From Eubacteriales bacterium (GTDB lineage Bacteria; Bacillota; Clostridia; Oscillospirales; CAG-272): a stretch of DNA of 64,000 nucleotides. The position numbers and the translations under genes are program-made. Shown piece by piece: positions 1 through 64,000 of the stretch (positions are counted from its first letter, which is position 1; each line of letters begins with the position of its first letter). The notes below the pieces were generated by a model. That model was not told the origin of the DNA, made no database searches, and saw only the letters and a program-made list of their open reading frames with translations. The stretch spans positions 95,434 through 159,433 of the forward strand of contig JAZNDW010000012.1 of assembly GCA_045588245.1 (NCBI GenBank), given 5' to 3'.

Positions 1-1
1 T

Positions 2-370
2 AAACTTACAGGAGCGAGCACGCTTGTATCGGGAGTTGAAAAGGTTATCGGTGAGATCGTATATAATCTTTGTGAAAACGCGATCAAGTATAATAAACCG
101 GGCGGAAGCGTGACGGTGAGTGCCGGGGAGGATGACGGAGGTAAGTTTATTTCCGTTGCCGATACGGGAATCGGTATTCCCGATGAAGAAAAAACAAGAA
201 TATTCGAACGCTTTTACCGTGTTGACAAGAGTCATTCAAATGTTGTTGACGGCACAGGACTCGGACTCTCTATCGTTAAACACGGAGCGATGATACATAA
301 CGCCTCAATCGAGCTTCAGTCAGAGGTCGGCGTTGGTACAACGGTAAAAGTAACGTTCCCGAAATCATAA
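2..370 (+). CDS. sensor histidine kinase, C-terminal ATPase domain (5' end lies outside the window)
   Basis: Frame is open from the window edge. It shows the HATPase_c motifs 'NLCENAIKYNKPGG' (N box), 'DTGIGIP' (G1) and 'GTGLGLSIV' (G2). Confidence 0.85.
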   Translation, partial: KLTGASTLVSGVEKVIGEIVYNLCENAIKYNKPGGSVTVSAGEDDGGKFISVADTGIGIPDEEKTRIFERFYRVDKSHSNVVDGTGLGLSIVKHGAMIHNASIELQSEVGVGTTVKVTFPKS

Positions 371-375
371 AACAA

Positions 376-407
376 AAACGTCCCGACAAAGTATCGGGAC
401 GTTTTTT
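376..407. terminator. intrinsic terminator between convergent genes
   Basis: Stem cgtcccga (379-386) pairs with tcgggacg (394-401). An A-run lies upstream and a T-run at 402-407. Confidence 0.75.
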
Positions 408-416
408 ATCAATCTG

Positions 417-1097
417 TTATTCCTGTTCTTCGTCGGTATTGCCGTCGACTTTTGTTTTCAGCCGCCGCATAGCACCGACAATATCGTGCTCACCAAAAAC
501 GGCGCTTCCCATTACGATAACGTTCGCGCCTGCGGACGTTAATACATCAATGTTGTCATACGTGATTCCGCCGTCTACTTCGATCTTGTAATCAGGAAGT
601 CCCAGCTTGTCCGTTTCTTTTCGTAAACGACGCACTTTTTCGATCGTTTCGGGCATGATCTTCTGTCCGCCGAAGCCCGGCTCAACCGTCATAACGAGAA
701 TCATATCTGCATTTTCGATGTAGGGTAAAACGGTATCAATAGGAGTTGACGGTTTGATCGCAAGGGAAGGCTTTGCTCCGCAAGCTTTGATCTTTGCCAA
801 CACTCTGTTCGGATCGTCAAGGCTTTCGATGTGAACGGTCAGGTAATCCGCACCCGATCGGCACGCTTCTTCAATATAGCGTTCGGGATCTATTATCATC
901 AGGTGAACGTCGAGAGGGGCGCTGAACTGCGCACTCAAAGATTTGATAACGGGGAATCCGATACTGATATTGGGAACGAATACTCCGTCCATGACGTCAA
1001 CGTGGATCATGTCGGCACCGCCTGCGCGGGCAGCGGCAACCTGTTCTCCCAAAGCTGTGAAATTAGCGGCGAGTATCGATGGAGATATGTAAGTCAT
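417..1097 (-). CDS. rpe: ribulose-phosphate 3-epimerase
   Basis: 226 aa. 'SPSILAANF...HVDVMDGVFVPNISIG' and 'MTVEPGFGGQ' are typical Rpe motifs. Confidence 0.93.
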   Translation of the reverse strand: MTYISPSILAANFTALGEQVAAARAGGADMIHVDVMDGVFVPNISIGFPVIKSLSAQFSAPLDVHLMIIDPERYIEEACRSGADYLTVHIESLDDPNRVLAKIKACGAKPSLAIKPSTPIDTVLPYIENADMILVMTVEPGFGGQKIMPETIEKVRRLRKETDKLGLPDYKIEVDGGITYDNIDVLTSAGANVIVMGSAVFGEHDIVGAMRRLKTKVDGNTDEEQE

Positions 1098-1340
1098 AAA
1101 TAAACCTCAATCAAATATTTTATATAAAAAAGAGGGAATAAAACGGATCGTGAAGTATGTTATCGGCAGTTAGCGTCAATATATTTGCCGCGCAGCCAAA
1201 GCGAAGCTGTGACACTAATTTATCCTTGCCATATTATATAATTGGGAAGAAAATCCCAAAAGGATAAAACACGCGCGGTGCTTGTAACGATTGATTGTAA
1301 AAACGAAGGAAGTGAAATATACGGTTATGAAAGCCGCGCT

Positions 1341-1814
1341 TTATATAGATTCGAGAAGGCAAACGGCGTGCGCGGCGATTCCAAGCCGCTCACCCGTGAA
1401 GCCGAGTCCTTCCTCTGTCGTTGCTTTTACGTTAACTTGATCAAGTGAAACGTCAAACACCTGCGCCAGACTTTCCTTGATCGCTTCAATATGAGGTGAA
1501 AGCTTCGGGATTTCGGCCACAACAGTGGAGTCAATGTTGACAATGCGGTACCCTTTATCTTTTATGAAAGAGAGAACGGCTCGCGACAGCTCCTTGCTAT
1601 CGGCTCCGCGGTAACGCTCGTCGCTCGGCGGAAAATAGTATCCGATATCGCGTAATCCTGCGGCACCAAGCAGAGCGTCCATGATCGCGTGAAGCAGTAC
1701 GTCCGCGTCGGAATGTCCTTTTAATCCGGCAGTTGACGGAATGTTGACGCCGCCCAAAAACAAGGGGCGCGATTCGTCAAATCGGTGTACGTCGTATCCG
1801 TGACCAATACGCAT
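1341..1814 (-). CDS. ispF: 2-C-methyl-D-erythritol 2,4-cyclodiphosphate synthase
   Basis: 'MRIGHGYDVHRF' and 'GHSDADVLLHAIMDALLGA' are present. I placed the start at the internal ATG at 1814, 5 nt after the ispD stop and behind an aaggataa RBS. The long ORF to 1916 overlaps ispD. Confidence 0.92.
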   Translation of the reverse strand: MRIGHGYDVHRFDESRPLFLGGVNIPSTAGLKGHSDADVLLHAIMDALLGAAGLRDIGYYFPPSDERYRGADSKELSRAVLSFIKDKGYRIVNIDSTVVAEIPKLSPHIEAIKESLAQVFDVSLDQVNVKATTEEGLGFTGERLGIAAHAVCLLESI

Positions 1815-1818
1815 GATG

Positions 1819-2712
1819 TTATCCTTTCTTTTCGGCGGCGGCTTCAGCTTTCCTGCGAGCGAGTATTTCGCGTGCGCGAGGAATATCTTCTTTGTAGGTG
1901 ATCTTGATGTTGTCACCGCCTATTTCAACGAGTTTAACAGGGAAGCCGGCGCGCTCTGCGAGCATACAATCGTCCGTAGCGGCAAAATATGCCTCTTTAG
2001 CGGTGTAAGCTGCAGCACGGTACAGGTCGGTCAAAAAGATCTGCGGAGTTGAAACAGCATACACGAAATCACGGTCGAGCGTGCGGTCAACGTATCCGTC
2101 GGAGGTTACGTACTTGACGGTGTCGGTCATCTTGTGAGCTGCGGCAGCGGCTCTGTCGATCTTGGCTGAACGGAACACGGAATCAATTATATCCGTCGTA
2201 ACAAGGCAGCGTGCCGCATCGTGAATGGCAACGTACTTCATCTTCGGATCGATCGCCTCGAAGCCGCGAAGTGCAGACTCCTGACGTGTAGCGCCGCCTG
2301 AAATAACGCGACGCAATTTTTTGAATTTGTATTCAGAAACAACGGCGGCGACAGCGGCGACCTCTTCTTTTTTTACAACGAGAATGATCTCACCAACATG
2401 AGGCGAAGCCTCAAATACGGAAAGCGTTCGGATGTAAACGGGAATACCGTCGAGCTTGTATGCGATTTTATTGCCGCCAAAGCGTTCGGATGCACCTGCC
2501 GCCAAAATTATTGCGGAAAGAGGGCCTTTTTTCTTAAATAAGCTGTCGGGGCGTATGAAATTTATCTTCAACTTCGTGTACCGTCTATATAAAAATATTA
2601 TTGTTTCAGTCGTGTCCGATCGTTTTTTGCGAAAAAATATCAATCGGAAAACAACGGGATGTAACCTTACAAGATATATTATAACATAGTAAAATCTTTT
2701 TGTCACTAACAT
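1819..2712 (-). CDS. ispD: 2-C-methyl-D-erythritol 4-phosphate cytidylyltransferase (start uncertain)
   Basis: 'AIILAAGASERFG' P-loop-like motif and IspD-like body. The ~60 N-terminal residues of the maximal ORF look non-native, so the true start is probably downstream (for example the in-frame TTG at 2571). Confidence 0.85.
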   Translation of the reverse strand: MLVTKRFYYVIIYLVRLHPVVFRLIFFRKKRSDTTETIIFLYRRYTKLKINFIRPDSLFKKKGPLSAIILAAGASERFGGNKIAYKLDGIPVYIRTLSVFEASPHVGEIILVVKKEEVAAVAAVVSEYKFKKLRRVISGGATRQESALRGFEAIDPKMKYVAIHDAARCLVTTDIIDSVFRSAKIDRAAAAAHKMTDTVKYVTSDGYVDRTLDRDFVYAVSTPQIFLTDLYRAAAYTAKEAYFAATDDCMLAERAGFPVKLVEIGGDNIKITYKEDIPRAREILARRKAEAAAEKKG

Positions 2713-2806
2713 TACAATGATTTGCGTACAAATTATTTTCTTGACGACTTGATGATATGACGATGATGTGATAAAATATAGTAAATTTTATTATTCGGAG
2801 ATTATT

Positions 2807-4240
2807 ATGGGATATATTATCACAAACAGAACGCCGTCAGCACTTTATCGCTATTTTGAGGATATTTGTGCGATACCTCACGGCTCGGGAAACGAATCAC
2901 AGATCGCTGATTATATAGAAGCGTTTGCGCACGCACGCGGACTTTACGTATACCGCGACAAAAACAATAACGTTTTGGTGCGCCGTCCTGCGTCTGTTGG
3001 ATATGAATCGAATCCGCCAATCGTTTTGCAGGGGCATATAGATATGGTTTGCGAGGGCGAAGTCGAATGCGGAATTGACTTTGAGCGTGACGGACTTAAG
3101 CTTCGCTTGGTCGATAATCTGCTTATGGCGACCGGCACGACGCTCGGCGCAGACGACGGCGTAGCCGTTGCGATCATGTTAGCTCTTCTTGACGAGCCCG
3201 AGCTTAAATCGCCCACGGTAGAATGTCTGTTTACAACGGAAGAAGAAACCGGGCTGACGGGAGCTGCCAATTTCGATTATTCAAAGCTCACGGCGCGCCG
3301 TATGATCAATCTTGATACGGGCGGCGAGGTCATCATTGTCTCTTGTGCTGGCGGTATGCGCACGCGTATCATGTCGCGGGTAGATACAGAGCCTTACAGT
3401 GGAAACGCGCTTACGATCGAAATTTCGGGGCTCGCAGGCGGTCATTCGGGTGTCGATATCCATTTGGGTCTCGGAAATGCAAATTTGTTCCTTCTGGAGC
3501 TTGTCGAAGCGATATGCGACGTTACAGAAGCTTCGATAATAGATATTCACGGAGGCAGCAAGGATAACGCAATACCGAGCCGCTGCCGCGTGACTTTGGC
3601 AGTTGCGGATACGGACGCGGCTGTTGCCGCAATTGCGGCAAAGGAAGCTGAGATAAGAGATCGGCTCGTTGATGCCGACAAGGGGATGAAAGTTACCGTT
3701 TGCCCGTGCAGTTATAACGGAAACGCTCCTGCAACGGAATTTACGGAAAAGCTGATAAGTATGACAAAGGAGCTTCCTATCGGAATAATCAGCTACAATA
3801 GCGAGATCGGAATGGTAGAAACGTCAGCGAATTACGCTATTATTGACGTTGCGGACGGTCAGTTCTGCCTGCACTTGTCATCACGTTCATCGATTTCCTC
3901 GGCGCTTGATGAGGTTGGCGAAAAGCTTGAAACTGTTGCGAAAAAATACGGGTTTACGGCGAAAACGGATTCACGGTATGAAGGGTGGGCTTATGAAGCA
4001 AACACGCCGATAAGAGACGCTTATATAGAAACATATAAAGCTTTGACAGGGAAGGATATACCCGTTATGGGGATTCACGCGGGGCTTGAATGCGGTATTA
4101 TCAAGTTAGCAGTTCCCGATATGGATATTATAGCGACAGGCGCGATAACGATAGGTGAGCATACGACGAAAGAGGCGCTCGACCTTGATTCGTTCGGCCG
4201 TGTATACGGTATCGTAAAACAAATGATAGAGCAACTGTAA
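2807..4240 (+). CDS. pepD: aminoacyl-histidine dipeptidase (M20 family, PepD-like)
   Basis: 'FEDICAIPHGSGNE' and 'LQGHIDMV' are PepD-like motifs. The ATG at 2807 follows ggag by 7 nt, whereas the GTG at 2768 has no RBS. Confidence 0.85.
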   Translation: MGYIITNRTPSALYRYFEDICAIPHGSGNESQIADYIEAFAHARGLYVYRDKNNNVLVRRPASVGYESNPPIVLQGHIDMVCEGEVECGIDFERDGLKLRLVDNLLMATGTTLGADDGVAVAIMLALLDEPELKSPTVECLFTTEEETGLTGAANFDYSKLTARRMINLDTGGEVIIVSCAGGMRTRIMSRVDTEPYSGNALTIEISGLAGGHSGVDIHLGLGNANLFLLELVEAICDVTEASIIDIHGGSKDNAIPSRCRVTLAVADTDAAVAAIAAKEAEIRDRLVDADKGMKVTVCPCSYNGNAPATEFTEKLISMTKELPIGIISYNSEIGMVETSANYAIIDVADGQFCLHLSSRSSISSALDEVGEKLETVAKKYGFTAKTDSRYEGWAYEANTPIRDAYIETYKALTGKDIPVMGIHAGLECGIIKLAVPDMDIIATGAITIGEHTTKEALDLDSFGRVYGIVKQMIEQL

Positions 4241-4241
4241 T

Positions 4242-4273
4242 AAAAAAGCGAAGCCTTTGGGCTTCGCTTTTTT
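4242..4273. terminator. bidirectional intrinsic terminator
   Basis: Stem gcgaagcc (4248-4255) pairs with ggcttcgc (4260-4267), flanked by an A-run and a T-run. Confidence 0.8.
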
Positions 4274-4907
4274 ACACAATATAATATCCGTGTGAACGTT
4301 TCGATTTTATTATCGGTGCGCCATAAAATTCTTTGGATCTTTTGTTTATGGAGTTTACAAAAACGGGGATTGACGTCGCCGATACGGCAAGCACATTGGC
4401 AAGTGTGGCGGCAGTAACGCAAGTTTGCGATAAAGCAAGATAGTGAAAGAGCGCGGCTTCTGTTTCTGTCAAATAAAGACGTGTTCCATGATATACTACG
4501 TAAGATTCATCGTATAAGTGAGTCGTGATCTCTTGTGATTGAACAGTGAAAACATTCACGCAAGAGTGTTCGGCTATTGTGTTTAATATACAGTTGTCAA
4601 ATATTGCGTATGCATAACATCTGCCGTTGTCGAACTTATATCGTTCGGCAACCTCATCCGTGCTAAAAATGATCGTTGGCAACAGCGGGAAGGACTTACG
4701 TATAGCGATGATTAGTGCCATGGCAGAAGAGCTGTATTTATCCGAGCAAAGAATTATAATGTCGGTCTTTTCAAGACAACGTCGGGCTTCATCAAAGGAT
4801 AAAATCGAGGTGAAAACGCCGCGGCAGGCAAGTCGCTTTTTCAAAGAGAAAGCTTTGTTTGGATTATCCGTTGCGATAACGATCTTTGGATAAATATCAA
4901 GTAACAT
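4272..4907 (-). CDS. OmpR/PhoB-type winged-helix regulator with a degenerate receiver-like N-terminal domain
   Basis: The C-terminus 'LTETEAALFHYLA...SKRSHGYYIV' resembles trans_reg_C. The N-terminus resembles a receiver but seems to lack the canonical acidic pocket. An alternative start at 4961 would overlap the upstream gene by 38 nt. Confidence 0.6.
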   Translation of the reverse strand: MLLDIYPKIVIATDNPNKAFSLKKRLACRGVFTSILSFDEARRCLEKTDIIILCSDKYSSSAMALIIAIRKSFPLLPTIIFSTDEVAERYKFDNGRCYAYAIFDNCILNTIAEHSCVNVFTVQSQEITTHLYDESYVVYHGTRLYLTETEAALFHYLALSQTCVTAATLANVLAVSATSIPVFVNSINKRSKEFYGAPIIKSKRSHGYYIV

Positions 4908-4923
4908 TTTGCTGTGAACACCG

Positions 4924-6201
4924 TCAAACAGAAAGTTTAATTGCAGACAAAACTTTGGCAAGTGTGAGCCTGTTTCTTACAAAAGGTGAATAAATAAGCG
5001 ATTTTGAGACAAAATCGGCACTGTCGGGAACACCGATTTCGTCAAGCTTCACAGGAGCGTTTGCCGCTGTGAGAATCGACGAAACCAGCTCTGCGGACGG
5101 GAGCTCATCTATCATATTTTTTATCTTTTCTGCATTTTCACCCCATGCACAAACGTCTAATTTGGCAAGTGCGGAAGAAGACGAGCTGCCGTTGGGAAGA
5201 TTTTCGGAAAGGATACCGTCGGCAAGATTGCCGAATACTTCTGCCATGGAGGTCTTGTCAAATACACGGCTTACGTCGATATGTAATCCGCCGTCAATAA
5301 CGTTGCGGCTCTTTTTCAAATAATCAAGAATATATATCGTGCCGACACCGACCTTTTCGCCGTGAAGTGCATCGGTTTCATCGTTTATAACGTGCATTTC
5401 CCAAAGGTGGGACATGTGATGCTCCGAGCCGGACGCAGGACGTGAGTTACCCTGAAGCTGCATCGCAAGTCCTGACAGTATAAGTCCGTTCATTACCTTT
5501 TCGGCAAAAGCGGGACTGTTCGCACCGTCAACGGTCACAGCTGACATGATTACGTCAAGCGCATTTTTCATTAAAGCGTAGATTTCGGGACATAACTCTT
5601 CGCCCAAAAGCAGATTTGCTATCTGCCAATCGAAGAGAGCCGTGATCTTTCCTATCATATCACCGACGCCCGATGCGGTAAGGCGCATCGGCGCTTTTGT
5701 GTAAACTTTAGGATCGGCAAATAGCGCAACAGGAGAAGCTGACGGATATGTTAATTTCTGTCCGTACATTGTCATAGCGGCGACTCCCGAAACGAAGCCG
5801 TCAACACTTGCGGCTGTCGGATATGAAACGAACGGAATGTGAAGCTCGTACGCGCAGTAGCGTGAAATATCATGTATCGACCCCGAACCGCACGCAATAA
5901 TAACGGACGGTGTTTGGGGAAGTGACTTTATGTATGTGGAAAGACGTGCAGTTTCTATCTCGTTTGCGTGAGCGTTGCCGCTATGAACGAATATGTATGC
6001 TCCGAGCATATCTACGATGGGCAGAGTATAGCGGTGCGTGTTTTCGTCGCAAACGACGAGCGGATTGTCGCTGAAGTTTGATTTTATGTAGTCGATCAGT
6101 TTTTTCGTGGCGCTGTTGCCCGAAACGATCACGTCGGTCGATAGTTTGTGCGGTTTGCCACAGCTGCAGTTTGTAGTCAGATTTTTGACGGTAGCGAGCA
6201 T
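4924..6201 (-). CDS. glycerol-1-phosphate dehydrogenase-like protein (AraM/EgsA group of iron-containing alcohol dehydrogenases)
   Basis: 425 aa. 'CGSGSIHDISRY' is a nucleotide-binding loop and 'SGSEHHMSHLWEMH' is a metal-binding His cluster typical of AraM-type enzymes. Confidence 0.65.
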   Translation of the reverse strand: MLATVKNLTTNCSCGKPHKLSTDVIVSGNSATKKLIDYIKSNFSDNPLVVCDENTHRYTLPIVDMLGAYIFVHSGNAHANEIETARLSTYIKSLPQTPSVIIACGSGSIHDISRYCAYELHIPFVSYPTAASVDGFVSGVAAMTMYGQKLTYPSASPVALFADPKVYTKAPMRLTASGVGDMIGKITALFDWQIANLLLGEELCPEIYALMKNALDVIMSAVTVDGANSPAFAEKVMNGLILSGLAMQLQGNSRPASGSEHHMSHLWEMHVINDETDALHGEKVGVGTIYILDYLKKSRNVIDGGLHIDVSRVFDKTSMAEVFGNLADGILSENLPNGSSSSSALAKLDVCAWGENAEKIKNMIDELPSAELVSSILTAANAPVKLDEIGVPDSADFVSKSLIYSPFVRNRLTLAKVLSAIKLSV

Positions 6202-6313
6202 TATTTATAACTCCTTAAATAATATTGTGTATGTGGATCACGCGCCGACGTGTCATAAAACGAGCGGCGCGAAAATATAAATGTAACAAAAACGAGATTC
6301 GGGGGATATGAGT

Positions 6314-6829
6314 ATGTTCGTTTACGCCGTACATGGCAATACAATCAAATTTTTCAGCATCATAGGCGTTGCTTTTCTGACCTTGGTTCTGATAATCACA
6401 CTCGTGCCGAACAGCACAGCCGCACAAAGCGGTCAGAACGTTAGCGTTGATCTTACAGATAAAGAGGCGGATGCTGTTATAGAAGCTGTCAGCTTCGAAA
6501 AAATAAAGACGAATGAAGATCGCATCGCACTATTGAAAAGCTATGGCTGGGAAGTGGAAGCCACTCCCGTTGAAGAAGCAGAGATAACGATTCCCGCCGA
6601 GTTTGACCGAGTTATGGACACGTACAATTCGATCCAGAAGTCACAAGGATTTGATCTTGGAAAATTCAAGAACCGCAGTATGATGCGATACACGTACCGC
6701 ATCACTAACTATCCGAACTATGAGGGCACGGTTTACGCAAATCTGCTCATTTACAAGAACCGCGTAGTCGCCGCGGATATATGTTCATCTGACGTGAACG
6801 GATTTATCCTCGGACTTTCGGGGAAATAA
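6314..6829 (+). CDS. DUF4830 domain-containing membrane-anchored protein
   Basis: N-terminal TM helix plus 'LLKSYGWEV...IPAEFDRVMDTYNSIQKSQGFDL'. The ATG at 6314 lies 7 nt after ggggga. The ATG at 6308 is an alternative. Confidence 0.7.
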   Translation: MFVYAVHGNTIKFFSIIGVAFLTLVLIITLVPNSTAAQSGQNVSVDLTDKEADAVIEAVSFEKIKTNEDRIALLKSYGWEVEATPVEEAEITIPAEFDRVMDTYNSIQKSQGFDLGKFKNRSMMRYTYRITNYPNYEGTVYANLLIYKNRVVAADICSSDVNGFILGLSGK

Positions 6830-6926
6830 CGTGCCGATACATTTAACATTATATTATTTCCAAAGGAAAAAATCAATATTTTGTTTATCTGTCATTGAAA
6901 AGCACAAAAAAATAGGATATACTGTA

Positions 6927-6958
6927 ATGCGGGGCGAGATGCCCCGCATCGTTTTGTT
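6927..6958 (+). terminator. intrinsic terminator after the DUF4830 gene
   Basis: Stem atgcggggc (6927-6935) pairs with gccccgcat (6941-6949), followed by cgttttgtt. A TTGAAA-17-TATACT promoter-like element (6895-6923) lies immediately upstream. Confidence 0.65.
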
Positions 6959-6975
6959 ATTACGGAGAATTTTAC

Positions 6976-8127
6976 ATGAGATATAATTACGTTGCTACGT
7001 GCTTATTCGGGCTTGAGCATTCGCTCGGCGCCGAGATCGACTCTTTCGGTTTCAAGAGAACGGAAACTATCGACGGCAGAGTATATTTTGAAGGCGACGA
7101 AAGCGCCGTTGCTGTTGCAAACATCCGCTCACGCTATGCTGAGAGAATACTTTTTCACGTAGGATCATTTAACGCATATTCGTTTAATGATTTATACGAG
7201 GGGACAAAGTCCTTGCGTTGGGAGCGGTTTATAGGAAAAACTGACAGATTCCCCGTGAAAGGGCACGCCATTAAAAGCACGCTTTATTCTGTACCCGACT
7301 GTCAGCGTATCATAAATAAAGCCGTGGCGGACAGGCTTATGTCGGCGCACAAAACGTCGGTGCTCCCCGAAACGGGAACGCTTTATCAGATCGAATTTTT
7401 TATATTCAAAGACAGAGCAGATCTGATGATCGATACGACGGGCGCAACACTTCACAAGCGCGGCTACCGCCCCGAATCAAACGAAGCGCCGCTGCGTGAA
7501 ACGCTTGCGGCGGAGCTTGTGAATATTTCACATCCGCGTGAGGACGTTCTTTTCTGGGATCCCATGTGCGGATCGGGAACTATCGCTATCGAAGCGGCGA
7601 TGAGAATGCAGAACCGCGCACCCGGACTGAAACGCAGATTTGCTGCAGAACGTTTTCCGTACATTGACAAAAAGGTTTGGTCACTCGCACGAGAAGAAGC
7701 AAACGATATGATAATCAAAACACCGTTTGAGGTTTACGCCTCCGATATAGACGAAAAATGCGTCGAGCTCACACGCGCAAACGTATTTCGCGCAGGCGTT
7801 GCCGATAACGTCAAGGTGTTCAGGCGCAACGCACTTGAAATCAAAACGGAAGGCCGCCGCGGAACCGTAGTTTGTAATCCGCCGTACGGCGAGCGTCTTT
7901 TGACGGTATCGGAGGCAGAAGAGCTTTACCGTAAAATGGGCGAGCATTTCCGCAAGCTTGATTCATGGCAGATATATATCATTTCGTCAAGCGAAGAGTT
8001 TCAGCGGCTGTACGGTGCACGCGCAGATAAAGTCAAAAAGCTCTATAACGGCATGATTCCGTGCTATTATTATCAGTATTTCAAAAGAAAAACTGATGCT
8101 CCGAATAAGAGAAACAATAAAAAATAA
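6976..8127 (+). CDS. THUMP-domain class I SAM-dependent RNA methyltransferase (RlmL/YpsC-like)
   Basis: 383 aa. 'DPMCGSGTI' is a SAM-binding motif and 'NPPYGERL' a catalytic motif. Confidence 0.85.
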   Translation: MRYNYVATCLFGLEHSLGAEIDSFGFKRTETIDGRVYFEGDESAVAVANIRSRYAERILFHVGSFNAYSFNDLYEGTKSLRWERFIGKTDRFPVKGHAIKSTLYSVPDCQRIINKAVADRLMSAHKTSVLPETGTLYQIEFFIFKDRADLMIDTTGATLHKRGYRPESNEAPLRETLAAELVNISHPREDVLFWDPMCGSGTIAIEAAMRMQNRAPGLKRRFAAERFPYIDKKVWSLAREEANDMIIKTPFEVYASDIDEKCVELTRANVFRAGVADNVKVFRRNALEIKTEGRRGTVVCNPPYGERLLTVSEAEELYRKMGEHFRKLDSWQIYIISSSEEFQRLYGARADKVKKLYNGMIPCYYYQYFKRKTDAPNKRNNKK

Positions 8128-8136
8128 GGACCGACT

Positions 8137-9420
8137 ATGGATGTAACTTACAAGCGAACAAAACCTTACGATACAACGAAAACACCAAGGCGTCAGAATT
8201 GGTTCTGGATGGGACTGATCTATATTCTTTCGTTTTTTGCTCTCCTCGGAAAGAAGCACAAGCTTGAAAAGATCAATATGGATGGGGTTAAGCCGCCGTA
8301 TCTGCTTTTATCGAATCATATGTGCTTTATCGACTTCGAGCTTGCAGCAAAGCTTACGTTCCCTCACGGTGTAAATAACGTCGTCAATATCGACGGATAT
8401 TACCGCCGCCCGTGGCTCATGGAGCTTATCGGATGCGTCTGCACGCGGAAGTTTACAACTGATATGCCGCTCGTACGGAATATATATAAAGTCTTAAAGC
8501 GTGGCGATATACTTTGCCTTTATCCTGAAGCGCGGTATTCGCCAATAGGAACCACCGCGTTTTTACCCGGTACGCTCGGCTCGCTCGTTAAGCGTGCAAA
8601 AGTGCCGCTCGTCGTCATCAAGCATCACGGTAATTATCTTTACGCACCGTTCTGGAACTTCCGCCGTAAACGCAAAGTTCCGCTTTATACGACGATGACA
8701 CAGGTGCTGACAAAAGAAGAAGTTGAAAAAATGTCGCCCGACGAAATAAACGACGTTATCAAAGAAGCGATGCAGTATGACGAGTATAAATATCAGAAAG
8801 ATAACGGTATTATGATAACGGAGCCGTACCGTGCGGAAGGACTTCACAAGGTGCTTTATAAGTGCCCGAACTGTAAGACCGAATCGAAAATGTCTTCTTC
8901 CGGTGCAGAGCTTTTCTGCACCGAATGCGGCAAACGCTGGCGACTCAACGAAGACGGTACGCTTTCGGCTTTATCGGGTGAGACCGAATTTGATCACGTG
9001 CCTGATTGGTTTGAATGGGAGCGCAGTGAGGTGCGCAGAGAGATCGAACGCGGAGAGTATTCATATACGGATACAGTTGAAATATATTCTCAGCCGCATT
9101 GTTGGCGCTTCCACAAGCTCGGCACAGCGAAGGTAACGCACGATCTTGAGTCGGGTTTTGTCATTGAGGGCGAGCATAACGGTAAGCCCTATCGTATACA
9201 GCGTCCGCCCGAAGGAATGGACAGCTTGCACATTGAATACGATCATCACCGCATCAAGCCGCTCGACTGCTATATTGTGTCAACGCCTAACGATTCGTTT
9301 AATTGTTATCCGTCATTTGACAATATCGTAACGAAGCTCGGACTTGCAACGGAAGAGCTTCATAAGGTCAAGCGTCAGATGATCAAAAATGAAAGGGAAG
9401 CGTCAAAAGCGAAGCTTTGA
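8137..9420 (+). CDS. lysophospholipid (1-acyl-glycerol-3-phosphate) acyltransferase family protein with an internal zinc ribbon
   Basis: 'NHMCFIDF' is the HX4D acyltransferase motif. 'CPNC...CTEC' is a Cys4 ribbon. Confidence 0.75.
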   Translation: MDVTYKRTKPYDTTKTPRRQNWFWMGLIYILSFFALLGKKHKLEKINMDGVKPPYLLLSNHMCFIDFELAAKLTFPHGVNNVVNIDGYYRRPWLMELIGCVCTRKFTTDMPLVRNIYKVLKRGDILCLYPEARYSPIGTTAFLPGTLGSLVKRAKVPLVVIKHHGNYLYAPFWNFRRKRKVPLYTTMTQVLTKEEVEKMSPDEINDVIKEAMQYDEYKYQKDNGIMITEPYRAEGLHKVLYKCPNCKTESKMSSSGAELFCTECGKRWRLNEDGTLSALSGETEFDHVPDWFEWERSEVRREIERGEYSYTDTVEIYSQPHCWRFHKLGTAKVTHDLESGFVIEGEHNGKPYRIQRPPEGMDSLHIEYDHHRIKPLDCYIVSTPNDSFNCYPSFDNIVTKLGLATEELHKVKRQMIKNEREASKAKL

Positions 9421-9443
9421 CGTACTCACTGAAACAGGAATAC

Positions 9444-9485
9444 AGCACCCCTGACAGAGCATAGATGCGTCGGGGGTGCTTTATT
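9444..9485 (+). terminator. intrinsic terminator
   Basis: 12-bp stem agcaccccTgac (9444-9455) pairs with gtcgggggtgct (9469-9480), followed by ttattt. Confidence 0.7.
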
Positions 9486-10892
9486 TCACTTTTTCTCGCG
9501 TATCAACAGACGACGCATGGCATCACCGTTCCAGGGAATAAGCGGATACAGATAACTCACACCGCAAACACCGCGCAGGGAAATAACGAGAGCCAAGATT
9601 ATTAAAATTCCCGAAATAAAACCCCAAACGCCGAAGAGCGCCGTGAAAAACAGTATTATCATTCTGAAATATTTGAAAGCGTAGCCGAGCTCGTAATTGG
9701 ATTGTGTGAAATTGGCAATAGACGTAAATGCCATGTAAAAGATGACCTCGGGAATGAGCAATCCTGCCTGAACGGCGAAGTCACCGAGCAAAAGTCCGCC
9801 GATGATCGACAAAGAATTGGACATAGTTGAAGGTGTCGTCAACGATGCAAGCTTCAATACGTCAAGTGCAAACTCGGTCAAAAACAACTGCACGATGATC
9901 GGTAGCTCTCCCGTTTCTGCAGGGAGTAAAAAAGTCAGCCACGTCGGCAGAACGTCCGCATACATCATATATAAATACCATAAAGGAGTAATAAAAATAG
10001 TCGAAACGAAGATCAGCATACGCATGACGCGCAGGTATGAGCCCGTTGCGGGCGGAAAATAAAAATCGTTCGTCTCCTGAATGAAATCGAAAACCGATGT
10101 CGGCAGAAGTATCGCTTCGGGCGAGGTGTCAACGAGGACGGCGACGCCGCCCTCAAGAATGTGTGCCGACGTCGCGTCGGGACGTTCAGTAAGGCGAACT
10201 TTGGGAAACGGATTATACCATTGATTCTTACACAGCGCCTCCGTCAACGATTGGTGGCCCAAAGGGAGCGCGTCGGTTTTGATCGAATTGATGTCGTTTA
10301 TAAGTCGCTTGACGAATTTATCGTCAGCGACACCGTCAATATACGCAATAACGACGTCGGTACGAGATTTTGATCCAACGGTACAGTATTTCATCTGCAG
10401 TTTCGTGTCGCGTATACGGCGACGTATCAACGCAGTATTGAATATCAGCGTTTCAACGAATCCGTCGCGTGCGCCTCGCATAACGCGGTCGTTGTCGGGA
10501 TCCTGTGTGTCGCGGGCAGGGTACGAACGCAAATCAACGAGGATTGCTTTGCCCGAAAAGCCGTCAGAAACCATGACACAACATCCGCCGAGAACGGCGC
10601 GGATTATGTCCTCGGCACTGTCCGTTACCTCAACTTCAACGTCGGGAAGCTTTGATAAGGCAAAGTTTACCGCCGCAGCTTCTGTGCCGTCACCGAAATC
10701 GGAGAGGGAACACAAATGCATCAAAAGCTTCTGCATCTCGCCGCCTTTGATGAACCCGTCGATATAGTAAAGTGCGGCTCTGTGGCCGCTCGCTGTGATC
10801 TCTCGTTTGATCATGTCAAAGTTATTATCAATTCCGAGAGTTGAGTCGATGCTTTTTACCGTTTTATCAAAATCTGCGCTCAAATGCAGCAT
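9486..10892 (-). CDS. spore germination protein, GerA family (SpoVAF/GerAA-like)
   Basis: 468 aa. 'RVMRGARDGFVETLIFNTALIRRRIRD' is present, with a C-terminal multi-TM region typical of GerA-family A subunits. Confidence 0.85.
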   Translation of the reverse strand: MLHLSADFDKTVKSIDSTLGIDNNFDMIKREITASGHRAALYYIDGFIKGGEMQKLLMHLCSLSDFGDGTEAAAVNFALSKLPDVEVEVTDSAEDIIRAVLGGCCVMVSDGFSGKAILVDLRSYPARDTQDPDNDRVMRGARDGFVETLIFNTALIRRRIRDTKLQMKYCTVGSKSRTDVVIAYIDGVADDKFVKRLINDINSIKTDALPLGHQSLTEALCKNQWYNPFPKVRLTERPDATSAHILEGGVAVLVDTSPEAILLPTSVFDFIQETNDFYFPPATGSYLRVMRMLIFVSTIFITPLWYLYMMYADVLPTWLTFLLPAETGELPIIVQLFLTEFALDVLKLASLTTPSTMSNSLSIIGGLLLGDFAVQAGLLIPEVIFYMAFTSIANFTQSNYELGYAFKYFRMIILFFTALFGVWGFISGILIILALVISLRGVCGVSYLYPLIPWNGDAMRRLLIREKK

Positions 10893-10973
10893 AAAACACC
10901 CCCAAGAATATGTGGATATGATATATTATCCATCATGCTCGGGGGTGTTATACGTTAATTGTTAATCAATCGG

Positions 10974-13274
10974 TCAATCTAAGAACGAAGGGATCCTTTC
11001 AGGATAGAAATATGCGGCAAAGTTGTCGAAGCTTTCTTCGTCGTAAACGAAGAATACGGTGTAGTCATGGTCGGTGGGAGTTAAAGATGACAGATCAGAT
11101 TCGCCGGCTAATTGTGTCGCATACGAGATGAGCTCGTATAGCTTATTCTTGTCAGCGACCTTCGTTACGTTCTTATCGGTATTGTTAATAACGATCGCGT
11201 AATCTATATTGGATACCTGCTCGGATATATAATCTTCAAGAGCCATTTTTGACAGAGCATTGATTATCATTGAGGCTTTTTCACCGGAAACGTAATAATG
11301 CTCGTTCGTAGCTCTGTCGTTGATATAAATCTCGCAGTTTTCAGTACTGTCGGAAAGAATATCCAATAAAACGGGGATGTCTTCGGCATAAAGAGGCATT
11401 GCTCTATAAAAGTCGCTGTAAGCATAATCATACTTGCCGCGAGTGCCGTAGGTGGGGGTATCGTCATCGTTGTACCCGTTGTAGTTGAAGTATCCGACTG
11501 TCGGTCTTTCTGTTTGATCGTCTGTGCGGGAAAGGATAAAATCGATCAGCCTGCGGTTACTTGAATCGGAAAAACCGTTAACGTCGTTATTATAGGAATA
11601 ACAGTTGAAAGAAATGCTGTAACCTGCAGTGCCGATCAGCTCGGACTGTAACGCACCTTCAAAGATTCTGAATTCTTCTACAATTGCGGAAGGCAAAACC
11701 GTCGTGAAATAGATATCGTTGAACTTGAACGAATCGGGATCGGGGATCAATGACGCTTGATTTGCTTCGCTTTCTTTGATGAACGCTAAAATATCGGCAA
11801 GATCGGAATATTTGAAATTATTGTATCTGTACGTCGGTGAAATTCCGAAATAATTGGTATACGTTACGGAAATACTCGTCAAACGCATGAGATTCTCGCC
11901 CTTTGCGATCATATCGTTAAGTGTCGGATCGATCGTTTCTATGCCAAGCGATGAGCCGTTTTCATACGTTATAATTTCGCCGTATTCATTATATTCAACG
12001 GCGCGGTTAATTTCACCCGAGCGAAGCCCCGAATTGAATTCCTTCATCAGTATACGGAATTCACGGATCTCGTCGCTTGTCAGTGAATAATGCTCACCGT
12101 CAACATTGACGGTTATCTCTTTCGCTGTGGGTACGTGATAATCGGCATAACCGAAAATTCCCGTTGAAAACGTTATCATCAGTACGATCGATACGGCACA
12201 AAAGACACCGAAGCCTTTCATTCCCGAAAACATAGCTTTTGCGGTACGGTTAAGCACCGTGTTCATCAGCATAAACGAAAGCACAGCGCCTGCGGCGGTG
12301 CCGAATATGAGCCAGAATACGCCACCGAACTCGCAGAACATATATCCCATAAGCAGTGCGGCAGGGAACATGAGAGAATATTTTATGATCTCGCCGATGG
12401 GTTTATATATGATCGGTGTTCCCGCACGTTCGATCGGTCGCTTTTTATAGAGCCTGTATGAGATATAAAATGTTAACGCAGTGATGACGGTATCGAGCAA
12501 AATATATTTGATCGGTGAAGATACAGTATCGTCCGTTATGGCGGTAATTGAGCGGACGATTCTGAAGACGGGCGATATGCAAGGACCGATATCTACTAAC
12601 AAATCCCATGGATCGTTGCGGAGATACGTTACGCCCAATTCGATCCAAAGAAAATTCGAAACGAAGATAACGGGCAGCACGAAAACGATGTAGAATGACA
12701 TAATCGCGTGTATCGCAGAGGTGCCCGAAAGCATTGCCGCAAGGAATGAAACGGCAAGGAATACGACGTAATAGAAGAGCGAATAGAAGAATAACTGCCA
12801 TATCAAAGTGATGACGTATCCGTACATATGTCCGTTCGTAAGGAAAGTCAAAAATACGATGAATGTATTAATAAGCAAAGGTGCTACGAATATGACAAGG
12901 GACGAAATCAGCGAGGCGATGTAATGCCCCGAACGCTTTTCGGGCAGACTGTGATGAAATCCCGCGCTTACTTTGTTATGTAAAAAAGAAAGTGCGAAAC
13001 AACCCGTGAAAAACGACGCAAAAACGGAGACGATGACGGACACTACTATTAAATCGTTCATTATGCCTTCGATCCTTGACTTGATAACTTCGGCTGTTAC
13101 CGTCATTTCGTTGCGAAAGACGTTGTCCATCTGAATCATAAGCGGAACGGAGGTCGAGAAAAACAGCGCAATGATGATCAGAAGCGCCACAGCCCAGAGC
13201 CGTTTGGTCGAATATAGAATATACGACGGGGTAACGATTGGGGACTTGTCAAGAGATGACTTTGTTGCTGTCAT
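10974..13274 (-). CDS. ABC-2-type transporter permease with a large extracytoplasmic domain
   Basis: 766 aa with many TM helices in the N-terminal half and a long soluble C-terminal domain. It overlaps the upstream ABC ATPase gene by 26 nt. Confidence 0.7.
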   Translation of the reverse strand: MTATKSSLDKSPIVTPSYILYSTKRLWAVALLIIIALFFSTSVPLMIQMDNVFRNEMTVTAEVIKSRIEGIMNDLIVVSVIVSVFASFFTGCFALSFLHNKVSAGFHHSLPEKRSGHYIASLISSLVIFVAPLLINTFIVFLTFLTNGHMYGYVITLIWQLFFYSLFYYVVFLAVSFLAAMLSGTSAIHAIMSFYIVFVLPVIFVSNFLWIELGVTYLRNDPWDLLVDIGPCISPVFRIVRSITAITDDTVSSPIKYILLDTVITALTFYISYRLYKKRPIERAGTPIIYKPIGEIIKYSLMFPAALLMGYMFCEFGGVFWLIFGTAAGAVLSFMLMNTVLNRTAKAMFSGMKGFGVFCAVSIVLMITFSTGIFGYADYHVPTAKEITVNVDGEHYSLTSDEIREFRILMKEFNSGLRSGEINRAVEYNEYGEIITYENGSSLGIETIDPTLNDMIAKGENLMRLTSISVTYTNYFGISPTYRYNNFKYSDLADILAFIKESEANQASLIPDPDSFKFNDIYFTTVLPSAIVEEFRIFEGALQSELIGTAGYSISFNCYSYNNDVNGFSDSSNRRLIDFILSRTDDQTERPTVGYFNYNGYNDDDTPTYGTRGKYDYAYSDFYRAMPLYAEDIPVLLDILSDSTENCEIYINDRATNEHYYVSGEKASMIINALSKMALEDYISEQVSNIDYAIVINNTDKNVTKVADKNKLYELISYATQLAGESDLSSLTPTDHDYTVFFVYDEESFDNFAAYFYPERIPSFLD

Positions 13275-14142
13275 AGCCTATTTCCTCCATTTCCGAAATA
13301 AATATTTCCTCAAGCGTCAGCGGCAAAAGCTCAAGATAAAGCGGAGATGCGGCACTGAGAACGCCTTCAATCTCCTCTGCGCCGCCGCGACAGGTGATTG
13401 TGTGCAGCCGTCCGCGTGTTTCATGAGAAATAATGTCGAGTGCGGACAGGTCGGGTGCCTCGCTTTCGAATGCTACCTGCGCTTTGTGCACCAAAAGCTT
13501 CATTTCATCAAGCTCGCGATCGAGTATGATCTGCCCGCGGTGCATAAGCGCGATATGATCCGTCAAATCCTCAAGCTCACGTAGGTTGTGAGTTGAAATG
13601 ATGGCGGTAAGACCCGATTCTGCAACGTCTTCTGCGATCATGCGGCGAACGAGCTGACGCATGACGGGGTCAATGCCATCGAATGTTTCGTCGCACAATA
13701 GATACCGCGGACGAAGCGACATTCCCAAGAGCAGAGAGGACTGCTTTTGCATACCTTTTGAAAAAGTGTTGATCTTTCTGTTGCGGTCAAGCCCGAACAT
13801 ATCCGTCATTTTACGGTAGCGCTCGTCATCAAATTCTCGGTATACGCTTTTATAGAGCGAACGCATATCGTCAAGCGTTGCCGCGGGCGCAAAGTATTGC
13901 TCGTCGGAAAGATATACGATTTTTTGCTTTAATTCATAATTTTCGTAGATCGGCATTCCGTCGCAGAGAATCTCTCCCGAATCAGGGGCGTAAATACCGC
14001 AAATCGTACGCAGAAGCGTCGATTTGCCGCTTCCGTTTGATCCGATAAGCCCGAAGACCGAGCCTGTGTCAATGATCATGGAAACGTTTGACAGAGCCTT
14101 GACAGCTCCGAAAGATTTGTTAATATCTTTGACTATAATCAT
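13249..14142 (-). CDS. ABC transporter ATP-binding protein
   Basis: Walker A 'GSNGSGKST', signature-like 'FSKGMQ' and Walker B 'LLCDETFDG'. Confidence 0.92.
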   Translation of the reverse strand: MIIVKDINKSFGAVKALSNVSMIIDTGSVFGLIGSNGSGKSTLLRTICGIYAPDSGEILCDGMPIYENYELKQKIVYLSDEQYFAPAATLDDMRSLYKSVYREFDDERYRKMTDMFGLDRNRKINTFSKGMQKQSSLLLGMSLRPRYLLCDETFDGIDPVMRQLVRRMIAEDVAESGLTAIISTHNLRELEDLTDHIALMHRGQIILDRELDEMKLLVHKAQVAFESEAPDLSALDIISHETRGRLHTITCRGGAEEIEGVLSAASPLYLELLPLTLEEIFISEMEEIGYDSNKVIS

Positions 14143-14183
14143 ATTTGTTTCACTCCGGGATCAGTAAAATTGTGTGGTGGGCG

Positions 14184-14555
14184 TCAGTCACGCCAGACTT
14201 CGTTCACGATAGAAACGATCTGTTCTTCGGTAACGCCGAGTGCACGGGCAGAATCGAGAACCGAACGGATCTGCAGGGTAAGATCGTCTAAAACTTTTTC
14301 CTTGGCGTCGCCGATCTCGTCGGAAACGAAGCTGCCGCGGCCGGGGGAAGAATATATGATACCGCGCCGTTCAAGCTCCGCATAAGCTTTATGGATAGTG
14401 TTCGGATTGATTCCGAGCTCCGATGCGAGCTGACGCACCGATGGGATAGGCTCGTTAGCCGAAAGCACACCGCGAAGAACCATGTTGCTTATGTTTTCCA
14501 CGAGCTGTTCGTATATAGGAGTTCTGCTTTTGAAGTCAACGTAAAATGAACTCAT
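14184..14555 (-). CDS. GntR family transcriptional regulator, YtrA subfamily
   Basis: 123 aa. It has the 'PIYEQL...LPSVRQLASELGINPNTIHKAYAELE' wHTH and the short C-terminus typical of YtrA. Confidence 0.9.
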   Translation of the reverse strand: MSSFYVDFKSRTPIYEQLVENISNMVLRGVLSANEPIPSVRQLASELGINPNTIHKAYAELERRGIIYSSPGRGSFVSDEIGDAKEKVLDDLTLQIRSVLDSARALGVTEEQIVSIVNEVWRD

Positions 14556-14583
14556 GGTACCTCCTTGTGAATGGTCATCAACC

Positions 14584-14637
14584 GTACTATGCGTAATAGT
14601 ACACTGATATAATACAACAGTATTAACAAATTGTCAA
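14584..14637 (-). promoter_or_regulatory. sigma-A-type promoter with a dyad operator for the GntR/ABC operon
   Basis: On the minus strand: TTGACA (14632-14637), 17-nt spacer, TATTAT (14609-14614). The inverted repeat GTACTAT-N5-ATAGTAC (14584-14602) sits at or just after the predicted start site. Confidence 0.55.
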
Positions 14638-14702
14638 GCGTTCAAATGTAATTTGCAAGAAATATTCTATTGGCAATAATCGGACAATTTACAAAAAATC
14701 TA

Positions 14703-14731
14703 TTGAATTATATTGACTCATGATTTATAAT
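14703..14731 (+). promoter_or_regulatory. sigma-A-type promoter upstream of yajC
   Basis: TTGAAT (14703-14708), 17-nt spacer, TATAAT (14726-14731). Confidence 0.5.
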
Positions 14732-14766
14732 TACTATTTGATATCAAGTTTAAGGAGATAAATGAA

Positions 14767-15075
14767 ATGGTATATCTTGACACACCGGCTCCCACAAACG
14801 GCTGGACCACGATCATCATGCTCGTTATCATGCTCGTTGTTTTCTATTTCTTCCTTATTAAGCCTCAGAAGAAGCAGGAAAAGGAAACAAACGATATGAG
14901 AAACGCTCTGCAGGTAGGCGATGAGATCACGACCATCGGCGGAATTATCGGAAAGATAGTCAGCATCAAGGAAGAAACCGTTATGATCGAAACGGGCAAG
15001 GAAAAGACGAAGATCCGTATACTTCGTTCCGCTGTCAGATGCGTTGACGTTAAAGCAGAAGACGCTCAGGACTAA
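14767..15075 (+). CDS. yajC: preprotein translocase subunit YajC
   Basis: One TM helix plus 'GDEITTIGGIIGKIVSIKEETVMIE'. An aaggag RBS lies upstream. Confidence 0.9.
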   Translation: MVYLDTPAPTNGWTTIIMLVIMLVVFYFFLIKPQKKQEKETNDMRNALQVGDEITTIGGIIGKIVSIKEETVMIETGKEKTKIRILRSAVRCVDVKAEDAQD

Positions 15076-15144
15076 GCTCACAAAGGAATAATTTACGTTT
15101 ACCCCGAATACTATGTAACAAAAAGTATTCGGGGTAAATAACAA

Positions 15145-15588
15145 ATGAAAGATGAAGAACGCGGAAGATTCACTCCGCACGTCATATCATGCATCATCGG
15201 CGTCGGTGCGGCTATACTTACGTCTGCCGTTTTACTGTTCGCAGTCGGTGGAATTGTTTATTCATTCGATGATCCCAATCGGTATACGACGGCAGCATCG
15301 GTAATAGTTATCGTTGTTTCAAGCTTTATCGGCGGCTTTGCCGGCGGAAAGCATAAAAGTACCGTCACAGACGGTATTCTCTCGGGTGTGATTTTCGCAC
15401 TTGTGCTGTTTTTATTGTCACTCTTTTGCGGCGGCGAAACGGCGCTTGGTACTTTTCCGTATTCGATACTCTTGCGTGTCGGCGAAATAGCCGTTGCTGT
15501 AGGCGGAACATTTTTGTCATGCAGGTCTCGCGGGGCTCACCGAATGCACGGTGTTCCGAAGGTACCGAAAATAAAAACAAAACGTTAA
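15145..15588 (+). CDS. small multi-pass membrane protein (TIGR04086/YrzE-like)
   Basis: 147 aa with four hydrophobic segments and the 'SSFIGGFAGG' motif. The family call is tentative. Confidence 0.6.
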   Translation: MKDEERGRFTPHVISCIIGVGAAILTSAVLLFAVGGIVYSFDDPNRYTTAASVIVIVVSSFIGGFAGGKHKSTVTDGILSGVIFALVLFLLSLFCGGETALGTFPYSILLRVGEIAVAVGGTFLSCRSRGAHRMHGVPKVPKIKTKR

Positions 15589-15608
15589 TGTGAAATGAGG
15601 GTACAGAA

Positions 15609-15845
15609 ATGATAAAGATTATTAAAGAAAACGGCGAACGCTTCGTTTACGATGAAAACAGCGACACGAAAACACCCATAACGGCGCTTCAGGCGAAAAT
15701 GCTTTCATATCTGAAGCCCCCTATGACACAGGAGCTTTCGACGTCATTACGCTACGATCTTGCAAAATATGACGGCGGCATGGTCGAGGATGCATACGCG
15801 GAACTATACGAGCTTTATACAGAAGGCAAGATCTTTTCCGAATGA
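15609..15845 (+). CDS. hypothetical small acidic protein
   Basis: 78 aa. A gagggta RBS-like sequence lies upstream and a terminator follows. No recognisable motif. Confidence 0.5.
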   Translation: MIKIIKENGERFVYDENSDTKTPITALQAKMLSYLKPPMTQELSTSLRYDLAKYDGGMVEDAYAELYELYTEGKIFSE

Positions 15846-15860
15846 AAACAGTTGTTGCAA

Positions 15861-15888
15861 AAAAACACCGATTTTTCGGTGTTTTTTT
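15861..15888 (+). terminator. intrinsic terminator
   Basis: Stem caccga (15866-15871) pairs with tcggtg (15876-15881), followed by a T-run at 15882-15888. Confidence 0.75.
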
Positions 15889-16077
15889 AGTTTTTTGTCA
15901 ATTTATCTTGCATATTACCTAAAGTAATATGTTAAACTTGAGAAAATAAGGAACAAATATAAATATTAACAAAATATTGATTGCATCGATTGAGTAAATG
16001 ATATATAATAAAATAGTATGCGTATGCAATAATACAAACTACACATGAAAGCAACCACCCGAAAAGGATAATGAATA

Positions 16078-18861
16078 ATGAAAGTATTAGATAAAGTTTT
16101 CGGAACGTACAGCGACAGACAAATCAAAAAGGTACGTCCGATCGTTGATAAGATCGAAGCGCTGGCACTGAAGTATTCAGCTATGACCGACGAGGAGATG
16201 CTCGCAGAAACGAGCCGATTCAAAGCATTTCTTGCTGAAGGCAAAACACTTGACGATATTTTACCTGAAGCGTTTGCTCTCGTAAGAGAAGCGTGTACAC
16301 GAGTGCTTGGAAAGCGTCCGTTTAACTGTCAGCTTCTTTGCGGAGTATTGCTCCATCAGGGGCGTATCGCAGAAATGAAGACGGGTGAGGGTAAAACCAT
16401 CGTTGCGACGATGCCGTCGTATCTGAATGCACTCACAGGAAAGGGTGTACACGTCGTTACCGTCAATGAATATCTTGCGCGGCTCGGTGCCGAGGAGATG
16501 GGACGTGTCCATGAATTTCTCGGACTCACGACGGGACTCGTCGTTCACGGACAGACGTCGGAACAAAAGCGGCATGCTTACGGCTGTGATATAACGTACG
16601 GCACAAACAACGAATTCGGGTTCGATTATCTGCGCGATAACATGGTCAGCTATAAAGAACAGCTTTCTCAGCGCGGTCACAACTTTGCCATTGTCGACGA
16701 GGTAGACTCTATTCTGATCGATGAGGCAAGAACTCCTCTCATTATTTCGGGTGTTGGCGACGAAACGACCGATATGTACGGCAGAGCGAACGACCTTGTT
16801 AAAAATTTCCGTCCCTACGTTATCAAGGAAGTAGACGAAAAAGAAGACATGGAAGAGCTCATGAAACGTGCGGGTGTCAGCGCAGATTACGTCGTCGACG
16901 AAAAGAAGCGTACGACGACACTCACCGAACGCGGTATAGCAAAGGCAGAAAAATTCTTTGAGATCGAAAACTTCGGCGACGAAGATAACTCAGAGCTTGC
17001 CCATTATGTTTACCAGGCGCTTCGCGCACACGGAATTATGCGCAAGGATATTGACTATGTCGTTCACAAAGGCGGTATCATGATAATCGACGCTTTCACC
17101 GGCCGCATGATGCCGGGACGCCGTTATTCTGACGGTTTGCATCAGGCTATAGAAGCGAAGGAAGGCGTTGATATACAAAAAGAGAATAAAACGCTTGCGA
17201 CGGTAACGTTCCAGAACTATTTCAGAATGTACAGTAAGCTTTCGGGAATGACAGGTACGGCTTTGTCTGAAGAAAACGAGTTCCGTGAGATATATAATCT
17301 TGACGTTGTCGTAGTTCCCACAAACAAACCGATGATACGTCTTGATCACAACGACGTTGTGTATATTTCGGGCAAAGCGAAGGATGCTGCTGTTATCGAG
17401 CAGATCAAAAAGTGCCACGAAAAAGGACAGCCCATTCTTGTCGGTACCGTATCTATCGAAAAATCCGAAGCTCTTTCCAAAAAGCTGAAGGGAGCAGGTA
17501 TACCTCATACCGTTCTTAACGCAAAATATCACGAAAAAGAAGCGGAGATCGTTGCACAGGCAGGTAAACTCGGTGCGGTTACGATATCCACGAACATGGC
17601 AGGACGCGGAACGGACATCCTTTTGGGCGGTAACGCGGAATATTTAGCAAAGTCCGAAATGCGCAAAATGGACTACGACGAAAAAATGATTGCACTCGCA
17701 ACGGGATCATCGCTCTCCGTCAGCGAGGAAGTCCTCGCAGCACGCGAGGTTTACCGTGATCTCAACCGTAAATACGCAGCGGAAATAGAACCCGAAGCCG
17801 AGCGCGTGCGCGAAGCAGGAGGGCTTTTCGTGCTCGGTACGGAGCGCCACGAAAGCCGCCGTATTGATAATCAGCTCCGCGGACGTTCGGGACGTCAGGG
17901 AGACCCCGGTGAATCGCGTTTTTATATTTCGTTTGAAGACGATCTGATGCGTCTGTTCGGCGGAAACAAGGTCAACGATATCGTTGATCGCTTAAAGCTG
18001 CCCGATGACGTGCCTGTCGATCTGTCGATCGTTTCGAATTCGATCGAATCGGCGCAGAAACGTATCGAGGATCAGAACTTTAACAGACGTAAAAACGTTC
18101 TTGAATACGATGACGTTATGAATCAACAGCGTTCGCTTATCTATAAGCAGCGTTCTGAAGTACTTGACGGACTTGATCTGTCCGAAAAGATAAAAAAGAT
18201 GATCGTCAGTACGGTCACAGAAGCAGTAGAAGCATACACGTCGGGAGAATCTCACGACGAATGGCAGTTATCCGAGCTATACCGTGAATATACGGGCGTA
18301 CTTTTCGATAAAAATGATGCCGAATTCAAAGAATCGCGTCTTTTGTCCATGAGTAGTGAAGATATCGTTGCTCTCTTTACAAAGCGAGCAATGAGGATAT
18401 ATGACGTCAAAGAGGCAAAATATGGCGAGGAATGGATGCGCAATATCGAGCGTAACATACTGCTTCGCGCCGTCGATACGCATTGGATGGAGCATCTTGA
18501 TGCGATGGATGATCTGCGCGACAGCATACGTCTGCAGGCATACGCGCATCGCAATCCCGTTTCCGAATACAGAATCGCAGGCATGAACCTCTTCGATGAG
18601 ATGACGAACGATATTCGCCGTACGACATCAAGAAGAGTTCTTACGGCTATTCCGAAGGCAGAGCTTGAAAAACGACGCCAGACAATGATAGCAAAGTCCA
18701 CAAATGTGATGGGAACGCATGGAGCGATCAAAACGGGTGAAAAACAAAAGCCCGTCAAAAAAACCGCCTCCGAAAAGATCGACAGGAATGCGCTTTGTCC
18801 TTGCGGCTCAGGCAAAAAATACAAAAAATGTTGCGGCTCGGGCAATATGGTAAACATATAA
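16078..18861 (+). CDS. secA: preprotein translocase ATPase SecA
   Basis: 927 aa. 'MKTGEGKT' is Walker A and 'DEVDSILIDEARTPLIISG' the DEAD-like motif. The C-terminal zinc motif is 'CPCGSGKKYKKCCG'. Confidence 0.98.
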   Translation: MKVLDKVFGTYSDRQIKKVRPIVDKIEALALKYSAMTDEEMLAETSRFKAFLAEGKTLDDILPEAFALVREACTRVLGKRPFNCQLLCGVLLHQGRIAEMKTGEGKTIVATMPSYLNALTGKGVHVVTVNEYLARLGAEEMGRVHEFLGLTTGLVVHGQTSEQKRHAYGCDITYGTNNEFGFDYLRDNMVSYKEQLSQRGHNFAIVDEVDSILIDEARTPLIISGVGDETTDMYGRANDLVKNFRPYVIKEVDEKEDMEELMKRAGVSADYVVDEKKRTTTLTERGIAKAEKFFEIENFGDEDNSELAHYVYQALRAHGIMRKDIDYVVHKGGIMIIDAFTGRMMPGRRYSDGLHQAIEAKEGVDIQKENKTLATVTFQNYFRMYSKLSGMTGTALSEENEFREIYNLDVVVVPTNKPMIRLDHNDVVYISGKAKDAAVIEQIKKCHEKGQPILVGTVSIEKSEALSKKLKGAGIPHTVLNAKYHEKEAEIVAQAGKLGAVTISTNMAGRGTDILLGGNAEYLAKSEMRKMDYDEKMIALATGSSLSVSEEVLAAREVYRDLNRKYAAEIEPEAERVREAGGLFVLGTERHESRRIDNQLRGRSGRQGDPGESRFYISFEDDLMRLFGGNKVNDIVDRLKLPDDVPVDLSIVSNSIESAQKRIEDQNFNRRKNVLEYDDVMNQQRSLIYKQRSEVLDGLDLSEKIKKMIVSTVTEAVEAYTSGESHDEWQLSELYREYTGVLFDKNDAEFKESRLLSMSSEDIVALFTKRAMRIYDVKEAKYGEEWMRNIERNILLRAVDTHWMEHLDAMDDLRDSIRLQAYAHRNPVSEYRIAGMNLFDEMTNDIRRTTSRRVLTAIPKAELEKRRQTMIAKSTNVMGTHGAIKTGEKQKPVKKTASEKIDRNALCPCGSGKKYKKCCGSGNMVNI

Positions 18862-18884
18862 TAGGCACGATCGGGTAAAAGTGA

Positions 18885-19625
18885 ATGGGACTCGGATTAT
18901 TATTTATCGGATACCTTCTTGTATCCATTTTTACGTTTGCTCCAACGTATTTTCTGACTGATCTTGTAGGAAGCTTTGTGATGTACGAAGCTTTGGTGAA
19001 GCTTCGTCCGCACGCTGACAGATTCAGATACGCTATATGGTCTGTCTATGCGCTTTTTGCAGTATCGGCAGTGCAGTGTTTATATTATTCGCTTACCTAT
19101 ATCGGAGCTGTAAATGATATTTCACTCGTTGAAAATATCATCGAAATTTGCAGAGTTGCCGTGATGTTCGTTTATACGCTGTCTATGCTCATGGCGCTTG
19201 CCGAGTTGGCGAGGTCTGTCGGTGACCGCAAGCTCGCCGACAAATGTATGAGAAACGTGTGGCTACACTGCGTCAACTACTTTTTCATCATAACGCTTTC
19301 GCTTGATTTTGAGTTTCTACAAGGCTACATTTCTGCTTTCGCGGCACTGGCACTGCTCATAAAACTGTTGTGTGCCGTTCTGATTTCCGCTAATATTTAC
19401 AGCTGTTATATGTGGATATGCCTTGAATCCGATCATGATATGACGCAAAAGAATAAGCCGTCAAAAATCGGAGAGTTTTTGAGAAAAGTGAAAAACGGCG
19501 GTGAGGATGACTTTGATAAATCAGCTCTTTCGTCCTCTGAGCCTATAGCACCTCTGAAAACAGAAAAACCTCCCGTGACACCTGTAAACTACGGTTCACA
19601 CAAAAAGAAAAAGAAGAAAAAGTAA
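18885..19625 (+). CDS. hypothetical multi-pass membrane protein with a poly-Lys tail
   Basis: 246 aa with about six hydrophobic segments. The C-terminus is 'SHKKKKKKK'. It starts 23 nt after the secA stop with no terminator between. Confidence 0.7.
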   Translation: MGLGLLFIGYLLVSIFTFAPTYFLTDLVGSFVMYEALVKLRPHADRFRYAIWSVYALFAVSAVQCLYYSLTYIGAVNDISLVENIIEICRVAVMFVYTLSMLMALAELARSVGDRKLADKCMRNVWLHCVNYFFIITLSLDFEFLQGYISAFAALALLIKLLCAVLISANIYSCYMWICLESDHDMTQKNKPSKIGEFLRKVKNGGEDDFDKSALSSSEPIAPLKTEKPPVTPVNYGSHKKKKKKK

Positions 19626-19649
19626 AAACAGCGAAAAGGAGTATGCGTT

Positions 19650-21161
19650 ATGGCGATAGTGTTTGCAATTATTGCGGTGTTTACGTTTGCAAATCCCGAT
19701 ATATCGGCGCTTGATTTTCTTCCCGATTTTATCGGATGTCTTTTGCTGTACTTTGCTTTGGCGGTGCCGTCTGAATTTTCAAATAAGCTTTCCGACGCAA
19801 GAACGCTTTTGTTCAGGCTGACTCTCGTAACGGCGGCTGACGCCGTCAGCTCTTTCTTCGTTTCAGGCGATGATCGGGCTATGATCCTTTTGCTTTCGTT
19901 CTGCTTCGGAATTGCGGAAGCCGCGATGCTTTATCTGCTCGTCGATAAAATATTCGACGGTATGATATATCTCGGAACGCAGTTTCCCGCAAAGGGAATA
20001 TACATGCCGTACAGCGAACGGAGTATGCGGCGTTACCGCGAAAAGCTTACGCGCAGGCTTTCCCGTTATGCACAGCACCGAGGTAACGGCACTATCACAG
20101 ATGAAATGATAAATGAGCGCGTCAACACACTGTCGGAAAAACGGAATGACAAGAACCTGTCTAAGCTTGTGAAGCTGACGAAGCGCTTCGTTATTATGCG
20201 TGCGGTGTTTAATATACTTCCCGAATTTACGGAGCTTTCTTCTTACGGATACGAGGGCGAGGTAAATGCGTATAACGTCAATCTTGCCGACTTCCGCGGA
20301 CTTTTCATCGTATTCGCCGTATTCTTTACGTCGATTATCGCTTTACATTGGCTATTGCGGATTTTGAGCTACATCAACGGAATCAGATGCGATATGCCGT
20401 TCCGCGAAGCACTTAGAAACGCTTACAAAAACGACGTTGCCGCGAATACGGGACTTCAGCATTATAAAAGGCTCAAGCTTGCGCTTGTGTTCTTGTCTGC
20501 CGGTGTTTTGCTGTCACTCGATTTCATTATCGACCGACAGAACTTTATTCCCGACATTTTGTGTGCCGTATGCGTCCTGCTGTTCTGGCTGTCTTTTTTA
20601 CGCGACGCGAAAAAGCCTGTTATTCCGATCGCTTTGACTGTCGGTTACGGAGTTTTTACGATGGCGCATTGGATTTCTGTTGCTTCATTTATCGAAAATT
20701 ATCATGATTTTACACGCACTATGAAATCTGAAGACGCAATGCGTGCGTATATAGTCTGCGCTGTCATCTCTTTTGTCGCTGAGGCTCTGTTCGTATTGAT
20801 GATGATAACCGTTACGCGCAGGATAAACGCTGTTATACATGAATATACAGGCTTTATCTCAACCGGAGGCGAATACGATACCTATTCCGAAAAACTGCAC
20901 GCCAGACTTTCAAAGCAAAACCGACGTATGCTCATACTGTCGATAGTCAATGCCGCAGTATCCGTTGCGTATTCGGTCATCATAGGCATAAATAAACCTG
21001 TTGAGGCGATGCAAGATGGCATTAAATACGTCTTTTACGTTCCCGTTTTTGAGGGAATAACGACGGTCATGCTCATAGTCTCCGTCATATTTGCAATTTA
21101 TACCGTAAAACACATTTCCGATGTGTCAGACGGACTTGACGAACGGTACAAGCTGACTTAA
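19650..21161 (+). CDS. hypothetical multi-pass membrane protein, N-terminal region paralogous to the preceding ORF
   Basis: 503 aa behind a strong aaaggag RBS. 'FTFANPDISALDFLPDFIGCLLLYFAL' resembles 'FTFAPTYFLTDLVGSFVMYEAL' of the upstream ORF. Confidence 0.75.
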   Translation: MAIVFAIIAVFTFANPDISALDFLPDFIGCLLLYFALAVPSEFSNKLSDARTLLFRLTLVTAADAVSSFFVSGDDRAMILLLSFCFGIAEAAMLYLLVDKIFDGMIYLGTQFPAKGIYMPYSERSMRRYREKLTRRLSRYAQHRGNGTITDEMINERVNTLSEKRNDKNLSKLVKLTKRFVIMRAVFNILPEFTELSSYGYEGEVNAYNVNLADFRGLFIVFAVFFTSIIALHWLLRILSYINGIRCDMPFREALRNAYKNDVAANTGLQHYKRLKLALVFLSAGVLLSLDFIIDRQNFIPDILCAVCVLLFWLSFLRDAKKPVIPIALTVGYGVFTMAHWISVASFIENYHDFTRTMKSEDAMRAYIVCAVISFVAEALFVLMMITVTRRINAVIHEYTGFISTGGEYDTYSEKLHARLSKQNRRMLILSIVNAAVSVAYSVIIGINKPVEAMQDGIKYVFYVPVFEGITTVMLIVSVIFAIYTVKHISDVSDGLDERYKLT

Positions 21162-21166
21162 AATAC

Positions 21167-21208
21167 GAATACCCGAGATAAGCACTTAGCTATCTCGGGT
21201 ATTTTTTC
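21167..21208. terminator. bidirectional intrinsic terminator
   Basis: Stem atacccgagata (21169-21180) pairs with tatctcgggtat (21191-21202), followed by a T-run at 21203-21208. Confidence 0.8.
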
Positions 21209-21222
21209 TTTTGTATTAAGTA

Positions 21223-21942
21223 TTATTGTGTTGCTTTTTCTGAAATGTTTGAATAAAGGGTCAATAACAGATACATCACACAGTAAATAAGAGCGCCGTC
21301 GATCAGGATCTCTGCGTATGCAGAGATTATTGCCAGAATGTCAGACCCGGTCATATCAAAGCCGTATTCGATGATACCTGTTATGTTAGAATAAATCTCA
21401 AAGAGTATGTACGGTGTTATTCTTGCAATAAAAGCGATGCCGAGCATTTGTGATGCGGGATGTAAAAGGGAAATAAACGGTATTGGAAGCTCATAGACTG
21501 ATGCTTTCGCAATAAAGCGTTTTGCGAAAAGAATAATAACGGCGTAAACGATGGCACGAGCTGCAAAATTCAGGAAAAGGTATAAAAGTGTCCAAAGTTC
21601 AAATCCGTAGACCAAGCCGTAAGCAAAGTCGATCGTAAATGATATGCTGTAGTCAACAAAAAGTATCAGCATAGCTACAACATAAGCAAAAAGCAGACCT
21701 TTTTTTTCTTTTAGCAGAACAAATGAAAGAATGAGTGCGGCGCCTGCGGCGAAAATGATGCTGTCGAACAGGGTTCTCACAACGTAAAGAATATCCAAAA
21801 CCGCGGAAGCGGAATATTCGGGGCTGTTTGACAGTACCGTCGTCATGATTGCCGCTATTTGAGAAAAAATCGTTGAGATAACGATAAACAGCCCGCCGAG
21901 GGTGAGTATTTTTCGTGAGTTATTCGCGTTAGTCATGGTCAT
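21223..21942 (-). CDS. hypothetical multi-pass membrane protein
   Basis: 239 aa, hydrophobic throughout, with no recognisable motif. Confidence 0.65.
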   Translation of the reverse strand: MTMTNANNSRKILTLGGLFIVISTIFSQIAAIMTTVLSNSPEYSASAVLDILYVVRTLFDSIIFAAGAALILSFVLLKEKKGLLFAYVVAMLILFVDYSISFTIDFAYGLVYGFELWTLLYLFLNFAARAIVYAVIILFAKRFIAKASVYELPIPFISLLHPASQMLGIAFIARITPYILFEIYSNITGIIEYGFDMTGSDILAIISAYAEILIDGALIYCVMYLLLTLYSNISEKATQ

Positions 21943-22097
21943 AAACGTTCTCCATTCCGCTGATTTTTCGTCAGCTTGTTTTATTTTACCACAGATTCAC
22001 GCAAAAATAAAGAGTAACTGTAAATTCGGTGTCAAGATATGAAGTATATTCATAAGATTTTAATATAAATACCGACCGACACGAAAAAGAGGTAGCT

Positions 22098-23033
22098 ATG
22101 AGCGAAATTAGAGAACGCATTTTGCCGTTACACGCACCGATAAACAACGAAACCGTTGGGAGTCATTTTAAGGAATATAAAAACAGATACGGATTTTTCG
22201 ATTACTTTGAGATAGGACAAAGCATAAGAGGTCGTCCGATATATGCGTGCAGAATAGGCATGGCAACAGCACCGATATCGGTGGTGTACGTCGGCACGCA
22301 TCACGGCATGGAATGGATAACGACTGCGACACTTTTGCGGTTCATAAACGAGTATTGTGAGGCATACGAAAAGAAAGGCACGATGTACGGTATAAGTATT
22401 CCCGTTATCTATCGTGAGCGGGCGATTTATATCGTGCCGATGCTGAATCCCGATGGAGTACAAATACAACAGTCGGGAGCTTCGCCCGATAGTCCGCTCT
22501 ATTGCCGCTTACTGAAAATGAACGACGGCGATGATTTCACTCTTTGGCAGGCAAATGAACGGGGCGTTGATCTTAATCATAATTATAATGCAGGATTTTC
22601 AGAATACAAAAGAGTTGAAGCAGAGCTCGGGATCACAGCCGGCAGAACGAAATACAGCGGGCAGTATCCCGAATCTGAGCCTGAGGTATCGGCACTGTCG
22701 GGTATGATACGAACGCTCAGCCCTGAGATGATACTGACTCTACACACACAAGGCGAGGAAATATATTACACGAGCGGAGGTAACGTGCCGCCGAACGGTA
22801 AAAGAATAGCAGAGGTGATCGGTGAGCTTACGGGATATGAGCTGTCTGTGCCGACGGGAACGGCGTCATACGGAGGCTTGACTGATTGGTTTATCGGTGA
22901 ATTTAATAAGCCGTCTTTCACAATAGAATGCGGCAAAGGGAAGAACCCTTTGCCGTGGGAAGATTTTATCGGTATCTACAGTAAACTTCGACGTGCATTA
23001 TTCATAGCGCCAACGCTTCTGAAATCACATTAA
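22098..23033 (+). CDS. M14 family zinc peptidase (gamma-D-glutamyl-meso-diaminopimelate peptidase-like)
   Basis: 'GTHHGMEW' is the HXXE zinc motif, and 'LHTQGEEIYY' is present. Size and motifs fit the endopeptidase I subgroup. Confidence 0.75.
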   Translation: MSEIRERILPLHAPINNETVGSHFKEYKNRYGFFDYFEIGQSIRGRPIYACRIGMATAPISVVYVGTHHGMEWITTATLLRFINEYCEAYEKKGTMYGISIPVIYRERAIYIVPMLNPDGVQIQQSGASPDSPLYCRLLKMNDGDDFTLWQANERGVDLNHNYNAGFSEYKRVEAELGITAGRTKYSGQYPESEPEVSALSGMIRTLSPEMILTLHTQGEEIYYTSGGNVPPNGKRIAEVIGELTGYELSVPTGTASYGGLTDWFIGEFNKPSFTIECGKGKNPLPWEDFIGIYSKLRRALFIAPTLLKSH

Positions 23034-23834
23034 CTTCATCCATTCCGATGCAAGACGCACCCAGTCTGCGGCGCGCGGATTCAATAGAGCCGGGTTGCCG
23101 CACGAAGTTTCATGATTTGCAAGAGAAAGACCGTGAGGACCGTCGGGATAAATGTGAAGCTCGAACGGGATCTTATGTAACGAAAGTGATTTAGCAAAGG
23201 CGAGCGAATTTTCAACGGGAACAGCGCCGTCGTTTGCCGTGTGCCACAGAAACGTAGGCGGTGTATTTTCGGAAACGAGATTTTCAAGGCTATGCTCCTC
23301 AAGCATTAATTCCGTTGCGTCGTCGCCAATGGAATTGATAATGGTGCCTCTATGAGCGTATTCACCTGCGGTGATAACGGGATATGAAAGAATAACGCCG
23401 TCAGGACGGTTCATGCCGTAGGGAATGTCTATCTCCTCGCGGATGAAATCCTCGTGCCAGCGTACGCCGAGCATAGCCGCAACATAGCCGCCTGCGGAAA
23501 ACCCGAGAACGAAAATGCGTTTCGGATCAACGTTATATTCGTCAGCGTGCCTGCGGACGTGTGCTATAGCTATGGATGCGTCAAGAAGCGGTAGCGGATA
23601 ATTCCCGAATTCGCCTACAGAATATCGCAACACGAACGTATTTATGCCGTAAGGCATAAATGCAAGCGCAACAGGCTCCGCTTCTCTCTCGGATAGAAAT
23701 GACAGTCCGCCGCCGGGAAGAACTATCAGGGCAGGGCGCCGTCCATGACGCAGATCGGGATGATCTTTGTGGAGCATAGGAGTCAACGTTACGCGATCGT
23801 CGTTATCGTATAAATTAATGATCTTTTCTTCCAT
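23025..23834 (-). CDS. alpha/beta hydrolase (acetyl esterase / carbohydrate esterase-like)
   Basis: 'LPGGG' oxyanion motif and 'GFSAGG' nucleophile elbow. Confidence 0.8.
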   Translation of the reverse strand: MEEKIINLYDNDDRVTLTPMLHKDHPDLRHGRRPALIVLPGGGLSFLSEREAEPVALAFMPYGINTFVLRYSVGEFGNYPLPLLDASIAIAHVRRHADEYNVDPKRIFVLGFSAGGYVAAMLGVRWHEDFIREEIDIPYGMNRPDGVILSYPVITAGEYAHRGTIINSIGDDATELMLEEHSLENLVSENTPPTFLWHTANDGAVPVENSLAFAKSLSLHKIPFELHIYPDGPHGLSLANHETSCGNPALLNPRAADWVRLASEWMKLM

Positions 23835-23998
23835 AGTTCAAAACCTTTCGCATAGTGCCGTATATTTTGATGGTAACATATCTTTTTCTATATATCAACA
23901 AATTTTTTTATAAAACCAAATAAACAGAAAATCTTACTTGAAAAATACGGAATATAAATGTATACTTAAATTACAGTTGATTATATGATAACGGAAGG

Positions 23999-25900
23999 AT
24001 GATCAAAATGAAAAAGAAACTGTTATCGCTCATTCTTTGTGCGGCAATGCTACTTTGTTTTTTTGCTTGCGGCGAAGAAGATACTTCGGAAACCGAAGGA
24101 TCGCAGACAACGGACACAGCGGCTGATACAGAGGAGGAACAAATCGTGGAAGAACAAAACGGCAGACAAGTCGAAGCTCTTGACCGCGGACTCGTTGCGG
24201 TCAGCACGGATGACGGTATCCTTGTAAGCTGGCGCTCCCTCGGTACGGAATCGAACGATACCGTATACGAGCTTTTCCGCGACGGCACATCTGTTTACAA
24301 GAGTGAATCAGGGATGGCTACGTGTTACCTTGATACTGCGGGGACGGAGGCGTCATCGTACTATGTCATCACAGACGCTAAAGAACAGTCCGCTACCGTA
24401 ACTCCTCACAGCAAAAACTTTTTTGATATATCGCTAAACGTTCCCGAACCCGGTACAACTCCGTCGGGCGAACGTTATACATATACGCCCGGTGACGCGT
24501 CCTGCGGTGATCTTGACGGTGACGGTGAATATGAGATCATACTCAAATGGGATCCGTCAAACGCAAAGGATAACTCACAGTCCGGCTATACGGGCAACGT
24601 TATAATTGACGCATATAAGCTTGACGGCACACAGCTCTGGCGCATTGACCTCGGTGTCAACATCCGTGCAGGCGCGCATTATACGCAATTCCTCGTTTAC
24701 GATTTCGACGGCGACGGCTGCGCCGAGCTCGTTTGCAAAACGTCTGATGGCACCGTGGCAGGTGACGGCACCATTATCGGAAGAGAAAAAGCAGACTTCA
24801 GAACGAACGCAGGCTACATTCTGTCAGGACATGAATATCTCACGGTGTTCAACGGCAAGACGGGAGCAGCAGTAACGACGATCGATTATAAGCCTCAGCG
24901 CGGATCGGTCAGCTCCTGGGGAGACGATTACGGCAACCGAGTTGACAGATTCCTTGCCGCCGTTGCATATCTTGACGGAAAAACTCCGTCTATCGTGATG
25001 TGCCGCGGATATTATACGCGTACCGTACTTGTCGCATATAACTTTGACGGCGCAGAGCTGACCGAGCTTTGGACGTTTGACTCGAATGGAAAGGGGAACG
25101 GTGCTATTGCGGGTCAGGGTAACCATAACCTTTGCGTAGCTGACGTTGACGGCGACGGCTTTGACGAGATCGTATACGGTCAGTGCTGTATCGATCACGA
25201 CGGCACTAAGCTTTGGAACACAATGCTCGGACACGGCGATGCCATTCACGTCGGAGACTTTATACCCGATCGTGAGGGACTTGAAGTGTGGGGTTGCCTT
25301 GAAGGCGGTCAGGGTGCTTATCTTGCCGACGCAAAGACGGGAAAAGTTCTCTTCAAATATTCATCCAACAGAGACGTCGGACGCGCACTTGCTGATAATT
25401 TTATTCCCGGAAACGATTCGGCTGAGTTTATCTGCGCCACAACTTCAACCGTATATCATTACACGAACGAAAAAATGAAGCCATTTTCAGGTAAAACGTG
25501 GTCGGGCGGCATCAACTTCGCCGTCTGGTGGACGGGCGATCTTGAGCGCTGCGGTCTTGACGGTACGACAGTCTATTCTTACGAGCACGGTGCCGTTCTC
25601 AGCGCTAACGCAATATCCATTAACGGAACAAAGGCAACACCGTGTCTTACAGCCGATCTGTTTGGTGACTGGCGTGAGGAGATCGTGTTCTATTCAAAGG
25701 GAGGCAAGGTGCTTCGCGTTTATATGACGGAGTTTGATACCGATTACAGAATCAGCACGCTCATGCATAACACAATGTACCGCTGCGGCGTCGCAAATGA
25801 AAACGTTGCGTATAATATCCCGCCGCATACGGATTACTTCCTCGAAACTGATTATCCGCTTCCCGAATATCCCGAGGTATACATGGTAAAAGCTAAATAA
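23999..25900 (+). CDS. rhamnogalacturonan lyase, PL11 family-like lipoprotein (YesW/YesX-like)
   Basis: Lipobox 'LLCFFACG'. Repeated 'GDLDGDGEYEI', 'YDFDGDGCAEL' and 'ADVDGDGFDEI' Ca-binding propeller motifs are characteristic of PL11 enzymes. Confidence 0.7.
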   Translation: MIKMKKKLLSLILCAAMLLCFFACGEEDTSETEGSQTTDTAADTEEEQIVEEQNGRQVEALDRGLVAVSTDDGILVSWRSLGTESNDTVYELFRDGTSVYKSESGMATCYLDTAGTEASSYYVITDAKEQSATVTPHSKNFFDISLNVPEPGTTPSGERYTYTPGDASCGDLDGDGEYEIILKWDPSNAKDNSQSGYTGNVIIDAYKLDGTQLWRIDLGVNIRAGAHYTQFLVYDFDGDGCAELVCKTSDGTVAGDGTIIGREKADFRTNAGYILSGHEYLTVFNGKTGAAVTTIDYKPQRGSVSSWGDDYGNRVDRFLAAVAYLDGKTPSIVMCRGYYTRTVLVAYNFDGAELTELWTFDSNGKGNGAIAGQGNHNLCVADVDGDGFDEIVYGQCCIDHDGTKLWNTMLGHGDAIHVGDFIPDREGLEVWGCLEGGQGAYLADAKTGKVLFKYSSNRDVGRALADNFIPGNDSAEFICATTSTVYHYTNEKMKPFSGKTWSGGINFAVWWTGDLERCGLDGTTVYSYEHGAVLSANAISINGTKATPCLTADLFGDWREEIVFYSKGGKVLRVYMTEFDTDYRISTLMHNTMYRCGVANENVAYNIPPHTDYFLETDYPLPEYPEVYMVKAK

Positions 25901-25916
25901 AACATACCTACAGCAA

Positions 25917-25954
25917 AAAAGAGAGCGTTTTTTTGAAAAACGCTCTCTTTTGTT
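25917..25954 (+). terminator. intrinsic terminator
   Basis: aaaagagagcgttttt pairs with aaaaacgctctctttt as a long perfect hairpin. Confidence 0.8.
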
Positions 25955-26087
25955 AATTGTTTGTGAACAACAACGCTGAATTTTAACGAAATTATAATTT
26001 TACAAATCATATCGCATGACGGATGGATTTATTTTAAGTTTTATTATATAATATTAATATATTATTAACACTTAAAGCGGTAAATAC

Positions 26088-27824
26088 ATGAAAAGATATT
26101 TGAAATACCTACAGCCGTACGCACCGGCGATGGCGCTCGGTTTGCTGATCAAATTCACAGGCACGATATTTGATCTTTTGATTCCGTCGATACTTGAGCA
26201 TATTATTGATAACGTAATAGTAACAGGCGACATCAAGCTGATCTACTTTTGGGGCGGCGCTATGATAGTTTCGTCTGTTTTGGCAGTTCTCGGTAACGTT
26301 ATTGCCAACAGAATGGCGTCACGCGTCGCAAGTAAATCAACTCAGCTTTTGCGGCACGATCTTTTTGTTAAAACGCTTCGTCTTTCCTGCCGTCAAACGG
26401 ACACGTTTTCGATTCCGTCGCTTGAATCCCGTCTGACGTCGGATACATATAATGTTCATCAGTTTACGGGAATGATACAGCGCATGGGTGTCCGCGCACC
26501 GATCTTGCTTATAGGCGGACTTATCCTTACAAGTTTTATGGATCCCGTCATGACGCTCGTTCTTCTGGCAACGCTGCCGTTTTTGGCGGTGTCCGTCTTT
26601 TTTATTTCGAAAAAGAGCATTCCGCTATATTCTAAGCTTGGCACAGCGACAGACGATATGGTACGTACGGTACGCGAAAACATTCAGGGTATCCGCGTTA
26701 TAAAGGCTCTGTCAAAAACGGATTACGAAAAAAGACGCTTTGAAAAAGTAAACACCAATCTGCAAAAACGCGAAGAAACGGCGAGCATGATCGTTTCAAC
26801 AACGAATCCGCTGATGAACTTTTTCCTTTATCTCGGACTGACTGTCGTTATCGTGATCGGCGCGTACCGTGTCAACGCAGGACTGTCGCAGGTCGGTAAG
26901 ATCATGGCGTTCATCTCGTATTTTACATACATTCTTAACGCAATGCTTTCGGTCACAAGAATGTTTGTAACGTACTCTAAGTGCGCCGCTTCCATGCAAA
27001 GAATAACGAAAGTTCTCGATGCGCCGACGGAGCTTGATGTAGTGGTTCCCGATGAAGACGACGAGTACGCCGAGTTCAACGATTCAGCACCGCATATTGA
27101 GTTTCGAAACGTCACCTTCTCGTATAACGGCAAGCGCGACAACATAAAAAATATTTCATTTACGCTCGGTAAGGGACAAACTCTCGGCATCATCGGCGGC
27201 ACGGGAAGTGGCAAAACGACGCTTATATCACTGCTTATGCGCTTTTACGATCCGGATTGTGGCAGGATCACGATAAACGGACGAGATATACGTTATTATG
27301 ATCCGGATGATCTTTACAGCAAATTCGGCATCGCCGCGCAGAACGATTTCCTTTTCTCCGATACGATCCGCGAGAACATCCGCTTTGGACGTGAGCTTGA
27401 CGATGATGGTATCAAAGAAGCTATCGTATCATCGCAAGCTAAATCGTTTGTCGACGAAAAAGAGGGCGGAGAAGAGTTCCGTCTCGATATTAAAGGTGCA
27501 AATCTTTCAGGCGGACAAAAACAGCGCCTGCTTATCGCACGCGCTTTGGCGTCACGTCCTGAGATTCTGATCCTCGACGATTCATCAAGCGCGCTTGACT
27601 ACCGCACAGATGCAAGTCTACGCGGACACATCGCCGAGCGTTATAAAGCTTCAACGAAGGTTATCGTTGCACAGCGTGTAAGCTCTATTTTGCAGTCAGA
27701 CCTGATACTTGTCATGGACGGCGGTGTCGTTATTGCGGCGGGTACGCACGCCGAGCTTTGCGAATCGTGCGACATATACCGTGAGATTTCCGAGTCACAG
27801 ATGGGAGGTGCTATCCTTGATTAA
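26088..27824 (+). CDS. ABC exporter, fused permease/ATPase, first half of a heterodimer
   Basis: 578 aa with six TM segments. Walker A 'GGTGSGKTT', signature 'LSGGQKQR', Walker B 'ILILDDS'. Confidence 0.92.
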   Translation: MKRYLKYLQPYAPAMALGLLIKFTGTIFDLLIPSILEHIIDNVIVTGDIKLIYFWGGAMIVSSVLAVLGNVIANRMASRVASKSTQLLRHDLFVKTLRLSCRQTDTFSIPSLESRLTSDTYNVHQFTGMIQRMGVRAPILLIGGLILTSFMDPVMTLVLLATLPFLAVSVFFISKKSIPLYSKLGTATDDMVRTVRENIQGIRVIKALSKTDYEKRRFEKVNTNLQKREETASMIVSTTNPLMNFFLYLGLTVVIVIGAYRVNAGLSQVGKIMAFISYFTYILNAMLSVTRMFVTYSKCAASMQRITKVLDAPTELDVVVPDEDDEYAEFNDSAPHIEFRNVTFSYNGKRDNIKNISFTLGKGQTLGIIGGTGSGKTTLISLLMRFYDPDCGRITINGRDIRYYDPDDLYSKFGIAAQNDFLFSDTIRENIRFGRELDDDGIKEAIVSSQAKSFVDEKEGGEEFRLDIKGANLSGGQKQRLLIARALASRPEILILDDSSSALDYRTDASLRGHIAERYKASTKVIVAQRVSSILQSDLILVMDGGVVIAAGTHAELCESCDIYREISESQMGGAILD

Positions 27825-29619
27825 CGGCCCTAAAAGCCCGATAAATCAGCGACATCTTCACGACGGACCTGCGATGTCGGGTAAGCACAAATTTAAGATA
27901 TTCCTTCGCCTGTTCAAGTATATGCTTGACTATAAGCTTCTTGTTATAACGGCGATCATGCTTATGGTCTCCTCAAATCTCTTGGCGCTTGTCGCACCGA
28001 AGCTTTCGGGAGAAGCAATCAAAGCCATAGAGCCCGGTGTCGGAAAAGTCGATTTTGATACCGTCATACGCTACTGCATTTTAATGGCGATATTTTATGC
28101 CTTATCCTCAATACTTTCTTATATTCTGTCGATAACGATGATCCACATCTCGCGCAAGATCTCGGCAAGAATGAGAAGCGAGGTATTTAATAAGCTCATG
28201 TCACTTCCCGTCAGCTTCTTTGACAAGAATCAGACGGGTGATATCATAAGCCGTATGTCGTACGATATTGACACGATCAACACCTCGATCGCAACCGACC
28301 TCTTACAGATCTGTTCAAGCGTGATCACCGTTGTCGGCTCACTCGTTATGATGATAACGATCTCTCCGCTGCTCGTGCTCGTTTTTGTTGTAACGATCCC
28401 GATGTCGATAATATTTACACGGTATAAAACGAAAAAGATACGTCCGCTCTTTAAGCGCCGTTCCGTCAAGCTCGGCGAACTTAACGGATACACCGAGGAG
28501 ATACTGTCAGGTCACAGAACGATCAAAGCTTACCGACGTGAAAACGTCATGATAGACCGATTCGACGAATATAACGATGAAGCTGTCGCGGCGTATTATA
28601 ATGCCGACTATCAGGGAGCGATGATAGGCCCGACCGTCAACTTTATTAACAATCTTTCGCTTTCGTTTATTTCTCTTTTCGGCTCGATCCTTTATTTACT
28701 TCAGAAGATCGCGCTGGCAGACATATCGACGTTTATAATGTACTCACGCAAATTCTCAGGTCCAATCAACGAAATGGCGAATATTATCAGCGAGCTTCAG
28801 TCGGCGGCATCCGCTGCTGAGCGCGTATTCCGCCTTATCGACGAAGAAGAAGAGCCCGCCGACTACGACGATGCTGTGGTATTATCAAACGCTAAAGGCG
28901 ATATTACAGCCGAAGACGTAAAATTCTCGTATGTTGAGGGCAAAGAGATCCTTCATGGCATCAGCTTTGATGCGCCTCGCGGCAAAACGATTGCGATCGT
29001 AGGCCCCACGGGAAGCGGTAAAACGACGATCATAAATTTGTTGATGCGCTTTTACGATATCGACAGCGGAGCTATTAGGATCGACGGCAACGACATTTGC
29101 AAAGTGACGCGTGACAGCTTACGCGCGGCGCACACGATGGTTCTTCAGGATACATGGCTGTTTGGCGGCACGATAGCCGAAAATATTGCATACGGAAAAG
29201 AGGGAGCGACAAGAGCGGAAATCGTAAAGACTGCAAAAGCGGCAATGATCGATGATTTTATCGAAAGCCTGCCCGATGGTTACGATACTCTTGTCAACGA
29301 AGACGGTATCAATCTCTCAAAGGGACAAAAGCAGCTATTAACGATCGCGCGCGCAATGTTGCCTGAATGTGCCGTTTTGATACTTGACGAAGCAACCTCA
29401 AACGTCGATTCACGTACAGAAGTGAAGATCCAGTCTGCCATGAACAAACTTATGGAGGGCAAAACGAGCTTCATTATCGCCCACCGACTTTCAACTATAC
29501 GTCACGCGGACGTTATCCTCGTTTTGAAGGATGGCAATATTATCGAATCCGGAACCCACGAAGAGCTTTTGGCGTCTGGCGGATTTTATTCATCTTTGTA
29601 TAATTCGCAGTTCAATTAA
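27817..29619 (+). CDS. ABC exporter, fused permease/ATPase, second half of a heterodimer
   Basis: Walker A 'GPTGSGKTT', signature 'LSKGQKQ', Walker B 'LILDEATS'. The TTG at 27817 lies 8 nt after ggagg and overlaps the upstream stop (TTGATTAA). The ATG at 27874 is an alternative start. Confidence 0.9.
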   Translation: MINGPKSPINQRHLHDGPAMSGKHKFKIFLRLFKYMLDYKLLVITAIMLMVSSNLLALVAPKLSGEAIKAIEPGVGKVDFDTVIRYCILMAIFYALSSILSYILSITMIHISRKISARMRSEVFNKLMSLPVSFFDKNQTGDIISRMSYDIDTINTSIATDLLQICSSVITVVGSLVMMITISPLLVLVFVVTIPMSIIFTRYKTKKIRPLFKRRSVKLGELNGYTEEILSGHRTIKAYRRENVMIDRFDEYNDEAVAAYYNADYQGAMIGPTVNFINNLSLSFISLFGSILYLLQKIALADISTFIMYSRKFSGPINEMANIISELQSAASAAERVFRLIDEEEEPADYDDAVVLSNAKGDITAEDVKFSYVEGKEILHGISFDAPRGKTIAIVGPTGSGKTTIINLLMRFYDIDSGAIRIDGNDICKVTRDSLRAAHTMVLQDTWLFGGTIAENIAYGKEGATRAEIVKTAKAAMIDDFIESLPDGYDTLVNEDGINLSKGQKQLLTIARAMLPECAVLILDEATSNVDSRTEVKIQSAMNKLMEGKTSFIIAHRLSTIRHADVILVLKDGNIIESGTHEELLASGGFYSSLYNSQFN

Positions 29620-29645
29620 AAAAAGCGGTGAACGGCAGAGCATTG

Positions 29646-30377
29646 TCAACCCAGCTTTTGACGAAGATATTCAAATATCTTTTTCTCCTCACGCGAGATT
29701 TTGACCTGTGTGAGCCCGAGCACACGAGCGGTAGATTCTTGTGACATATCGTGATAATAACGAAGTGAAACGATTTTTTGCCACAGGTCGGGCATTTTCT
29801 CCGTTATCTCACGTAAGGCGATGCGCTCTGTGACGGCATCATCGTTTTCATTTGATTCTATCGTGTCAAAAAGCGATAGCTCGCCATCCTCATACGCCGG
29901 CTCGTAAATCGAACGTATAGGATACGTTGATTCAAGCGCAATAGCGGCTTCCGCTACGTCTATCTCGCATATCTCAGCGAGCTCCGATATATGAGGCGAT
30001 CTGCCAAAGTTTTCTGTGAATTTTTCTTTTTCATAAAGCAACCGTGAGCCGAGACGTTTTTTGTCCCGGCTCACTTTTATTATGCCGTCGTCGCGCAAAA
30101 AGCGCTTGATCTCACCGATAACAAGCGGTACGGCATAAGTGGAAAATGCACAACCGCGTTCTGTATCAAAGCTTCTGACAGCACGCAAAAGACCGATCAT
30201 GCCGAGCTGATAAAGATCGTCATAATCCGTTCCGCGTCCGAGAAATCTGTTTGCGATACTTCGTACAAGACCGGAATTTTTTATCAACAACGCTTCTTCA
30301 GCAGTTTTATCACCATCGGTAAGGCGAGCAAACAGCGTTAGATTTTCGTCACGGTATGTGTTTTTTTGATCATTCAT
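29646..30377 (-). CDS. sigF: RNA polymerase sporulation sigma factor SigF
   Basis: 243 aa immediately after spoIIAB (TAATG overlap). Region 2 'DLYQLGMIGLLRAVRSFD' and region 4 'SQESTARVLGLTQVKISREEKK'. Confidence 0.92.
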   Translation of the reverse strand: MNDQKNTYRDENLTLFARLTDGDKTAEEALLIKNSGLVRSIANRFLGRGTDYDDLYQLGMIGLLRAVRSFDTERGCAFSTYAVPLVIGEIKRFLRDDGIIKVSRDKKRLGSRLLYEKEKFTENFGRSPHISELAEICEIDVAEAAIALESTYPIRSIYEPAYEDGELSLFDTIESNENDDAVTERIALREITEKMPDLWQKIVSLRYYHDMSQESTARVLGLTQVKISREEKKIFEYLRQKLG

Positions 30378-30871
30378 TATTTTTGCCTGCGTCCACCGGA
30401 AAGCGTTTTTATCATCGTGACTTTAGTTCCAGAACCGGGCTTGCTTACAACGGTCAGCTTATCTGTGAAGTTTTCCATAACGGTAAAGCCAAGGCCGCTT
30501 CGCTCACCCTCAGGATCTGTCGTATAAAGCGGCTGCATTGCAATCTTGATGTTTTCGATGCCGAGTCCGCGATCACGAATCTCTATCCGAACGGTCCTTT
30601 CATCAAGTATTTTGATCGTTATGTAAACGGTTCCTCCGTTGTTTCTGTATCCGTGAACGATAGCGTTCGTCACCGCTTCCGAAATGGCGCATTTAAGGTC
30701 AGAAAGCTCCTCAACTGTCGGATCAAGCTGAGAGAGGAAAACTGATGATACGGCACGCGCTATCCCTTCGTTAACGGAAAGTGCCGGTATTTCAAACCTG
30801 ATTTCATTTTTCAAATTTTCTGGCGGTCTGCCCGATCTCTTTTTCTCTGTTTTTTCAAGAAAAGTATTCAT
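30377..30871 (-). CDS. spoIIAB: anti-sigma F factor (serine kinase) SpoIIAB
   Basis: HATPase-type motifs 'EAVTNAIVHG', 'DRGLGI' and 'ERSGLGFTVM'. The ATG at 30871 follows aaagga, and the longer ORF would overlap spoIIAA. Confidence 0.92.
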   Translation of the reverse strand: MNTFLEKTEKKRSGRPPENLKNEIRFEIPALSVNEGIARAVSSVFLSQLDPTVEELSDLKCAISEAVTNAIVHGYRNNGGTVYITIKILDERTVRIEIRDRGLGIENIKIAMQPLYTTDPEGERSGLGFTVMENFTDKLTVVSKPGSGTKVTMIKTLSGGRRQK

Positions 30872-30896
30872 ATTGATTTTTCCTTTCAATAGCTTA

Positions 30897-31244
30897 TTAA
30901 ATGTTTTTTTTAGCTGTGTCACCGCGTTTGATCTCGATCAGCCGTCCTGCGCCTGCAAGATCGAGGATCTTCATAACACGAGGCGAAGGGTCAAGTACCG
31001 TAAGTTTACAACCGAGCTTTTCGGCGCAGTCAAGCCTGCCAAGGATGAGTCCGAGCCCCGCAGAATCCATAAATTCCACCTCGGACATATTCATAACAGC
31101 ACGTTTTGGACGGTTTATGTAAAGGGAAGAGTCTATCTCTCCGCGTATCCTTTTTGCGCTGTGATGGTCTATGTCCCCGTAGATCGTTATCATCATTGTG
31201 TGTCCGTCGATAACTGTGATAACTTCCGCTTTATTGTTTCTCAT
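30897..31244 (-). CDS. spoIIAA: anti-sigma F factor antagonist SpoIIAA (STAS domain)
   Basis: 115 aa. 'FMDSAGLGLILG' contains the phosphorylatable Ser. It is the first gene of the spoIIA operon. Confidence 0.92.
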   Translation of the reverse strand: MRNNKAEVITVIDGHTMMITIYGDIDHHSAKRIRGEIDSSLYINRPKRAVMNMSEVEFMDSAGLGLILGRLDCAEKLGCKLTVLDPSPRVMKILDLAGAGRLIEIKRGDTAKKNI

Positions 31245-31334
31245 TTATAGCATTCCTTTCTTAATTTTTTCGGTAAAATACTTTATTTGTAATTATTGTA
31301 TCCCGTGCCGATCGGAAAAATTGTCACATTCTGC

Positions 31335-31353
31335 TGTCGAATCAATTATCGAA
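31335..31353. promoter_or_regulatory. candidate Spo0A boxes upstream of spoIIAA
   Basis: Exact 0A-box core TGTCGAA at 31335-31341 and a near match TATCGAA at 31347-31353, about 90-110 nt upstream of the spoIIAA start. Confidence 0.3.
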
Positions 31354-31397
31354 CAAAAAAATGAGCGACTCCCGTCGCTCATTTTTTGTAGTACCGA

Positions 31398-31598
31398 TCA
31401 AAACGCCCAATCGGAAATGTTTTGCATCATTGTTCCGACAGCATCAAGAGCGCGGCCTGCGCAGCGGCTGAATTTTGATCTTTTAGGTTTGATGGCACAG
31501 GCGGTCATTACACCGATCATGCTTCCCAAAAACAACCCTACGGCAACACCTTTCATAACACTCGTTTTCATTTTTCCCATCATGGACATATTTGTCAT
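31398..31598 (-). CDS. hypothetical small membrane protein
   Basis: 66 aa with one hydrophobic helix, 'GVAVGLFLGSMIGVMTA'. An aaagga RBS-like sequence lies upstream. Confidence 0.45.
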   Translation of the reverse strand: MTNMSMMGKMKTSVMKGVAVGLFLGSMIGVMTACAIKPKRSKFSRCAGRALDAVGTMMQNISDWAF

Positions 31599-31665
31599 AA
31601 GTTAATTATCCTTTCAAATAATAGTGTTGTTAGTATTGTTGACAGATAATAGAAGAATAATACCA

Positions 31666-31702
31666 ACAAAAAATTGAACCTCACGTTAAAAACGTGAGGT
31701 TC
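31666..31702 (-). terminator. intrinsic terminator after the 862-aa gene
   Basis: Stem gaacctcacg (31676-31685) pairs with cgtgaggttc (31693-31702). A T-run follows on the minus strand (31666-31675). Confidence 0.8.
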
Positions 31703-31724
31703 ATTAAATTATTGAGAGTGACTT

Positions 31725-34313
31725 TTATTTAACTTCGTTTCTCCAATCAACGATATCATCGGTAATATCTTCGCCAAAGATGGAGGCGATAGCCTTGAGG
31801 TTTGTTTCGAGAAGAGCAACATCGGCATCGGGCTGTGACGCTTCGGTGATGTACGTGTTCTTGCAGCTCTTGATAAGCTGAGCTCTGTCCTCATCATCAA
31901 CACCCGAGGAGATCTCAAGTGCGTCGTTTGTGAGGTTGCCTTCATCGTCATAAGCGATTTCGGATACGGAAGTTGACGTGATCTTTGCTGTGACTATAGT
32001 GCTGACCATTTCGTCCATTCCGTCAGCGTCGCCGTAAATGTGCTTGATGCCGTCAACACCGCCGCTCGAAGCAGTGTCAACGATCTGCATCGTGTAGTCA
32101 AGCGCTTTTGCTTCCTTTTCGTATTCGTCATCGCTGATCTCACCTGCGGCAAGCTTATCAACAAATACGTTCATGACTGTCTTCATAGCATCAGTGGAAG
32201 TGTCGGAAGTGCCTTCGCCTTCACCGGAAGAAGAATCGAATATATCTGTTTCGTTGATGATCTCTTTGATTATAACGGCTGTTGTTCCGTCAAGCGAACT
32301 GCTGAGCTCACGCATGGAATTTGCAAGAACTGTGTTGTCGTTAGCGCCTGAGCTCTTGTAGTTTTCAAGAATAACCGTAAACTTCTGAATAGCAACGATA
32401 AGGTTTTCAATAGAAATGTCCTCGTCTATGTGATTCTTAACGACTCTTGCGATCTCGGCGCTTTCTTCACCGAACATATCAGAGTCAAGTATTGATACAA
32501 ACAGATCCTTGACGGCACCGCCGATAAGCAAGCTATCGATGGCAGTATCAAGAGTTTTACCGAGAGCACGTACTTCGTCGGTCATCTCGGAGTTACTGTA
32601 GCTGTCACCGGACATAGCCGTTGAAATGGTGTTTACATCCTTAAGCAAGACGGAAATGATCTCAGCTTCACGACGAAGTTCCTTCGCAGAAAGCTCATCT
32701 ATGTCAGAATCAAGGTTGATTTTATCGCCTGCGCTGCCGAGCTCTTCGGTAAGCGAGGAAACAGACATGGAGATCAAAGAGGGGATCATACTGCGGAAAT
32801 CATCGTTTTCGTTGATTGCTGATAAAATATCATAAAGAAAATCTTCATCCGAGAAGCTTTCGATGAGATCGCCGCCTTTGGATATATCGGAGAAAATCTC
32901 ATAGTCGATCATCGTTGTGATGATGCTGCCGAGTGTTCTGACGTCATCGGCGATAGTTTTGGAAGTTACGTCTTCAAGTTCCTCAAGAAGCGGAATGATC
33001 AGCATTGCTGTTTCTTCATCTTCAGAAAGATCACCCTCGTCGAGCATATTTTCAGCTGCGGCAGAGATAAGCTCGGCTACGATGTTGCTGTGGAATTCGG
33101 ATTCTGAGATATAGTTGCTGATATGAGTGATCGCTTCGATCTGATCGTCGCCATAATCTCCAAGCTCTACAACGAGGTAGATCGCATTTGCAACGAGTGC
33201 AAAAGCCTGAGCAATTTCATTGCCTGCAAAAACGTTTGAACCGGGAACGGCTGCCATTACTGCGTGAGCGAAGCGCATCGGTGCGGAATAAGACATGGAA
33301 AGATAAATGTTACCGTAAATAGGATCGAAAACGTGGTCGATCATGTCGTCGATCTCGGCAAAATCAAGATTTCCGTGTCTGTCTGTCAAATTATAATCGA
33401 GAATATCGATTGAATCACCGACGTTGATTTCCGGATCAATTTCGTTTGCTGTGTTTGCGATAAGAATAACGCCGTCAGCAAACGTGAAGAACAGCGACAT
33501 TACTGGGAAAAGGAAGATCGAGACTGAAAGTGCGGCAGCACATGCACGTATGCCGGCACCGCCGAGACGGTTGAATACTTTTTGTCTTCTATCGCGGCTG
33601 CGCGCGATCTCTTCGTCGGATTTCTTAGGCTTTTTTGCCTTTTCAGCAGAAGATTTCTCATCCGGCTTAACTTCAACGGGAATGTTGTCCGCAGGTTCTG
33701 TCGTCGCCGTTGCAACAACGGTTTGCTCAGCGACAACGTCACCTATGGTATCGGCGCTGTTTTCAGCGTCAGTTGCTACGACGGCTTCTGCAGGTGCCTC
33801 GGCTTCGTTTGTCAGAGAACCTTCAGATACACTCGGAGCGATTGATTCGACGGGAGCTATTTCGGCAGGAGCCGGTTCGACGGGAGCTGTAACGACGGGC
33901 GCAGCCTCAACTTTAACGTGTTTGTCTATATTCTTCTTACGTTTCGGTGAAAGTACGGCTTTTTTAACAAAGTGCGCCGGAATCATCAATATGAGGTTGA
34001 AAAGACAGAAGAGCATGTAAAAAACAAACGGCAGTATCAATGTATTCGCAATAGATCTTGCCATTTCAACGATAATGCCTGCGTCGAAATCGAGGTTGTC
34101 TTCAATCAATTCTGTCAACAGCTCGTTAACAACGGTTATGGAAGCCAGAACCTTCGTTGCAATAAACGCTAAAACTGCTGCAAGAAAAATTCGGCAAAGA
34201 ATTATAAGGCTCCATTTCCACCCCTTAAACAGTCCGCGCAGGGTGCAAATGAATATGTAAAGAGAGAAAAGTATTGTCAATACGAGCATGACAATTTGAA
34301 TAATACTGTCCAT
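31725..34313 (-). CDS. large acidic membrane protein, CvpA-like N-terminal TM region plus Ala/Pro/Glu/Val-rich linker
   Basis: 862 aa. It has N-terminal TM helices, the low-complexity stretch 'APVVTAPVEPAPAEIAPVESIAPSV', a second TM cluster and a ~550-aa D/E-rich domain. Confidence 0.75.
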   Translation of the reverse strand: MDSIIQIVMLVLTILFSLYIFICTLRGLFKGWKWSLIILCRIFLAAVLAFIATKVLASITVVNELLTELIEDNLDFDAGIIVEMARSIANTLILPFVFYMLFCLFNLILMIPAHFVKKAVLSPKRKKNIDKHVKVEAAPVVTAPVEPAPAEIAPVESIAPSVSEGSLTNEAEAPAEAVVATDAENSADTIGDVVAEQTVVATATTEPADNIPVEVKPDEKSSAEKAKKPKKSDEEIARSRDRRQKVFNRLGGAGIRACAAALSVSIFLFPVMSLFFTFADGVILIANTANEIDPEINVGDSIDILDYNLTDRHGNLDFAEIDDMIDHVFDPIYGNIYLSMSYSAPMRFAHAVMAAVPGSNVFAGNEIAQAFALVANAIYLVVELGDYGDDQIEAITHISNYISESEFHSNIVAELISAAAENMLDEGDLSEDEETAMLIIPLLEELEDVTSKTIADDVRTLGSIITTMIDYEIFSDISKGGDLIESFSDEDFLYDILSAINENDDFRSMIPSLISMSVSSLTEELGSAGDKINLDSDIDELSAKELRREAEIISVLLKDVNTISTAMSGDSYSNSEMTDEVRALGKTLDTAIDSLLIGGAVKDLFVSILDSDMFGEESAEIARVVKNHIDEDISIENLIVAIQKFTVILENYKSSGANDNTVLANSMRELSSSLDGTTAVIIKEIINETDIFDSSSGEGEGTSDTSTDAMKTVMNVFVDKLAAGEISDDEYEKEAKALDYTMQIVDTASSGGVDGIKHIYGDADGMDEMVSTIVTAKITSTSVSEIAYDDEGNLTNDALEISSGVDDEDRAQLIKSCKNTYITEASQPDADVALLETNLKAIASIFGEDITDDIVDWRNEVK

Positions 34314-34393
34314 ATTAACTCCATTCAGCCGATAGCGGCATAAAATAAACTATTACATTATATCATATAAAAATATATTATTCAATCAAATAG

Positions 34394-34430
34394 CAAAAAA
34401 AGTCACCGCGGAAATGATAACGCGGTGACT
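34394..34430 (-). terminator. intrinsic terminator after serA
   Basis: Stem agtcaccgcg (34401-34410) pairs with cgcggtgact (34421-34430). A T-run follows on the minus strand (34394-34400). Confidence 0.8.
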
Positions 34431-34445
34431 CTTTTATACTTTCGT

Positions 34446-35609
34446 TTATTTGATGACGTTAACGCGGAGGATTCCGTTAGCAGATGCAATAGAAGAGATG
34501 CATTCTTCGGGGACGTCTCCCTTGATTTCGATCAGCGTGTAAGCATAGTCACCGCGTGAACGGTTGACCATGTTTTCGATGTTGATGTTCGCGTCGCTGA
34601 GGATTGTCGAAATGCGGGAAAGAATAGCGGGAATATTTCTGTGGAAGATACAGATTCTGTAGTCACCCGTATGGGGAATGGAAACGTTCGGGAAATTAAC
34701 GCTGTTTGTGATGTTGCCAAGCTCAAGGAAGTCGATAAGCTGACGTGCTGCCATAACAGCGCAGTTGTCTTCGCTTTCCTCGGTGGAAGCACCGAGATGA
34801 GGAATAGCAACAACACCGGGCTTGCCGATGATATCGTTTGTCGGGAAGTCGGTTACGTAGCAAGCGACCTTGCCGGATTCGAGAGCTGCTAAAATATCAG
34901 CGCTGTTAACGAGATCCGCACGTGCGAGGTTGATGATGCGAACGCCGTCCTTCATCTTTGCGATCGTTTCGGCGTTGATCATATTTTTGGTTTCGGATGT
35001 AACGGGAGCGTGCAGCGTTATGTAATCGCTGACAGAGTAGATATCGTCAAATGTGGCTGCTTTCTTGATCGCACGGGAGAGTCTCCATGCAGCGTCGATC
35101 GAAATGTACGGGTCGCATCCGACAACGTTCATGTCAAGATGTGTCGCCATGTTTGCAACCATGCCGCCGATGGCGCCAAGACCGATAACGCCGAGCGTTT
35201 TGCCCGCGATCTCACAGCCTGCGAAGTTGCTCTTGCCTTTTTCAACGACCTTGGCAACGTTTTCTTCTGCGGGGATCGTTTTTGCCCACTCGATACCGTC
35301 TGTGATCTTACGGGAAGCGAGCATCAGCGAAGCGATAGCAAGCTCTTTGACGGCGTTTGCGTTAGCACCGGGAGTGTTGAATACGACGATGCCTGCTTCA
35401 GCGCACTTGTCAACGGGAATGTTGTTATATCCTGCACCTGCACGGGCGATTGCACGAAGCTCGGAATTGAACTCATAATCGTGCATAACGGCGGAACGAA
35501 CCATTATAGCATCGGGATTATCAATGTCAGCGGATACGTTATAGTTATCGGCGTCGAACACGTTCGTGCCGACAGCGGCAATTTTGTTGAGCAGCTTAAT
35601 GTTTTTCAT
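34446..35609 (-). CDS. serA: D-3-phosphoglycerate dehydrogenase with C-terminal ACT domain
   Basis: 'GVIGLGAIGGMVA' NAD-binding motif and 2-hydroxyacid dehydrogenase body. The ATG at 35609 lies 9 nt after aaggag, 25 nt downstream of the serC stop. Confidence 0.9.
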   Translation of the reverse strand: MKNIKLLNKIAAVGTNVFDADNYNVSADIDNPDAIMVRSAVMHDYEFNSELRAIARAGAGYNNIPVDKCAEAGIVVFNTPGANANAVKELAIASLMLASRKITDGIEWAKTIPAEENVAKVVEKGKSNFAGCEIAGKTLGVIGLGAIGGMVANMATHLDMNVVGCDPYISIDAAWRLSRAIKKAATFDDIYSVSDYITLHAPVTSETKNMINAETIAKMKDGVRIINLARADLVNSADILAALESGKVACYVTDFPTNDIIGKPGVVAIPHLGASTEESEDNCAVMAARQLIDFLELGNITNSVNFPNVSIPHTGDYRICIFHRNIPAILSRISTILSDANINIENMVNRSRGDYAYTLIEIKGDVPEECISSIASANGILRVNVIK

Positions 35610-35634
35610 GAAAGACAGACTCCTTCTGTGGAAA

Positions 35635-36717
35635 TTATTTATTTTCTTCTGCAAATTTTTTCATAAATTCAACGAGGGCGATAACACCATTTTCAGGCAT
35701 TGCGTTATAAATAGAAGCACGCATGCCGCCGACAGAACGGTGTCCTTTAAGATTCTCAAGTCCTGCTTTTGCGGCTTCGGATGCAAACTTCTTGTCAAGC
35801 TCGGGGTTGCCCGTAACGAAAGTTACGTTCATCATTGAACGGCATTCAGGCACAACGGGAGCTTTGTAGAAATCCTGCGAATCAAGATAATCGTAAAGGA
35901 TGGCGGCTTTGCGTTCGTTTCTCTTTTTCATTTCTTCAAGACCGCCGATGCTTTCGATCCATTCTAAAACGAGACCGAGCATATAAATGGAGTAGCAGGG
36001 GGGCGTGTTATACATTGAATCGTTGTCAGCCATGATCTTATAGTTGAGCATGGAGGGGGTGCCGGGACGGGCATTTCCCAAAAGGTCTTCACGGACGATA
36101 ACGACGGTTACACCTGCGGGAGCCATGTTCTTCTGTGCACCGGCGTAGATAAGACCGTACTTGGAAACGTCAACCGGTTCGGAAAGGATATAAGAAGACA
36201 TATCGGCAACGAGCGGAATATCACCTGTGTCGGGTGTATAATTATAACGTGTGCCGTATATCGTGTTATTGTAGCAAATGTGGAGGTACGAAGCGTCGGG
36301 ACGAATATCGTCACGGGTGATCTTCGGAACAAAAATGAAATTATCGTCGGCGGAAGTTGCAATTACGGAAACGTCACCGTACATTTTTGCTTCTTTGTGA
36401 GCTTTGCCGGAGAACTGACCTGAAACTATGTAATCAGCCTTTCCGCCCTCGGGAAGCAGGTTCAGCGGAACTGCGGCAAACTGAAGGGAAGCACCGCCCT
36501 GCATGAAGAGAACCTTATAATTATCAGGTATATTCATTACTCTGCGCAAAGAAGCTTCTGCAGCCTTGATGATCTGATCGTAAACAGGGGAACGGTGGCT
36601 CATTTCGGTTACGGACATTCCCGAACCTTTATAATCTATCATTTCAGATGCCGCACGTTCAAGCACAGGAAGCGGAAGCATGGAAGGACCTGCAGAAAAA
36701 TTAAAAATTCTTGACAT
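35635..36717 (-). CDS. serC: 3-phosphoserine/phosphohydroxythreonine aminotransferase
   Basis: 360 aa. 'FNFSAGPSMLP' N-terminus and 'AGAQKNMAPAGVT' PLP-lysine region. Confidence 0.93.
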   Translation of the reverse strand: MSRIFNFSAGPSMLPLPVLERAASEMIDYKGSGMSVTEMSHRSPVYDQIIKAAEASLRRVMNIPDNYKVLFMQGGASLQFAAVPLNLLPEGGKADYIVSGQFSGKAHKEAKMYGDVSVIATSADDNFIFVPKITRDDIRPDASYLHICYNNTIYGTRYNYTPDTGDIPLVADMSSYILSEPVDVSKYGLIYAGAQKNMAPAGVTVVIVREDLLGNARPGTPSMLNYKIMADNDSMYNTPPCYSIYMLGLVLEWIESIGGLEEMKKRNERKAAILYDYLDSQDFYKAPVVPECRSMMNVTFVTGNPELDKKFASEAAKAGLENLKGHRSVGGMRASIYNAMPENGVIALVEFMKKFAEENK

Positions 36718-36750
36718 AATTTACACCTCGAACTTGCAAATATTTCGTAT

Positions 36751-36779
36751 ATTATACTTCCCGCCGCATCAATTGTCAA
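36751..36779 (-). promoter_or_regulatory. consensus sigma-A promoter for serC-serA
   Basis: On the minus strand: TTGACA (36774-36779), 17-nt spacer, TATAAT (36751-36756). Confidence 0.65.
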
Positions 36780-36795
36780 GTGCGACGGGAAGTAT

Positions 36796-36823
36796 TTTTA
36801 ACGAATTTCGAAATTCGTTAAAA
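36796..36823. repeat. perfect 28-bp palindrome
   Basis: ttttaacgaatttc|gaaattcgttaaaa equals its own reverse complement. It lies between the DUF378 stop and the serC -35 element, and no U-run follows it in either direction. Confidence 0.9.
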
Positions 36824-36861
36824 TAAATGAATATACTGATGAATATTCAACTGAATATACA

Positions 36862-37077
36862 TCAGCTATTGCTTTTTCCGTATTCCTCTTCGGGACGGAA
36901 AAGCAGAGTGATACACCAAAGTCCGGCAAGACCGACAACTGTAAATATTATACGCGAGATCATGCTGTCGGTGCCACCGCATATCCAGCCGACAATATCA
37001 AAGTTGAACAGTCCTACGCTTCCCCAGTTAAGTGCTCCGACAATAACGAGCACAAGAGAGATCTTATCCATAATCAT
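36862..37077 (-). CDS. DUF378 domain-containing membrane protein
   Basis: 'LVIVGALNWGSVGLFNFDIV' is the signature of the DUF378 (YuzA-like) family. Confidence 0.8.
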   Translation of the reverse strand: MIMDKISLVLVIVGALNWGSVGLFNFDIVGWICGGTDSMISRIIFTVVGLAGLWCITLLFRPEEEYGKSNS

Positions 37078-37264
37078 GTTGTTGACCTATACCTTACAGT
37101 TCTTTCGGGCGTTTTATTTAATTTCGCCCGAATATAATATCTGCGAAAAGACGTTTTTATATTAATAAACGGTTAATGTAATTTTTGCCTATGCACAAAT
37201 TAGTATCAATTCGACCGATACTGTCATATATTGATTAAGAATACTTAAATTTTTAATAAAGGCG

Positions 37265-37960
37265 GTGACATTTGTGTTTTCTTTGATTTTTAGGCTATTT
37301 TCTAATCTTCCATCGGTCTTTCTGTCCGTGTCGTTAGGGCAGAATTTTCCTCCGCCGCTCTCGCGTGAGGAAGAATCCAAGTATTTCGCTGCCTATGCCG
37401 ACGGTGATATGGATGCAAGAACGAAGCTTATAGAGCACAATCTACGTCTTGTGGCTCATATTATACGAAAATATTATTCCGCAAGCGGATGCCAGGACGA
37501 TCTGTTATCAATAGGTTCAATCGGACTCATAAAGGCTATAGATTCATTCAATGTAAAAAAAGGCGCACGCTTTGCAACTTATTCTGCAAAGTGTATACAA
37601 AACGAGATCCTCATGTACTTCCGATCGCAGAAAAAGCTCGGTTGTGAGGTTTCAATAAACGAAACGATTGATACTGACCGTGACGGAAATCCGCTAACGT
37701 ACGGAGATATCGTTTCAACCGAAGATAATATTGCGGAAAGCATAGACGCAAAAATAAAAAGCAGTAAAGCATACGAATACATAAACACTCGGCTGAATGA
37801 TCGGGAGAAAACCATTATCGTATATAGATACGGTCTTAACGGAGACCGCCCGATGACACAAAGAGAAGTTGCGGAAAAGCTCGGAATCTCACGCTCCTAT
37901 GTTTCAAGGATAGAGAAGAGCATTCTTCATGAATTGCGAGGGTACATCGATCAGAAATGA
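37265..37960 (+). CDS. sigK: RNA polymerase sporulation sigma factor SigK (pro-sigma K), uninterrupted
   Basis: 'NFPPPLSREEE', 'LIEHNLRLVAHI' and 'ISRSYVSRIEK' match SigK rather than SigE. The start is the GTG at 37265 or 37274, and a hydrophobic pro-sequence is present. Confidence 0.88.
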   Translation: MTFVFSLIFRLFSNLPSVFLSVSLGQNFPPPLSREEESKYFAAYADGDMDARTKLIEHNLRLVAHIIRKYYSASGCQDDLLSIGSIGLIKAIDSFNVKKGARFATYSAKCIQNEILMYFRSQKKLGCEVSINETIDTDRDGNPLTYGDIVSTEDNIAESIDAKIKSSKAYEYINTRLNDREKTIIVYRYGLNGDRPMTQREVAEKLGISRSYVSRIEKSILHELRGYIDQK

Positions 37961-37969
37961 GAGTTTGTG

Positions 37970-37997
37970 TTGACAAAATAATTAAATTGTTTATAAT
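37970..37997 (+). promoter_or_regulatory. sigma-A-type promoter upstream of the DUF512-der operon
   Basis: TTGACA (37970-37975), 16-nt spacer, TATAAT (37992-37997). Confidence 0.5.
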
Positions 37998-38013
37998 ATT
38001 ATAATGTACTATT

Positions 38014-39384
38014 ATGTCTAAAACCTATGTTAATATCCTTGCAGGTGTTTTTGTGGTAAAAATAACGAGTGTTGATAAAAAATCAAGAGCAGAAAAAGCC
38101 GGCATACGTCCGTTCGACGTTCTTTTGGCAATCAACGGTCATGAGATAAACGACGTTCTTGACTACGGTTTTTATCTTGCCGATAAAAACGTTACGGTTA
38201 CGGTATGCCGTGGCGAAAAGAAGCTTAATTTCAAAATTAAAAAAGACGTCTATGATGATATTGGATTAAATTTTGAAACCGCCCTTATGGATGATAAGCA
38301 CCGCTGTGAAAACGGATGTGTTTTTTGCTTCATAGATCAGAATCCGAAAGGAATGCGTCCTACAATATATTTTAAGGACGATGATTCACGGCTTTCTTTC
38401 ATTCACGGGAATTACATAACGCTTACGAATCTTAAAGAAAGCGATATCGAACGCATTATTGAAATGCATATCTCCCCGATAAACATCAGCGTACATACGA
38501 CAGATCCCGAATTACGCGTTAAGATGATGAAAAACAAGCGTGCAGGCGAAAGCTTGCGTTATATAAAAATGCTTGCGGACGGCGGATGTGAGCTTCATTG
38601 TCAGATCGTGCTTTGCCGCGGACTGAATGACGGTGACGTATTGAAAAAAACGATGACGGATCTGTCATACCTCTATCCTGCCGTAACGAGTGTTTCGATC
38701 GTTCCTGCAGGTTTAACGGCTCACAGAGAAGGTCTCTATCCGCTCACTCCGTTCACACAGGTTGAATGCGCGGAAATTGTGGAGCTTGTGGATACATACG
38801 GCTTGATGTGCGCAGAAAAATACGGCTCGCGGATTTTTTACGCTTCGGATGAATTTTACATCAATGCCGGTCTTCAGCTTCCCGATGCCGATTATTACGG
38901 TGATTACGAGCAGCTCGACAACGGAGTAGGTCTTATCACGTCGTTCCTTTCAGATATTGACGCTGAGCTTGATTATATCGGAGATTATGAAATTCCGTCA
39001 TCCCCTCGACGCATCAGCATCGCAACCGGAGAGGCAGCATACGACTTCATAAAAGAAGCTGTTCGTAAAATGGCCGCATTATGTAGCAATCTTGATTGTA
39101 CGGTATATAAAGTGAAGAATAAATTTTTCGGTGGTGCCGTTACGGTTGCAGGGCTTCTGACGGGTGTCGATATGGCAGAGCAACTGTCGGGAGTCGATCT
39201 CGGTGATGAGCTTCTGATACCCGAATCGACTTTACGTGCTGAGGGGGACCTGTTCCTTTGCGGAAACTCTCCCGCTTGGCTATCGGAAAAATTAGACGTA
39301 AAAGTGACCGTTGCCGGGAATGATGCGTCAGCATTCATTTCAGCCGTTCTCGGATGCGGTGATCCTAACGTAAGCGAGGTATAA
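38014..39384 (+). CDS. DUF512 domain protein (PDZ plus radical-SAM-like domain)
   Basis: PDZ-like 'AEKAGIRPFDVLLAINGHEI', Cys motif 'CENGCVFCF', and the position upstream of der that is typical in Firmicutes. Confidence 0.8.
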   Translation: MSKTYVNILAGVFVVKITSVDKKSRAEKAGIRPFDVLLAINGHEINDVLDYGFYLADKNVTVTVCRGEKKLNFKIKKDVYDDIGLNFETALMDDKHRCENGCVFCFIDQNPKGMRPTIYFKDDDSRLSFIHGNYITLTNLKESDIERIIEMHISPINISVHTTDPELRVKMMKNKRAGESLRYIKMLADGGCELHCQIVLCRGLNDGDVLKKTMTDLSYLYPAVTSVSIVPAGLTAHREGLYPLTPFTQVECAEIVELVDTYGLMCAEKYGSRIFYASDEFYINAGLQLPDADYYGDYEQLDNGVGLITSFLSDIDAELDYIGDYEIPSSPRRISIATGEAAYDFIKEAVRKMAALCSNLDCTVYKVKNKFFGGAVTVAGLLTGVDMAEQLSGVDLGDELLIPESTLRAEGDLFLCGNSPAWLSEKLDVKVTVAGNDASAFISAVLGCGDPNVSEV

Positions 39385-39387
39385 CAG

Positions 39388-40353
39388 ATGGCAGGAAGTA
39401 AAAAAACAGTAAAAAGAAAAAAGCAAAATAACGTGCCCATGAATATGGGACTACTCGTCACCGTTTTGTTGATCTGCGCGATCATAATCATTATTATCGC
39501 CGTTGCATCGAATAACGACGGATCCGATGCAGTGACCGATAATAGCGATACGGATAATTCAGGTGGCACACAAGATGTGATCGACGTAACGGACGAAGGC
39601 AAAGATACCGACGCTGACGTGACCGACAACGAGGGTGATGAAACAAAAGGCACGTCCGACGATACGGACGATACTGCTATCGAAACCGAAACGTTGCCGG
39701 ACCCCGAGGATACGACCGATATCGGTGAGGTTGAAGACAGTGATAATGCCGGCGTAGGCGAAGACGGAGATAACGGTGAGAATGATGAGGGAGACGGTGA
39801 TATAGTTATTGAGTACCCGACTGTCAGCCCCGATAACGGTGCCGATTCTGAAAAACTTAACGATATTATCAAGAATTTCATGGACGATAAGCTCAAAATC
39901 GAGCTTCCCGGCGACAGCACGGACGGATACAGCTATAATATCAAATCAACACAAACGATGTTAAGTAACGATGAGATCGCATCAATTCTCGTTTGCGGTG
40001 AATACTATCACATCGATTCCCCCGGTCCCACAGTTTTTGCGTATACGATCAACTGCGATATAAAAGGCACCGCACTTATCACGTCGGACAACCTTATCAA
40101 CGATTACGATAGAATTAAAGATCTTTTCTGTGACGGAAAATTTGAGCTTGTTTACGGTCAGAACGGACTTCTCAACGAAACAAATTACACAGATATGATC
40201 CTGCAGTACAGAGCAGAATACGGAATTTACCCTGACGTCTATTTTACCGATGATAGCTTTGGTATGGTTATCGACCTCGTATCCACACTCGGCGGATACG
40301 CTCGCTTTGAGATACCGTATTCAGAGGTAACGGGATGTATATATATTCCGTAA
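39388..40353 (+). CDS. membrane-anchored protein with an acidic D/T/E/G-rich linker and a C-terminal globular domain
   Basis: 321 aa. Basic N-terminus plus a TM helix, a ~100-aa low-complexity acidic linker, then a C-terminal domain that faintly resembles the DUF4163/DUF3298 type. Confidence 0.65.
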   Translation: MAGSKKTVKRKKQNNVPMNMGLLVTVLLICAIIIIIIAVASNNDGSDAVTDNSDTDNSGGTQDVIDVTDEGKDTDADVTDNEGDETKGTSDDTDDTAIETETLPDPEDTTDIGEVEDSDNAGVGEDGDNGENDEGDGDIVIEYPTVSPDNGADSEKLNDIIKNFMDDKLKIELPGDSTDGYSYNIKSTQTMLSNDEIASILVCGEYYHIDSPGPTVFAYTINCDIKGTALITSDNLINDYDRIKDLFCDGKFELVYGQNGLLNETNYTDMILQYRAEYGIYPDVYFTDDSFGMVIDLVSTLGGYARFEIPYSEVTGCIYIP

Positions 40354-40387
40354 AGAAAAAATAACGACAAATAACGGAGAAAATAAT

Positions 40388-41722
40388 ATGGCAAAACCTG
40401 TAGTTGCAATAGTCGGCAGACCGAATGTCGGCAAGAGCACATTATTCAATAAGCTTATCGGTGAGCGCCGTGCGATCGTTGAGGACACGCCCGGCGTTAC
40501 ACGCGACAGAATCTACGGTACTACCGAATGGCGCGGACGCGAGCTGATCGTGATCGATACGGGTGGTATCGAACCGAAAACCGACGATTTCATGCTCCAG
40601 AAGATGCGCGAGCAGGCGGAAATAGCGATAGACACGGCTGACGTTATCATCTTTATGTGTGACATCAGAACGGGTCTTGTTGCTGATGACAGAGAGATCG
40701 CAACGATGCTCCGCCGTTCGGGTAAACCCGTAGTCCTCTGCATCAACAAAGCCGACAGGATCGGTGACGTTGAAGGGCAGTATTACGAGTTTTATGAGCT
40801 TGGCTTTGACTCTGATCCTATCGCTATCTCGTCAATCCACGGAAGCGGATCGGGAGATCTGCTTGACGCGGTACTTGCAAATTTGCCGTCTGCAGATGTA
40901 GACGAAGAGGAAGAGGACGTTATCAACGTAGCCGTTATCGGAAAGCCGAACGCAGGCAAATCCTCGCTTATCAATAAGATCCTCGGTGAGGACAGGCTCA
41001 TCGTTTCCGATATTGCGGGAACGACGCGTGACGCCATCGACTCACGCGTAAAAAACGAATACGGCACATATAATTTCATTGACACGGCAGGTATCAGAAG
41101 AAAATCGAAGGTCAATGACAGAATCGAAAAATATAGCGTCTTGCGTGCAAGCATGGCAGTTGAACGCGCCGACGTTTGCATTATTCTGATCGACGGCTCC
41201 GAGGGAATCACCGAGCAGGACGAAAAGATCGCGGGTATCGCTCACGAAGCTGGCAAGGCTTGCATCGTCGCCGTTAACAAATGGGATGCTGTCGAAAAGG
41301 ACAACAGCACCGTCAAGGAGTACACGAACAATATAACGACGGCGCTTTCATATATGACGTATGCGCCCATTATGTTTATTTCCGCAAAGACGGGACAGCG
41401 TCTTAATAGCCTATTTGAGCAGATCAATTACGTTTATATGCAGACGAACACACGCATTACGACGGGCATGCTGAATGATCTGTTGTCTGAAGCAACGATG
41501 CGTGTTCAGCCGCCGTCAGACAAGGGCAGAAGACTCAAGATTTATTATATGACGCAGGCAAGCGTTGCACCTCCCACGTTCGTTATCTTTTGTAACCGTG
41601 CAGATCTGTTCCACTATTCCTATCAGCGTTATATTGAAAACAATCTTCGTGATACGTTCGGTTTCCGCGGCACTCCGATACGCCTTGTGATCCGTGCCAA
41701 GGGCGATGAAAAGAATCAATAA
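40388..41722 (+). CDS. der: ribosome biogenesis GTPase Der (EngA)
   Basis: Two GTPase domains, 'GRPNVGKST' and 'GKPNAGKSS', plus a KH-like C-terminus. Confidence 0.97.
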   Translation: MAKPVVAIVGRPNVGKSTLFNKLIGERRAIVEDTPGVTRDRIYGTTEWRGRELIVIDTGGIEPKTDDFMLQKMREQAEIAIDTADVIIFMCDIRTGLVADDREIATMLRRSGKPVVLCINKADRIGDVEGQYYEFYELGFDSDPIAISSIHGSGSGDLLDAVLANLPSADVDEEEEDVINVAVIGKPNAGKSSLINKILGEDRLIVSDIAGTTRDAIDSRVKNEYGTYNFIDTAGIRRKSKVNDRIEKYSVLRASMAVERADVCIILIDGSEGITEQDEKIAGIAHEAGKACIVAVNKWDAVEKDNSTVKEYTNNITTALSYMTYAPIMFISAKTGQRLNSLFEQINYVYMQTNTRITTGMLNDLLSEATMRVQPPSDKGRRLKIYYMTQASVAPPTFVIFCNRADLFHYSYQRYIENNLRDTFGFRGTPIRLVIRAKGDEKNQ

Positions 41723-41749
41723 TTAAAAGAAAAAAGGAATATTTCGATC

Positions 41750-42496
41750 ATGTCTTTTTCGGATATTATAAATCAGGGGTTCATTGGATATTATCTTTCA
41801 AATCCCGTTGATAGCTTTGCTTTGTTTGCAACATTATACTTCGGTGGGTTCATCATATCGATCGTATCGGGATATCTGCTCGGCAGTATCAATACGGCGA
41901 TCATCGTTTCCAAAAAACTTTTTGGCAGTGACGTCCGAGAATCGGGGAGCAATAATGCCGGTATGACAAATATGCTACGTACATACGGCGGCAGTGCCGC
42001 AAAACTGACGCTTTTGGGCGACATAGCCAAAACTGTTGCCGCTTATCTTGTCGGCACGTTGCTTCTCGGTATTCGCGGTGCATACTTTTCCTGCTTCATG
42101 TGCGTGCTCGGCCATGTTTTCCCTGTATTCTACCGTTTTCGCGGCGGAAAGGGAATGGTTTGCGCGGCAACGATGGTGCTTTTGCTGAATCCGCTTGCTT
42201 TTTTGATTCTTTTCGTCGTGTTTGCTATCGTTGCTGTCGGTATTAAATATGTGTCATTAGCTTCCATAATGGCAGCAATGATATATCCTCTTGCACATTC
42301 ATGGACGATGGGATATATGCCGGGACGTCTGTGGATCGGTTCAACTACTTTCACAGTAATCGTTGCGCTTTTGATTTTGTGGCGTCACTATCCTAATATG
42401 AAGCGTCTTTGGGACCGTACTGAATCAAAAACTGACCTTTTAGCAGCAATTAAAGGCAAAAAAGAAAGTAAACGGGAAGACGGCGATGCAAAATGA
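41750..42496 (+). CDS. plsY: glycerol-3-phosphate acyltransferase PlsY
   Basis: 'GSNNAGMTN' and 'FRGGKG' motifs in a multi-pass membrane protein. Confidence 0.9.
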   Translation: MSFSDIINQGFIGYYLSNPVDSFALFATLYFGGFIISIVSGYLLGSINTAIIVSKKLFGSDVRESGSNNAGMTNMLRTYGGSAAKLTLLGDIAKTVAAYLVGTLLLGIRGAYFSCFMCVLGHVFPVFYRFRGGKGMVCAATMVLLLNPLAFLILFVVFAIVAVGIKYVSLASIMAAMIYPLAHSWTMGYMPGRLWIGSTTFTVIVALLILWRHYPNMKRLWDRTESKTDLLAAIKGKKESKREDGDAK

Positions 42497-43682
42497 AATA
42501 ATGCGCTTTTCACAGCTTGCGGAGCATGCCGCCATCGCCGGTGCATTAAGAAAAGTTACACTTTCCGTGCCGTCAACCGACGCTCCTTATAAAAAAGTGA
42601 CCCTCTCGCTTTACGTTGACAGTTCGGACTCTTTAATGGTTTCGGCAGAAATGCTTCAGGATGACGGCAAAATGATCCGAAAGAATCACGCACCCGACAG
42701 CATAAGATCGCTTCTTTCTGAGTTACTGCCGAAATACAGCCGCGCGAATCTCTTGACGCCGTCGGCTGAAGCGCAGCTTATGACATCGAAAAAGGGCAAA
42801 ACGACCTTGATCGGAGAAGCTAACGTAAAGCGTGCGCTTGAGTCGGGCGAGCTTGCACAAACGAAAACGGGCAATAACGACAAAAAGAAATATATTTTTG
42901 ACGGCGGCGAAAAATGGCTCTACTTACTCGGGATAAGCAATTCCGACGGACGTATCCACGATAAAAAGCAGTCTAAGTTCCGTCAGATCAACCGTTTTAC
43001 GGAGTTACTTGACGACGTATATGATAAGCTTCCGCAGACGGGAACACTGAATGTTTGCGATCTTTGCTGCGGAAAAAGCTATCTGAGCTTTGCGGTATAC
43101 GAATATTTGACTGCACATAAACATAGAACCGTCAATATGCTTGGTATTGACAGAAAGCGCGATGTTATAGAATACTGTAACGAAACTGCAAAAAAAATAG
43201 GTGCCGACGGACTTCATTTCGTTGCGGCTGATATCGGTGAGGATAAGGTATACACCGATGCGTTCGGCGACGGCGATATACACCTGACAGTATCACTTCA
43301 TGCTTGCGATATAGCAACCGATATCGTCCTACGCCGTGCGGTTTTGATGAAGTCGCGGATCATTTTGTCTACACCTTGCTGTCATCACGAGCTTTACGGA
43401 AAGCTTAATTCACAGCCGCTCTGCTTCATCACCGACCACTCCATGTTGGCACAGAAGCTGAACGATGCTGTGACTGACGGACTCAGAGTAAGAATGCTTG
43501 AGGTAGAAGGATACCGCGTTGACACAGTCGAACTTGTTGACCCCGAGGAAACGCCAAAAAACATTCTCATACGTGCTGTAAAAAGAAAAAACAGCGTGAA
43601 CAGAGAAAAGCTCGCAGAAGAATACAAAAAGATCATCGAATTTCTCGGGCTGTCGGGATCTTATTACGATATTTATAAATAA
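42486..43682 (+). CDS. class I SAM-dependent methyltransferase
   Basis: 'VCDLCCGKSYLS' is a SAM-binding motif I-like sequence. The gene overlaps the plsY stop by 11 nt. An alternative ATG lies at 42501. Confidence 0.7.
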   Translation: MQNEIMRFSQLAEHAAIAGALRKVTLSVPSTDAPYKKVTLSLYVDSSDSLMVSAEMLQDDGKMIRKNHAPDSIRSLLSELLPKYSRANLLTPSAEAQLMTSKKGKTTLIGEANVKRALESGELAQTKTGNNDKKKYIFDGGEKWLYLLGISNSDGRIHDKKQSKFRQINRFTELLDDVYDKLPQTGTLNVCDLCCGKSYLSFAVYEYLTAHKHRTVNMLGIDRKRDVIEYCNETAKKIGADGLHFVAADIGEDKVYTDAFGDGDIHLTVSLHACDIATDIVLRRAVLMKSRIILSTPCCHHELYGKLNSQPLCFITDHSMLAQKLNDAVTDGLRVRMLEVEGYRVDTVELVDPEETPKNILIRAVKRKNSVNREKLAEEYKKIIEFLGLSGSYYDIYK

Positions 43683-43689
43683 AAAGCAT

Positions 43690-43729
43690 AAATACAGCCG
43701 CCGATAAGATTATCGGCGGCTGTATTTTA
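43690..43729. terminator. bidirectional intrinsic terminator
   Basis: 17-bp stem aaatacagccgccgata pairs with tatcggcggctgtattt. Confidence 0.85.
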
Positions 43730-43737
43730 TAAGTGTA

Positions 43738-44778
43738 TTATATTATACTGTCAAGCCAAATATCTCGCAACTTCAAAGCAACTCCGCGTGCGCTGTGGCG
43801 GAAGTTCGTGCCTCCTGATATGAATTCGGGAAGATTTTCTAGACCGTAAGATTCTTGCAGGTAATATTTTAGCTGATTAATAATATAAGCGGGGTTTTTT
43901 GGAAGGTCGCTTTCTATAATGAAAGCATCGGGATCAAGTATAGTTATGATATTATAAACAGCGCTTGAAAGCTCGTTGACCATTTCGGTGTCCGAACGGT
44001 TCTGCCGTATCCTCGACTCAAGTGTTTCGCCGTAACGGAGTATCATCCTACCGAAATCACATTCGGCGTTGTGCGCTCCTTTTACAAAATTCCCGCGATT
44101 GCAAACGGCTCCGTCTATACATTCACCCATGTACATATAGATAACGACCTTGTCATCATAATGGGGAATACTTCTGACGCATGAAAGAGCAGCCGCTTCG
44201 ACGTTCTTCATGATAAATGTAATCGGTATGTCAAGTATTCCCTCTACCGTTTTTGAAAGAGGGATGGAATTGAGTTCCGGTACCTTTGTGCTGTTGATCT
44301 TGTCATTATTAGGATCGTAATCTCCCGGGATTGCAATACCGAGACCGATAAATTTATCCTTATCGGGACGTGAATCGATATATCTTTTTGCACTTTTCAA
44401 AAACATATAAAGGTTATCGTCGTATAAAAGCTTAGTGTTATATTTATACGTATAAGAATCGAAAAGGTGCAGGGAAAGATTGATTATATTAAGTGTAAAA
44501 TCACGTTCAGACAGATCGATGACGATGGAATAATGATCGTTTTTCAAACAAACAAGTCCCGCTTTGCGTCCGGCACCGCACTTTGTTTCTTTGATCTCCG
44601 AAACGATACCAAGATACATGAAAGCATCCGTTATCTTGCCGACCGTCATAAGACTCAAGCCCGTAGCCTTGGACAGGTCAGAACGGCTTATATAGCTTCC
44701 GGACGCTATTGCACCGAATATATTTTTAATACTCTCGTTTTTTATACTTCGTAAGCTTATGTTTCCCAAAACAGTCAA
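43738..44778 (-). CDS. ROK family transcriptional regulator-like protein
   Basis: N-terminal wHTH 'ISRSDLSKATGLSLMTVGKITDAF' and a sugar-kinase-fold body. The ROK signature appears degenerate. Confidence 0.6.
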   Translation of the reverse strand: MTVLGNISLRSIKNESIKNIFGAIASGSYISRSDLSKATGLSLMTVGKITDAFMYLGIVSEIKETKCGAGRKAGLVCLKNDHYSIVIDLSERDFTLNIINLSLHLFDSYTYKYNTKLLYDDNLYMFLKSAKRYIDSRPDKDKFIGLGIAIPGDYDPNNDKINSTKVPELNSIPLSKTVEGILDIPITFIMKNVEAAALSCVRSIPHYDDKVVIYMYMGECIDGAVCNRGNFVKGAHNAECDFGRMILRYGETLESRIRQNRSDTEMVNELSSAVYNIITILDPDAFIIESDLPKNPAYIINQLKYYLQESYGLENLPEFISGGTNFRHSARGVALKLRDIWLDSII

Positions 44779-44967
44779 TACTCCATTTGAAAAAAATTAT
44801 CATTGATTTATAGAATTAATGATACAATACCATTATTAAAAAGTCAATGATAATATTTAATAATAACAACAAACAGAAAAAAATAAAAAACAATGAATAA
44901 ATACTATTGAAAAATAGTACATGATATTATATAATTGATTCAATCAAACAAGAAAGGTACCATTATT

Positions 44968-45189
44968 ATGACAGAAAAGATTATAGAAATCATCACAAAC
45001 CAGCTCATGCCCGACTCTGAAATCACACTCGCTTCTTCCATGACTGACGATCTTGGGGCTGATTCACTTGACATCGTGGAAATAATGTTAGCAATTGAAG
45101 AAGAATTTAATGTAAATATTCCCGACGAAGTTCTTATCGAATTTAAGTCTGTCGGTGATCTTGTCGCATACGTCGAGGAACACGCATAA
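44968..45189 (+). CDS. acyl carrier protein
   Basis: 'DLGADSLDIVEIMLAIEEEF' carries the phosphopantetheine-attachment Ser. The ATG at 44968 lies behind agaaagg. Confidence 0.88.
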   Translation: MTEKIIEIITNQLMPDSEITLASSMTDDLGADSLDIVEIMLAIEEEFNVNIPDEVLIEFKSVGDLVAYVEEHA

Positions 45190-45200
45190 AATGTATAAAT

Positions 45201-45226
45201 AAACCGCGGTTTTACCGCGGTTTTTT
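45201..45226 (+). terminator. intrinsic terminator after the ACP gene
   Basis: Stem aaaccgcgg pairs with ccgcggttt, followed by a T-run. Confidence 0.75.
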
Positions 45227-45301
45227 ATTCACAGCAAGCAACTCAATGTAATTAATATTGATTTTTATGTTTTTAACGAAGAAAAAAGGAAAGTGTGCAA
45301 A

Positions 45302-45348
45302 AAAATGTCAAACTTCTACTTGACACATTTTTTAGACGCGTGTATAAT
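45302..45348 (+). promoter_or_regulatory. consensus sigma-A promoter with an overlapping dyad (candidate BlaI-type operator)
   Basis: TTGACA (45320-45325), 17-nt spacer, TATAAT (45343-45348). Inverted arms aaaaTGTCA (45302-45310) and TGACAcatttt (45321-45331) bracket the -35 element. Confidence 0.55.
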
Positions 45349-45383
45349 ATATGGACACCCAAAGAAAATGGAGTCGAAAAACA

Positions 45384-45767
45384 ATGGAACTCGAAATATT
45401 CAAAAAACTTCCCGATGCAGAATTTGATGTAATGTGCGCTGTATGGAATTCTCCTATCCCCACGACAACTCCTGTACTTATGAAAGAAGTCGGAAACGAC
45501 AAAGGATGGAGAGCTCCGACGTTGATCTCGTTCCTCGTACGTCTTGAGGACCGCGGATTCATCCGTTCGGAAAAGAACGGCAAAGAGCGTCAGTATTATC
45601 CTCTGATAGACAAAAAAACCTATATGAGCTACTTCACAAAGCGTTTCCTTGACGTATATCACGGCGGCTCGCTCAAGTCATTCCTCGACACTTTGGCAGG
45701 CGACGGATCGCTTACGTCCGAACAGTTTGACGAGCTTCTTCTCTGGCTTCAGTCAAGAGAGTTTTAA
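45384..45767 (+). CDS. BlaI/MecI/CopY family transcriptional repressor
   Basis: 'EFDVMCAVWNS...PTLISFLVRLEDRGFIRSEKNGKERQYYPLI' is a penicillinase-repressor-type wHTH. The ATG at 45384 follows ggag. Confidence 0.85.
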   Translation: MELEIFKKLPDAEFDVMCAVWNSPIPTTTPVLMKEVGNDKGWRAPTLISFLVRLEDRGFIRSEKNGKERQYYPLIDKKTYMSYFTKRFLDVYHGGSLKSFLDTLAGDGSLTSEQFDELLLWLQSREF

Positions 45768-46543
45768 TGACGAACGCTCCGCGTCCGTATTCATACGTTA
45801 ATAAGCTACGGTTTTTGAACGCGTGTTACGAGCACAACCGTACTTCAGATGCCGCTTATGGCATAGGAACGCTTAAAGAGAAGCGTATACATAAGGTTCT
45901 GAAGGACTATTTTGATCCGGACAGATCGCATCAAGAAATTCCGCACCTCGGTTATATAGCAGACATAAAAAACGGTGACGGTATCATAGAGATCCAAACA
46001 GGCGGTCTGTCTCCTCTTTATCCTAAACTTGCGGCGTTTTTGCCTGAATCAAACGTGACGCTTGTACACCCGATGATAAAAGAGAAAACGCTTTCGTGGA
46101 TTGATCCTAAAACTGGCGAGATCTCTCCGAAGCGAAAATCTCCGCTGCATGAAAAGCCTATTGACGGCGTTGTTGACTTATATAATATCCGCAGTCACCT
46201 CGGTAACACCAATCTGAGTATCCGACTTGTATTCATCGAAGTCGATGAATACAGATTCAAAGACGGATATGCACGCGGCGGCAGAAAAGGATCACACAGA
46301 TACGACCGTATTCCGATACAGCTTTTTGATATCGTGTGCCTTGATACACCTGCTGATTATTTGCAGTTTTTGCCCGAGCAGTGCAGGACGGATGCGTTTA
46401 CGACGACGGATTACGCCGTTGCCATGAAAATTAGCAGAAAAGCGGCATATTACGTTTTAACTGTGCTGACCTGTTGCGGATTACTGAAAAAAGAAGGCAA
46501 ACGCGGTAACAGCTATCTTTACACGATGAATTCTGTTTTGTAA
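45767..46543 (+). CDS. hypothetical protein, PD-(D/E)XK nuclease-like core with C-terminal wHTH-like region
   Basis: 258 aa. Its start overlaps the blaI-like stop (TAATG). 'EKRIHKVLKDY...GYIADIKNGDGIIEIQTGG' resembles CoiA/restriction-endonuclease-like cores. This is a by-eye call only. Confidence 0.55.
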   Translation: MTNAPRPYSYVNKLRFLNACYEHNRTSDAAYGIGTLKEKRIHKVLKDYFDPDRSHQEIPHLGYIADIKNGDGIIEIQTGGLSPLYPKLAAFLPESNVTLVHPMIKEKTLSWIDPKTGEISPKRKSPLHEKPIDGVVDLYNIRSHLGNTNLSIRLVFIEVDEYRFKDGYARGGRKGSHRYDRIPIQLFDIVCLDTPADYLQFLPEQCRTDAFTTTDYAVAMKISRKAAYYVLTVLTCCGLLKKEGKRGNSYLYTMNSVL

Positions 46544-46586
46544 GCGTACACAGCTTCGTCGTTTTTGTAATTAAATGATTGATTTT

Positions 46587-46619
46587 GCGTCTGTGTCATA
46601 CGGCACAGACGCTTTTTTT
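46587..46619 (+). terminator. intrinsic terminator
   Basis: Stem gcgtctgtg (46587-46595) pairs with cacagacgc (46604-46612), followed by a T-run at 46613-46619. Confidence 0.8.
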
Positions 46620-46730
46620 CATTACGACGGTTTCGGCAAATGAACAATTTGACTGTAATTCGGAAATTATTAATATTCAAAAGGTATCAACTCCATATTT
46701 TTAATATTCCCAAAGAATTAAAAAGTATTA

Positions 46731-47876
46731 TCACCGTGATTTTGACAGTATTGATTTTGTTACATCAATAAAACGTCGCGCTTCATATAGCGTATTGAAT
46801 GCTCCGAATCCAAGACGGACTGCACCGTGAGGAAACGTTCCGACTGTTTTGTGTGCAAGCGGTGCACAGTGAAGACCTGTACGCACGCAGATTCCTTCCT
46901 CGTCATATAGCATGCCTGCTTCCGAAGGTGTTACCGAATCGAAATTAAAGAGCAGGGTGCTCCCGGGACGTTTGTTATAAACGGTAATTCCTTTCAGCTC
47001 TTCAATGTTCTGCAAAATAAACGCGCACAAAGCGTATTCGTGTTCATGAATTGATTTAACACCGCGATCCGCTACCCAACGAGCACCCTCTCCCAAAGCA
47101 CAGATCGCAGAAGTCGGCAAAGTTCCTACTTCAAATCTGTCAGGCAGATAGTCGGGCATCTCAATCGGAACTGAATTAGTTCCGCTTCCGCCTTCAATAA
47201 TCGTACGTTTAAGCTCACCGACTTTACTGCCGAATATTACAGCACCGCAACCGGTGAATCCGTACAGTCCCTTATGTCCGGGAATGCACAGCATATCAAC
47301 ATGATCACGCTCAACGTCGATCTTGACAGTTCCCGCGCTCTGCGCGGCGTCTACAATAAATGTGATTTCGTTAGAGTGACAAAACTCGCCGATCTTTTGT
47401 ATCGGCAACGTCACAGGAACGATGTTTGACTGATGCGTACATACGATGGTGCGCGTGTTTTTACGAGTCGAAGATTTAATATTGAACAGTGTTTCCTCGT
47501 CATCGTCTGATACGTTAAATATGCTGTATGACGAACCTCGCTCACGGCAAACGCTGTTTACGGGACGCAAAACGCTGTTATGCTCGTAATCGCTGATAAG
47601 AATGTGTTCATTCGCACCGACAGCCGCTTTGATCGCAATATTAAGTGCGTGAGTCGTGTTCAGAGTGAAGCATATCCGATCTGTAGCACAGCCGAAAAGA
47701 TTTGACAAAGCTTCACGCGTCCTATAAACTTCTTCCGCGGCAGAAAGGGCAAGTGAATGTGATGCTCTCCCCGGGTTGCCGGCATTTGCGCGCATGAAAC
47801 GGTCTGCATATCTGTAAACGGATTCGGGTTTGGGAAAGGTCGTGGCGGCGTTATCAAAATATATGATTTTTTTCAT
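46731..47876 (-). CDS. class V aminotransferase-fold cysteine desulfurase family protein
   Basis: 381 aa. 'IPGHKGLYG' is the PLP-lysine motif and 'RTGLHCAP' the active-site Cys loop. Confidence 0.85.
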   Translation of the reverse strand: MKKIIYFDNAATTFPKPESVYRYADRFMRANAGNPGRASHSLALSAAEEVYRTREALSNLFGCATDRICFTLNTTHALNIAIKAAVGANEHILISDYEHNSVLRPVNSVCRERGSSYSIFNVSDDDEETLFNIKSSTRKNTRTIVCTHQSNIVPVTLPIQKIGEFCHSNEITFIVDAAQSAGTVKIDVERDHVDMLCIPGHKGLYGFTGCGAVIFGSKVGELKRTIIEGGSGTNSVPIEMPDYLPDRFEVGTLPTSAICALGEGARWVADRGVKSIHEHEYALCAFILQNIEELKGITVYNKRPGSTLLFNFDSVTPSEAGMLYDEEGICVRTGLHCAPLAHKTVGTFPHGAVRLGFGAFNTLYEARRFIDVTKSILSKSR

Positions 47877-48091
47877 AGCTCTACGTGTTCCTTATATCGT
47901 ATTCCCGCTTGACGCATGGTGTTTTCGGCGAAGTCAAGGTAACGTCGCGGCACTTCAATGCCAAAGGCACAGCCTTTTTTTGTTATATCTGCGTCCAGCT
48001 CAACAACTTTGTGCGGTATATTCGTTTTAGTCAAAGCAGTGCTCGCACGCTGCACCGTCGTCATTGAAACAAAGGGATAAACATATCTCAT
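47873..48091 (-). CDS. DUF3343 domain protein (putative S/Se carrier-like)
   Basis: 72 aa. 'KKGCAFGIEV' is a conserved Cys motif of DUF3343. The gene overlaps the desulfurase start by 4 nt. Confidence 0.7.
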   Translation of the reverse strand: MRYVYPFVSMTTVQRASTALTKTNIPHKVVELDADITKKGCAFGIEVPRRYLDFAENTMRQAGIRYKEHVEL

Positions 48092-48214
48092 CTTATGGTC
48101 CTTTTGTGTTTTTGAATATAGGTGTGCCTTACACTACAGTATATGCCGGCTGTGAATTTTGAGCATAAGAAAAAGCCGTATGCTAAGCGTAGAATTGCGA
48201 AAAATTTTTTCTAT

Positions 48215-48244
48215 AAAAAAGCCCTCTATACGAGGGCTTTTTTA
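48215..48244 (-). terminator. intrinsic terminator after the glycoside hydrolase gene
   Basis: Stem gccctc (48221-48226) pairs with gagggc (48232-48237), flanked by an A-run and a T-run. Confidence 0.75.
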
Positions 48245-48256
48245 TGCAGCGGTTAT

Positions 48257-51200
48257 TCACTCATAGAAATATATCACGGGGCTTGTCAGCATACCCATTT
48301 CGTGAAGCTTATATTCATAGCACCAGGCGTCGCCGTTCGTGCGCCACTTGTCAGGTCCGTACCAATCGTTACCGTAGTCGGTGTCGTGAAGTGCGCCAAA
48401 ACTGTTGTGACGCGTTCCGAGAAGCGTGACGGTAAGTTCATGCTCGCCCTCGCTAACCTCGCCGAGATCGAGAGTATATGGCTCGTACGCAACGATGCGC
48501 GACTCACCGCCGTCAAAGGAAACCTTGACAGCAGCACCGCGGTAGTTGCCTATACGAATTACGGCGTTTGCACCGGGAGATGTGAAGCGCAGCTTATAAT
48601 CAATGTTGCCGGAATAGAAGGGAAGTCCCGCTGTCGTTACAGAGCCGAATCCGAGCTTATCGGGAGCGGCTATGATCGTTTTCTTTGTACCTTCGATCTT
48701 AACGCCGAAGTTGCCGAGAATATAACACCACTCCGTTGCGGTTCTGTCACCAAGAGGCAACGTGAACTCAAGCGTATTTTTGCCGACGTTTATCTTTGGA
48801 ATTGGCAACGTCTTGATCGATCTGTCTGTGAAATATCCTACCGAAGAATTATCAACGGAGATGCCGTTCCATTTTATCTCTGCGGCATCTGGTGTTTCGG
48901 TTGCAAGGAGTGCTCTGTCATATTCGATCTCTGAAAGGACGGTATAAAGCAAGCGGATCTTATGCTCGCACGCCTTTTTCTCAATAGTCCACGGCTGTGC
49001 GGGACGGTGTATCCTGTTGCCCATACCTACGGATCTGCGAGCTTTATTGTCGGCGCGGAGTATCTCTTCTTCGTAATCGGAATAAGGTAGATCGTCAGCG
49101 GCAAATCTTGCAACGTCAAGGAGTAGTACGTTAGGCTCGGAAAGTTCAAAATCAACAGGATCACGATAGTCGATACTATCAATAAACTTGCGCTTGTGGT
49201 TGTTATTATCGCTTTTTACGGTGCATTCTGTTGCGTCACGGTCAAGACGCAGAAGCAGAGAATCGTATGCGAAAAGAGTCCGCTGTATAACAGTGCAGCC
49301 ATTATTGTAGGTATACGGTATCCGCTCAATGTTGCCCGACAAAGTGTCATATAATACGGGTGTAAACTCACCTTTGATTCTGATGCTGATGTGCTGCGGA
49401 TGAGAAACGTTAAGACAGTTGTTCTTCTTTAAGTGGGCAAGGAAGAGCCAATCACATTCGTTATCGCGGCGAAGCGCGTAAATGAGGTTATCCGTGTCCG
49501 TTCCGTTTGCGTTTTTGATACTGATATTGCGTACGTCCGAGAGGGAATTGAGTACAGCGGTACGGGAGAAGGAAATGTGTTTGCCTTTTTCGTAAAGCGT
49601 TTTTGCGTCATCGTGAGGCACGGCGTTTATGTACTTTGGTGCGTCTCCAACGAAAATGAGTTTGCCGCCGCGGTCAGCGAAGCTTCCGAGAATATCCACG
49701 GTCGTGCGGCGAAGCGTTTCGCAAGCGGGAACGATAACGGCGTCGTACGTCATCTCACCGACAGTAATGCCGTGTTCGCTTTCCTTATACTGTTCGGGAA
49801 GAGTAGATTCGCAGATATAGTCAAAATCAATAAGTCCCGACAACAGCCACGACGTAATATTGGAGAAATTTTCTTCAAGCTGTGCTTTCGCATTTGCAGT
49901 CAGATCGTTCGGTCCAAAGTGGAGCCAATAGCTTTCAATCGGATGAACGACGGCAACCTTTACGACGGGTTTGCCTCGTGTGATCGCAGTATTCACGCGT
50001 GCAAAATGATCTTCGACGTAACCGTATTCACGGTACCACGGCGACTGATAGTTTATTGACGCAGGATAGTCACGCTTCGCGTCACCCTGCATTGAAACCC
50101 AGGACAGATGCGGTACGCGAACAGTAACACCGAGCGCCGCCTGCCAGTCACCCTGGAATTTATGTCCTCGGAAATCAAAGTCCCAGTTAGTAACGCCGTA
50201 GAGCTCCGACGTCATGCCCTCGCGTCCGTACTGATGAACGGCGGACTGCGTCTGCTTTGCCGTCGTCAGCTCAACTCTGTCGCAGAGCATATCGATGCCG
50301 GGTAGCTGCATTTTTCGGTAGCAGCGCATAGCGTCGCCGACAGCGTGAGTCTGGCTTTCAAGCGTCGGTTCTTCCATTAAGTGACCTGTAAAATATATGC
50401 CGTTCTTGTCGCACCAATCGCCGCACAGATCGTTAAACCCTTTGGTGAACATCTCGGATATGTTATCGTGGAAATGGTAACGTGCCTCCGAAACGGCACC
50501 GTCACGAAGCTCAAAAATGATCTCGGGAAGCTTATCCGTTATATCGTAGCCATAGCGTTTCGAAAACACTTCGGGAAATTTAGGTGTCCACGGGAATGTA
50601 GCCTGTGAATTTCCGTCTATGCCGACGGAAAAGGGAAGCGGACGCTTTGATACGAACTGCGGTTCATCGGTGAAGATCGCAGGGACCGCCTCACCGAAAT
50701 CAGCACCAACGTGTTCTTTATATGCTTCGTAGGTGAGCTTTATGAACTCGCTTGCCGCATTGGGATTGAGAGTATCGATGTAATAAGAATTATTGAACCA
50801 GGCAGATGCTGTTACACAACGGCAGACGAAATACCAACGAACTGCTCCATCGGATATGGGGGCGTCAGGTGAGACTTTTACGTAGCTTGTCATCTCGCCG
50901 ATAGCGTTACGAACGATATCGAAAGCTCCGAGCAGATACGAGGTGCCGTTTTTAATGGCAGTATCTTTGTCGAGGATTCCGTCAGGAAGTTCCGTTGACG
51001 CCGTCATATACCGCTGACGCAATTCAGGAGCATTACGTGTAATCAAACCGCCAGCAGAGCCTGACGGCCATCTGTCTTCGTCGTAAAGCCAAGCGAGCAT
51101 ATCGTTTTCTTTGGCTTTTTCTACGCAAGCGTCGATGAGACCTAAAAATTCGTCGGAAAGGTACGGCGTTGCCATACCCGTACGTGAGTGCATATGGAAA

Positions 51201-51361
51201 CCGCCGAAGCCCATTTCACGTAAGCAGTCTATCTGACGCAAGAGTTCATCACGGTCAAGCTCGCAGTTCCAGCTCCAGAAAGGAGTACCTCTGTATTCGG
51301 ATGTCGGCGAGCGGAAAAGCTCGTCGGAGAGGAAATGTTCTTTGTTCTTTTTGTAAAGCAT
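48257..51361 (-). CDS. large intracellular glycoside hydrolase (possibly GH106-like alpha-L-rhamnosidase; family not verified)
   Basis: The N-terminus 'RGTPFWSWNCELDRDELLRQIDCLREMGFGGFHMHSRTG' is typical of a TIM-barrel GH group. The ATG at 51361 lies 7 nt after ggag, and the longer ORF adds a non-native leader. No signal peptide is visible. Confidence 0.7.
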   Translation of the reverse strand: MLYKKNKEHFLSDELFRSPTSEYRGTPFWSWNCELDRDELLRQIDCLREMGFGGFHMHSRTGMATPYLSDEFLGLIDACVEKAKENDMLAWLYDEDRWPSGSAGGLITRNAPELRQRYMTASTELPDGILDKDTAIKNGTSYLLGAFDIVRNAIGEMTSYVKVSPDAPISDGAVRWYFVCRCVTASAWFNNSYYIDTLNPNAASEFIKLTYEAYKEHVGADFGEAVPAIFTDEPQFVSKRPLPFSVGIDGNSQATFPWTPKFPEVFSKRYGYDITDKLPEIIFELRDGAVSEARYHFHDNISEMFTKGFNDLCGDWCDKNGIYFTGHLMEEPTLESQTHAVGDAMRCYRKMQLPGIDMLCDRVELTTAKQTQSAVHQYGREGMTSELYGVTNWDFDFRGHKFQGDWQAALGVTVRVPHLSWVSMQGDAKRDYPASINYQSPWYREYGYVEDHFARVNTAITRGKPVVKVAVVHPIESYWLHFGPNDLTANAKAQLEENFSNITSWLLSGLIDFDYICESTLPEQYKESEHGITVGEMTYDAVIVPACETLRRTTVDILGSFADRGGKLIFVGDAPKYINAVPHDDAKTLYEKGKHISFSRTAVLNSLSDVRNISIKNANGTDTDNLIYALRRDNECDWLFLAHLKKNNCLNVSHPQHISIRIKGEFTPVLYDTLSGNIERIPYTYNNGCTVIQRTLFAYDSLLLRLDRDATECTVKSDNNNHKRKFIDSIDYRDPVDFELSEPNVLLLDVARFAADDLPYSDYEEEILRADNKARRSVGMGNRIHRPAQPWTIEKKACEHKIRLLYTVLSEIEYDRALLATETPDAAEIKWNGISVDNSSVGYFTDRSIKTLPIPKINVGKNTLEFTLPLGDRTATEWCYILGNFGVKIEGTKKTIIAAPDKLGFGSVTTAGLPFYSGNIDYKLRFTSPGANAVIRIGNYRGAAVKVSFDGGESRIVAYEPYTLDLGEVSEGEHELTVTLLGTRHNSFGALHDTDYGNDWYGPDKWRTNGDAWCYEYKLHEMGMLTSPVIYFYE

Positions 51362-51602
51362 AATAATCTCCATTCCGCCGCCGATGGCGGCAAAAATAAA
51401 TATCGAAATCCTCGTAACCGTGCTTATTGCAAGGATTATTAGCGTGAAACAACGAACTATCATTATAGTGCGATTATACTTTCACACTAATTTCTCCTAT
51501 TGTAAGAGTGCTCTATTTCTATTATATCAGTCAAAGAATTATAGTCAACCGTTATTTATTTTGTTATGAACAATTATTTCTGAAAATTCTTTTATTCAAG
51601 TA

Positions 51603-51631
51603 TTGACATTCGAAAAATATTGTGATATTAT
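51603..51631 (+). promoter_or_regulatory. consensus sigma-A promoter with extended -10 for the tRNA cluster
   Basis: TTGACA (51603-51608), 17-nt spacer ending in TGa, TATTAT (51626-51631), about 27 nt upstream of the first tRNA. Confidence 0.7.
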
Positions 51632-51658
51632 ATTTGAGCGTCAAAAAACAACGCTTTT

Positions 51659-51730
51659 GCGGGTGTAGTACAATGGTCAGTACGCCAGCCTTCCAAGCTG
51701 GATACGTGGGTTCGATTCCCATCACCCGCT
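51659..51730 (+). tRNA. tRNA-Gly (anticodon UCC)
   Basis: The cloverleaf folds by eye: acceptor GCGGGTG/CACCCGC, anticodon stem CCAGC/GCTGG, loop CTTCCAA, T-loop TTCGATT. No 3' CCA is encoded. Confidence 0.9.
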
Positions 51731-51741
51731 TTTTACAAAAT

Positions 51742-51815
51742 GTACCTGTAGCTCAGCAGGATAGAGCAACTGCCTTCTAAGCAGTAGGTCGCGGGTTCGA
51801 GTCCCTCCAGGTACG
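51742..51815 (+). tRNA. tRNA-Arg (anticodon UCU)
   Basis: Acceptor GTACCTG/CAGGTAC, anticodon stem ACTGC/GCAGT, loop CTTCTAA, T-loop TTCGAGT. The T stem has one C-U mismatch. No CCA is encoded. Confidence 0.85.
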
Positions 51816-51827
51816 TCATATCTATTC

Positions 51828-51902
51828 GGTGGGTGTAGCTCAGTTGGTTAGAGCGTCAGGTTGTGGCCCTGAAGGCCGTGGGTTCGAATCCCATCATTCA
51901 CC
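51828..51902 (+). tRNA. tRNA-His (anticodon GUG)
   Basis: 8-bp acceptor stem including G-1:C73 (GGTGGGTG/CATTCACC), anticodon loop TTGTGGC, T-loop TTCGAAT. No CCA is encoded. Confidence 0.9.
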
Positions 51903-51910
51903 CTAAAACA

Positions 51911-51945
51911 AAAAGGAGAGCGAAGCTCTCCTTTTTGTTTTTTCT
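51911..51945. terminator. bidirectional intrinsic terminator
   Basis: Stem aaaaggagagc (51911-51921) pairs with gctctcctttt (51925-51935), followed by a T-rich tail. Confidence 0.85.
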
Positions 51946-52710
51946 TTATTTTTTGTTTTGTCTGTATACCTCAAAGCCGAGGATTGCCGCAGACGATTGC
52001 GCCGAAAGCGACGCAGTAAAATCGCGTCCGTAATCGATTCTGATAATTTCATCAGCCATGTGCATCACGGTTTTTGAAATGCCGCGGTGTTCGCCTCCGA
52101 TCAAAAGAAAAACGGGGTGCTTTAAGTTTGCATCATACATGGACGTGGAATTTTCCTTAGCTGAGCATATAATCTTATAGCCGCGTTTCTTGAATATATC
52201 CACTGCTACTGGAGTATCGGAAACGAACATATCGGCGATCTCCGTCGTACCTGCGGATGACCGACATACAATCCCTGCTGATGCCATCCAATTACGCGGC
52301 GGCAGAACGATTCCGTCTACGCCTGCGGCGTAGAGTGATCGCACGGCAGTACCGAAATTGTAGGGATCCTCAATTCCGTCAAGCATAACGTAAAAACCGT
52401 TATCTTTAATTGCCTGCGCTGTGAGTTGAGGCAATATCCGCTCCTCACAAACAGCAACAAATCCGCCGTGAGTCGTTCCGAGCGTCAGCTCGGATATTTT
52501 GTCGGACGTGCTTTCTATCAGCGTAAAACCGTGTTTTTTTGCCATTCTCGAAAGCCACGCGATCTCTTTTTTATGTTTGTCAATACGAGATTCATCGTAG
52601 TATATCTCGGATATTTTTCGCGATGAAATACCTGCGTCACGAGATGCGATCACCGCGCGGATAGAAGTTAAGCCTTCGAATATATTTGAGGGAAGATATT
52701 TATCATTCAT
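51946..52710 (-). CDS. TrmH/SpoU family RNA 2'-O-methyltransferase
   Basis: 'DGIEDPYNFGTAVRS', 'LLIGGEHRGIS' and 'LSAQSSAAI' are SpoU motifs 1-3. Confidence 0.88.
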   Translation of the reverse strand: MNDKYLPSNIFEGLTSIRAVIASRDAGISSRKISEIYYDESRIDKHKKEIAWLSRMAKKHGFTLIESTSDKISELTLGTTHGGFVAVCEERILPQLTAQAIKDNGFYVMLDGIEDPYNFGTAVRSLYAAGVDGIVLPPRNWMASAGIVCRSSAGTTEIADMFVSDTPVAVDIFKKRGYKIICSAKENSTSMYDANLKHPVFLLIGGEHRGISKTVMHMADEIIRIDYGRDFTASLSAQSSAAILGFEVYRQNKK

Positions 52711-52885
52711 CAGTAAGTACCTATAAACATATTGTGATTTGAATTATAATATAAAAGCGTGACGGTGTCAACCTTGATGAATGTCAAAAAATAACCTGTG
52801 ATTTTTTTATGTATATTATTCACAAAAATTTTCATTAATGTAAAGAAGATTCTTTACGTTGAAACGCAAAAAACACATTATAATG

Positions 52886-52915
52886 TTGAAAAAAATCGGA
52901 ATATTATGATAAAAT
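52886..52915 (+). promoter_or_regulatory. candidate sigma-A promoter (extended -10) for the dehydrogenase-fumC-hdr operon
   Basis: TTGAAA (52886-52891), 18-nt spacer ending in TGa, TAAAAT (52910-52915). Confidence 0.4.
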
Positions 52916-52985
52916 GAGTTATAAGCATTACATTGTTAATATGCCGGTAAGATTTCATTAGACAATCATTAAACAAGGAGCTAAT

Positions 52986-53927
52986 ATGAATAAAATTACA
53001 ATTATCGGAACAGGCAGCGTCGGTTCAACGATCGCTTATACTTTGGCTATCAACGGTACCGCATCTGAAATAGTCATGATCGATATAAACGATGAAAAAG
53101 CACTTGGAGAGTCTTTGGATATCCGTCAGGGAACTCCTTTCAGCAATCCGTGTACCGTTTATGCAGGAAAATACGAGGATACAAAAGGCTCCAACATAGT
53201 CATCATTTGTTCCGGTGTTGCGCGAAAAGCAAACCAGTCACGGCTTGACCTTGCTCAGACAAATATTGATATTCTCAAATCCGTAGCAGGTCAGATCACA
53301 AAATACGCACCCGACGCAATTTATGTCATCGTAAGCAACCCCGTTGATATTCTTACATACGCGTTTCATAAATATGCGGATATTCCCGAAGCACATATCA
53401 TTGGTTCGGGCACTATCCTTGATACGTCGCGCCTTCGCTCGAGAGTTTCCGAATATTACAAAATCAATCAGAAAAACGTACACGCATACGTTCTCGGTGA
53501 GCATGGCGATTCCTCATTTATTCCGTGGTCTTTAGCTAATATTTCAAACGTGCCGATAGACAAATATCCCGAATCAGTTAAAAACGAAGTCAAGTATCCG
53601 CCTTTTTTCAAAAATGATGTGGAAGAATACGTTCGTAAGTCGGGCGCACGCGTGATTCAGAGTAAGGGAGCGACTTTTTACGCAGTATCAATGTCAGTTG
53701 CATACATTTGCAAATCTCTTCTCAGCGGTATCGATACTACTATGACCGTATCAACTATGCTTCACGGTGAATACGGCATCGATGACGTCTGCCTGAGCTT
53801 ACTCAATATTGTCGGCAAAAGCGGAGCGCACAGCAAGATACTATTACCGCTTAACGAGGACGAGATAGCATCACTCCGTCACAGCGCAGACAACCTTAAG
53901 GCTGTTATCAAAGCTGTTAAGATATAA
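52986..53927 (+). CDS. L-lactate/malate dehydrogenase family protein (LDH-type fold with Arg at the Gln102-equivalent position; probably malate dehydrogenase)
   Basis: 'ITIIGTGSVGST' Rossmann motif and 'GEHGDS' LDH-type motif. The substrate loop reads 'SGVARKANQSRLDL', where classical LDHs have 'AGANQKPGETRLDL'. Confidence 0.85.
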   Translation: MNKITIIGTGSVGSTIAYTLAINGTASEIVMIDINDEKALGESLDIRQGTPFSNPCTVYAGKYEDTKGSNIVIICSGVARKANQSRLDLAQTNIDILKSVAGQITKYAPDAIYVIVSNPVDILTYAFHKYADIPEAHIIGSGTILDTSRLRSRVSEYYKINQKNVHAYVLGEHGDSSFIPWSLANISNVPIDKYPESVKNEVKYPPFFKNDVEEYVRKSGARVIQSKGATFYAVSMSVAYICKSLLSGIDTTMTVSTMLHGEYGIDDVCLSLLNIVGKSGAHSKILLPLNEDEIASLRHSADNLKAVIKAVKI

Positions 53928-53962
53928 GATTTTTCGAATATCAAATCAGAAAGGATAAAACT

Positions 53963-55339
53963 ATGCAATACCGTATCGAACACGACTCTATGGGTGAAAT
54001 AAAGGTCCCCGCTGACCGCCTTTGGGCTGCACAAACACAAAGAAGCCTTCAAAATTTTAAGATCGGTGCCGGCATAGAAACGATGCCCGCTGAGATCATA
54101 CACGCTTTTGGAATACTCAAAAAAGCGTCAGCTGTCACAAATAATATACTTCGCCCGAAAAAAATGACTGATGAAAAGCTCGAAGCTATAAAAGCCGCCT
54201 GCGATGAAGTAATCTCGGGCAAGCTCAACGATCATTTCCCGCTCGTTGTGTGGCAGACGGGTTCGGGAACACAGTCCAACATGAATGCAAACGAGGTTAT
54301 TGCTAACAGAGCTAATCAGATACTAGGTGAAAAGCTCTTGCATCCAAACGACGACGTAAATATGAGCCAGTCATCAAATGATACTTTCCCGACTGCGATG
54401 CATATTGCTGCGGTACTCAGCATTGAGGATAAGCTTCTACCTGCAGTAAATGAGCTGATCGATACGTTTATTCGTCTTGAAGCCGAAAACGAGGGAATCG
54501 TCAAGAGCGGCCGTACTCATCTTCAGGATGCAACTCCTATCAAGTTCAGCCAGGAAATCAGCGGCTGGCGCTCTAGTCTCGAGCGTGATGTTGAGCTGCT
54601 TCGCATTGCGCTTTCACCTCTTTACGAGCTTGCTCTCGGCGGCACCGCAGTCGGCACGGGGCTCAACGCTCCTCTTGGCTTTTCCGAAACAGTAGCTACC
54701 GAAGTCGGCAACATCACGGGTAAGCCTTTCCGCACAGCCGAAAACAAGTTCCACGCCCTCACATCAAAAGACGAGCTTGTCTTCGCGCACGGTGCTATTA
54801 AAGCGCTTGCATGCGACATGATGAAGATCGCCAACGATATTCGTTGGCTTGCATCGGGTCCGCGCGACGGTCTTGGTGAGATATTCATTCCCGAAAATGA
54901 GCCGGGCTCATCTATTATGCCGGGTAAGGTCAATCCCACGCAGTGCGAGGCTGTAACGATGGTCGCAGTTCAGGTAATGGGAAACGATGTTGCGATCGGT
55001 ATCGCCGCGTCGCAGGGAAATTTTGAGCTGAACGTTTTTATGCCCGTTTGCATTTATAATTTCCTTCAGTCAGCACGTCTGCTTGCGGAAGCTATCAGTT
55101 CATTCAATAAAAACTGTGCCGTCGGCATCGTTGCTAACAAGGAAAAGATGCATCACAATCTTTATAATTCCTTGATGCTCGTTACGGCACTTAACCCCTA
55201 TATAGGTTATGAAAATGCCGCTAAAACTGCAAAAAAAGCATATAAAGACAATATATCCCTGAAACAAGCGTGCGTTGAACTCGGATTCCTCACTTCGGAA
55301 CGCTTCGACGAAGTGTTCCGTCCAGAGGAAATGGTCTGA
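53963..55339 (+). CDS. fumC: class II fumarate hydratase
   Basis: 458 aa. The signature 'GSSIMPGKVNPTQCEA' is the fumarase version, not the aspartase version. Confidence 0.93.
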   Translation: MQYRIEHDSMGEIKVPADRLWAAQTQRSLQNFKIGAGIETMPAEIIHAFGILKKASAVTNNILRPKKMTDEKLEAIKAACDEVISGKLNDHFPLVVWQTGSGTQSNMNANEVIANRANQILGEKLLHPNDDVNMSQSSNDTFPTAMHIAAVLSIEDKLLPAVNELIDTFIRLEAENEGIVKSGRTHLQDATPIKFSQEISGWRSSLERDVELLRIALSPLYELALGGTAVGTGLNAPLGFSETVATEVGNITGKPFRTAENKFHALTSKDELVFAHGAIKALACDMMKIANDIRWLASGPRDGLGEIFIPENEPGSSIMPGKVNPTQCEAVTMVAVQVMGNDVAIGIAASQGNFELNVFMPVCIYNFLQSARLLAEAISSFNKNCAVGIVANKEKMHHNLYNSLMLVTALNPYIGYENAAKTAKKAYKDNISLKQACVELGFLTSERFDEVFRPEEMV

Positions 55340-55368
55340 TCATATAAAGTGAAAGTACGGTGTTTTAT

Positions 55369-56163
55369 ATGAACTTAAGTTATTTTCCCGGCTGTACCCT
55401 CAAAAATAAAGCTAAAGAGCTTGACGAGTGTGCTCGCAAAGCGGCTAAGGCTTTTGGTGTGACTTTAGAGGAGATCGAAGATTGGCAGTGCTGCGGAGGT
55501 GTGTTCACATCGTCAAAAGATGAAGTCGCAACAAAGCTTTCCTCCATTCGTCTGCTCAAAGCCGCAAATGAAAAAAATCAGCCTTTAGTGACCGTTTGTT
55601 CTGCTTGCCATAATGTAGTCAAGCAGACCAATCACGCTATGTTGAGCGATAAAGAATTTGCCGATAAGGTGAAACGCTACATGGGCAAGGATGGTACGTA
55701 TAACGGCGGTACTGTCGTTTATCACTATCTTGAGATGCTTCGGGACGTCGTTGGTTATGATGTACTGAAAGAAAAGGTCGTAAATCCGCTGAAAGGCAAG
55801 AAGATTGCGGCATATTACGGATGCTTGCTCCTCCGTCCGAGCTCCGTTATGAAAATGGATGATCCTGAGAATCCGACGATCATGGAAGATTTGATCAGAA
55901 CATTGGGCGCAACTCCCGTCGTTTATGCCAACCGTAACGAATGCTGCGGCGGCTACGTAGTCATGGAAAGTCCCACGCTTGCAGAAAAAAAGAGTCATGA
56001 CGTTATCAATAATGCAAAGATGGCAGGCGCAGATATGATAATCACCGCTTGTCCGCTTTGCCGCTATAACCTTATGAAATCAAATTGTGATATTCCCGTG
56101 GTTTATTTCACAGAGCTCCTTGCCGAAGCTCTCGGTGTAAAGGGGGACGGTCAAGATGTATAA
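55369..56163 (+). CDS. hdrB: heterodisulfide reductase subunit B-like protein (two CCG domains)
   Basis: 'YFPGCT' N-terminus and two C...CCGG...CXXC motifs ('QCCGG...CSAC' and 'ECCGG...CPLC'). The GTG at 55360 is an alternative start. Confidence 0.88.
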   Translation: MNLSYFPGCTLKNKAKELDECARKAAKAFGVTLEEIEDWQCCGGVFTSSKDEVATKLSSIRLLKAANEKNQPLVTVCSACHNVVKQTNHAMLSDKEFADKVKRYMGKDGTYNGGTVVYHYLEMLRDVVGYDVLKEKVVNPLKGKKIAAYYGCLLLRPSSVMKMDDPENPTIMEDLIRTLGATPVVYANRNECCGGYVVMESPTLAEKKSHDVINNAKMAGADMIITACPLCRYNLMKSNCDIPVVYFTELLAEALGVKGDGQDV

Positions 56164-56542
56164 GACCGATCTTAGGGAAGAATTGATCCGTATCAGCGGT
56201 ACCGATCCGAAAAAATGTATGCGTTGCGGCAAATGTACCGCAACCTGTCCTGCTTACGATGAGATGGAGTTTCATCCGCATCAGTTTGTCAGCATGATAA
56301 AAGACGGTGATATCGAACCCCTTTTGAAATCCGAGTCGCTATACCGGTGTCTGTCGTGTTTTGCATGCGTTGAAAGATGTCCGAGAGGGGTTGAGCCTGT
56401 TAAGCTTATTGAGGCTGTACGCATTACTGTCATACATCAAAAGGGACAAAACAGAATGAAACCCGACGACGTTCCGTCGAAACTTGACGACGATATTCCT
56501 CAGCAGGCACTCGTGAGTGCGTTCAGAAAATATACAAAATAA
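56156..56542 (+). CDS. hdrC: heterodisulfide reductase subunit C-like 4Fe-4S dicluster protein
   Basis: 'CMRCGKCTATCP' and 'CLSCFACVERCP'. It overlaps hdrB by 8 nt. Confidence 0.88.
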   Translation: MYKTDLREELIRISGTDPKKCMRCGKCTATCPAYDEMEFHPHQFVSMIKDGDIEPLLKSESLYRCLSCFACVERCPRGVEPVKLIEAVRITVIHQKGQNRMKPDDVPSKLDDDIPQQALVSAFRKYTK

Positions 56543-56557
56543 GAAGGGAAAGACAAG

Positions 56558-58552
56558 ATGCAAAGAATTGGTGTATTTGTATGTTGGTGCGGAAGCAATA
56601 TCGCAGGCACCGTAGACGTACACAGAGTGGCAAAAGCTCTCGAAAAAGAACCCGGTGTTGTCTTTTCCACCGAATATCAATATATGTGTTCGGCGGCAGG
56701 TCAGAATATGATAAAGGATGCTGTGGCGCAGCATAAGCTCACAGGTATCGTTATCTGCTCATGCTCGCCACGCATGCACGAAGCAACTTTTCGCAAAACA
56801 GCCGTCTCGGCAGGTCTTAACCCTTTTATGGTAGAGATAGCAAACATCCGTGAGCAGTGCTCCTGGGTACATAAAGATATAGTATCGGGCACCGAGAAAG
56901 CTATCATTCTTGCAAAAGCCGCTGTAGCAAAGGTCAACCTTAACGCACCTTTAACGTCAGATACGTCTCCTGTAACGAAACGTGCGCTTATTATCGGCGG
57001 CGGTATTGCGGGAATACAAACGGCTCTTGACATTGCCGAAGCCGGATTTTCGGTAGATATCGTAGAAAAAAAGCCGACGATCGGCGGTAAAATGGCTCAG
57101 CTTGATAAAACGTTTCCGACGCTTGACTGCGCCGCGTGCATCCTCACACCAAAAATGGTTGACGCAGCACAGAACGAGAATATTCGCATTTTCTCATATA
57201 GCGAAGTGACGGACGTAAAAGGATTCGTTGGTAACTTTGACGTTACGATCAGAAAAAAAGCACGTTACGTCAAGGAAGATATTTGTACGGGCTGCGGCGC
57301 TTGCGTTGAAAAGTGCCCTATGAAAAAGGTCCCCAATGAATTTAATCTCGGAATGGATAACCGCACCGCGATCTATATTCCGTTTGCTCAGGCTGTTCCG
57401 AAGGTAGCGACCATCGATCCTGATGCTTGCAATATGATAAAAAACGGCAAGTGCGGTGTTTGCGCAAAGGTCTGCACCGTAGGTGCCATCGACTATAAGC
57501 AGAAGAATAAAATTATAACGGAAAAGTACGGTGCTATCGTTGTTGCTACGGGATTCGATCCCATCAGTATGGATAAATTCGACGAATTTGCGTACAGTCT
57601 GTCAAAGGACGTTATTACGTCCCTCGAATTCGAACGTCTCACAAATGCTGCAGGACCGACGGCAGGTAAGCTTATCCGTCCTTCAGACGGGAAACATCCG
57701 AAAAAGATCGTGTTCGTTCAGTGCGTAGGATCGCGTTGCGATTCTTGCTCGGAAAAGGGCAAGGAATATTGCTCGAAGGTTTGCTGTATGTACACAGCAA
57801 AACACGCAATGCTGACAAAAGATAAATATCCCGATACCGAAGTATACGTTTTCTATATTGACGTTCGTACCCCCGGCAAGAATTTTGATGAGTTTTACCG
57901 CCGTGCAGTTGAAGAATACGGCGTTCATTACATAAAGGGAATGGTTGGAAAGGTCGTGCCCGAGGGTGATAAACTCCTGGTACAGGGCTCTGACCTGCTT
58001 TCGGGAAAACAGCTCCGCATTGATGCAGATCTCGTCGTACTTGCGGCGGCTATTGAGCCCGATAAATCAGCTCGTTCTTTGGCAACGATGCTTACGGCGA
58101 GCATGGATACGAACGACTTTTTCGCGGAAGCGCATCCTAAGCTTCGTCCGGTAGAAAGCCCAACGGCAGGCATTTTCCTCTCGGGAGCTTGCCAAGGACC
58201 GAAGGATATTCCCGAAACCGTTTCACAGGCAGGTGCCGCGGCATCTAAAGTTATCGGTCTACTTATGAAAAATAAGCTTACGGGTAATCCGTGCATTGCT
58301 CATTCAGATGAGCTTATGTGTAACGGTTGCTCCTCTTGCGAAAAGGTATGTCCTTACGGCGCCATCACTTATATAGATAAAGAATTCCGTATGCCCGACA
58401 GAACTACGACCGTTCGCCGTGTTGCCGCAGTCAATTCTGCGGTGTGTCAGGGGTGTGGATGCTGTACGGTAGCTTGCCCGTCGGGCGCTATGGATCTGCG
58501 CGGCTTTACGTGCAAACAAATCATGGCTGAGGTTGACGCATTATGCAAATGA
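56558..58552 (+). CDS. hdrA: heterodisulfide reductase subunit A-like FAD/FeS protein
   Basis: 664 aa. N-terminal Cys-rich 'FVCWCGSNI' domain, FAD motif 'IIGGGIAGIQTALD', and four ferredoxin-type motifs (CTGCGACVEKCP, CGVCAKVC, CNGCSSCEKVCP, CQGCGCCTVACP). Confidence 0.92.
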   Translation: MQRIGVFVCWCGSNIAGTVDVHRVAKALEKEPGVVFSTEYQYMCSAAGQNMIKDAVAQHKLTGIVICSCSPRMHEATFRKTAVSAGLNPFMVEIANIREQCSWVHKDIVSGTEKAIILAKAAVAKVNLNAPLTSDTSPVTKRALIIGGGIAGIQTALDIAEAGFSVDIVEKKPTIGGKMAQLDKTFPTLDCAACILTPKMVDAAQNENIRIFSYSEVTDVKGFVGNFDVTIRKKARYVKEDICTGCGACVEKCPMKKVPNEFNLGMDNRTAIYIPFAQAVPKVATIDPDACNMIKNGKCGVCAKVCTVGAIDYKQKNKIITEKYGAIVVATGFDPISMDKFDEFAYSLSKDVITSLEFERLTNAAGPTAGKLIRPSDGKHPKKIVFVQCVGSRCDSCSEKGKEYCSKVCCMYTAKHAMLTKDKYPDTEVYVFYIDVRTPGKNFDEFYRRAVEEYGVHYIKGMVGKVVPEGDKLLVQGSDLLSGKQLRIDADLVVLAAAIEPDKSARSLATMLTASMDTNDFFAEAHPKLRPVESPTAGIFLSGACQGPKDIPETVSQAGAAASKVIGLLMKNKLTGNPCIAHSDELMCNGCSSCEKVCPYGAITYIDKEFRMPDRTTTVRRVAAVNSAVCQGCGCCTVACPSGAMDLRGFTCKQIMAEVDALCK

Positions 58553-58977
58553 ATGAATACAAACCTTTGATCGTTGCGTTCTGCTGTAACTGGTGTTCTT
58601 ATGCCGGTGCAGATCTTGCAGGAAACAACCGCCTTAACTATCCTGCCGAAGTCAAGATCGTCCGCGTGCCTTGCTCATGCCGCGTTGACCCTACGTTTGT
58701 TCTTCGTGCGTTTCAGCGAGGCGCTGACGGTGTTATAATCTGCGGCTGTCACCCGGGAGACTGCCATTACACGTCGGGAAACTATTTCACAAGACGACGT
58801 ATGGCAATGCTGTTTTCGATGCTTGATTATCTCGGCATCGAAAGAGACAGGACCCGCGTTGAATGGGTGTCTGCTGCCGAAGGAGCAAAATTTGCCGCTA
58901 CGATGAACGATTTTGCAGAGAAGGTAGCATCACTCGGTAAAAACAAGAGATTGGAGGACCTGAGATGCAAAAAGTAA
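58543..58977 (+). CDS. mvhD: MvhD-like (methyl-viologen-reducing hydrogenase delta subunit / FlxD-like) iron-sulfur protein
   Basis: 'FCCNWCSYAGADLAG' and 'VIICGCHPGDCHY' are MvhD signatures. It overlaps hdrA by 10 nt. Confidence 0.88.
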   Translation: MQMNEYKPLIVAFCCNWCSYAGADLAGNNRLNYPAEVKIVRVPCSCRVDPTFVLRAFQRGADGVIICGCHPGDCHYTSGNYFTRRRMAMLFSMLDYLGIERDRTRVEWVSAAEGAKFAATMNDFAEKVASLGKNKRLEDLRCKK

Positions 58978-59963
58978 CGGCTCAAGAACTTATTGATATC
59001 GCTGTCGCTAAGCTAAAGGACGGTACGGTTTCATCTGTTCTCGGTTGGCAGAAGGGAGAATTCGATTACGACATTACTCCCGCAGTTTTTACAGATGAAA
59101 AATCCTTGCGCGAAGGCTTCGTCTGGAATGATTTTTGCGGTGCAAATTTTTCAAAATATCTTGTTTCAAAGACACGAAAATATGACGGTAGAATCCTTGT
59201 GTTCCTCAAGCCTTGCGATACGTACAGCTTCAATCAGCTTTTGACTGAGCACAGATTCGATCGTCAAAAGGTCTATGCTGTCGGTATCCCATGCTCTGGA
59301 ATGGCGGATATCAGCAGAATCAAAGCGATCACGGGCGACGGTATTTCGTCCGTTGACTGTACGGGTGAAAAGATCGCCGTCAGAACGCTCTACGATGACG
59401 AACCCATACTCGTTACCCCTGCAGATGTCCTTGCGGAGCGTTGCATCAACTGCAAAAGCAAAAAGCACGTCGCATACGATCTACTTATCGGAAAAGAGGG
59501 GGATACAATCAATTCGACACGATTCGACGAGGTACAAAAGCTTGAAGCAATGACTCCCGACGAGCGTTTTCTGTTCTGGCAGAACGAGCTTTCACATTGC
59601 ATACGCTGTAATGCTTGCCGCGATGCTTGCCCTGCGTGCACCTGCGAAGTTTGCGTATTTAATAATCCCGCTTCTGGTGTTGAAAATAAGGCTGCCTCAA
59701 ACAGCTTTGAAGAAAAACTCTTCCACATCATCCGTGCTTATCACGTTGCGGGACGGTGCACGGACTGCGGTGAGTGTTCCCGCGTGTGTCCGCAGAATAT
59801 TCCTCTGCATTTACTAAACCGTAAGTTTATCAAAGATATGAACGAGTTCTACGGTGAGTATCAGGCAGGAGCGGAGATCGGAACGAAGTCTCCTTTACTC
59901 AATTATTCAGTCAATGATCCTGAGCCGAGTGAAGTCTTAGATAGGAGGCATGCCGATGCGTAA
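58965..59963 (+). CDS. 4Fe-4S cluster protein, FlxC-like
   Basis: 332 aa with Cys motifs 'CIRCNACRDACPACTCEVC' and 'CTDCGECSRVCP'. It overlaps mvhD by 13 nt behind a ggagg RBS. Confidence 0.75.
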   Translation: MQKVTAQELIDIAVAKLKDGTVSSVLGWQKGEFDYDITPAVFTDEKSLREGFVWNDFCGANFSKYLVSKTRKYDGRILVFLKPCDTYSFNQLLTEHRFDRQKVYAVGIPCSGMADISRIKAITGDGISSVDCTGEKIAVRTLYDDEPILVTPADVLAERCINCKSKKHVAYDLLIGKEGDTINSTRFDEVQKLEAMTPDERFLFWQNELSHCIRCNACRDACPACTCEVCVFNNPASGVENKAASNSFEEKLFHIIRAYHVAGRCTDCGECSRVCPQNIPLHLLNRKFIKDMNEFYGEYQAGAEIGTKSPLLNYSVNDPEPSEVLDRRHADA

Positions 59964-60975
59964 GTGTAATTTATATAAAATGCAGTCTGTTTTTGCACAG
60001 ATCTCATCCACGATGCCGCTGTATCTTCCCGTTGACGGATCTGACGGTCGTGCCGTATATACCGAATGGAAAGACGGGAAAGAGTGGAGCAAATCTCACA
60101 ACACGGTAAAAAGCCCGAAGGATTTCTTTTTTCCGCAGACGGAAGATCTTATGAGGTTTAAGACGGCAGGAAAAAGTATTGAAATCGTCGACGTAAGAAA
60201 AGAGACCGAAGATTTTGTGATATTCGGCGTTCGCGCTTGCGACGTAAAAAGCTTTGAAATTCTTGACAGTGTTTTTCTCACCGATCCTGTGGACAGCTAT
60301 TACGCATCACGCCGTGCACACGGCATCATCGTGTCGGTAGCTTGTGTAAGACCGTCCGAAACTTGCTTTTGTCAGACTTTCGGAATCGACGCGGCATCAC
60401 CCTTAGGTGATATATCCTGTTGGAAAACTGAGGATGAACTTTATTGGCAGGCGATTACCGAAAAGGGAAAAGCACTTCTTATGTCTATTGAGTCATTAAC
60501 GGAAGAGTGTACAGACGAAGCCGTTATGGCACAGAAAGAGAAGATTGAGTCTGTAATGAAGAAGCTTCCTTTAGCCGGACTTTCTGCCGACGCTTTTGGC
60601 GGCGGAAAAACACAGGAATTCTTCAACCGTAATGAATGGGATGAACTGTCCGAAACCTGCATTGGATGTGGCACCTGTACTTTCGTTTGCCCGACGTGTC
60701 AGTGCTATGACATCAAGGATTTCAATACGGGACGTGGTGTTATCCGATACCGTTGCTGGGATTCGTGTATGTATTCGGAATTTACAAAGATGTCACACGG
60801 TAACAACCGTCTTACACAGAAAGAACGCTTCCGTCAGCGCTTTATGCATAAGCTTGTTTATCACCCTGAGAACAATAACGGTGTTTTTGGATGCGTTGGC
60901 TGCGGACGCTGTCTTTCCTCCTGTCCTATTTCAATGAATATTGTTAAAGTTATGAAAAAGCTCGGAGGTGACTAA
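59956..60975 (+). CDS. 4Fe-4S dicluster protein, FlxB/AsrA/HydB-like
   Basis: 'CIGCGTCTFVCPTCQCYD' and 'CVGCGRCLSSCP'. The ATG at 59956 lies 7 nt after aggagg, and the ATG at 59950 is too close to the RBS. Confidence 0.78.
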   Translation: MRKCNLYKMQSVFAQISSTMPLYLPVDGSDGRAVYTEWKDGKEWSKSHNTVKSPKDFFFPQTEDLMRFKTAGKSIEIVDVRKETEDFVIFGVRACDVKSFEILDSVFLTDPVDSYYASRRAHGIIVSVACVRPSETCFCQTFGIDAASPLGDISCWKTEDELYWQAITEKGKALLMSIESLTEECTDEAVMAQKEKIESVMKKLPLAGLSADAFGGGKTQEFFNRNEWDELSETCIGCGTCTFVCPTCQCYDIKDFNTGRGVIRYRCWDSCMYSEFTKMSHGNNRLTQKERFRQRFMHKLVYHPENNNGVFGCVGCGRCLSSCPISMNIVKVMKKLGGD

Positions 60976-60976
60976 T

Positions 60977-61810
60977 ATGAACGTTCGTGAAGAAACATTG
61001 ATACCGAAGATCGGCGTCATTACAGACGTTCGTATCGATACCCCCGATATAAAGACGTTCCGAGTCGTTACCGTAGACGGAAAGAAGGCGTTTGATCACC
61101 GCCCCGGGCAGTGTGCAATGATTTCCGTTCCCGGTGTCGGCGAAGCGATGTTCTCCATAACTTCTTCGCCAACGAATGAAGAATACATGGAGTTTTCGAT
61201 TAAAAAATGCGGTTGTGTTACAGACTGGCTCCATTCCGCAGAGGTAGGACAGCAGATCACAATTCGCGGTCCGTACGGCAATCCTTTTCCGGTTGACGAC
61301 GAGTTTTCGGGGAAAAATTTGCTGTTTATCGCCGGCGGCGTCGGTCTTGCGCCACTGCGTTCCGTTATCAATTATTGCCGAGATTACCGTGACCGTTACG
61401 GTAAACTTGACATAGTTTACGGTGCAAGATCAAAAGAGGATCTTCTTAATTATAAAGAGATCATCGAAAAATGGACGAACGACACCGATGTAAACGTCTA
61501 TCTTACGATCGACCGTGAACAGAAAGAATGGGGCGGACATGTCGGTTTTGTACCTGATTATGTAAAAGAGCTCGAATTCGACACGGATAAGATTGCGGTC
61601 CTTTGCGGTCCGCCCGTTATGATCAGGTTTACTCTGGACGCTCTGCGTTCTCTCGGATTTGAAAAAACACAGGTCTATACGACGCTTGAGCTTCGTATGA
61701 AGTGTGGGGCTGGAAAATGCGGTCGTTGCAACGTAGGAGCAAAATACGTCTGCAAAGACGGTCCTGTGTTCCGCTTTGATGAGCTTGATCAGCTTCCAGA
61801 TGAATATTAA
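60977..61810 (+). CDS. FAD/NAD(P)-binding oxidoreductase with C-terminal [2Fe-2S] motif, FlxA/AsrB/HydG-like
   Basis: 'RPGQCAMIS' is FAD-binding, 'LLFIAGGVGLAPLRS' is NAD(P)-binding, and 'CGAGKCGRCNVGAKYVCKDGPVF' is the cluster motif. The ATG lies 1 nt after the upstream stop, behind ggagg. Confidence 0.82.
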   Translation: MNVREETLIPKIGVITDVRIDTPDIKTFRVVTVDGKKAFDHRPGQCAMISVPGVGEAMFSITSSPTNEEYMEFSIKKCGCVTDWLHSAEVGQQITIRGPYGNPFPVDDEFSGKNLLFIAGGVGLAPLRSVINYCRDYRDRYGKLDIVYGARSKEDLLNYKEIIEKWTNDTDVNVYLTIDREQKEWGGHVGFVPDYVKELEFDTDKIAVLCGPPVMIRFTLDALRSLGFEKTQVYTTLELRMKCGAGKCGRCNVGAKYVCKDGPVFRFDELDQLPDEY

Positions 61811-61822
61811 GGAGTGAGAACG

Positions 61823-62497
61823 ATGGAACAGATGGTTAACATTTTCCTTTTCGGAAAGAAATATGAAGTGCCGAAAAATCTTACGATAATGACCGCTATG
61901 GAATATGCAGGATATCAGCTCGTACGCGGTTGCGGTTGTCGTAACGGTTTTTGCGGTGCGTGTGCTACCATTTACCGAATCAAGGGCGATAAAGAACTGA
62001 AAGCTTGTCTTGCTTGTCAGACAACGGTTGAGGATAATATGTATATCGCAACGTTGCCTTTCTTTCCCCTCGTAAAGCAGGTTTATGATATAAACAAGGT
62101 CAGCACGAATGAATCTGTTATGATGCAGCTCTATCCTGAGATATACGCTTGTATCGGTTGTAACGCTTGTACAAAGGCGTGCACGCAGGATCTTAACGTT
62201 ATGCAGTACATCGCATACGCTCAACGCGGAGATTTCAAGAGGTGTGCTGAGGAATCATTTGACTGCGTAATGTGCGGAGTCTGTTCTTCGCGCTGTCCTG
62301 CAGGAATCTCTCATCCGCAGGTCGCTATGCTTGCCCGCAGAATAAACGGCAAATATCTTGCGCCGGGATCCGGACATTTGAAAAATCGAGTAAGAGAGAT
62401 CAATAACGGTGACTTTAACGAGCTAATTGAAGCTTTGATGCAAAAACCGTTAGAAGAGCTCAAAGAGCTTTACAACACCCGTGAGATCGAAAAGTAA
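61823..62497 (+). CDS. succinate dehydrogenase/fumarate reductase iron-sulfur subunit-like protein
   Basis: N-terminal [2Fe-2S]-type 'CGCRNGFCGAC', then 'CIGCNACTKAC' and 'CVMCGVCSSRCP'. The ATG at 61823 lies 9 nt after aaggag. Confidence 0.78.
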   Translation: MEQMVNIFLFGKKYEVPKNLTIMTAMEYAGYQLVRGCGCRNGFCGACATIYRIKGDKELKACLACQTTVEDNMYIATLPFFPLVKQVYDINKVSTNESVMMQLYPEIYACIGCNACTKACTQDLNVMQYIAYAQRGDFKRCAEESFDCVMCGVCSSRCPAGISHPQVAMLARRINGKYLAPGSGHLKNRVREINNGDFNELIEALMQKPLEELKELYNTREIEK

Positions 62498-62510
62498 GGA
62501 GGAGAGGGAA

Positions 62511-64000
62511 GTGTATTCTGAAAAATATCAGCAATCGCTGTCAGCGGTTGCTGCTTTAAGAAAACAAAATATTGCCTATGAGCCCGAACGAATGACGGCT
62601 ACAGAGAAGGAAAAGCTCCTTACCGAATATCACCCCGATTATAAGGCAAACGAATTTTCCACTCTTATTATCGGTCCCAACAAAGGAGATAAGGTCCCGC
62701 GAGAGCTTTGCGAAATGTTACAGGCACACAGTCGCATTGCAAAAACAGATATTGATCTTACCGCACCCGACCATGAAGCTGACGTACTCGTCATCGGAGC
62801 CGGCGGTGCGGGTGCTGCCTCAGCCATAGAAGCTCATAATGCCGGAGCAGACGTTTTGATCGTAACGAAGCTCCGTATGGGGGATGCAAACACGATGATG
62901 GCTGAAGGTGGGATTCAGGCGGCTGATAAGCCTAACGATTCTCCCGCGATCCATTTTGTGGACGCTTTCGGCGGAGGTCATTTTGCGGCAAAAAGAGAGC
63001 TTCTTGCTAAGCTTGTAAACGATGCCCCAGAGGCTATAGAGTGGCTATCCGAGCTCGGTGTCGAATTTGATAAAGAAGCCGACGGAACGATGATCACAAC
63101 ACATGGCGGAGGCACGTCAAGAAAGCGTATGCACGCTGCGAAGGATTACACGGGTGCTGAGATCATGAGAACGCTTCGCGATGAGGTTCTGAACCGAGAG
63201 ATACCCGTTCTAGATTTCACATCAGCGATCGAACTGATTCTTGACGAGGACGGAAAAGCAGCAGGTGCGGTTCTCTTAAACATGGAAACTAATGAGATTT
63301 TAGTTGCCAAGGCAAAGACCGTTATTATCGCAACGGGTGGCGCAGGACGAATGCATTATCAAGGTTTTCCGACTTCTAATCATTACGGTGCAACGGCAGA
63401 CGGTCTTGTACTCGGTTACCGTGCGGGCGCAAAGCTATTATATGCGGAAACGCTTCAGTATCATCCTACGGGAGCCGCTCATCCCGAACAGATCTTCGGC
63501 GCGCTTGTAACAGAAAAGGTCCGTTCACTCGGAGCAAAACTCGTTAATAAGAACGGTGAAGTATTCATGCATCCGCTTGAAACGAGAGACGTAACGGCAG
63601 CTTCCATTATTCGTGAGTGCAGTGACCGTAATAACGGAATCGAAACGGATAACGGCTTCGCCGTTTGGCTTGACACGCCCATGATTGAAAGAATAAGCGG
63701 AGAGGGAACGATTGAAAAACGAATTCCCGCGATGATGCGTATGTTTGAAAAGTATGGCATTGATATCCGAAAAGAGCCTATACTCGTTTATCCAACACTT
63801 CATTATCAGAACGGCGGTCTTGATATTAACGTAGACGGTATGGCAACGAACGTTAAAAATCTCTTTGTAGCAGGCGAAGCTGTCGGAGGTATTCACGGTA
63901 AGAACCGTCTTATGGGAAACTCTCTTCTTGATATTATCGTGTTCGGGCGCAACGCAGGCATTAATGCGGCAAAAGCCGCAAAGGATACGACGGTAGGCAA
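62511..64000 (+). CDS. fumarate reductase/succinate dehydrogenase flavoprotein-like FAD protein (3' end outside the window)
   Basis: I translated this by hand, as it is not on the ORF track. It starts at a GTG behind ggaggag and stays open to the window end. Motifs: 'VLVIGAGGAGAASA', 'YHPTG', 'TEKVRSLGAKLVN', 'LHYQNGG' and 'GEAVGGIHGKNRLMGNSL'. Confidence 0.85.
   Translation, partial: MYSEKYQQSLSAVAALRKQNIAYEPERMTATEKEKLLTEYHPDYKANEFSTLIIGPNKGDKVPRELCEMLQAHSRIAKTDIDLTAPDHEADVLVIGAGGAGAASAIEAHNAGADVLIVTKLRMGDANTMMAEGGIQAADKPNDSPAIHFVDAFGGGHFAAKRELLAKLVNDAPEAIEWLSELGVEFDKEADGTMITTHGGGTSRKRMHAAKDYTGAEIMRTLRDEVLNREIPVLDFTSAIELILDEDGKAAGAVLLNMETNEILVAKAKTVIIATGGAGRMHYQGFPTSNHYGATADGLVLGYRAGAKLLYAETLQYHPTGAAHPEQIFGALVTEKVRSLGAKLVNKNGEVFMHPLETRDVTAASIIRECSDRNNGIETDNGFAVWLDTPMIERISGEGTIEKRIPAMMRMFEKYGIDIRKEPILVYPTLHYQNGGLDINVDGMATNVKNLFVAGEAVGGIHGKNRLMGNSLLDIIVFGRNAGINAAKAAKDTTVG

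Follow-up and report, generated by a model that had tools for sequence, protein, structure and literature searches.

Gene clusters that join a fumarate reductase to a Flx-Hdr electron-transfer module, and the idea that such a module bifurcates electrons, have previously been published for other bacteria and are not new. In Pseudoclostridium thermosuccinogenes a 'succinate operon' (CDQ83_RS03365-RS03315; Koendjbiharie et al. 2020, PMC7282089; 2019 preprint doi 10.20944/preprints201912.0288.v1) includes a fumarate hydratase gene, seven genes of a Flx-Hdr set, two for a fumarate reductase and a gene for a putative succinate transporter; these genes are co-expressed, and succinate is no longer formed at high H2. 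Tubeworm symbionts and Thioflavicoccus mobilis carry tfrAB-flxABCD-hdrABC-korABCD clusters (Rubin-Blum et al. 2019, PMC6315080; restated in PMC13147460); these are autotrophic Gammaproteobacteria whose cluster works for the reductive TCA cycle and is linked to a 2-oxoglutarate:ferredoxin oxidoreductase. In Desulfovibrio vulgaris the proposed acceptor of FlxABCD-HdrABC is DsrC (Ramos et al. 2015, pmid 25367508, as cited in PMC7282089 and PMC6315080). Soluble fumarate reductases are represented by TfrAB of Methanothermobacter, whose FeS subunit has a [2Fe-2S] domain, two 4-Cys motifs and fused CCG domains (Heim et al. 1998, pmid 9578488, as cited in PMC6315080), and by FrdABCDE of Hydrogenobacter thermophilus (Miura et al. 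2008, as cited in PMC13147460). The latter, like the enzyme proposed below, is cytoplasmic, multi-subunit, NADH-linked and operating in the reductive direction, but it has another subunit set with other sizes (table in PMC10052474) and dispersed genes, and the literature searched mentions no HdrA, MvhD or bifurcation claim for it.

The window analysed here, a stretch of 64,000 nucleotides from an Oscillospirales genome, holds an operon that resembles each of the Flx-Hdr and Tfr systems in part. Judged by the published description, the P. thermosuccinogenes operon, also from the Clostridia, matches it in gene content, gene order and proposed coupling of fumarate to ferredoxin (PMC7282089), but no mdh is described in front of that operon, whereas the window operon begins with one and belongs to an uncultured, apparently mesophilic gut lineage. 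With the tubeworm-symbiont clusters it shares a two-subunit Tfr-like fumarate reductase interspersed with Flx-Hdr genes and the same hypothesis of bifurcation to fumarate and ferredoxin (PMC6315080), whereas its own setting is fermentative succinate formation, with fumC, mdh and, in relatives, a transporter. All seven protein types of the Desulfovibrio system, as that system is summarized in the two citing papers, are common to both, but here the order is hdrBCA-flxDCBA and a fumarate reductase is encoded in cis. The FeS subunit resembles that of Methanothermobacter in its clusters, but the CCG domains reported as fused in TfrB are here encoded by a separate HdrB-like gene. HdrA, HdrB, HdrC and MvhD of the methanogen HdrABC-MvhAGD complex (5odc, 8rvu) are clear homologues of window proteins; the window operon, however, has no hydrogenase and meets no NCBIfam CoB-CoM equivalog cutoff, and CoM-S-S-CoB is an unlikely acceptor in this bacterium. 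The newness implied by the original prediction does not stand, since the same operon and hypothesis appear in PMC7282089, PMC6315080 and PMC13147460; its narrower statement that no characterised enzyme has this subunit set does stand, as the literature searched yielded neither such an enzyme nor biochemical proof for any homologous complex.

The locus is a genuine, tightly packed operon. ORF calling gave eleven ORFs on the + strand from 52986 to the window edge, separated in gene order by 35, 29, -8, 15, -10, -13, -14, 1, 12 and 13 nt, which bears out the prediction that the genes share one orientation, that no gap exceeds 35 nt and that four junctions overlap. Most starts have a Shine-Dalgarno-like purine run directly 5'. 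The predicted lack of terminators between the genes was likewise borne out, as a terminator scan found no + strand intergenic terminator-like site across the eleven genes; the five weak + strand hairpins within the operon are all intragenic, and the scanned region as a whole holds 17 on both strands, in line with 13.8 +/- 3.9 in shuffles. A promoter-like site with an extended -10 TG (TTGAAA-18-TAAAAT, 52886..52915, + strand) lies about 70 nt 5' of the first gene and is a candidate only, because such sites are overall as frequent as expected from shuffles. The upstream boundary is formed by three tRNA genes, a strong terminator and a divergent SpoU methylase gene. At the other end the eleventh gene is cut by the window edge, with 496 of its 534 codons inside. 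In relatives a twelfth gene follows, encoding an AspT/YidE-family transporter (60 of 75 related species genomes), and the full operon therefore probably has twelve genes.

Profile- and structure-based assignment was run for each ORF, and every testable component assignment of the original prediction held. The first gene (52986..53927, +) encodes an LDH-family NAD-dependent dehydrogenase of 313 aa with Ldh_1_N and Ldh_1_C Pfam domains, predicted to be a malate dehydrogenase. In the alignment its Arg80 ('GVARK') occupies specificity position 102 of LDH (Gln in LDH, Arg in MDH), and its best PDB match, 1y6j, also has Arg there. Because NCBIfam scoring favours LDH models, the malate dehydrogenase call rests on this residue and on gene context. 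The second gene (53963..55339, +) encodes a class II fumarate hydratase, FumC, of 458 aa (Lyase_1 and FumaraseC_C), which exceeds the TIGR00979 equivalog cutoff (711.7 bits; cutoff 664.75); it scores under the cutoffs of the aspartase models.

The last gene in the window (62511, GTG, to 64000, +; AAGGAGG 5' of the start) encodes a predicted soluble FrdA/TfrA-like flavoprotein with a FAD_binding_2 domain at residues 91-472 (Pfam, E 3e-70). The full-length protein of 534 codons was taken from the 100% identical P0001. It keeps H318, T334, E335, R338, R359, H431 and R466, matching H232, T244, E245, R248, R287, H355 and R390 of E. coli FrdA, and all the dicarboxylate-binding and proton-donor residues of the fumarate site are conserved across the family. 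Asn127 replaces the His that binds FAD covalently (His44 in E. coli FrdA); non-covalent FAD is typical of fumarate-reducing, not succinate-oxidising, enzymes. Foldseek ranked E. coli FrdA first, with mycobacterial SdhA also among the top matches. The protein met no NCBIfam cutoff: its best match, the TfrA model, scored 343 bits (cutoff 718), and NadB models scored nearly as high as SdhA/FrdA models. Compared with TfrA, it has an N-terminal extension of about 90 aa and no SdhA-type C-terminal domain. An AprA identity was rejected, the nearest families being TfrA/SdhA/FrdA, and the FrdA-like claim is thus upheld. The gene in front (61823, ATG, alternative GTG 61814, to 62497, +) encodes a FrdB-like FeS partner of 224 aa (Fer2_4 and Fer4_8), with an N-terminal [2Fe-2S] domain (conserved C39, C44, C47 and C65), two 4-Cys [4Fe-4S] motifs (110-120 and 148-158) and no CCG domain. 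It matches the N-terminal part of TfrB weakly (39.5 bits), it scores 29 against dhsB (cutoff 88), and neither sequence nor fold searches placed it in the SdhB/FrdB family. It adjoins the flavoprotein gene in every neighbourhood examined, in relatives and at distant loci, and P0293 is a natural fusion of the two proteins.

Between these two groups of genes lie seven accessory redox genes. The HdrB/SdhE-like protein (55369, ATG, alternative GTG 55360, to 56163, +; 264 aa) has two Pfam CCG domains, each with a complete C...CC...CxxC motif; it scores 132 bits against the solved HdrB 8rvv_B, and its NCBIfam scores for SdhE (155) and HdrB (152) are about equal and under cutoff. The HdrC-like 2x[4Fe-4S] protein (56156..56542, +; 128 aa; Fer4_8/Fer4_17) has two CxxCxxCxxxCP motifs and HdrC models as its top NCBIfam matches, under their cutoffs. 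HdrA (56558..58552, +; 664 aa), the presumed bifurcation site, is full length: residues 3-662 align with 5-649 of M. thermolithotrophicus HdrA (5odc_A, 686 bits), retaining the two ferredoxin domains found in the bifurcating enzyme of methanogens, and it has three canonical CxxCxxCxxxCP motifs and additional Cys clusters, with 778 bits against the HdrA2 model (cutoff 1100). Next come the MvhD/FlxD [2Fe-2S] connector (58543..58977, +; 144 aa), which covers the whole FlpD profile (Pfam, E 6.7e-55); a FlxC-like FeS protein (58965..59963, +; 332 aa; Fer4_8, CxxCxxCxxxCP x2), which resembles the FdhB beta subunit of Fdh-Hdr complexes (8rvu_E, E 1e-21); and a FlxB-like FeS protein of the sulfhydrogenase-beta/AsrA type (59950..60975, +; 341 aa; Fer4_22), with ShyB, HydB and AsrA as top NCBIfam matches and 170 bits against P. 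furiosus sulfhydrogenase I beta (9nez_B). The FlxA-like protein (60977, ATG, alternative GTG 60968, to 61810, +; 277 aa) combines FAD_binding_6, NAD_binding_1 and a C-terminal [2Fe-2S] DHODB_Fe-S_bind domain, matches hydrogenase gamma, AsrB and HydG models best, and is the presumed NAD(P)H entry point. The motifs claimed for HdrB, HdrC, HdrA and MvhD were confirmed, that of MvhD by its FlpD match, and the similarity of the last three proteins to sulfhydrogenase beta and gamma and FdhB is the Flx pattern that had been proposed.

The linkage is not peculiar to one genome. All 51 related species genomes whose flanks were long enough show the nine core genes in colinear order; 47 of these genomes have fumC and 43 have mdh. 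HdrA is the best-conserved Hdr subunit among relatives (82-88% identity). Relatives of the flavoprotein occur in at least 595 species genomes. Distant orthologues of the FeS/flavoprotein pair, with 53-57% identity and identical catalytic residues, are found next to Hdr/MvhD modules or fumarases, in modified arrangements, in both Bacteria and Archaea: class I fumarases adjoin them in a WOR-3 bacterium, an Archaeoglobi MAG and a Bipolaricaulaceae MAG, and the Hdr/MvhD modules come with [NiFe]-hydrogenase, FrhB-like or NAD(P)H-type partners, which are likely alternative donors.

These assignments, the colinear synteny and the distant pairs beside Hdr/MvhD modules and fumarases make a bifurcating NADH:fumarate/ferredoxin oxidoreductase, encoded with the steps from oxaloacetate to succinate in a single operon of a quinone-free gut Oscillospirales bacterium, the best explanation, with a probability of roughly 0.6. 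The earlier reading of a cis-encoded fumarate reductase accompanied by fumarate-making enzymes is supported by the assignments, the fumarate-site residues and the linkage. In the proposed scheme, malate dehydrogenase would yield malate from oxaloacetate and FumC would convert it to fumarate, which the soluble flavoprotein and its [2Fe-2S]/2x[4Fe-4S] partner would reduce with electrons from the Flx-Hdr module. NAD(P)H would be oxidised at FlxA, and electrons would travel via FlxB, FlxC and FlxD (MvhD) to the HdrA FAD, where the pair would be split: the downhill electron would run through HdrC, the HdrB CCG clusters and the FeS partner to fumarate (about +30 mV), and the uphill electron from HdrA to ferredoxin. 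Summed up, the scheme predicts 2 NADH + fumarate + Fd(ox) -> 2 NAD+ + succinate + Fd(red), which is net exergonic at -320 mV for NADH, +33 mV for fumarate and about -420 mV for ferredoxin. Succinate would probably leave the cell through the AspT/YidE-family transporter. From the gene set we infer that the proteins form a physical complex, with NADH as donor, reduction of ferredoxin and direct FeS wiring; the donor could alternatively be NADPH.

A soluble NAD(P)H:fumarate reductase that does not bifurcate, in which Flx and Hdr are a mere electron wire and ferredoxin is not reduced, is unlikely, and the least unlikely of the alternatives. H. thermophilus has a characterised soluble fumarate reductase of five subunits that depends on NADH and is, in the account given in PMC13147460, a plain NADH enzyme; a 2026 paper on Blautia luti, an acetogen of the gut, treats FrdAB in its model as a simple NADH-dependent enzyme (PMC12773636); and of two orthologous pairs without HdrA nearby (L084, L085), L084 is accompanied only by HdrC and a CCG protein. 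Judged by these two pairs, bifurcation is not obligatory for the reductase. In the window lineage, however, the strong conservation of a full-length HdrA with both ferredoxin domains argues against a wire, for which seven accessory redox genes would be costly and which would leave about 350 mV of driving force unused, and the inhibition of P. thermosuccinogenes succinate formation by H2 fits ferredoxin coupling (PMC7282089). Slightly more doubtful is a thiol shuttle as in methanogen Tfr plus Hdr, in which the pair would oxidise thiol(s) to reduce fumarate through a soluble carrier, with no direct FeS contact. The complete CCG motifs of HdrB, of the type of true heterodisulfide reductases, would fit such an intermediate equally well, TfrA is the best NCBIfam match of the flavoprotein, and published wording has Flx-Hdr electrons going 'to ferredoxin (and thiols)' and speaks of 'thiol:fumarate reductase' homologues (PMC7282089, PMC6315080). 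Yet the C-terminal CCG domains that form the thiol-oxidising site of TfrB are absent from the FeS partner, the operon has a single CCG protein, and the cluster has no conserved gene for a thiol carrier or for thiol biosynthesis; moreover, a Methanomassiliicoccales cluster combines the pair with HdrA-MvhD-FrhB-like genes and no CCG protein, and no Hdr gene lies near the WOR-3 pair.

That the pair acts on another substrate (another enoate or an aspartate-derived compound) or oxidises succinate, the fumC/mdh linkage being incidental, is very improbable. The FAD_binding_2 superfamily contains many non-fumarate reductases, and the flavoprotein lies under every curated family cutoff with a nearly equal NadB score, but an FeS partner is atypical for NadB, the fumarate-site residues are conserved throughout the family, and two unrelated fumarase classes adjoin the pair in different phyla. 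At one locus (L089) the pair is followed by succinyl-CoA synthetase and 2-oxoacid:ferredoxin oxidoreductase, and the Asn at the covalent-FAD position argues against succinate oxidation. On the preferred reading, a bifurcating NADH:fumarate/ferredoxin oxidoreductase, the operon probably allows quinone-free gut Clostridia to gain energy during succinate production.

The eleven genes of the operon lie consecutively on the + strand from 52986 to the window edge, with the coordinates first ascribed to them, in the order mdh, fumC, hdrB, hdrC, hdrA, mvhD (flxD), flxC, flxB and flxA, followed by genes for an iron-sulphur protein (gene 10, 61823..62497, here the FeS partner) and for a flavoprotein resembling FrdA and TfrA (gene 11); these last two products are referred to together as the pair. 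When the most likely starts are used, the distances between neighbouring genes come to 35, 29, -8, 15, -10, -13, -14, 1, 12 and 13 nt, and a purine-rich, Shine-Dalgarno-like stretch is found 5' of most of the starts. A terminator scan gave no + strand site in any intergenic gap, as had been claimed from the first reading, and the few weak hairpins within the operon are all intragenic and equal in number to those of shuffled sequence. The gene for the flavoprotein starts with a GTG at 62511 (+ strand), has AAGGAGG in front and is truncated by the window edge, with 496 codons inside the window; read from the same GTG, the full protein has 534 residues, as taken from the 100%-identical database protein P0001. 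The annotated start of P0001 is 10 codons too early: the added stretch runs into the 3' end of the gene before it, and in relatives the protein begins where GTG 62511 lies. Another database homologue of the flavoprotein, P0002 (605 aa), has an internal duplication of ~70 residues that looks like an assembly artefact.

The start of the operon at 52986 is indicated by the elements that lie upstream of it. Three tRNA genes (Gly-TCC, Arg-TCT and His-GTG, within 51659-51941) have a near-consensus promoter-like site on their 5' side (51603-51631) and, on their 3' side, a terminator formed by a 17-bp stem and a T-run (51905-51941); there follow a gene for a SpoU-type RNA methylase (51946-52710, - strand), divergent from the operon and unrelated to it, and a promoter-like site with a consensus-like match, TTGAAA-18-TAAAAT (52886-52915). 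The inverted repeat TGTGA-N18-TCACA between the methylase gene and the operon (52797-52824) was considered as a regulator site and rejected; it was present upstream of mdh in 0 of 43 relatives and is probably due to chance or strain-specific. The genes upstream of the operon are of unrelated housekeeping or carbohydrate types, including one for a 1068-aa protein with a weak match to GH106, the alpha-L-rhamnosidase family (48257-51463, - strand), as well as aminotransferase, ROK, EngA and other genes, so the operon can be regarded as a self-contained unit.

The distribution of this unit was assessed by a genome scan with one genome per species, in which at least 595 species-level genomes encode a relative of the flavoprotein. 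The best 80 of these at least 595 matches are 80-88% identical to the window flavoprotein (tblastn) and all come from MAGs of gut or rumen Clostridia, with Acutalibacteraceae, Ructibacterium, Congzhengia, Oscillospiraceae and 'Ruminococcus sp.' among their labels. Within these best 80 of at least 595, and counting the loci with enough flanking sequence, the nine genes from hdrB to frdA are present, colinear and on the same strand in all 51 loci, fumC is found directly upstream in 47 of the 51, and mdh precedes fumC in 43; the linkage of hdr, flx, frd and fumC genes, the recurrence of which had been proposed as a check, is thus not unique to this genome. The parts of the system, their conservation and their linkage can be read directly from these loci. 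Four of the 51 close relatives (loci L038, L048, L049 and L051) do not have fumC directly upstream of hdrB, and mdh alone occupies that place in L051. A transporter of the AspT/YidE/YbjL family is encoded within 500 nt downstream in 60 of 75 loci; for the region past the window edge, the 89%-identical relative P0008 was read. On these counts the operon most likely comprises twelve genes, the last one just past the window edge. The Corynebacterium succinate exporter SucE, which we take to belong to the same transporter family, provides a lead.

The seven protein types of the Flx-Hdr module are all present and contiguous at 55369-61810, and searches of Pfam, NCBIfam and PDB sequences bore out the FlxABCD-HdrABC set that had been claimed, with an hdrA, a hdrB encoding two cysteine-rich (CCG) domains, an hdrC encoding two [4Fe-4S] clusters, flxD, flxB, flxC, and a flxA whose product carries a [2Fe-2S] cluster. 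Both CCG motifs of HdrB are complete, and the protein scores 132 bits to HdrB of known structure; HdrC has two CxxCxxCxxxCP motifs, and residues 3-662 of HdrA align to residues 5-649 of the Methanothermococcus thermolithotrophicus enzyme with 686 bits. The MvhD/FlxD protein matches FlpD (E 7e-55), gene 7 encodes an FeS protein that resembles FlxC and is related to FdhB, the subunit docking on Hdr in the Fdh-Hdr complexes, gene 8 encodes a FlxB-like protein (170 bits to the beta subunit of Pyrococcus furiosus sulfhydrogenase I), and gene 9 encodes a FlxA-like FAD/NAD(P)H protein of the hydrogenase-gamma/AsrB type, with the [2Fe-2S] cluster in its tail. All three Hdr proteins score under the NCBIfam cutoffs for CoB-CoM heterodisulfide reductase (HdrA2, 778 vs 1100; HdrB TIGR03288, 152 vs 345; HdrC TIGR03290, 60 vs 160), and they are homologues of that methanogen enzyme rather than the enzyme itself.

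The first two genes encode candidate enzymes for the supply of the substrate side. Gene 1 belongs to the LDH/MDH family, and its product is predicted to be a malate dehydrogenase although the HMM scores lean to L-LDH (NCBIfam TIGR01771, 318 vs a cutoff of 304; MDH model NF004863, 268 vs 283). This prediction is made because Arg80, in the motif GVARK, aligns with LDH position 102, where, in the classic Gln102Arg switch, arginine specifies oxaloacetate; the best PDB relative, 1y6j, likewise has Arg. The assignment of gene 2 to FumC held, with 711.7 bits to the equivalog model TIGR00979 (cutoff 664.75); aspartase was considered as the identity of this lyase and set aside, the aspA models scoring under their cutoff and the FumC model over its own.

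The flavoprotein has an FAD_binding_2 domain; among the curated models TfrA fits it best, with SdhA/FrdA and NadB next. It falls under the NCBIfam cutoffs of all of these models, with 343 vs 718 for TfrA (NF004900, scored on the full-length homologue P0008) and 286 vs 567 for TIGR01812. In an alignment with E. coli FrdA, residues His232, Thr244, Glu245, Arg248, Arg287 (the proton donor), His355 and Arg390 correspond to H318, T334, E335, R338, R359, H431 and R466. These residues of the fumarate/succinate site are common to the flavoprotein and to SdhA/FrdA of the complex II type, whereas the covalent-FAD histidine and the C-terminal domain Succ_DH_flav_C (PF02910) are features of SdhA/FrdA only. 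At the position of the former (His44 in E. coli FrdA) the alignment places Asn127; the latter gave no match in the window fragment or among the precomputed domains of full-length homologues, and its absence also follows from the ~60 residues that remain after the FAD domain. The protein has in addition a conserved N-terminal extension of ~90 residues. An AlphaFold2 model of medium quality (pLDDT 69.8, pTM 0.75) gave E. coli FrdA and mycobacterial SdhA as top Foldseek matches (E ~1e-23, TM ~0.6), and the description of this protein as FrdA-like is upheld by its domain, its site residues and its fold. AprAB and NadB, named in the original prediction as non-fumarate families that would refute it if the pair fell into them, were both rejected; the matches listed for the flavoprotein include no model of adenylylsulfate reductase (AprA), and NadB, an enzyme without an FeS partner, scores under TfrA, under SdhA and under its own cutoff.

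The product of gene 10 (224 aa) has an N-terminal cysteine pattern of the [2Fe-2S] type and two four-cysteine cluster motifs. The earlier description of this protein as FrdB-like fits this cluster pattern, and the protein is a possible member of the SdhB/FrdB family, with a score of 29 to the model TIGR00384 against a cutoff of 88. A profile search against PDB sequences gave mostly generic 2x[4Fe-4S] matches, with FrdB and SdhB present only among generic ferredoxin matches. The AlphaFold2 model, built from a shallow alignment, is poor (pLDDT 60, pTM 0.43); Foldseek found nothing for it at E <= 1e-3, and only a ~75-aa beta-grasp [2Fe-2S] domain of NuoG-type proteins was matched. Because its likeness to TfrB and SdhB is weak and the structure model is too poor, we call the protein the FeS partner of the reductase and treat it as no more than a possible SdhB. 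TfrB carries two CCG domains C-terminal to an SdhB-like FeS region, and the FeS partner lacks them: domain searches found no CCG domain in it, no protein of TfrB-like length (~490 aa) occurs among the top 150 representatives, and the CCG protein is encoded by a separate gene of the operon. The FeS partner is tied to the flavoprotein by its position directly upstream in every locus examined and by a natural fusion in the representative library, P0293 (727 aa, with the FeS partner at residues 1-217 and FAD_binding_2 at 293-674), which could be a true fusion or an artefact of gene calling or frameshift.

More distant members of the family were retrieved with a profile of divergent FeS-partner sequences, and were found in Desulfofundulus, Desulfovirgula, Thermoanaerobacteraceae, Armatimonadetes, WOR-3 and Bipolaricaulaceae, as well as in Methanomassiliicoccales, Thermoplasmata, Archaeoglobi and Korarchaeota. 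In all six contexts examined the partner is followed by a flavoprotein of 532-550 aa that is 53-57% identical to the window protein and shares its N-terminal extension, Asn127 and catalytic residues. The neighbours of the pair differ between lineages. Desulfofundulus has HdrC and a CCG protein before it, WOR-3 has the alpha and beta subunits of a class I fumarase before it, and Archaeoglobi have a CCG protein, the pair, an HdrA::MvhD fusion and a large CCG protein, with a class I fumarase nearby. The Methanomassiliicoccales cluster (L086, 5102-12375, CP070739.1) encodes a ferredoxin, a 1009-aa HdrA-like protein, MvhD, an FrhB/FdhB-like protein and the pair, without HdrB, HdrC or any CCG protein, and may be an F420H2-linked version. 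In Bipolaricaulaceae (L088, 3026-12354, MAG JBNGCS010000015.1), HdrA, MvhD, the small and large subunits of a [NiFe]-hydrogenase, a maturation protease, HdrC and HdrB precede the pair, and a ferredoxin, a 2-oxoacid:ferredoxin oxidoreductase, a class I fumarase and malic enzyme lie on its 3' side; this cluster may represent a form of the system that is driven by H2. A further Bacillota MAG has malic enzyme, HdrC, HdrB, HdrA, a 1066-aa NAD/FAD/FeS protein, MvhD and a FlxC-like protein before the pair and a ferredoxin, a 2-oxoacid:ferredoxin oxidoreductase and succinyl-CoA synthetase after it. The pair is therefore a recurrent partner of HdrA/MvhD modules with differing donor modules.

The original prediction of a bifurcating NADH:fumarate/ferredoxin oxidoreductase is supported as the leading hypothesis, with NAD(P)H as the donor. 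Electrons from NAD(P)H would enter at FlxA and pass through FlxB, FlxC and FlxD to the flavin of HdrA, where they would bifurcate, one branch leading by HdrC, HdrB, the FeS partner and the FAD of the flavoprotein to fumarate, and the second to ferredoxin. The overall reaction would be exergonic, given standard potentials of -320, +33 and ~-420 mV. That the proteins form one complex, that NAD(P)H is the donor, that ferredoxin is reduced and that the pair is wired directly to the module are points that we infer from gene content and conservation.

Other readings have to be set against this scheme. The substrate of the pair could be a compound other than fumarate, which is unlikely, since the pair is encoded close to fumarases of two unrelated classes and to downstream enzymes that consume succinate; the predicted substrate is fumarate. 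Fumarate could also be reduced by way of a thiol shuttle, as between Tfr and Hdr in methanogens, an explanation that is weakened because the CCG domains by which TfrB oxidises thiols are missing from the FeS partner, and because no CCG protein is encoded in the Methanomassiliicoccales cluster. The module might, in turn, serve a plain NAD(P)H:fumarate reductase that does not bifurcate, and this reading is weakened because HdrA is full-length and highly conserved. The bifurcating scheme can be extended to the wider family: the short pair, with Asn in place of the covalent-FAD His, a ~90-aa N-terminal extension and no C-terminal SdhA domain, would be a widespread and ancient plug-in module that provides HdrA-based bifurcation with a high-potential acceptor, wired through FeS clusters without a thiol intermediate. 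Its donors would be Flx and NADH in gut Oscillospirales, a [NiFe] Mvh-type hydrogenase and H2 in Bipolaricaulaceae, an FrhB-like protein and F420H2 in Methanomassiliicoccales, and, in other Bacillota, a large NAD(P)H flavoprotein. In hundreds of Oscillospirales species from gut and rumen, the module would form the principal route by which succinate is made with conservation of energy. This joint reading is tentative, and a probability of about 0.4 is assigned to it.

The system is not new as a concept, and it has already been published, as an uncharacterised one, for other bacteria. The 'succinate operon' of Pseudoclostridium thermosuccinogenes encodes a fumarate hydratase, a Flx-Hdr complex (seven genes), a fumarate reductase (two genes) and a putative succinate transporter, its genes change together in RNA-seq with a ~4-fold increase at low CO2, and H2 abolishes succinate formation (Koendjbiharie et al., PMC7282089); in that paper, ferredoxin-coupled fumarate reduction is assumed 'as proposed previously', citing the authors' 2019 preprint. 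Compared by the description in PMC7282089, the gene content and order match those of the window operon together with the transporter of its relatives; the best 120 matches of the homologue searches are all closer relatives than P. thermosuccinogenes. In tubeworm symbionts and Thioflavicoccus mobilis, tfrAB genes are interspersed with flxABCD-hdrABC and korABCD, and a joint complex was proposed (Rubin-Blum et al., PMC6315080). A 2026 survey takes up this proposal as a possible NADH-dependent complex with fumarate and ferredoxin as joint acceptors (PMC13147460). For HdrA of Ruminococcus champanellensis, the STRING partners given in a 2024 preprint include succinate dehydrogenase/fumarate reductase, and a 2026 paper on the gut acetogen Blautia luti treats clostridial FrdAB as 'NADH-dependent' by assumption (PMC12773636). 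In the literature searched, no purification or assay of any such Flx-Hdr-fumarate reductase complex was found, in agreement with the claim that no enzyme with this subunit set had been characterised. Novelty is limited by this prior publication, and the gene cluster would not surprise a specialist. The present analysis adds how widely the system occurs in gut Oscillospirales, the inclusion of the mdh gene and the transporter in the unit, the unusual traits of the flavoprotein, and the modular way in which the pair is combined, in Bacteria and Archaea alike, with Hdr modules that have different donors.

To our knowledge, Clostridia lack quinones and cytochromes, and because of this the route of fumarate reduction in these bacteria, and the energy gained from it, are still unsettled. 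The operon is conserved and compact, and hence well suited to expression in another host or to purification from a native one; genetic tools are available for P. thermosuccinogenes (PMC9044749), and R. champanellensis is a cultured carrier. If the complex bifurcates, fumarate would become one of the few high-potential acceptors proven for flavin-based electron bifurcation, and succinate formation would yield reduced ferredoxin in a large block of gut and rumen Oscillospirales. This ferredoxin could feed Rnf or hydrogenases, so that models of ATP yield, H2 output and succinate cross-feeding would change for these ecosystems, and the enzyme would matter for the bioenergetics of both gut and rumen.
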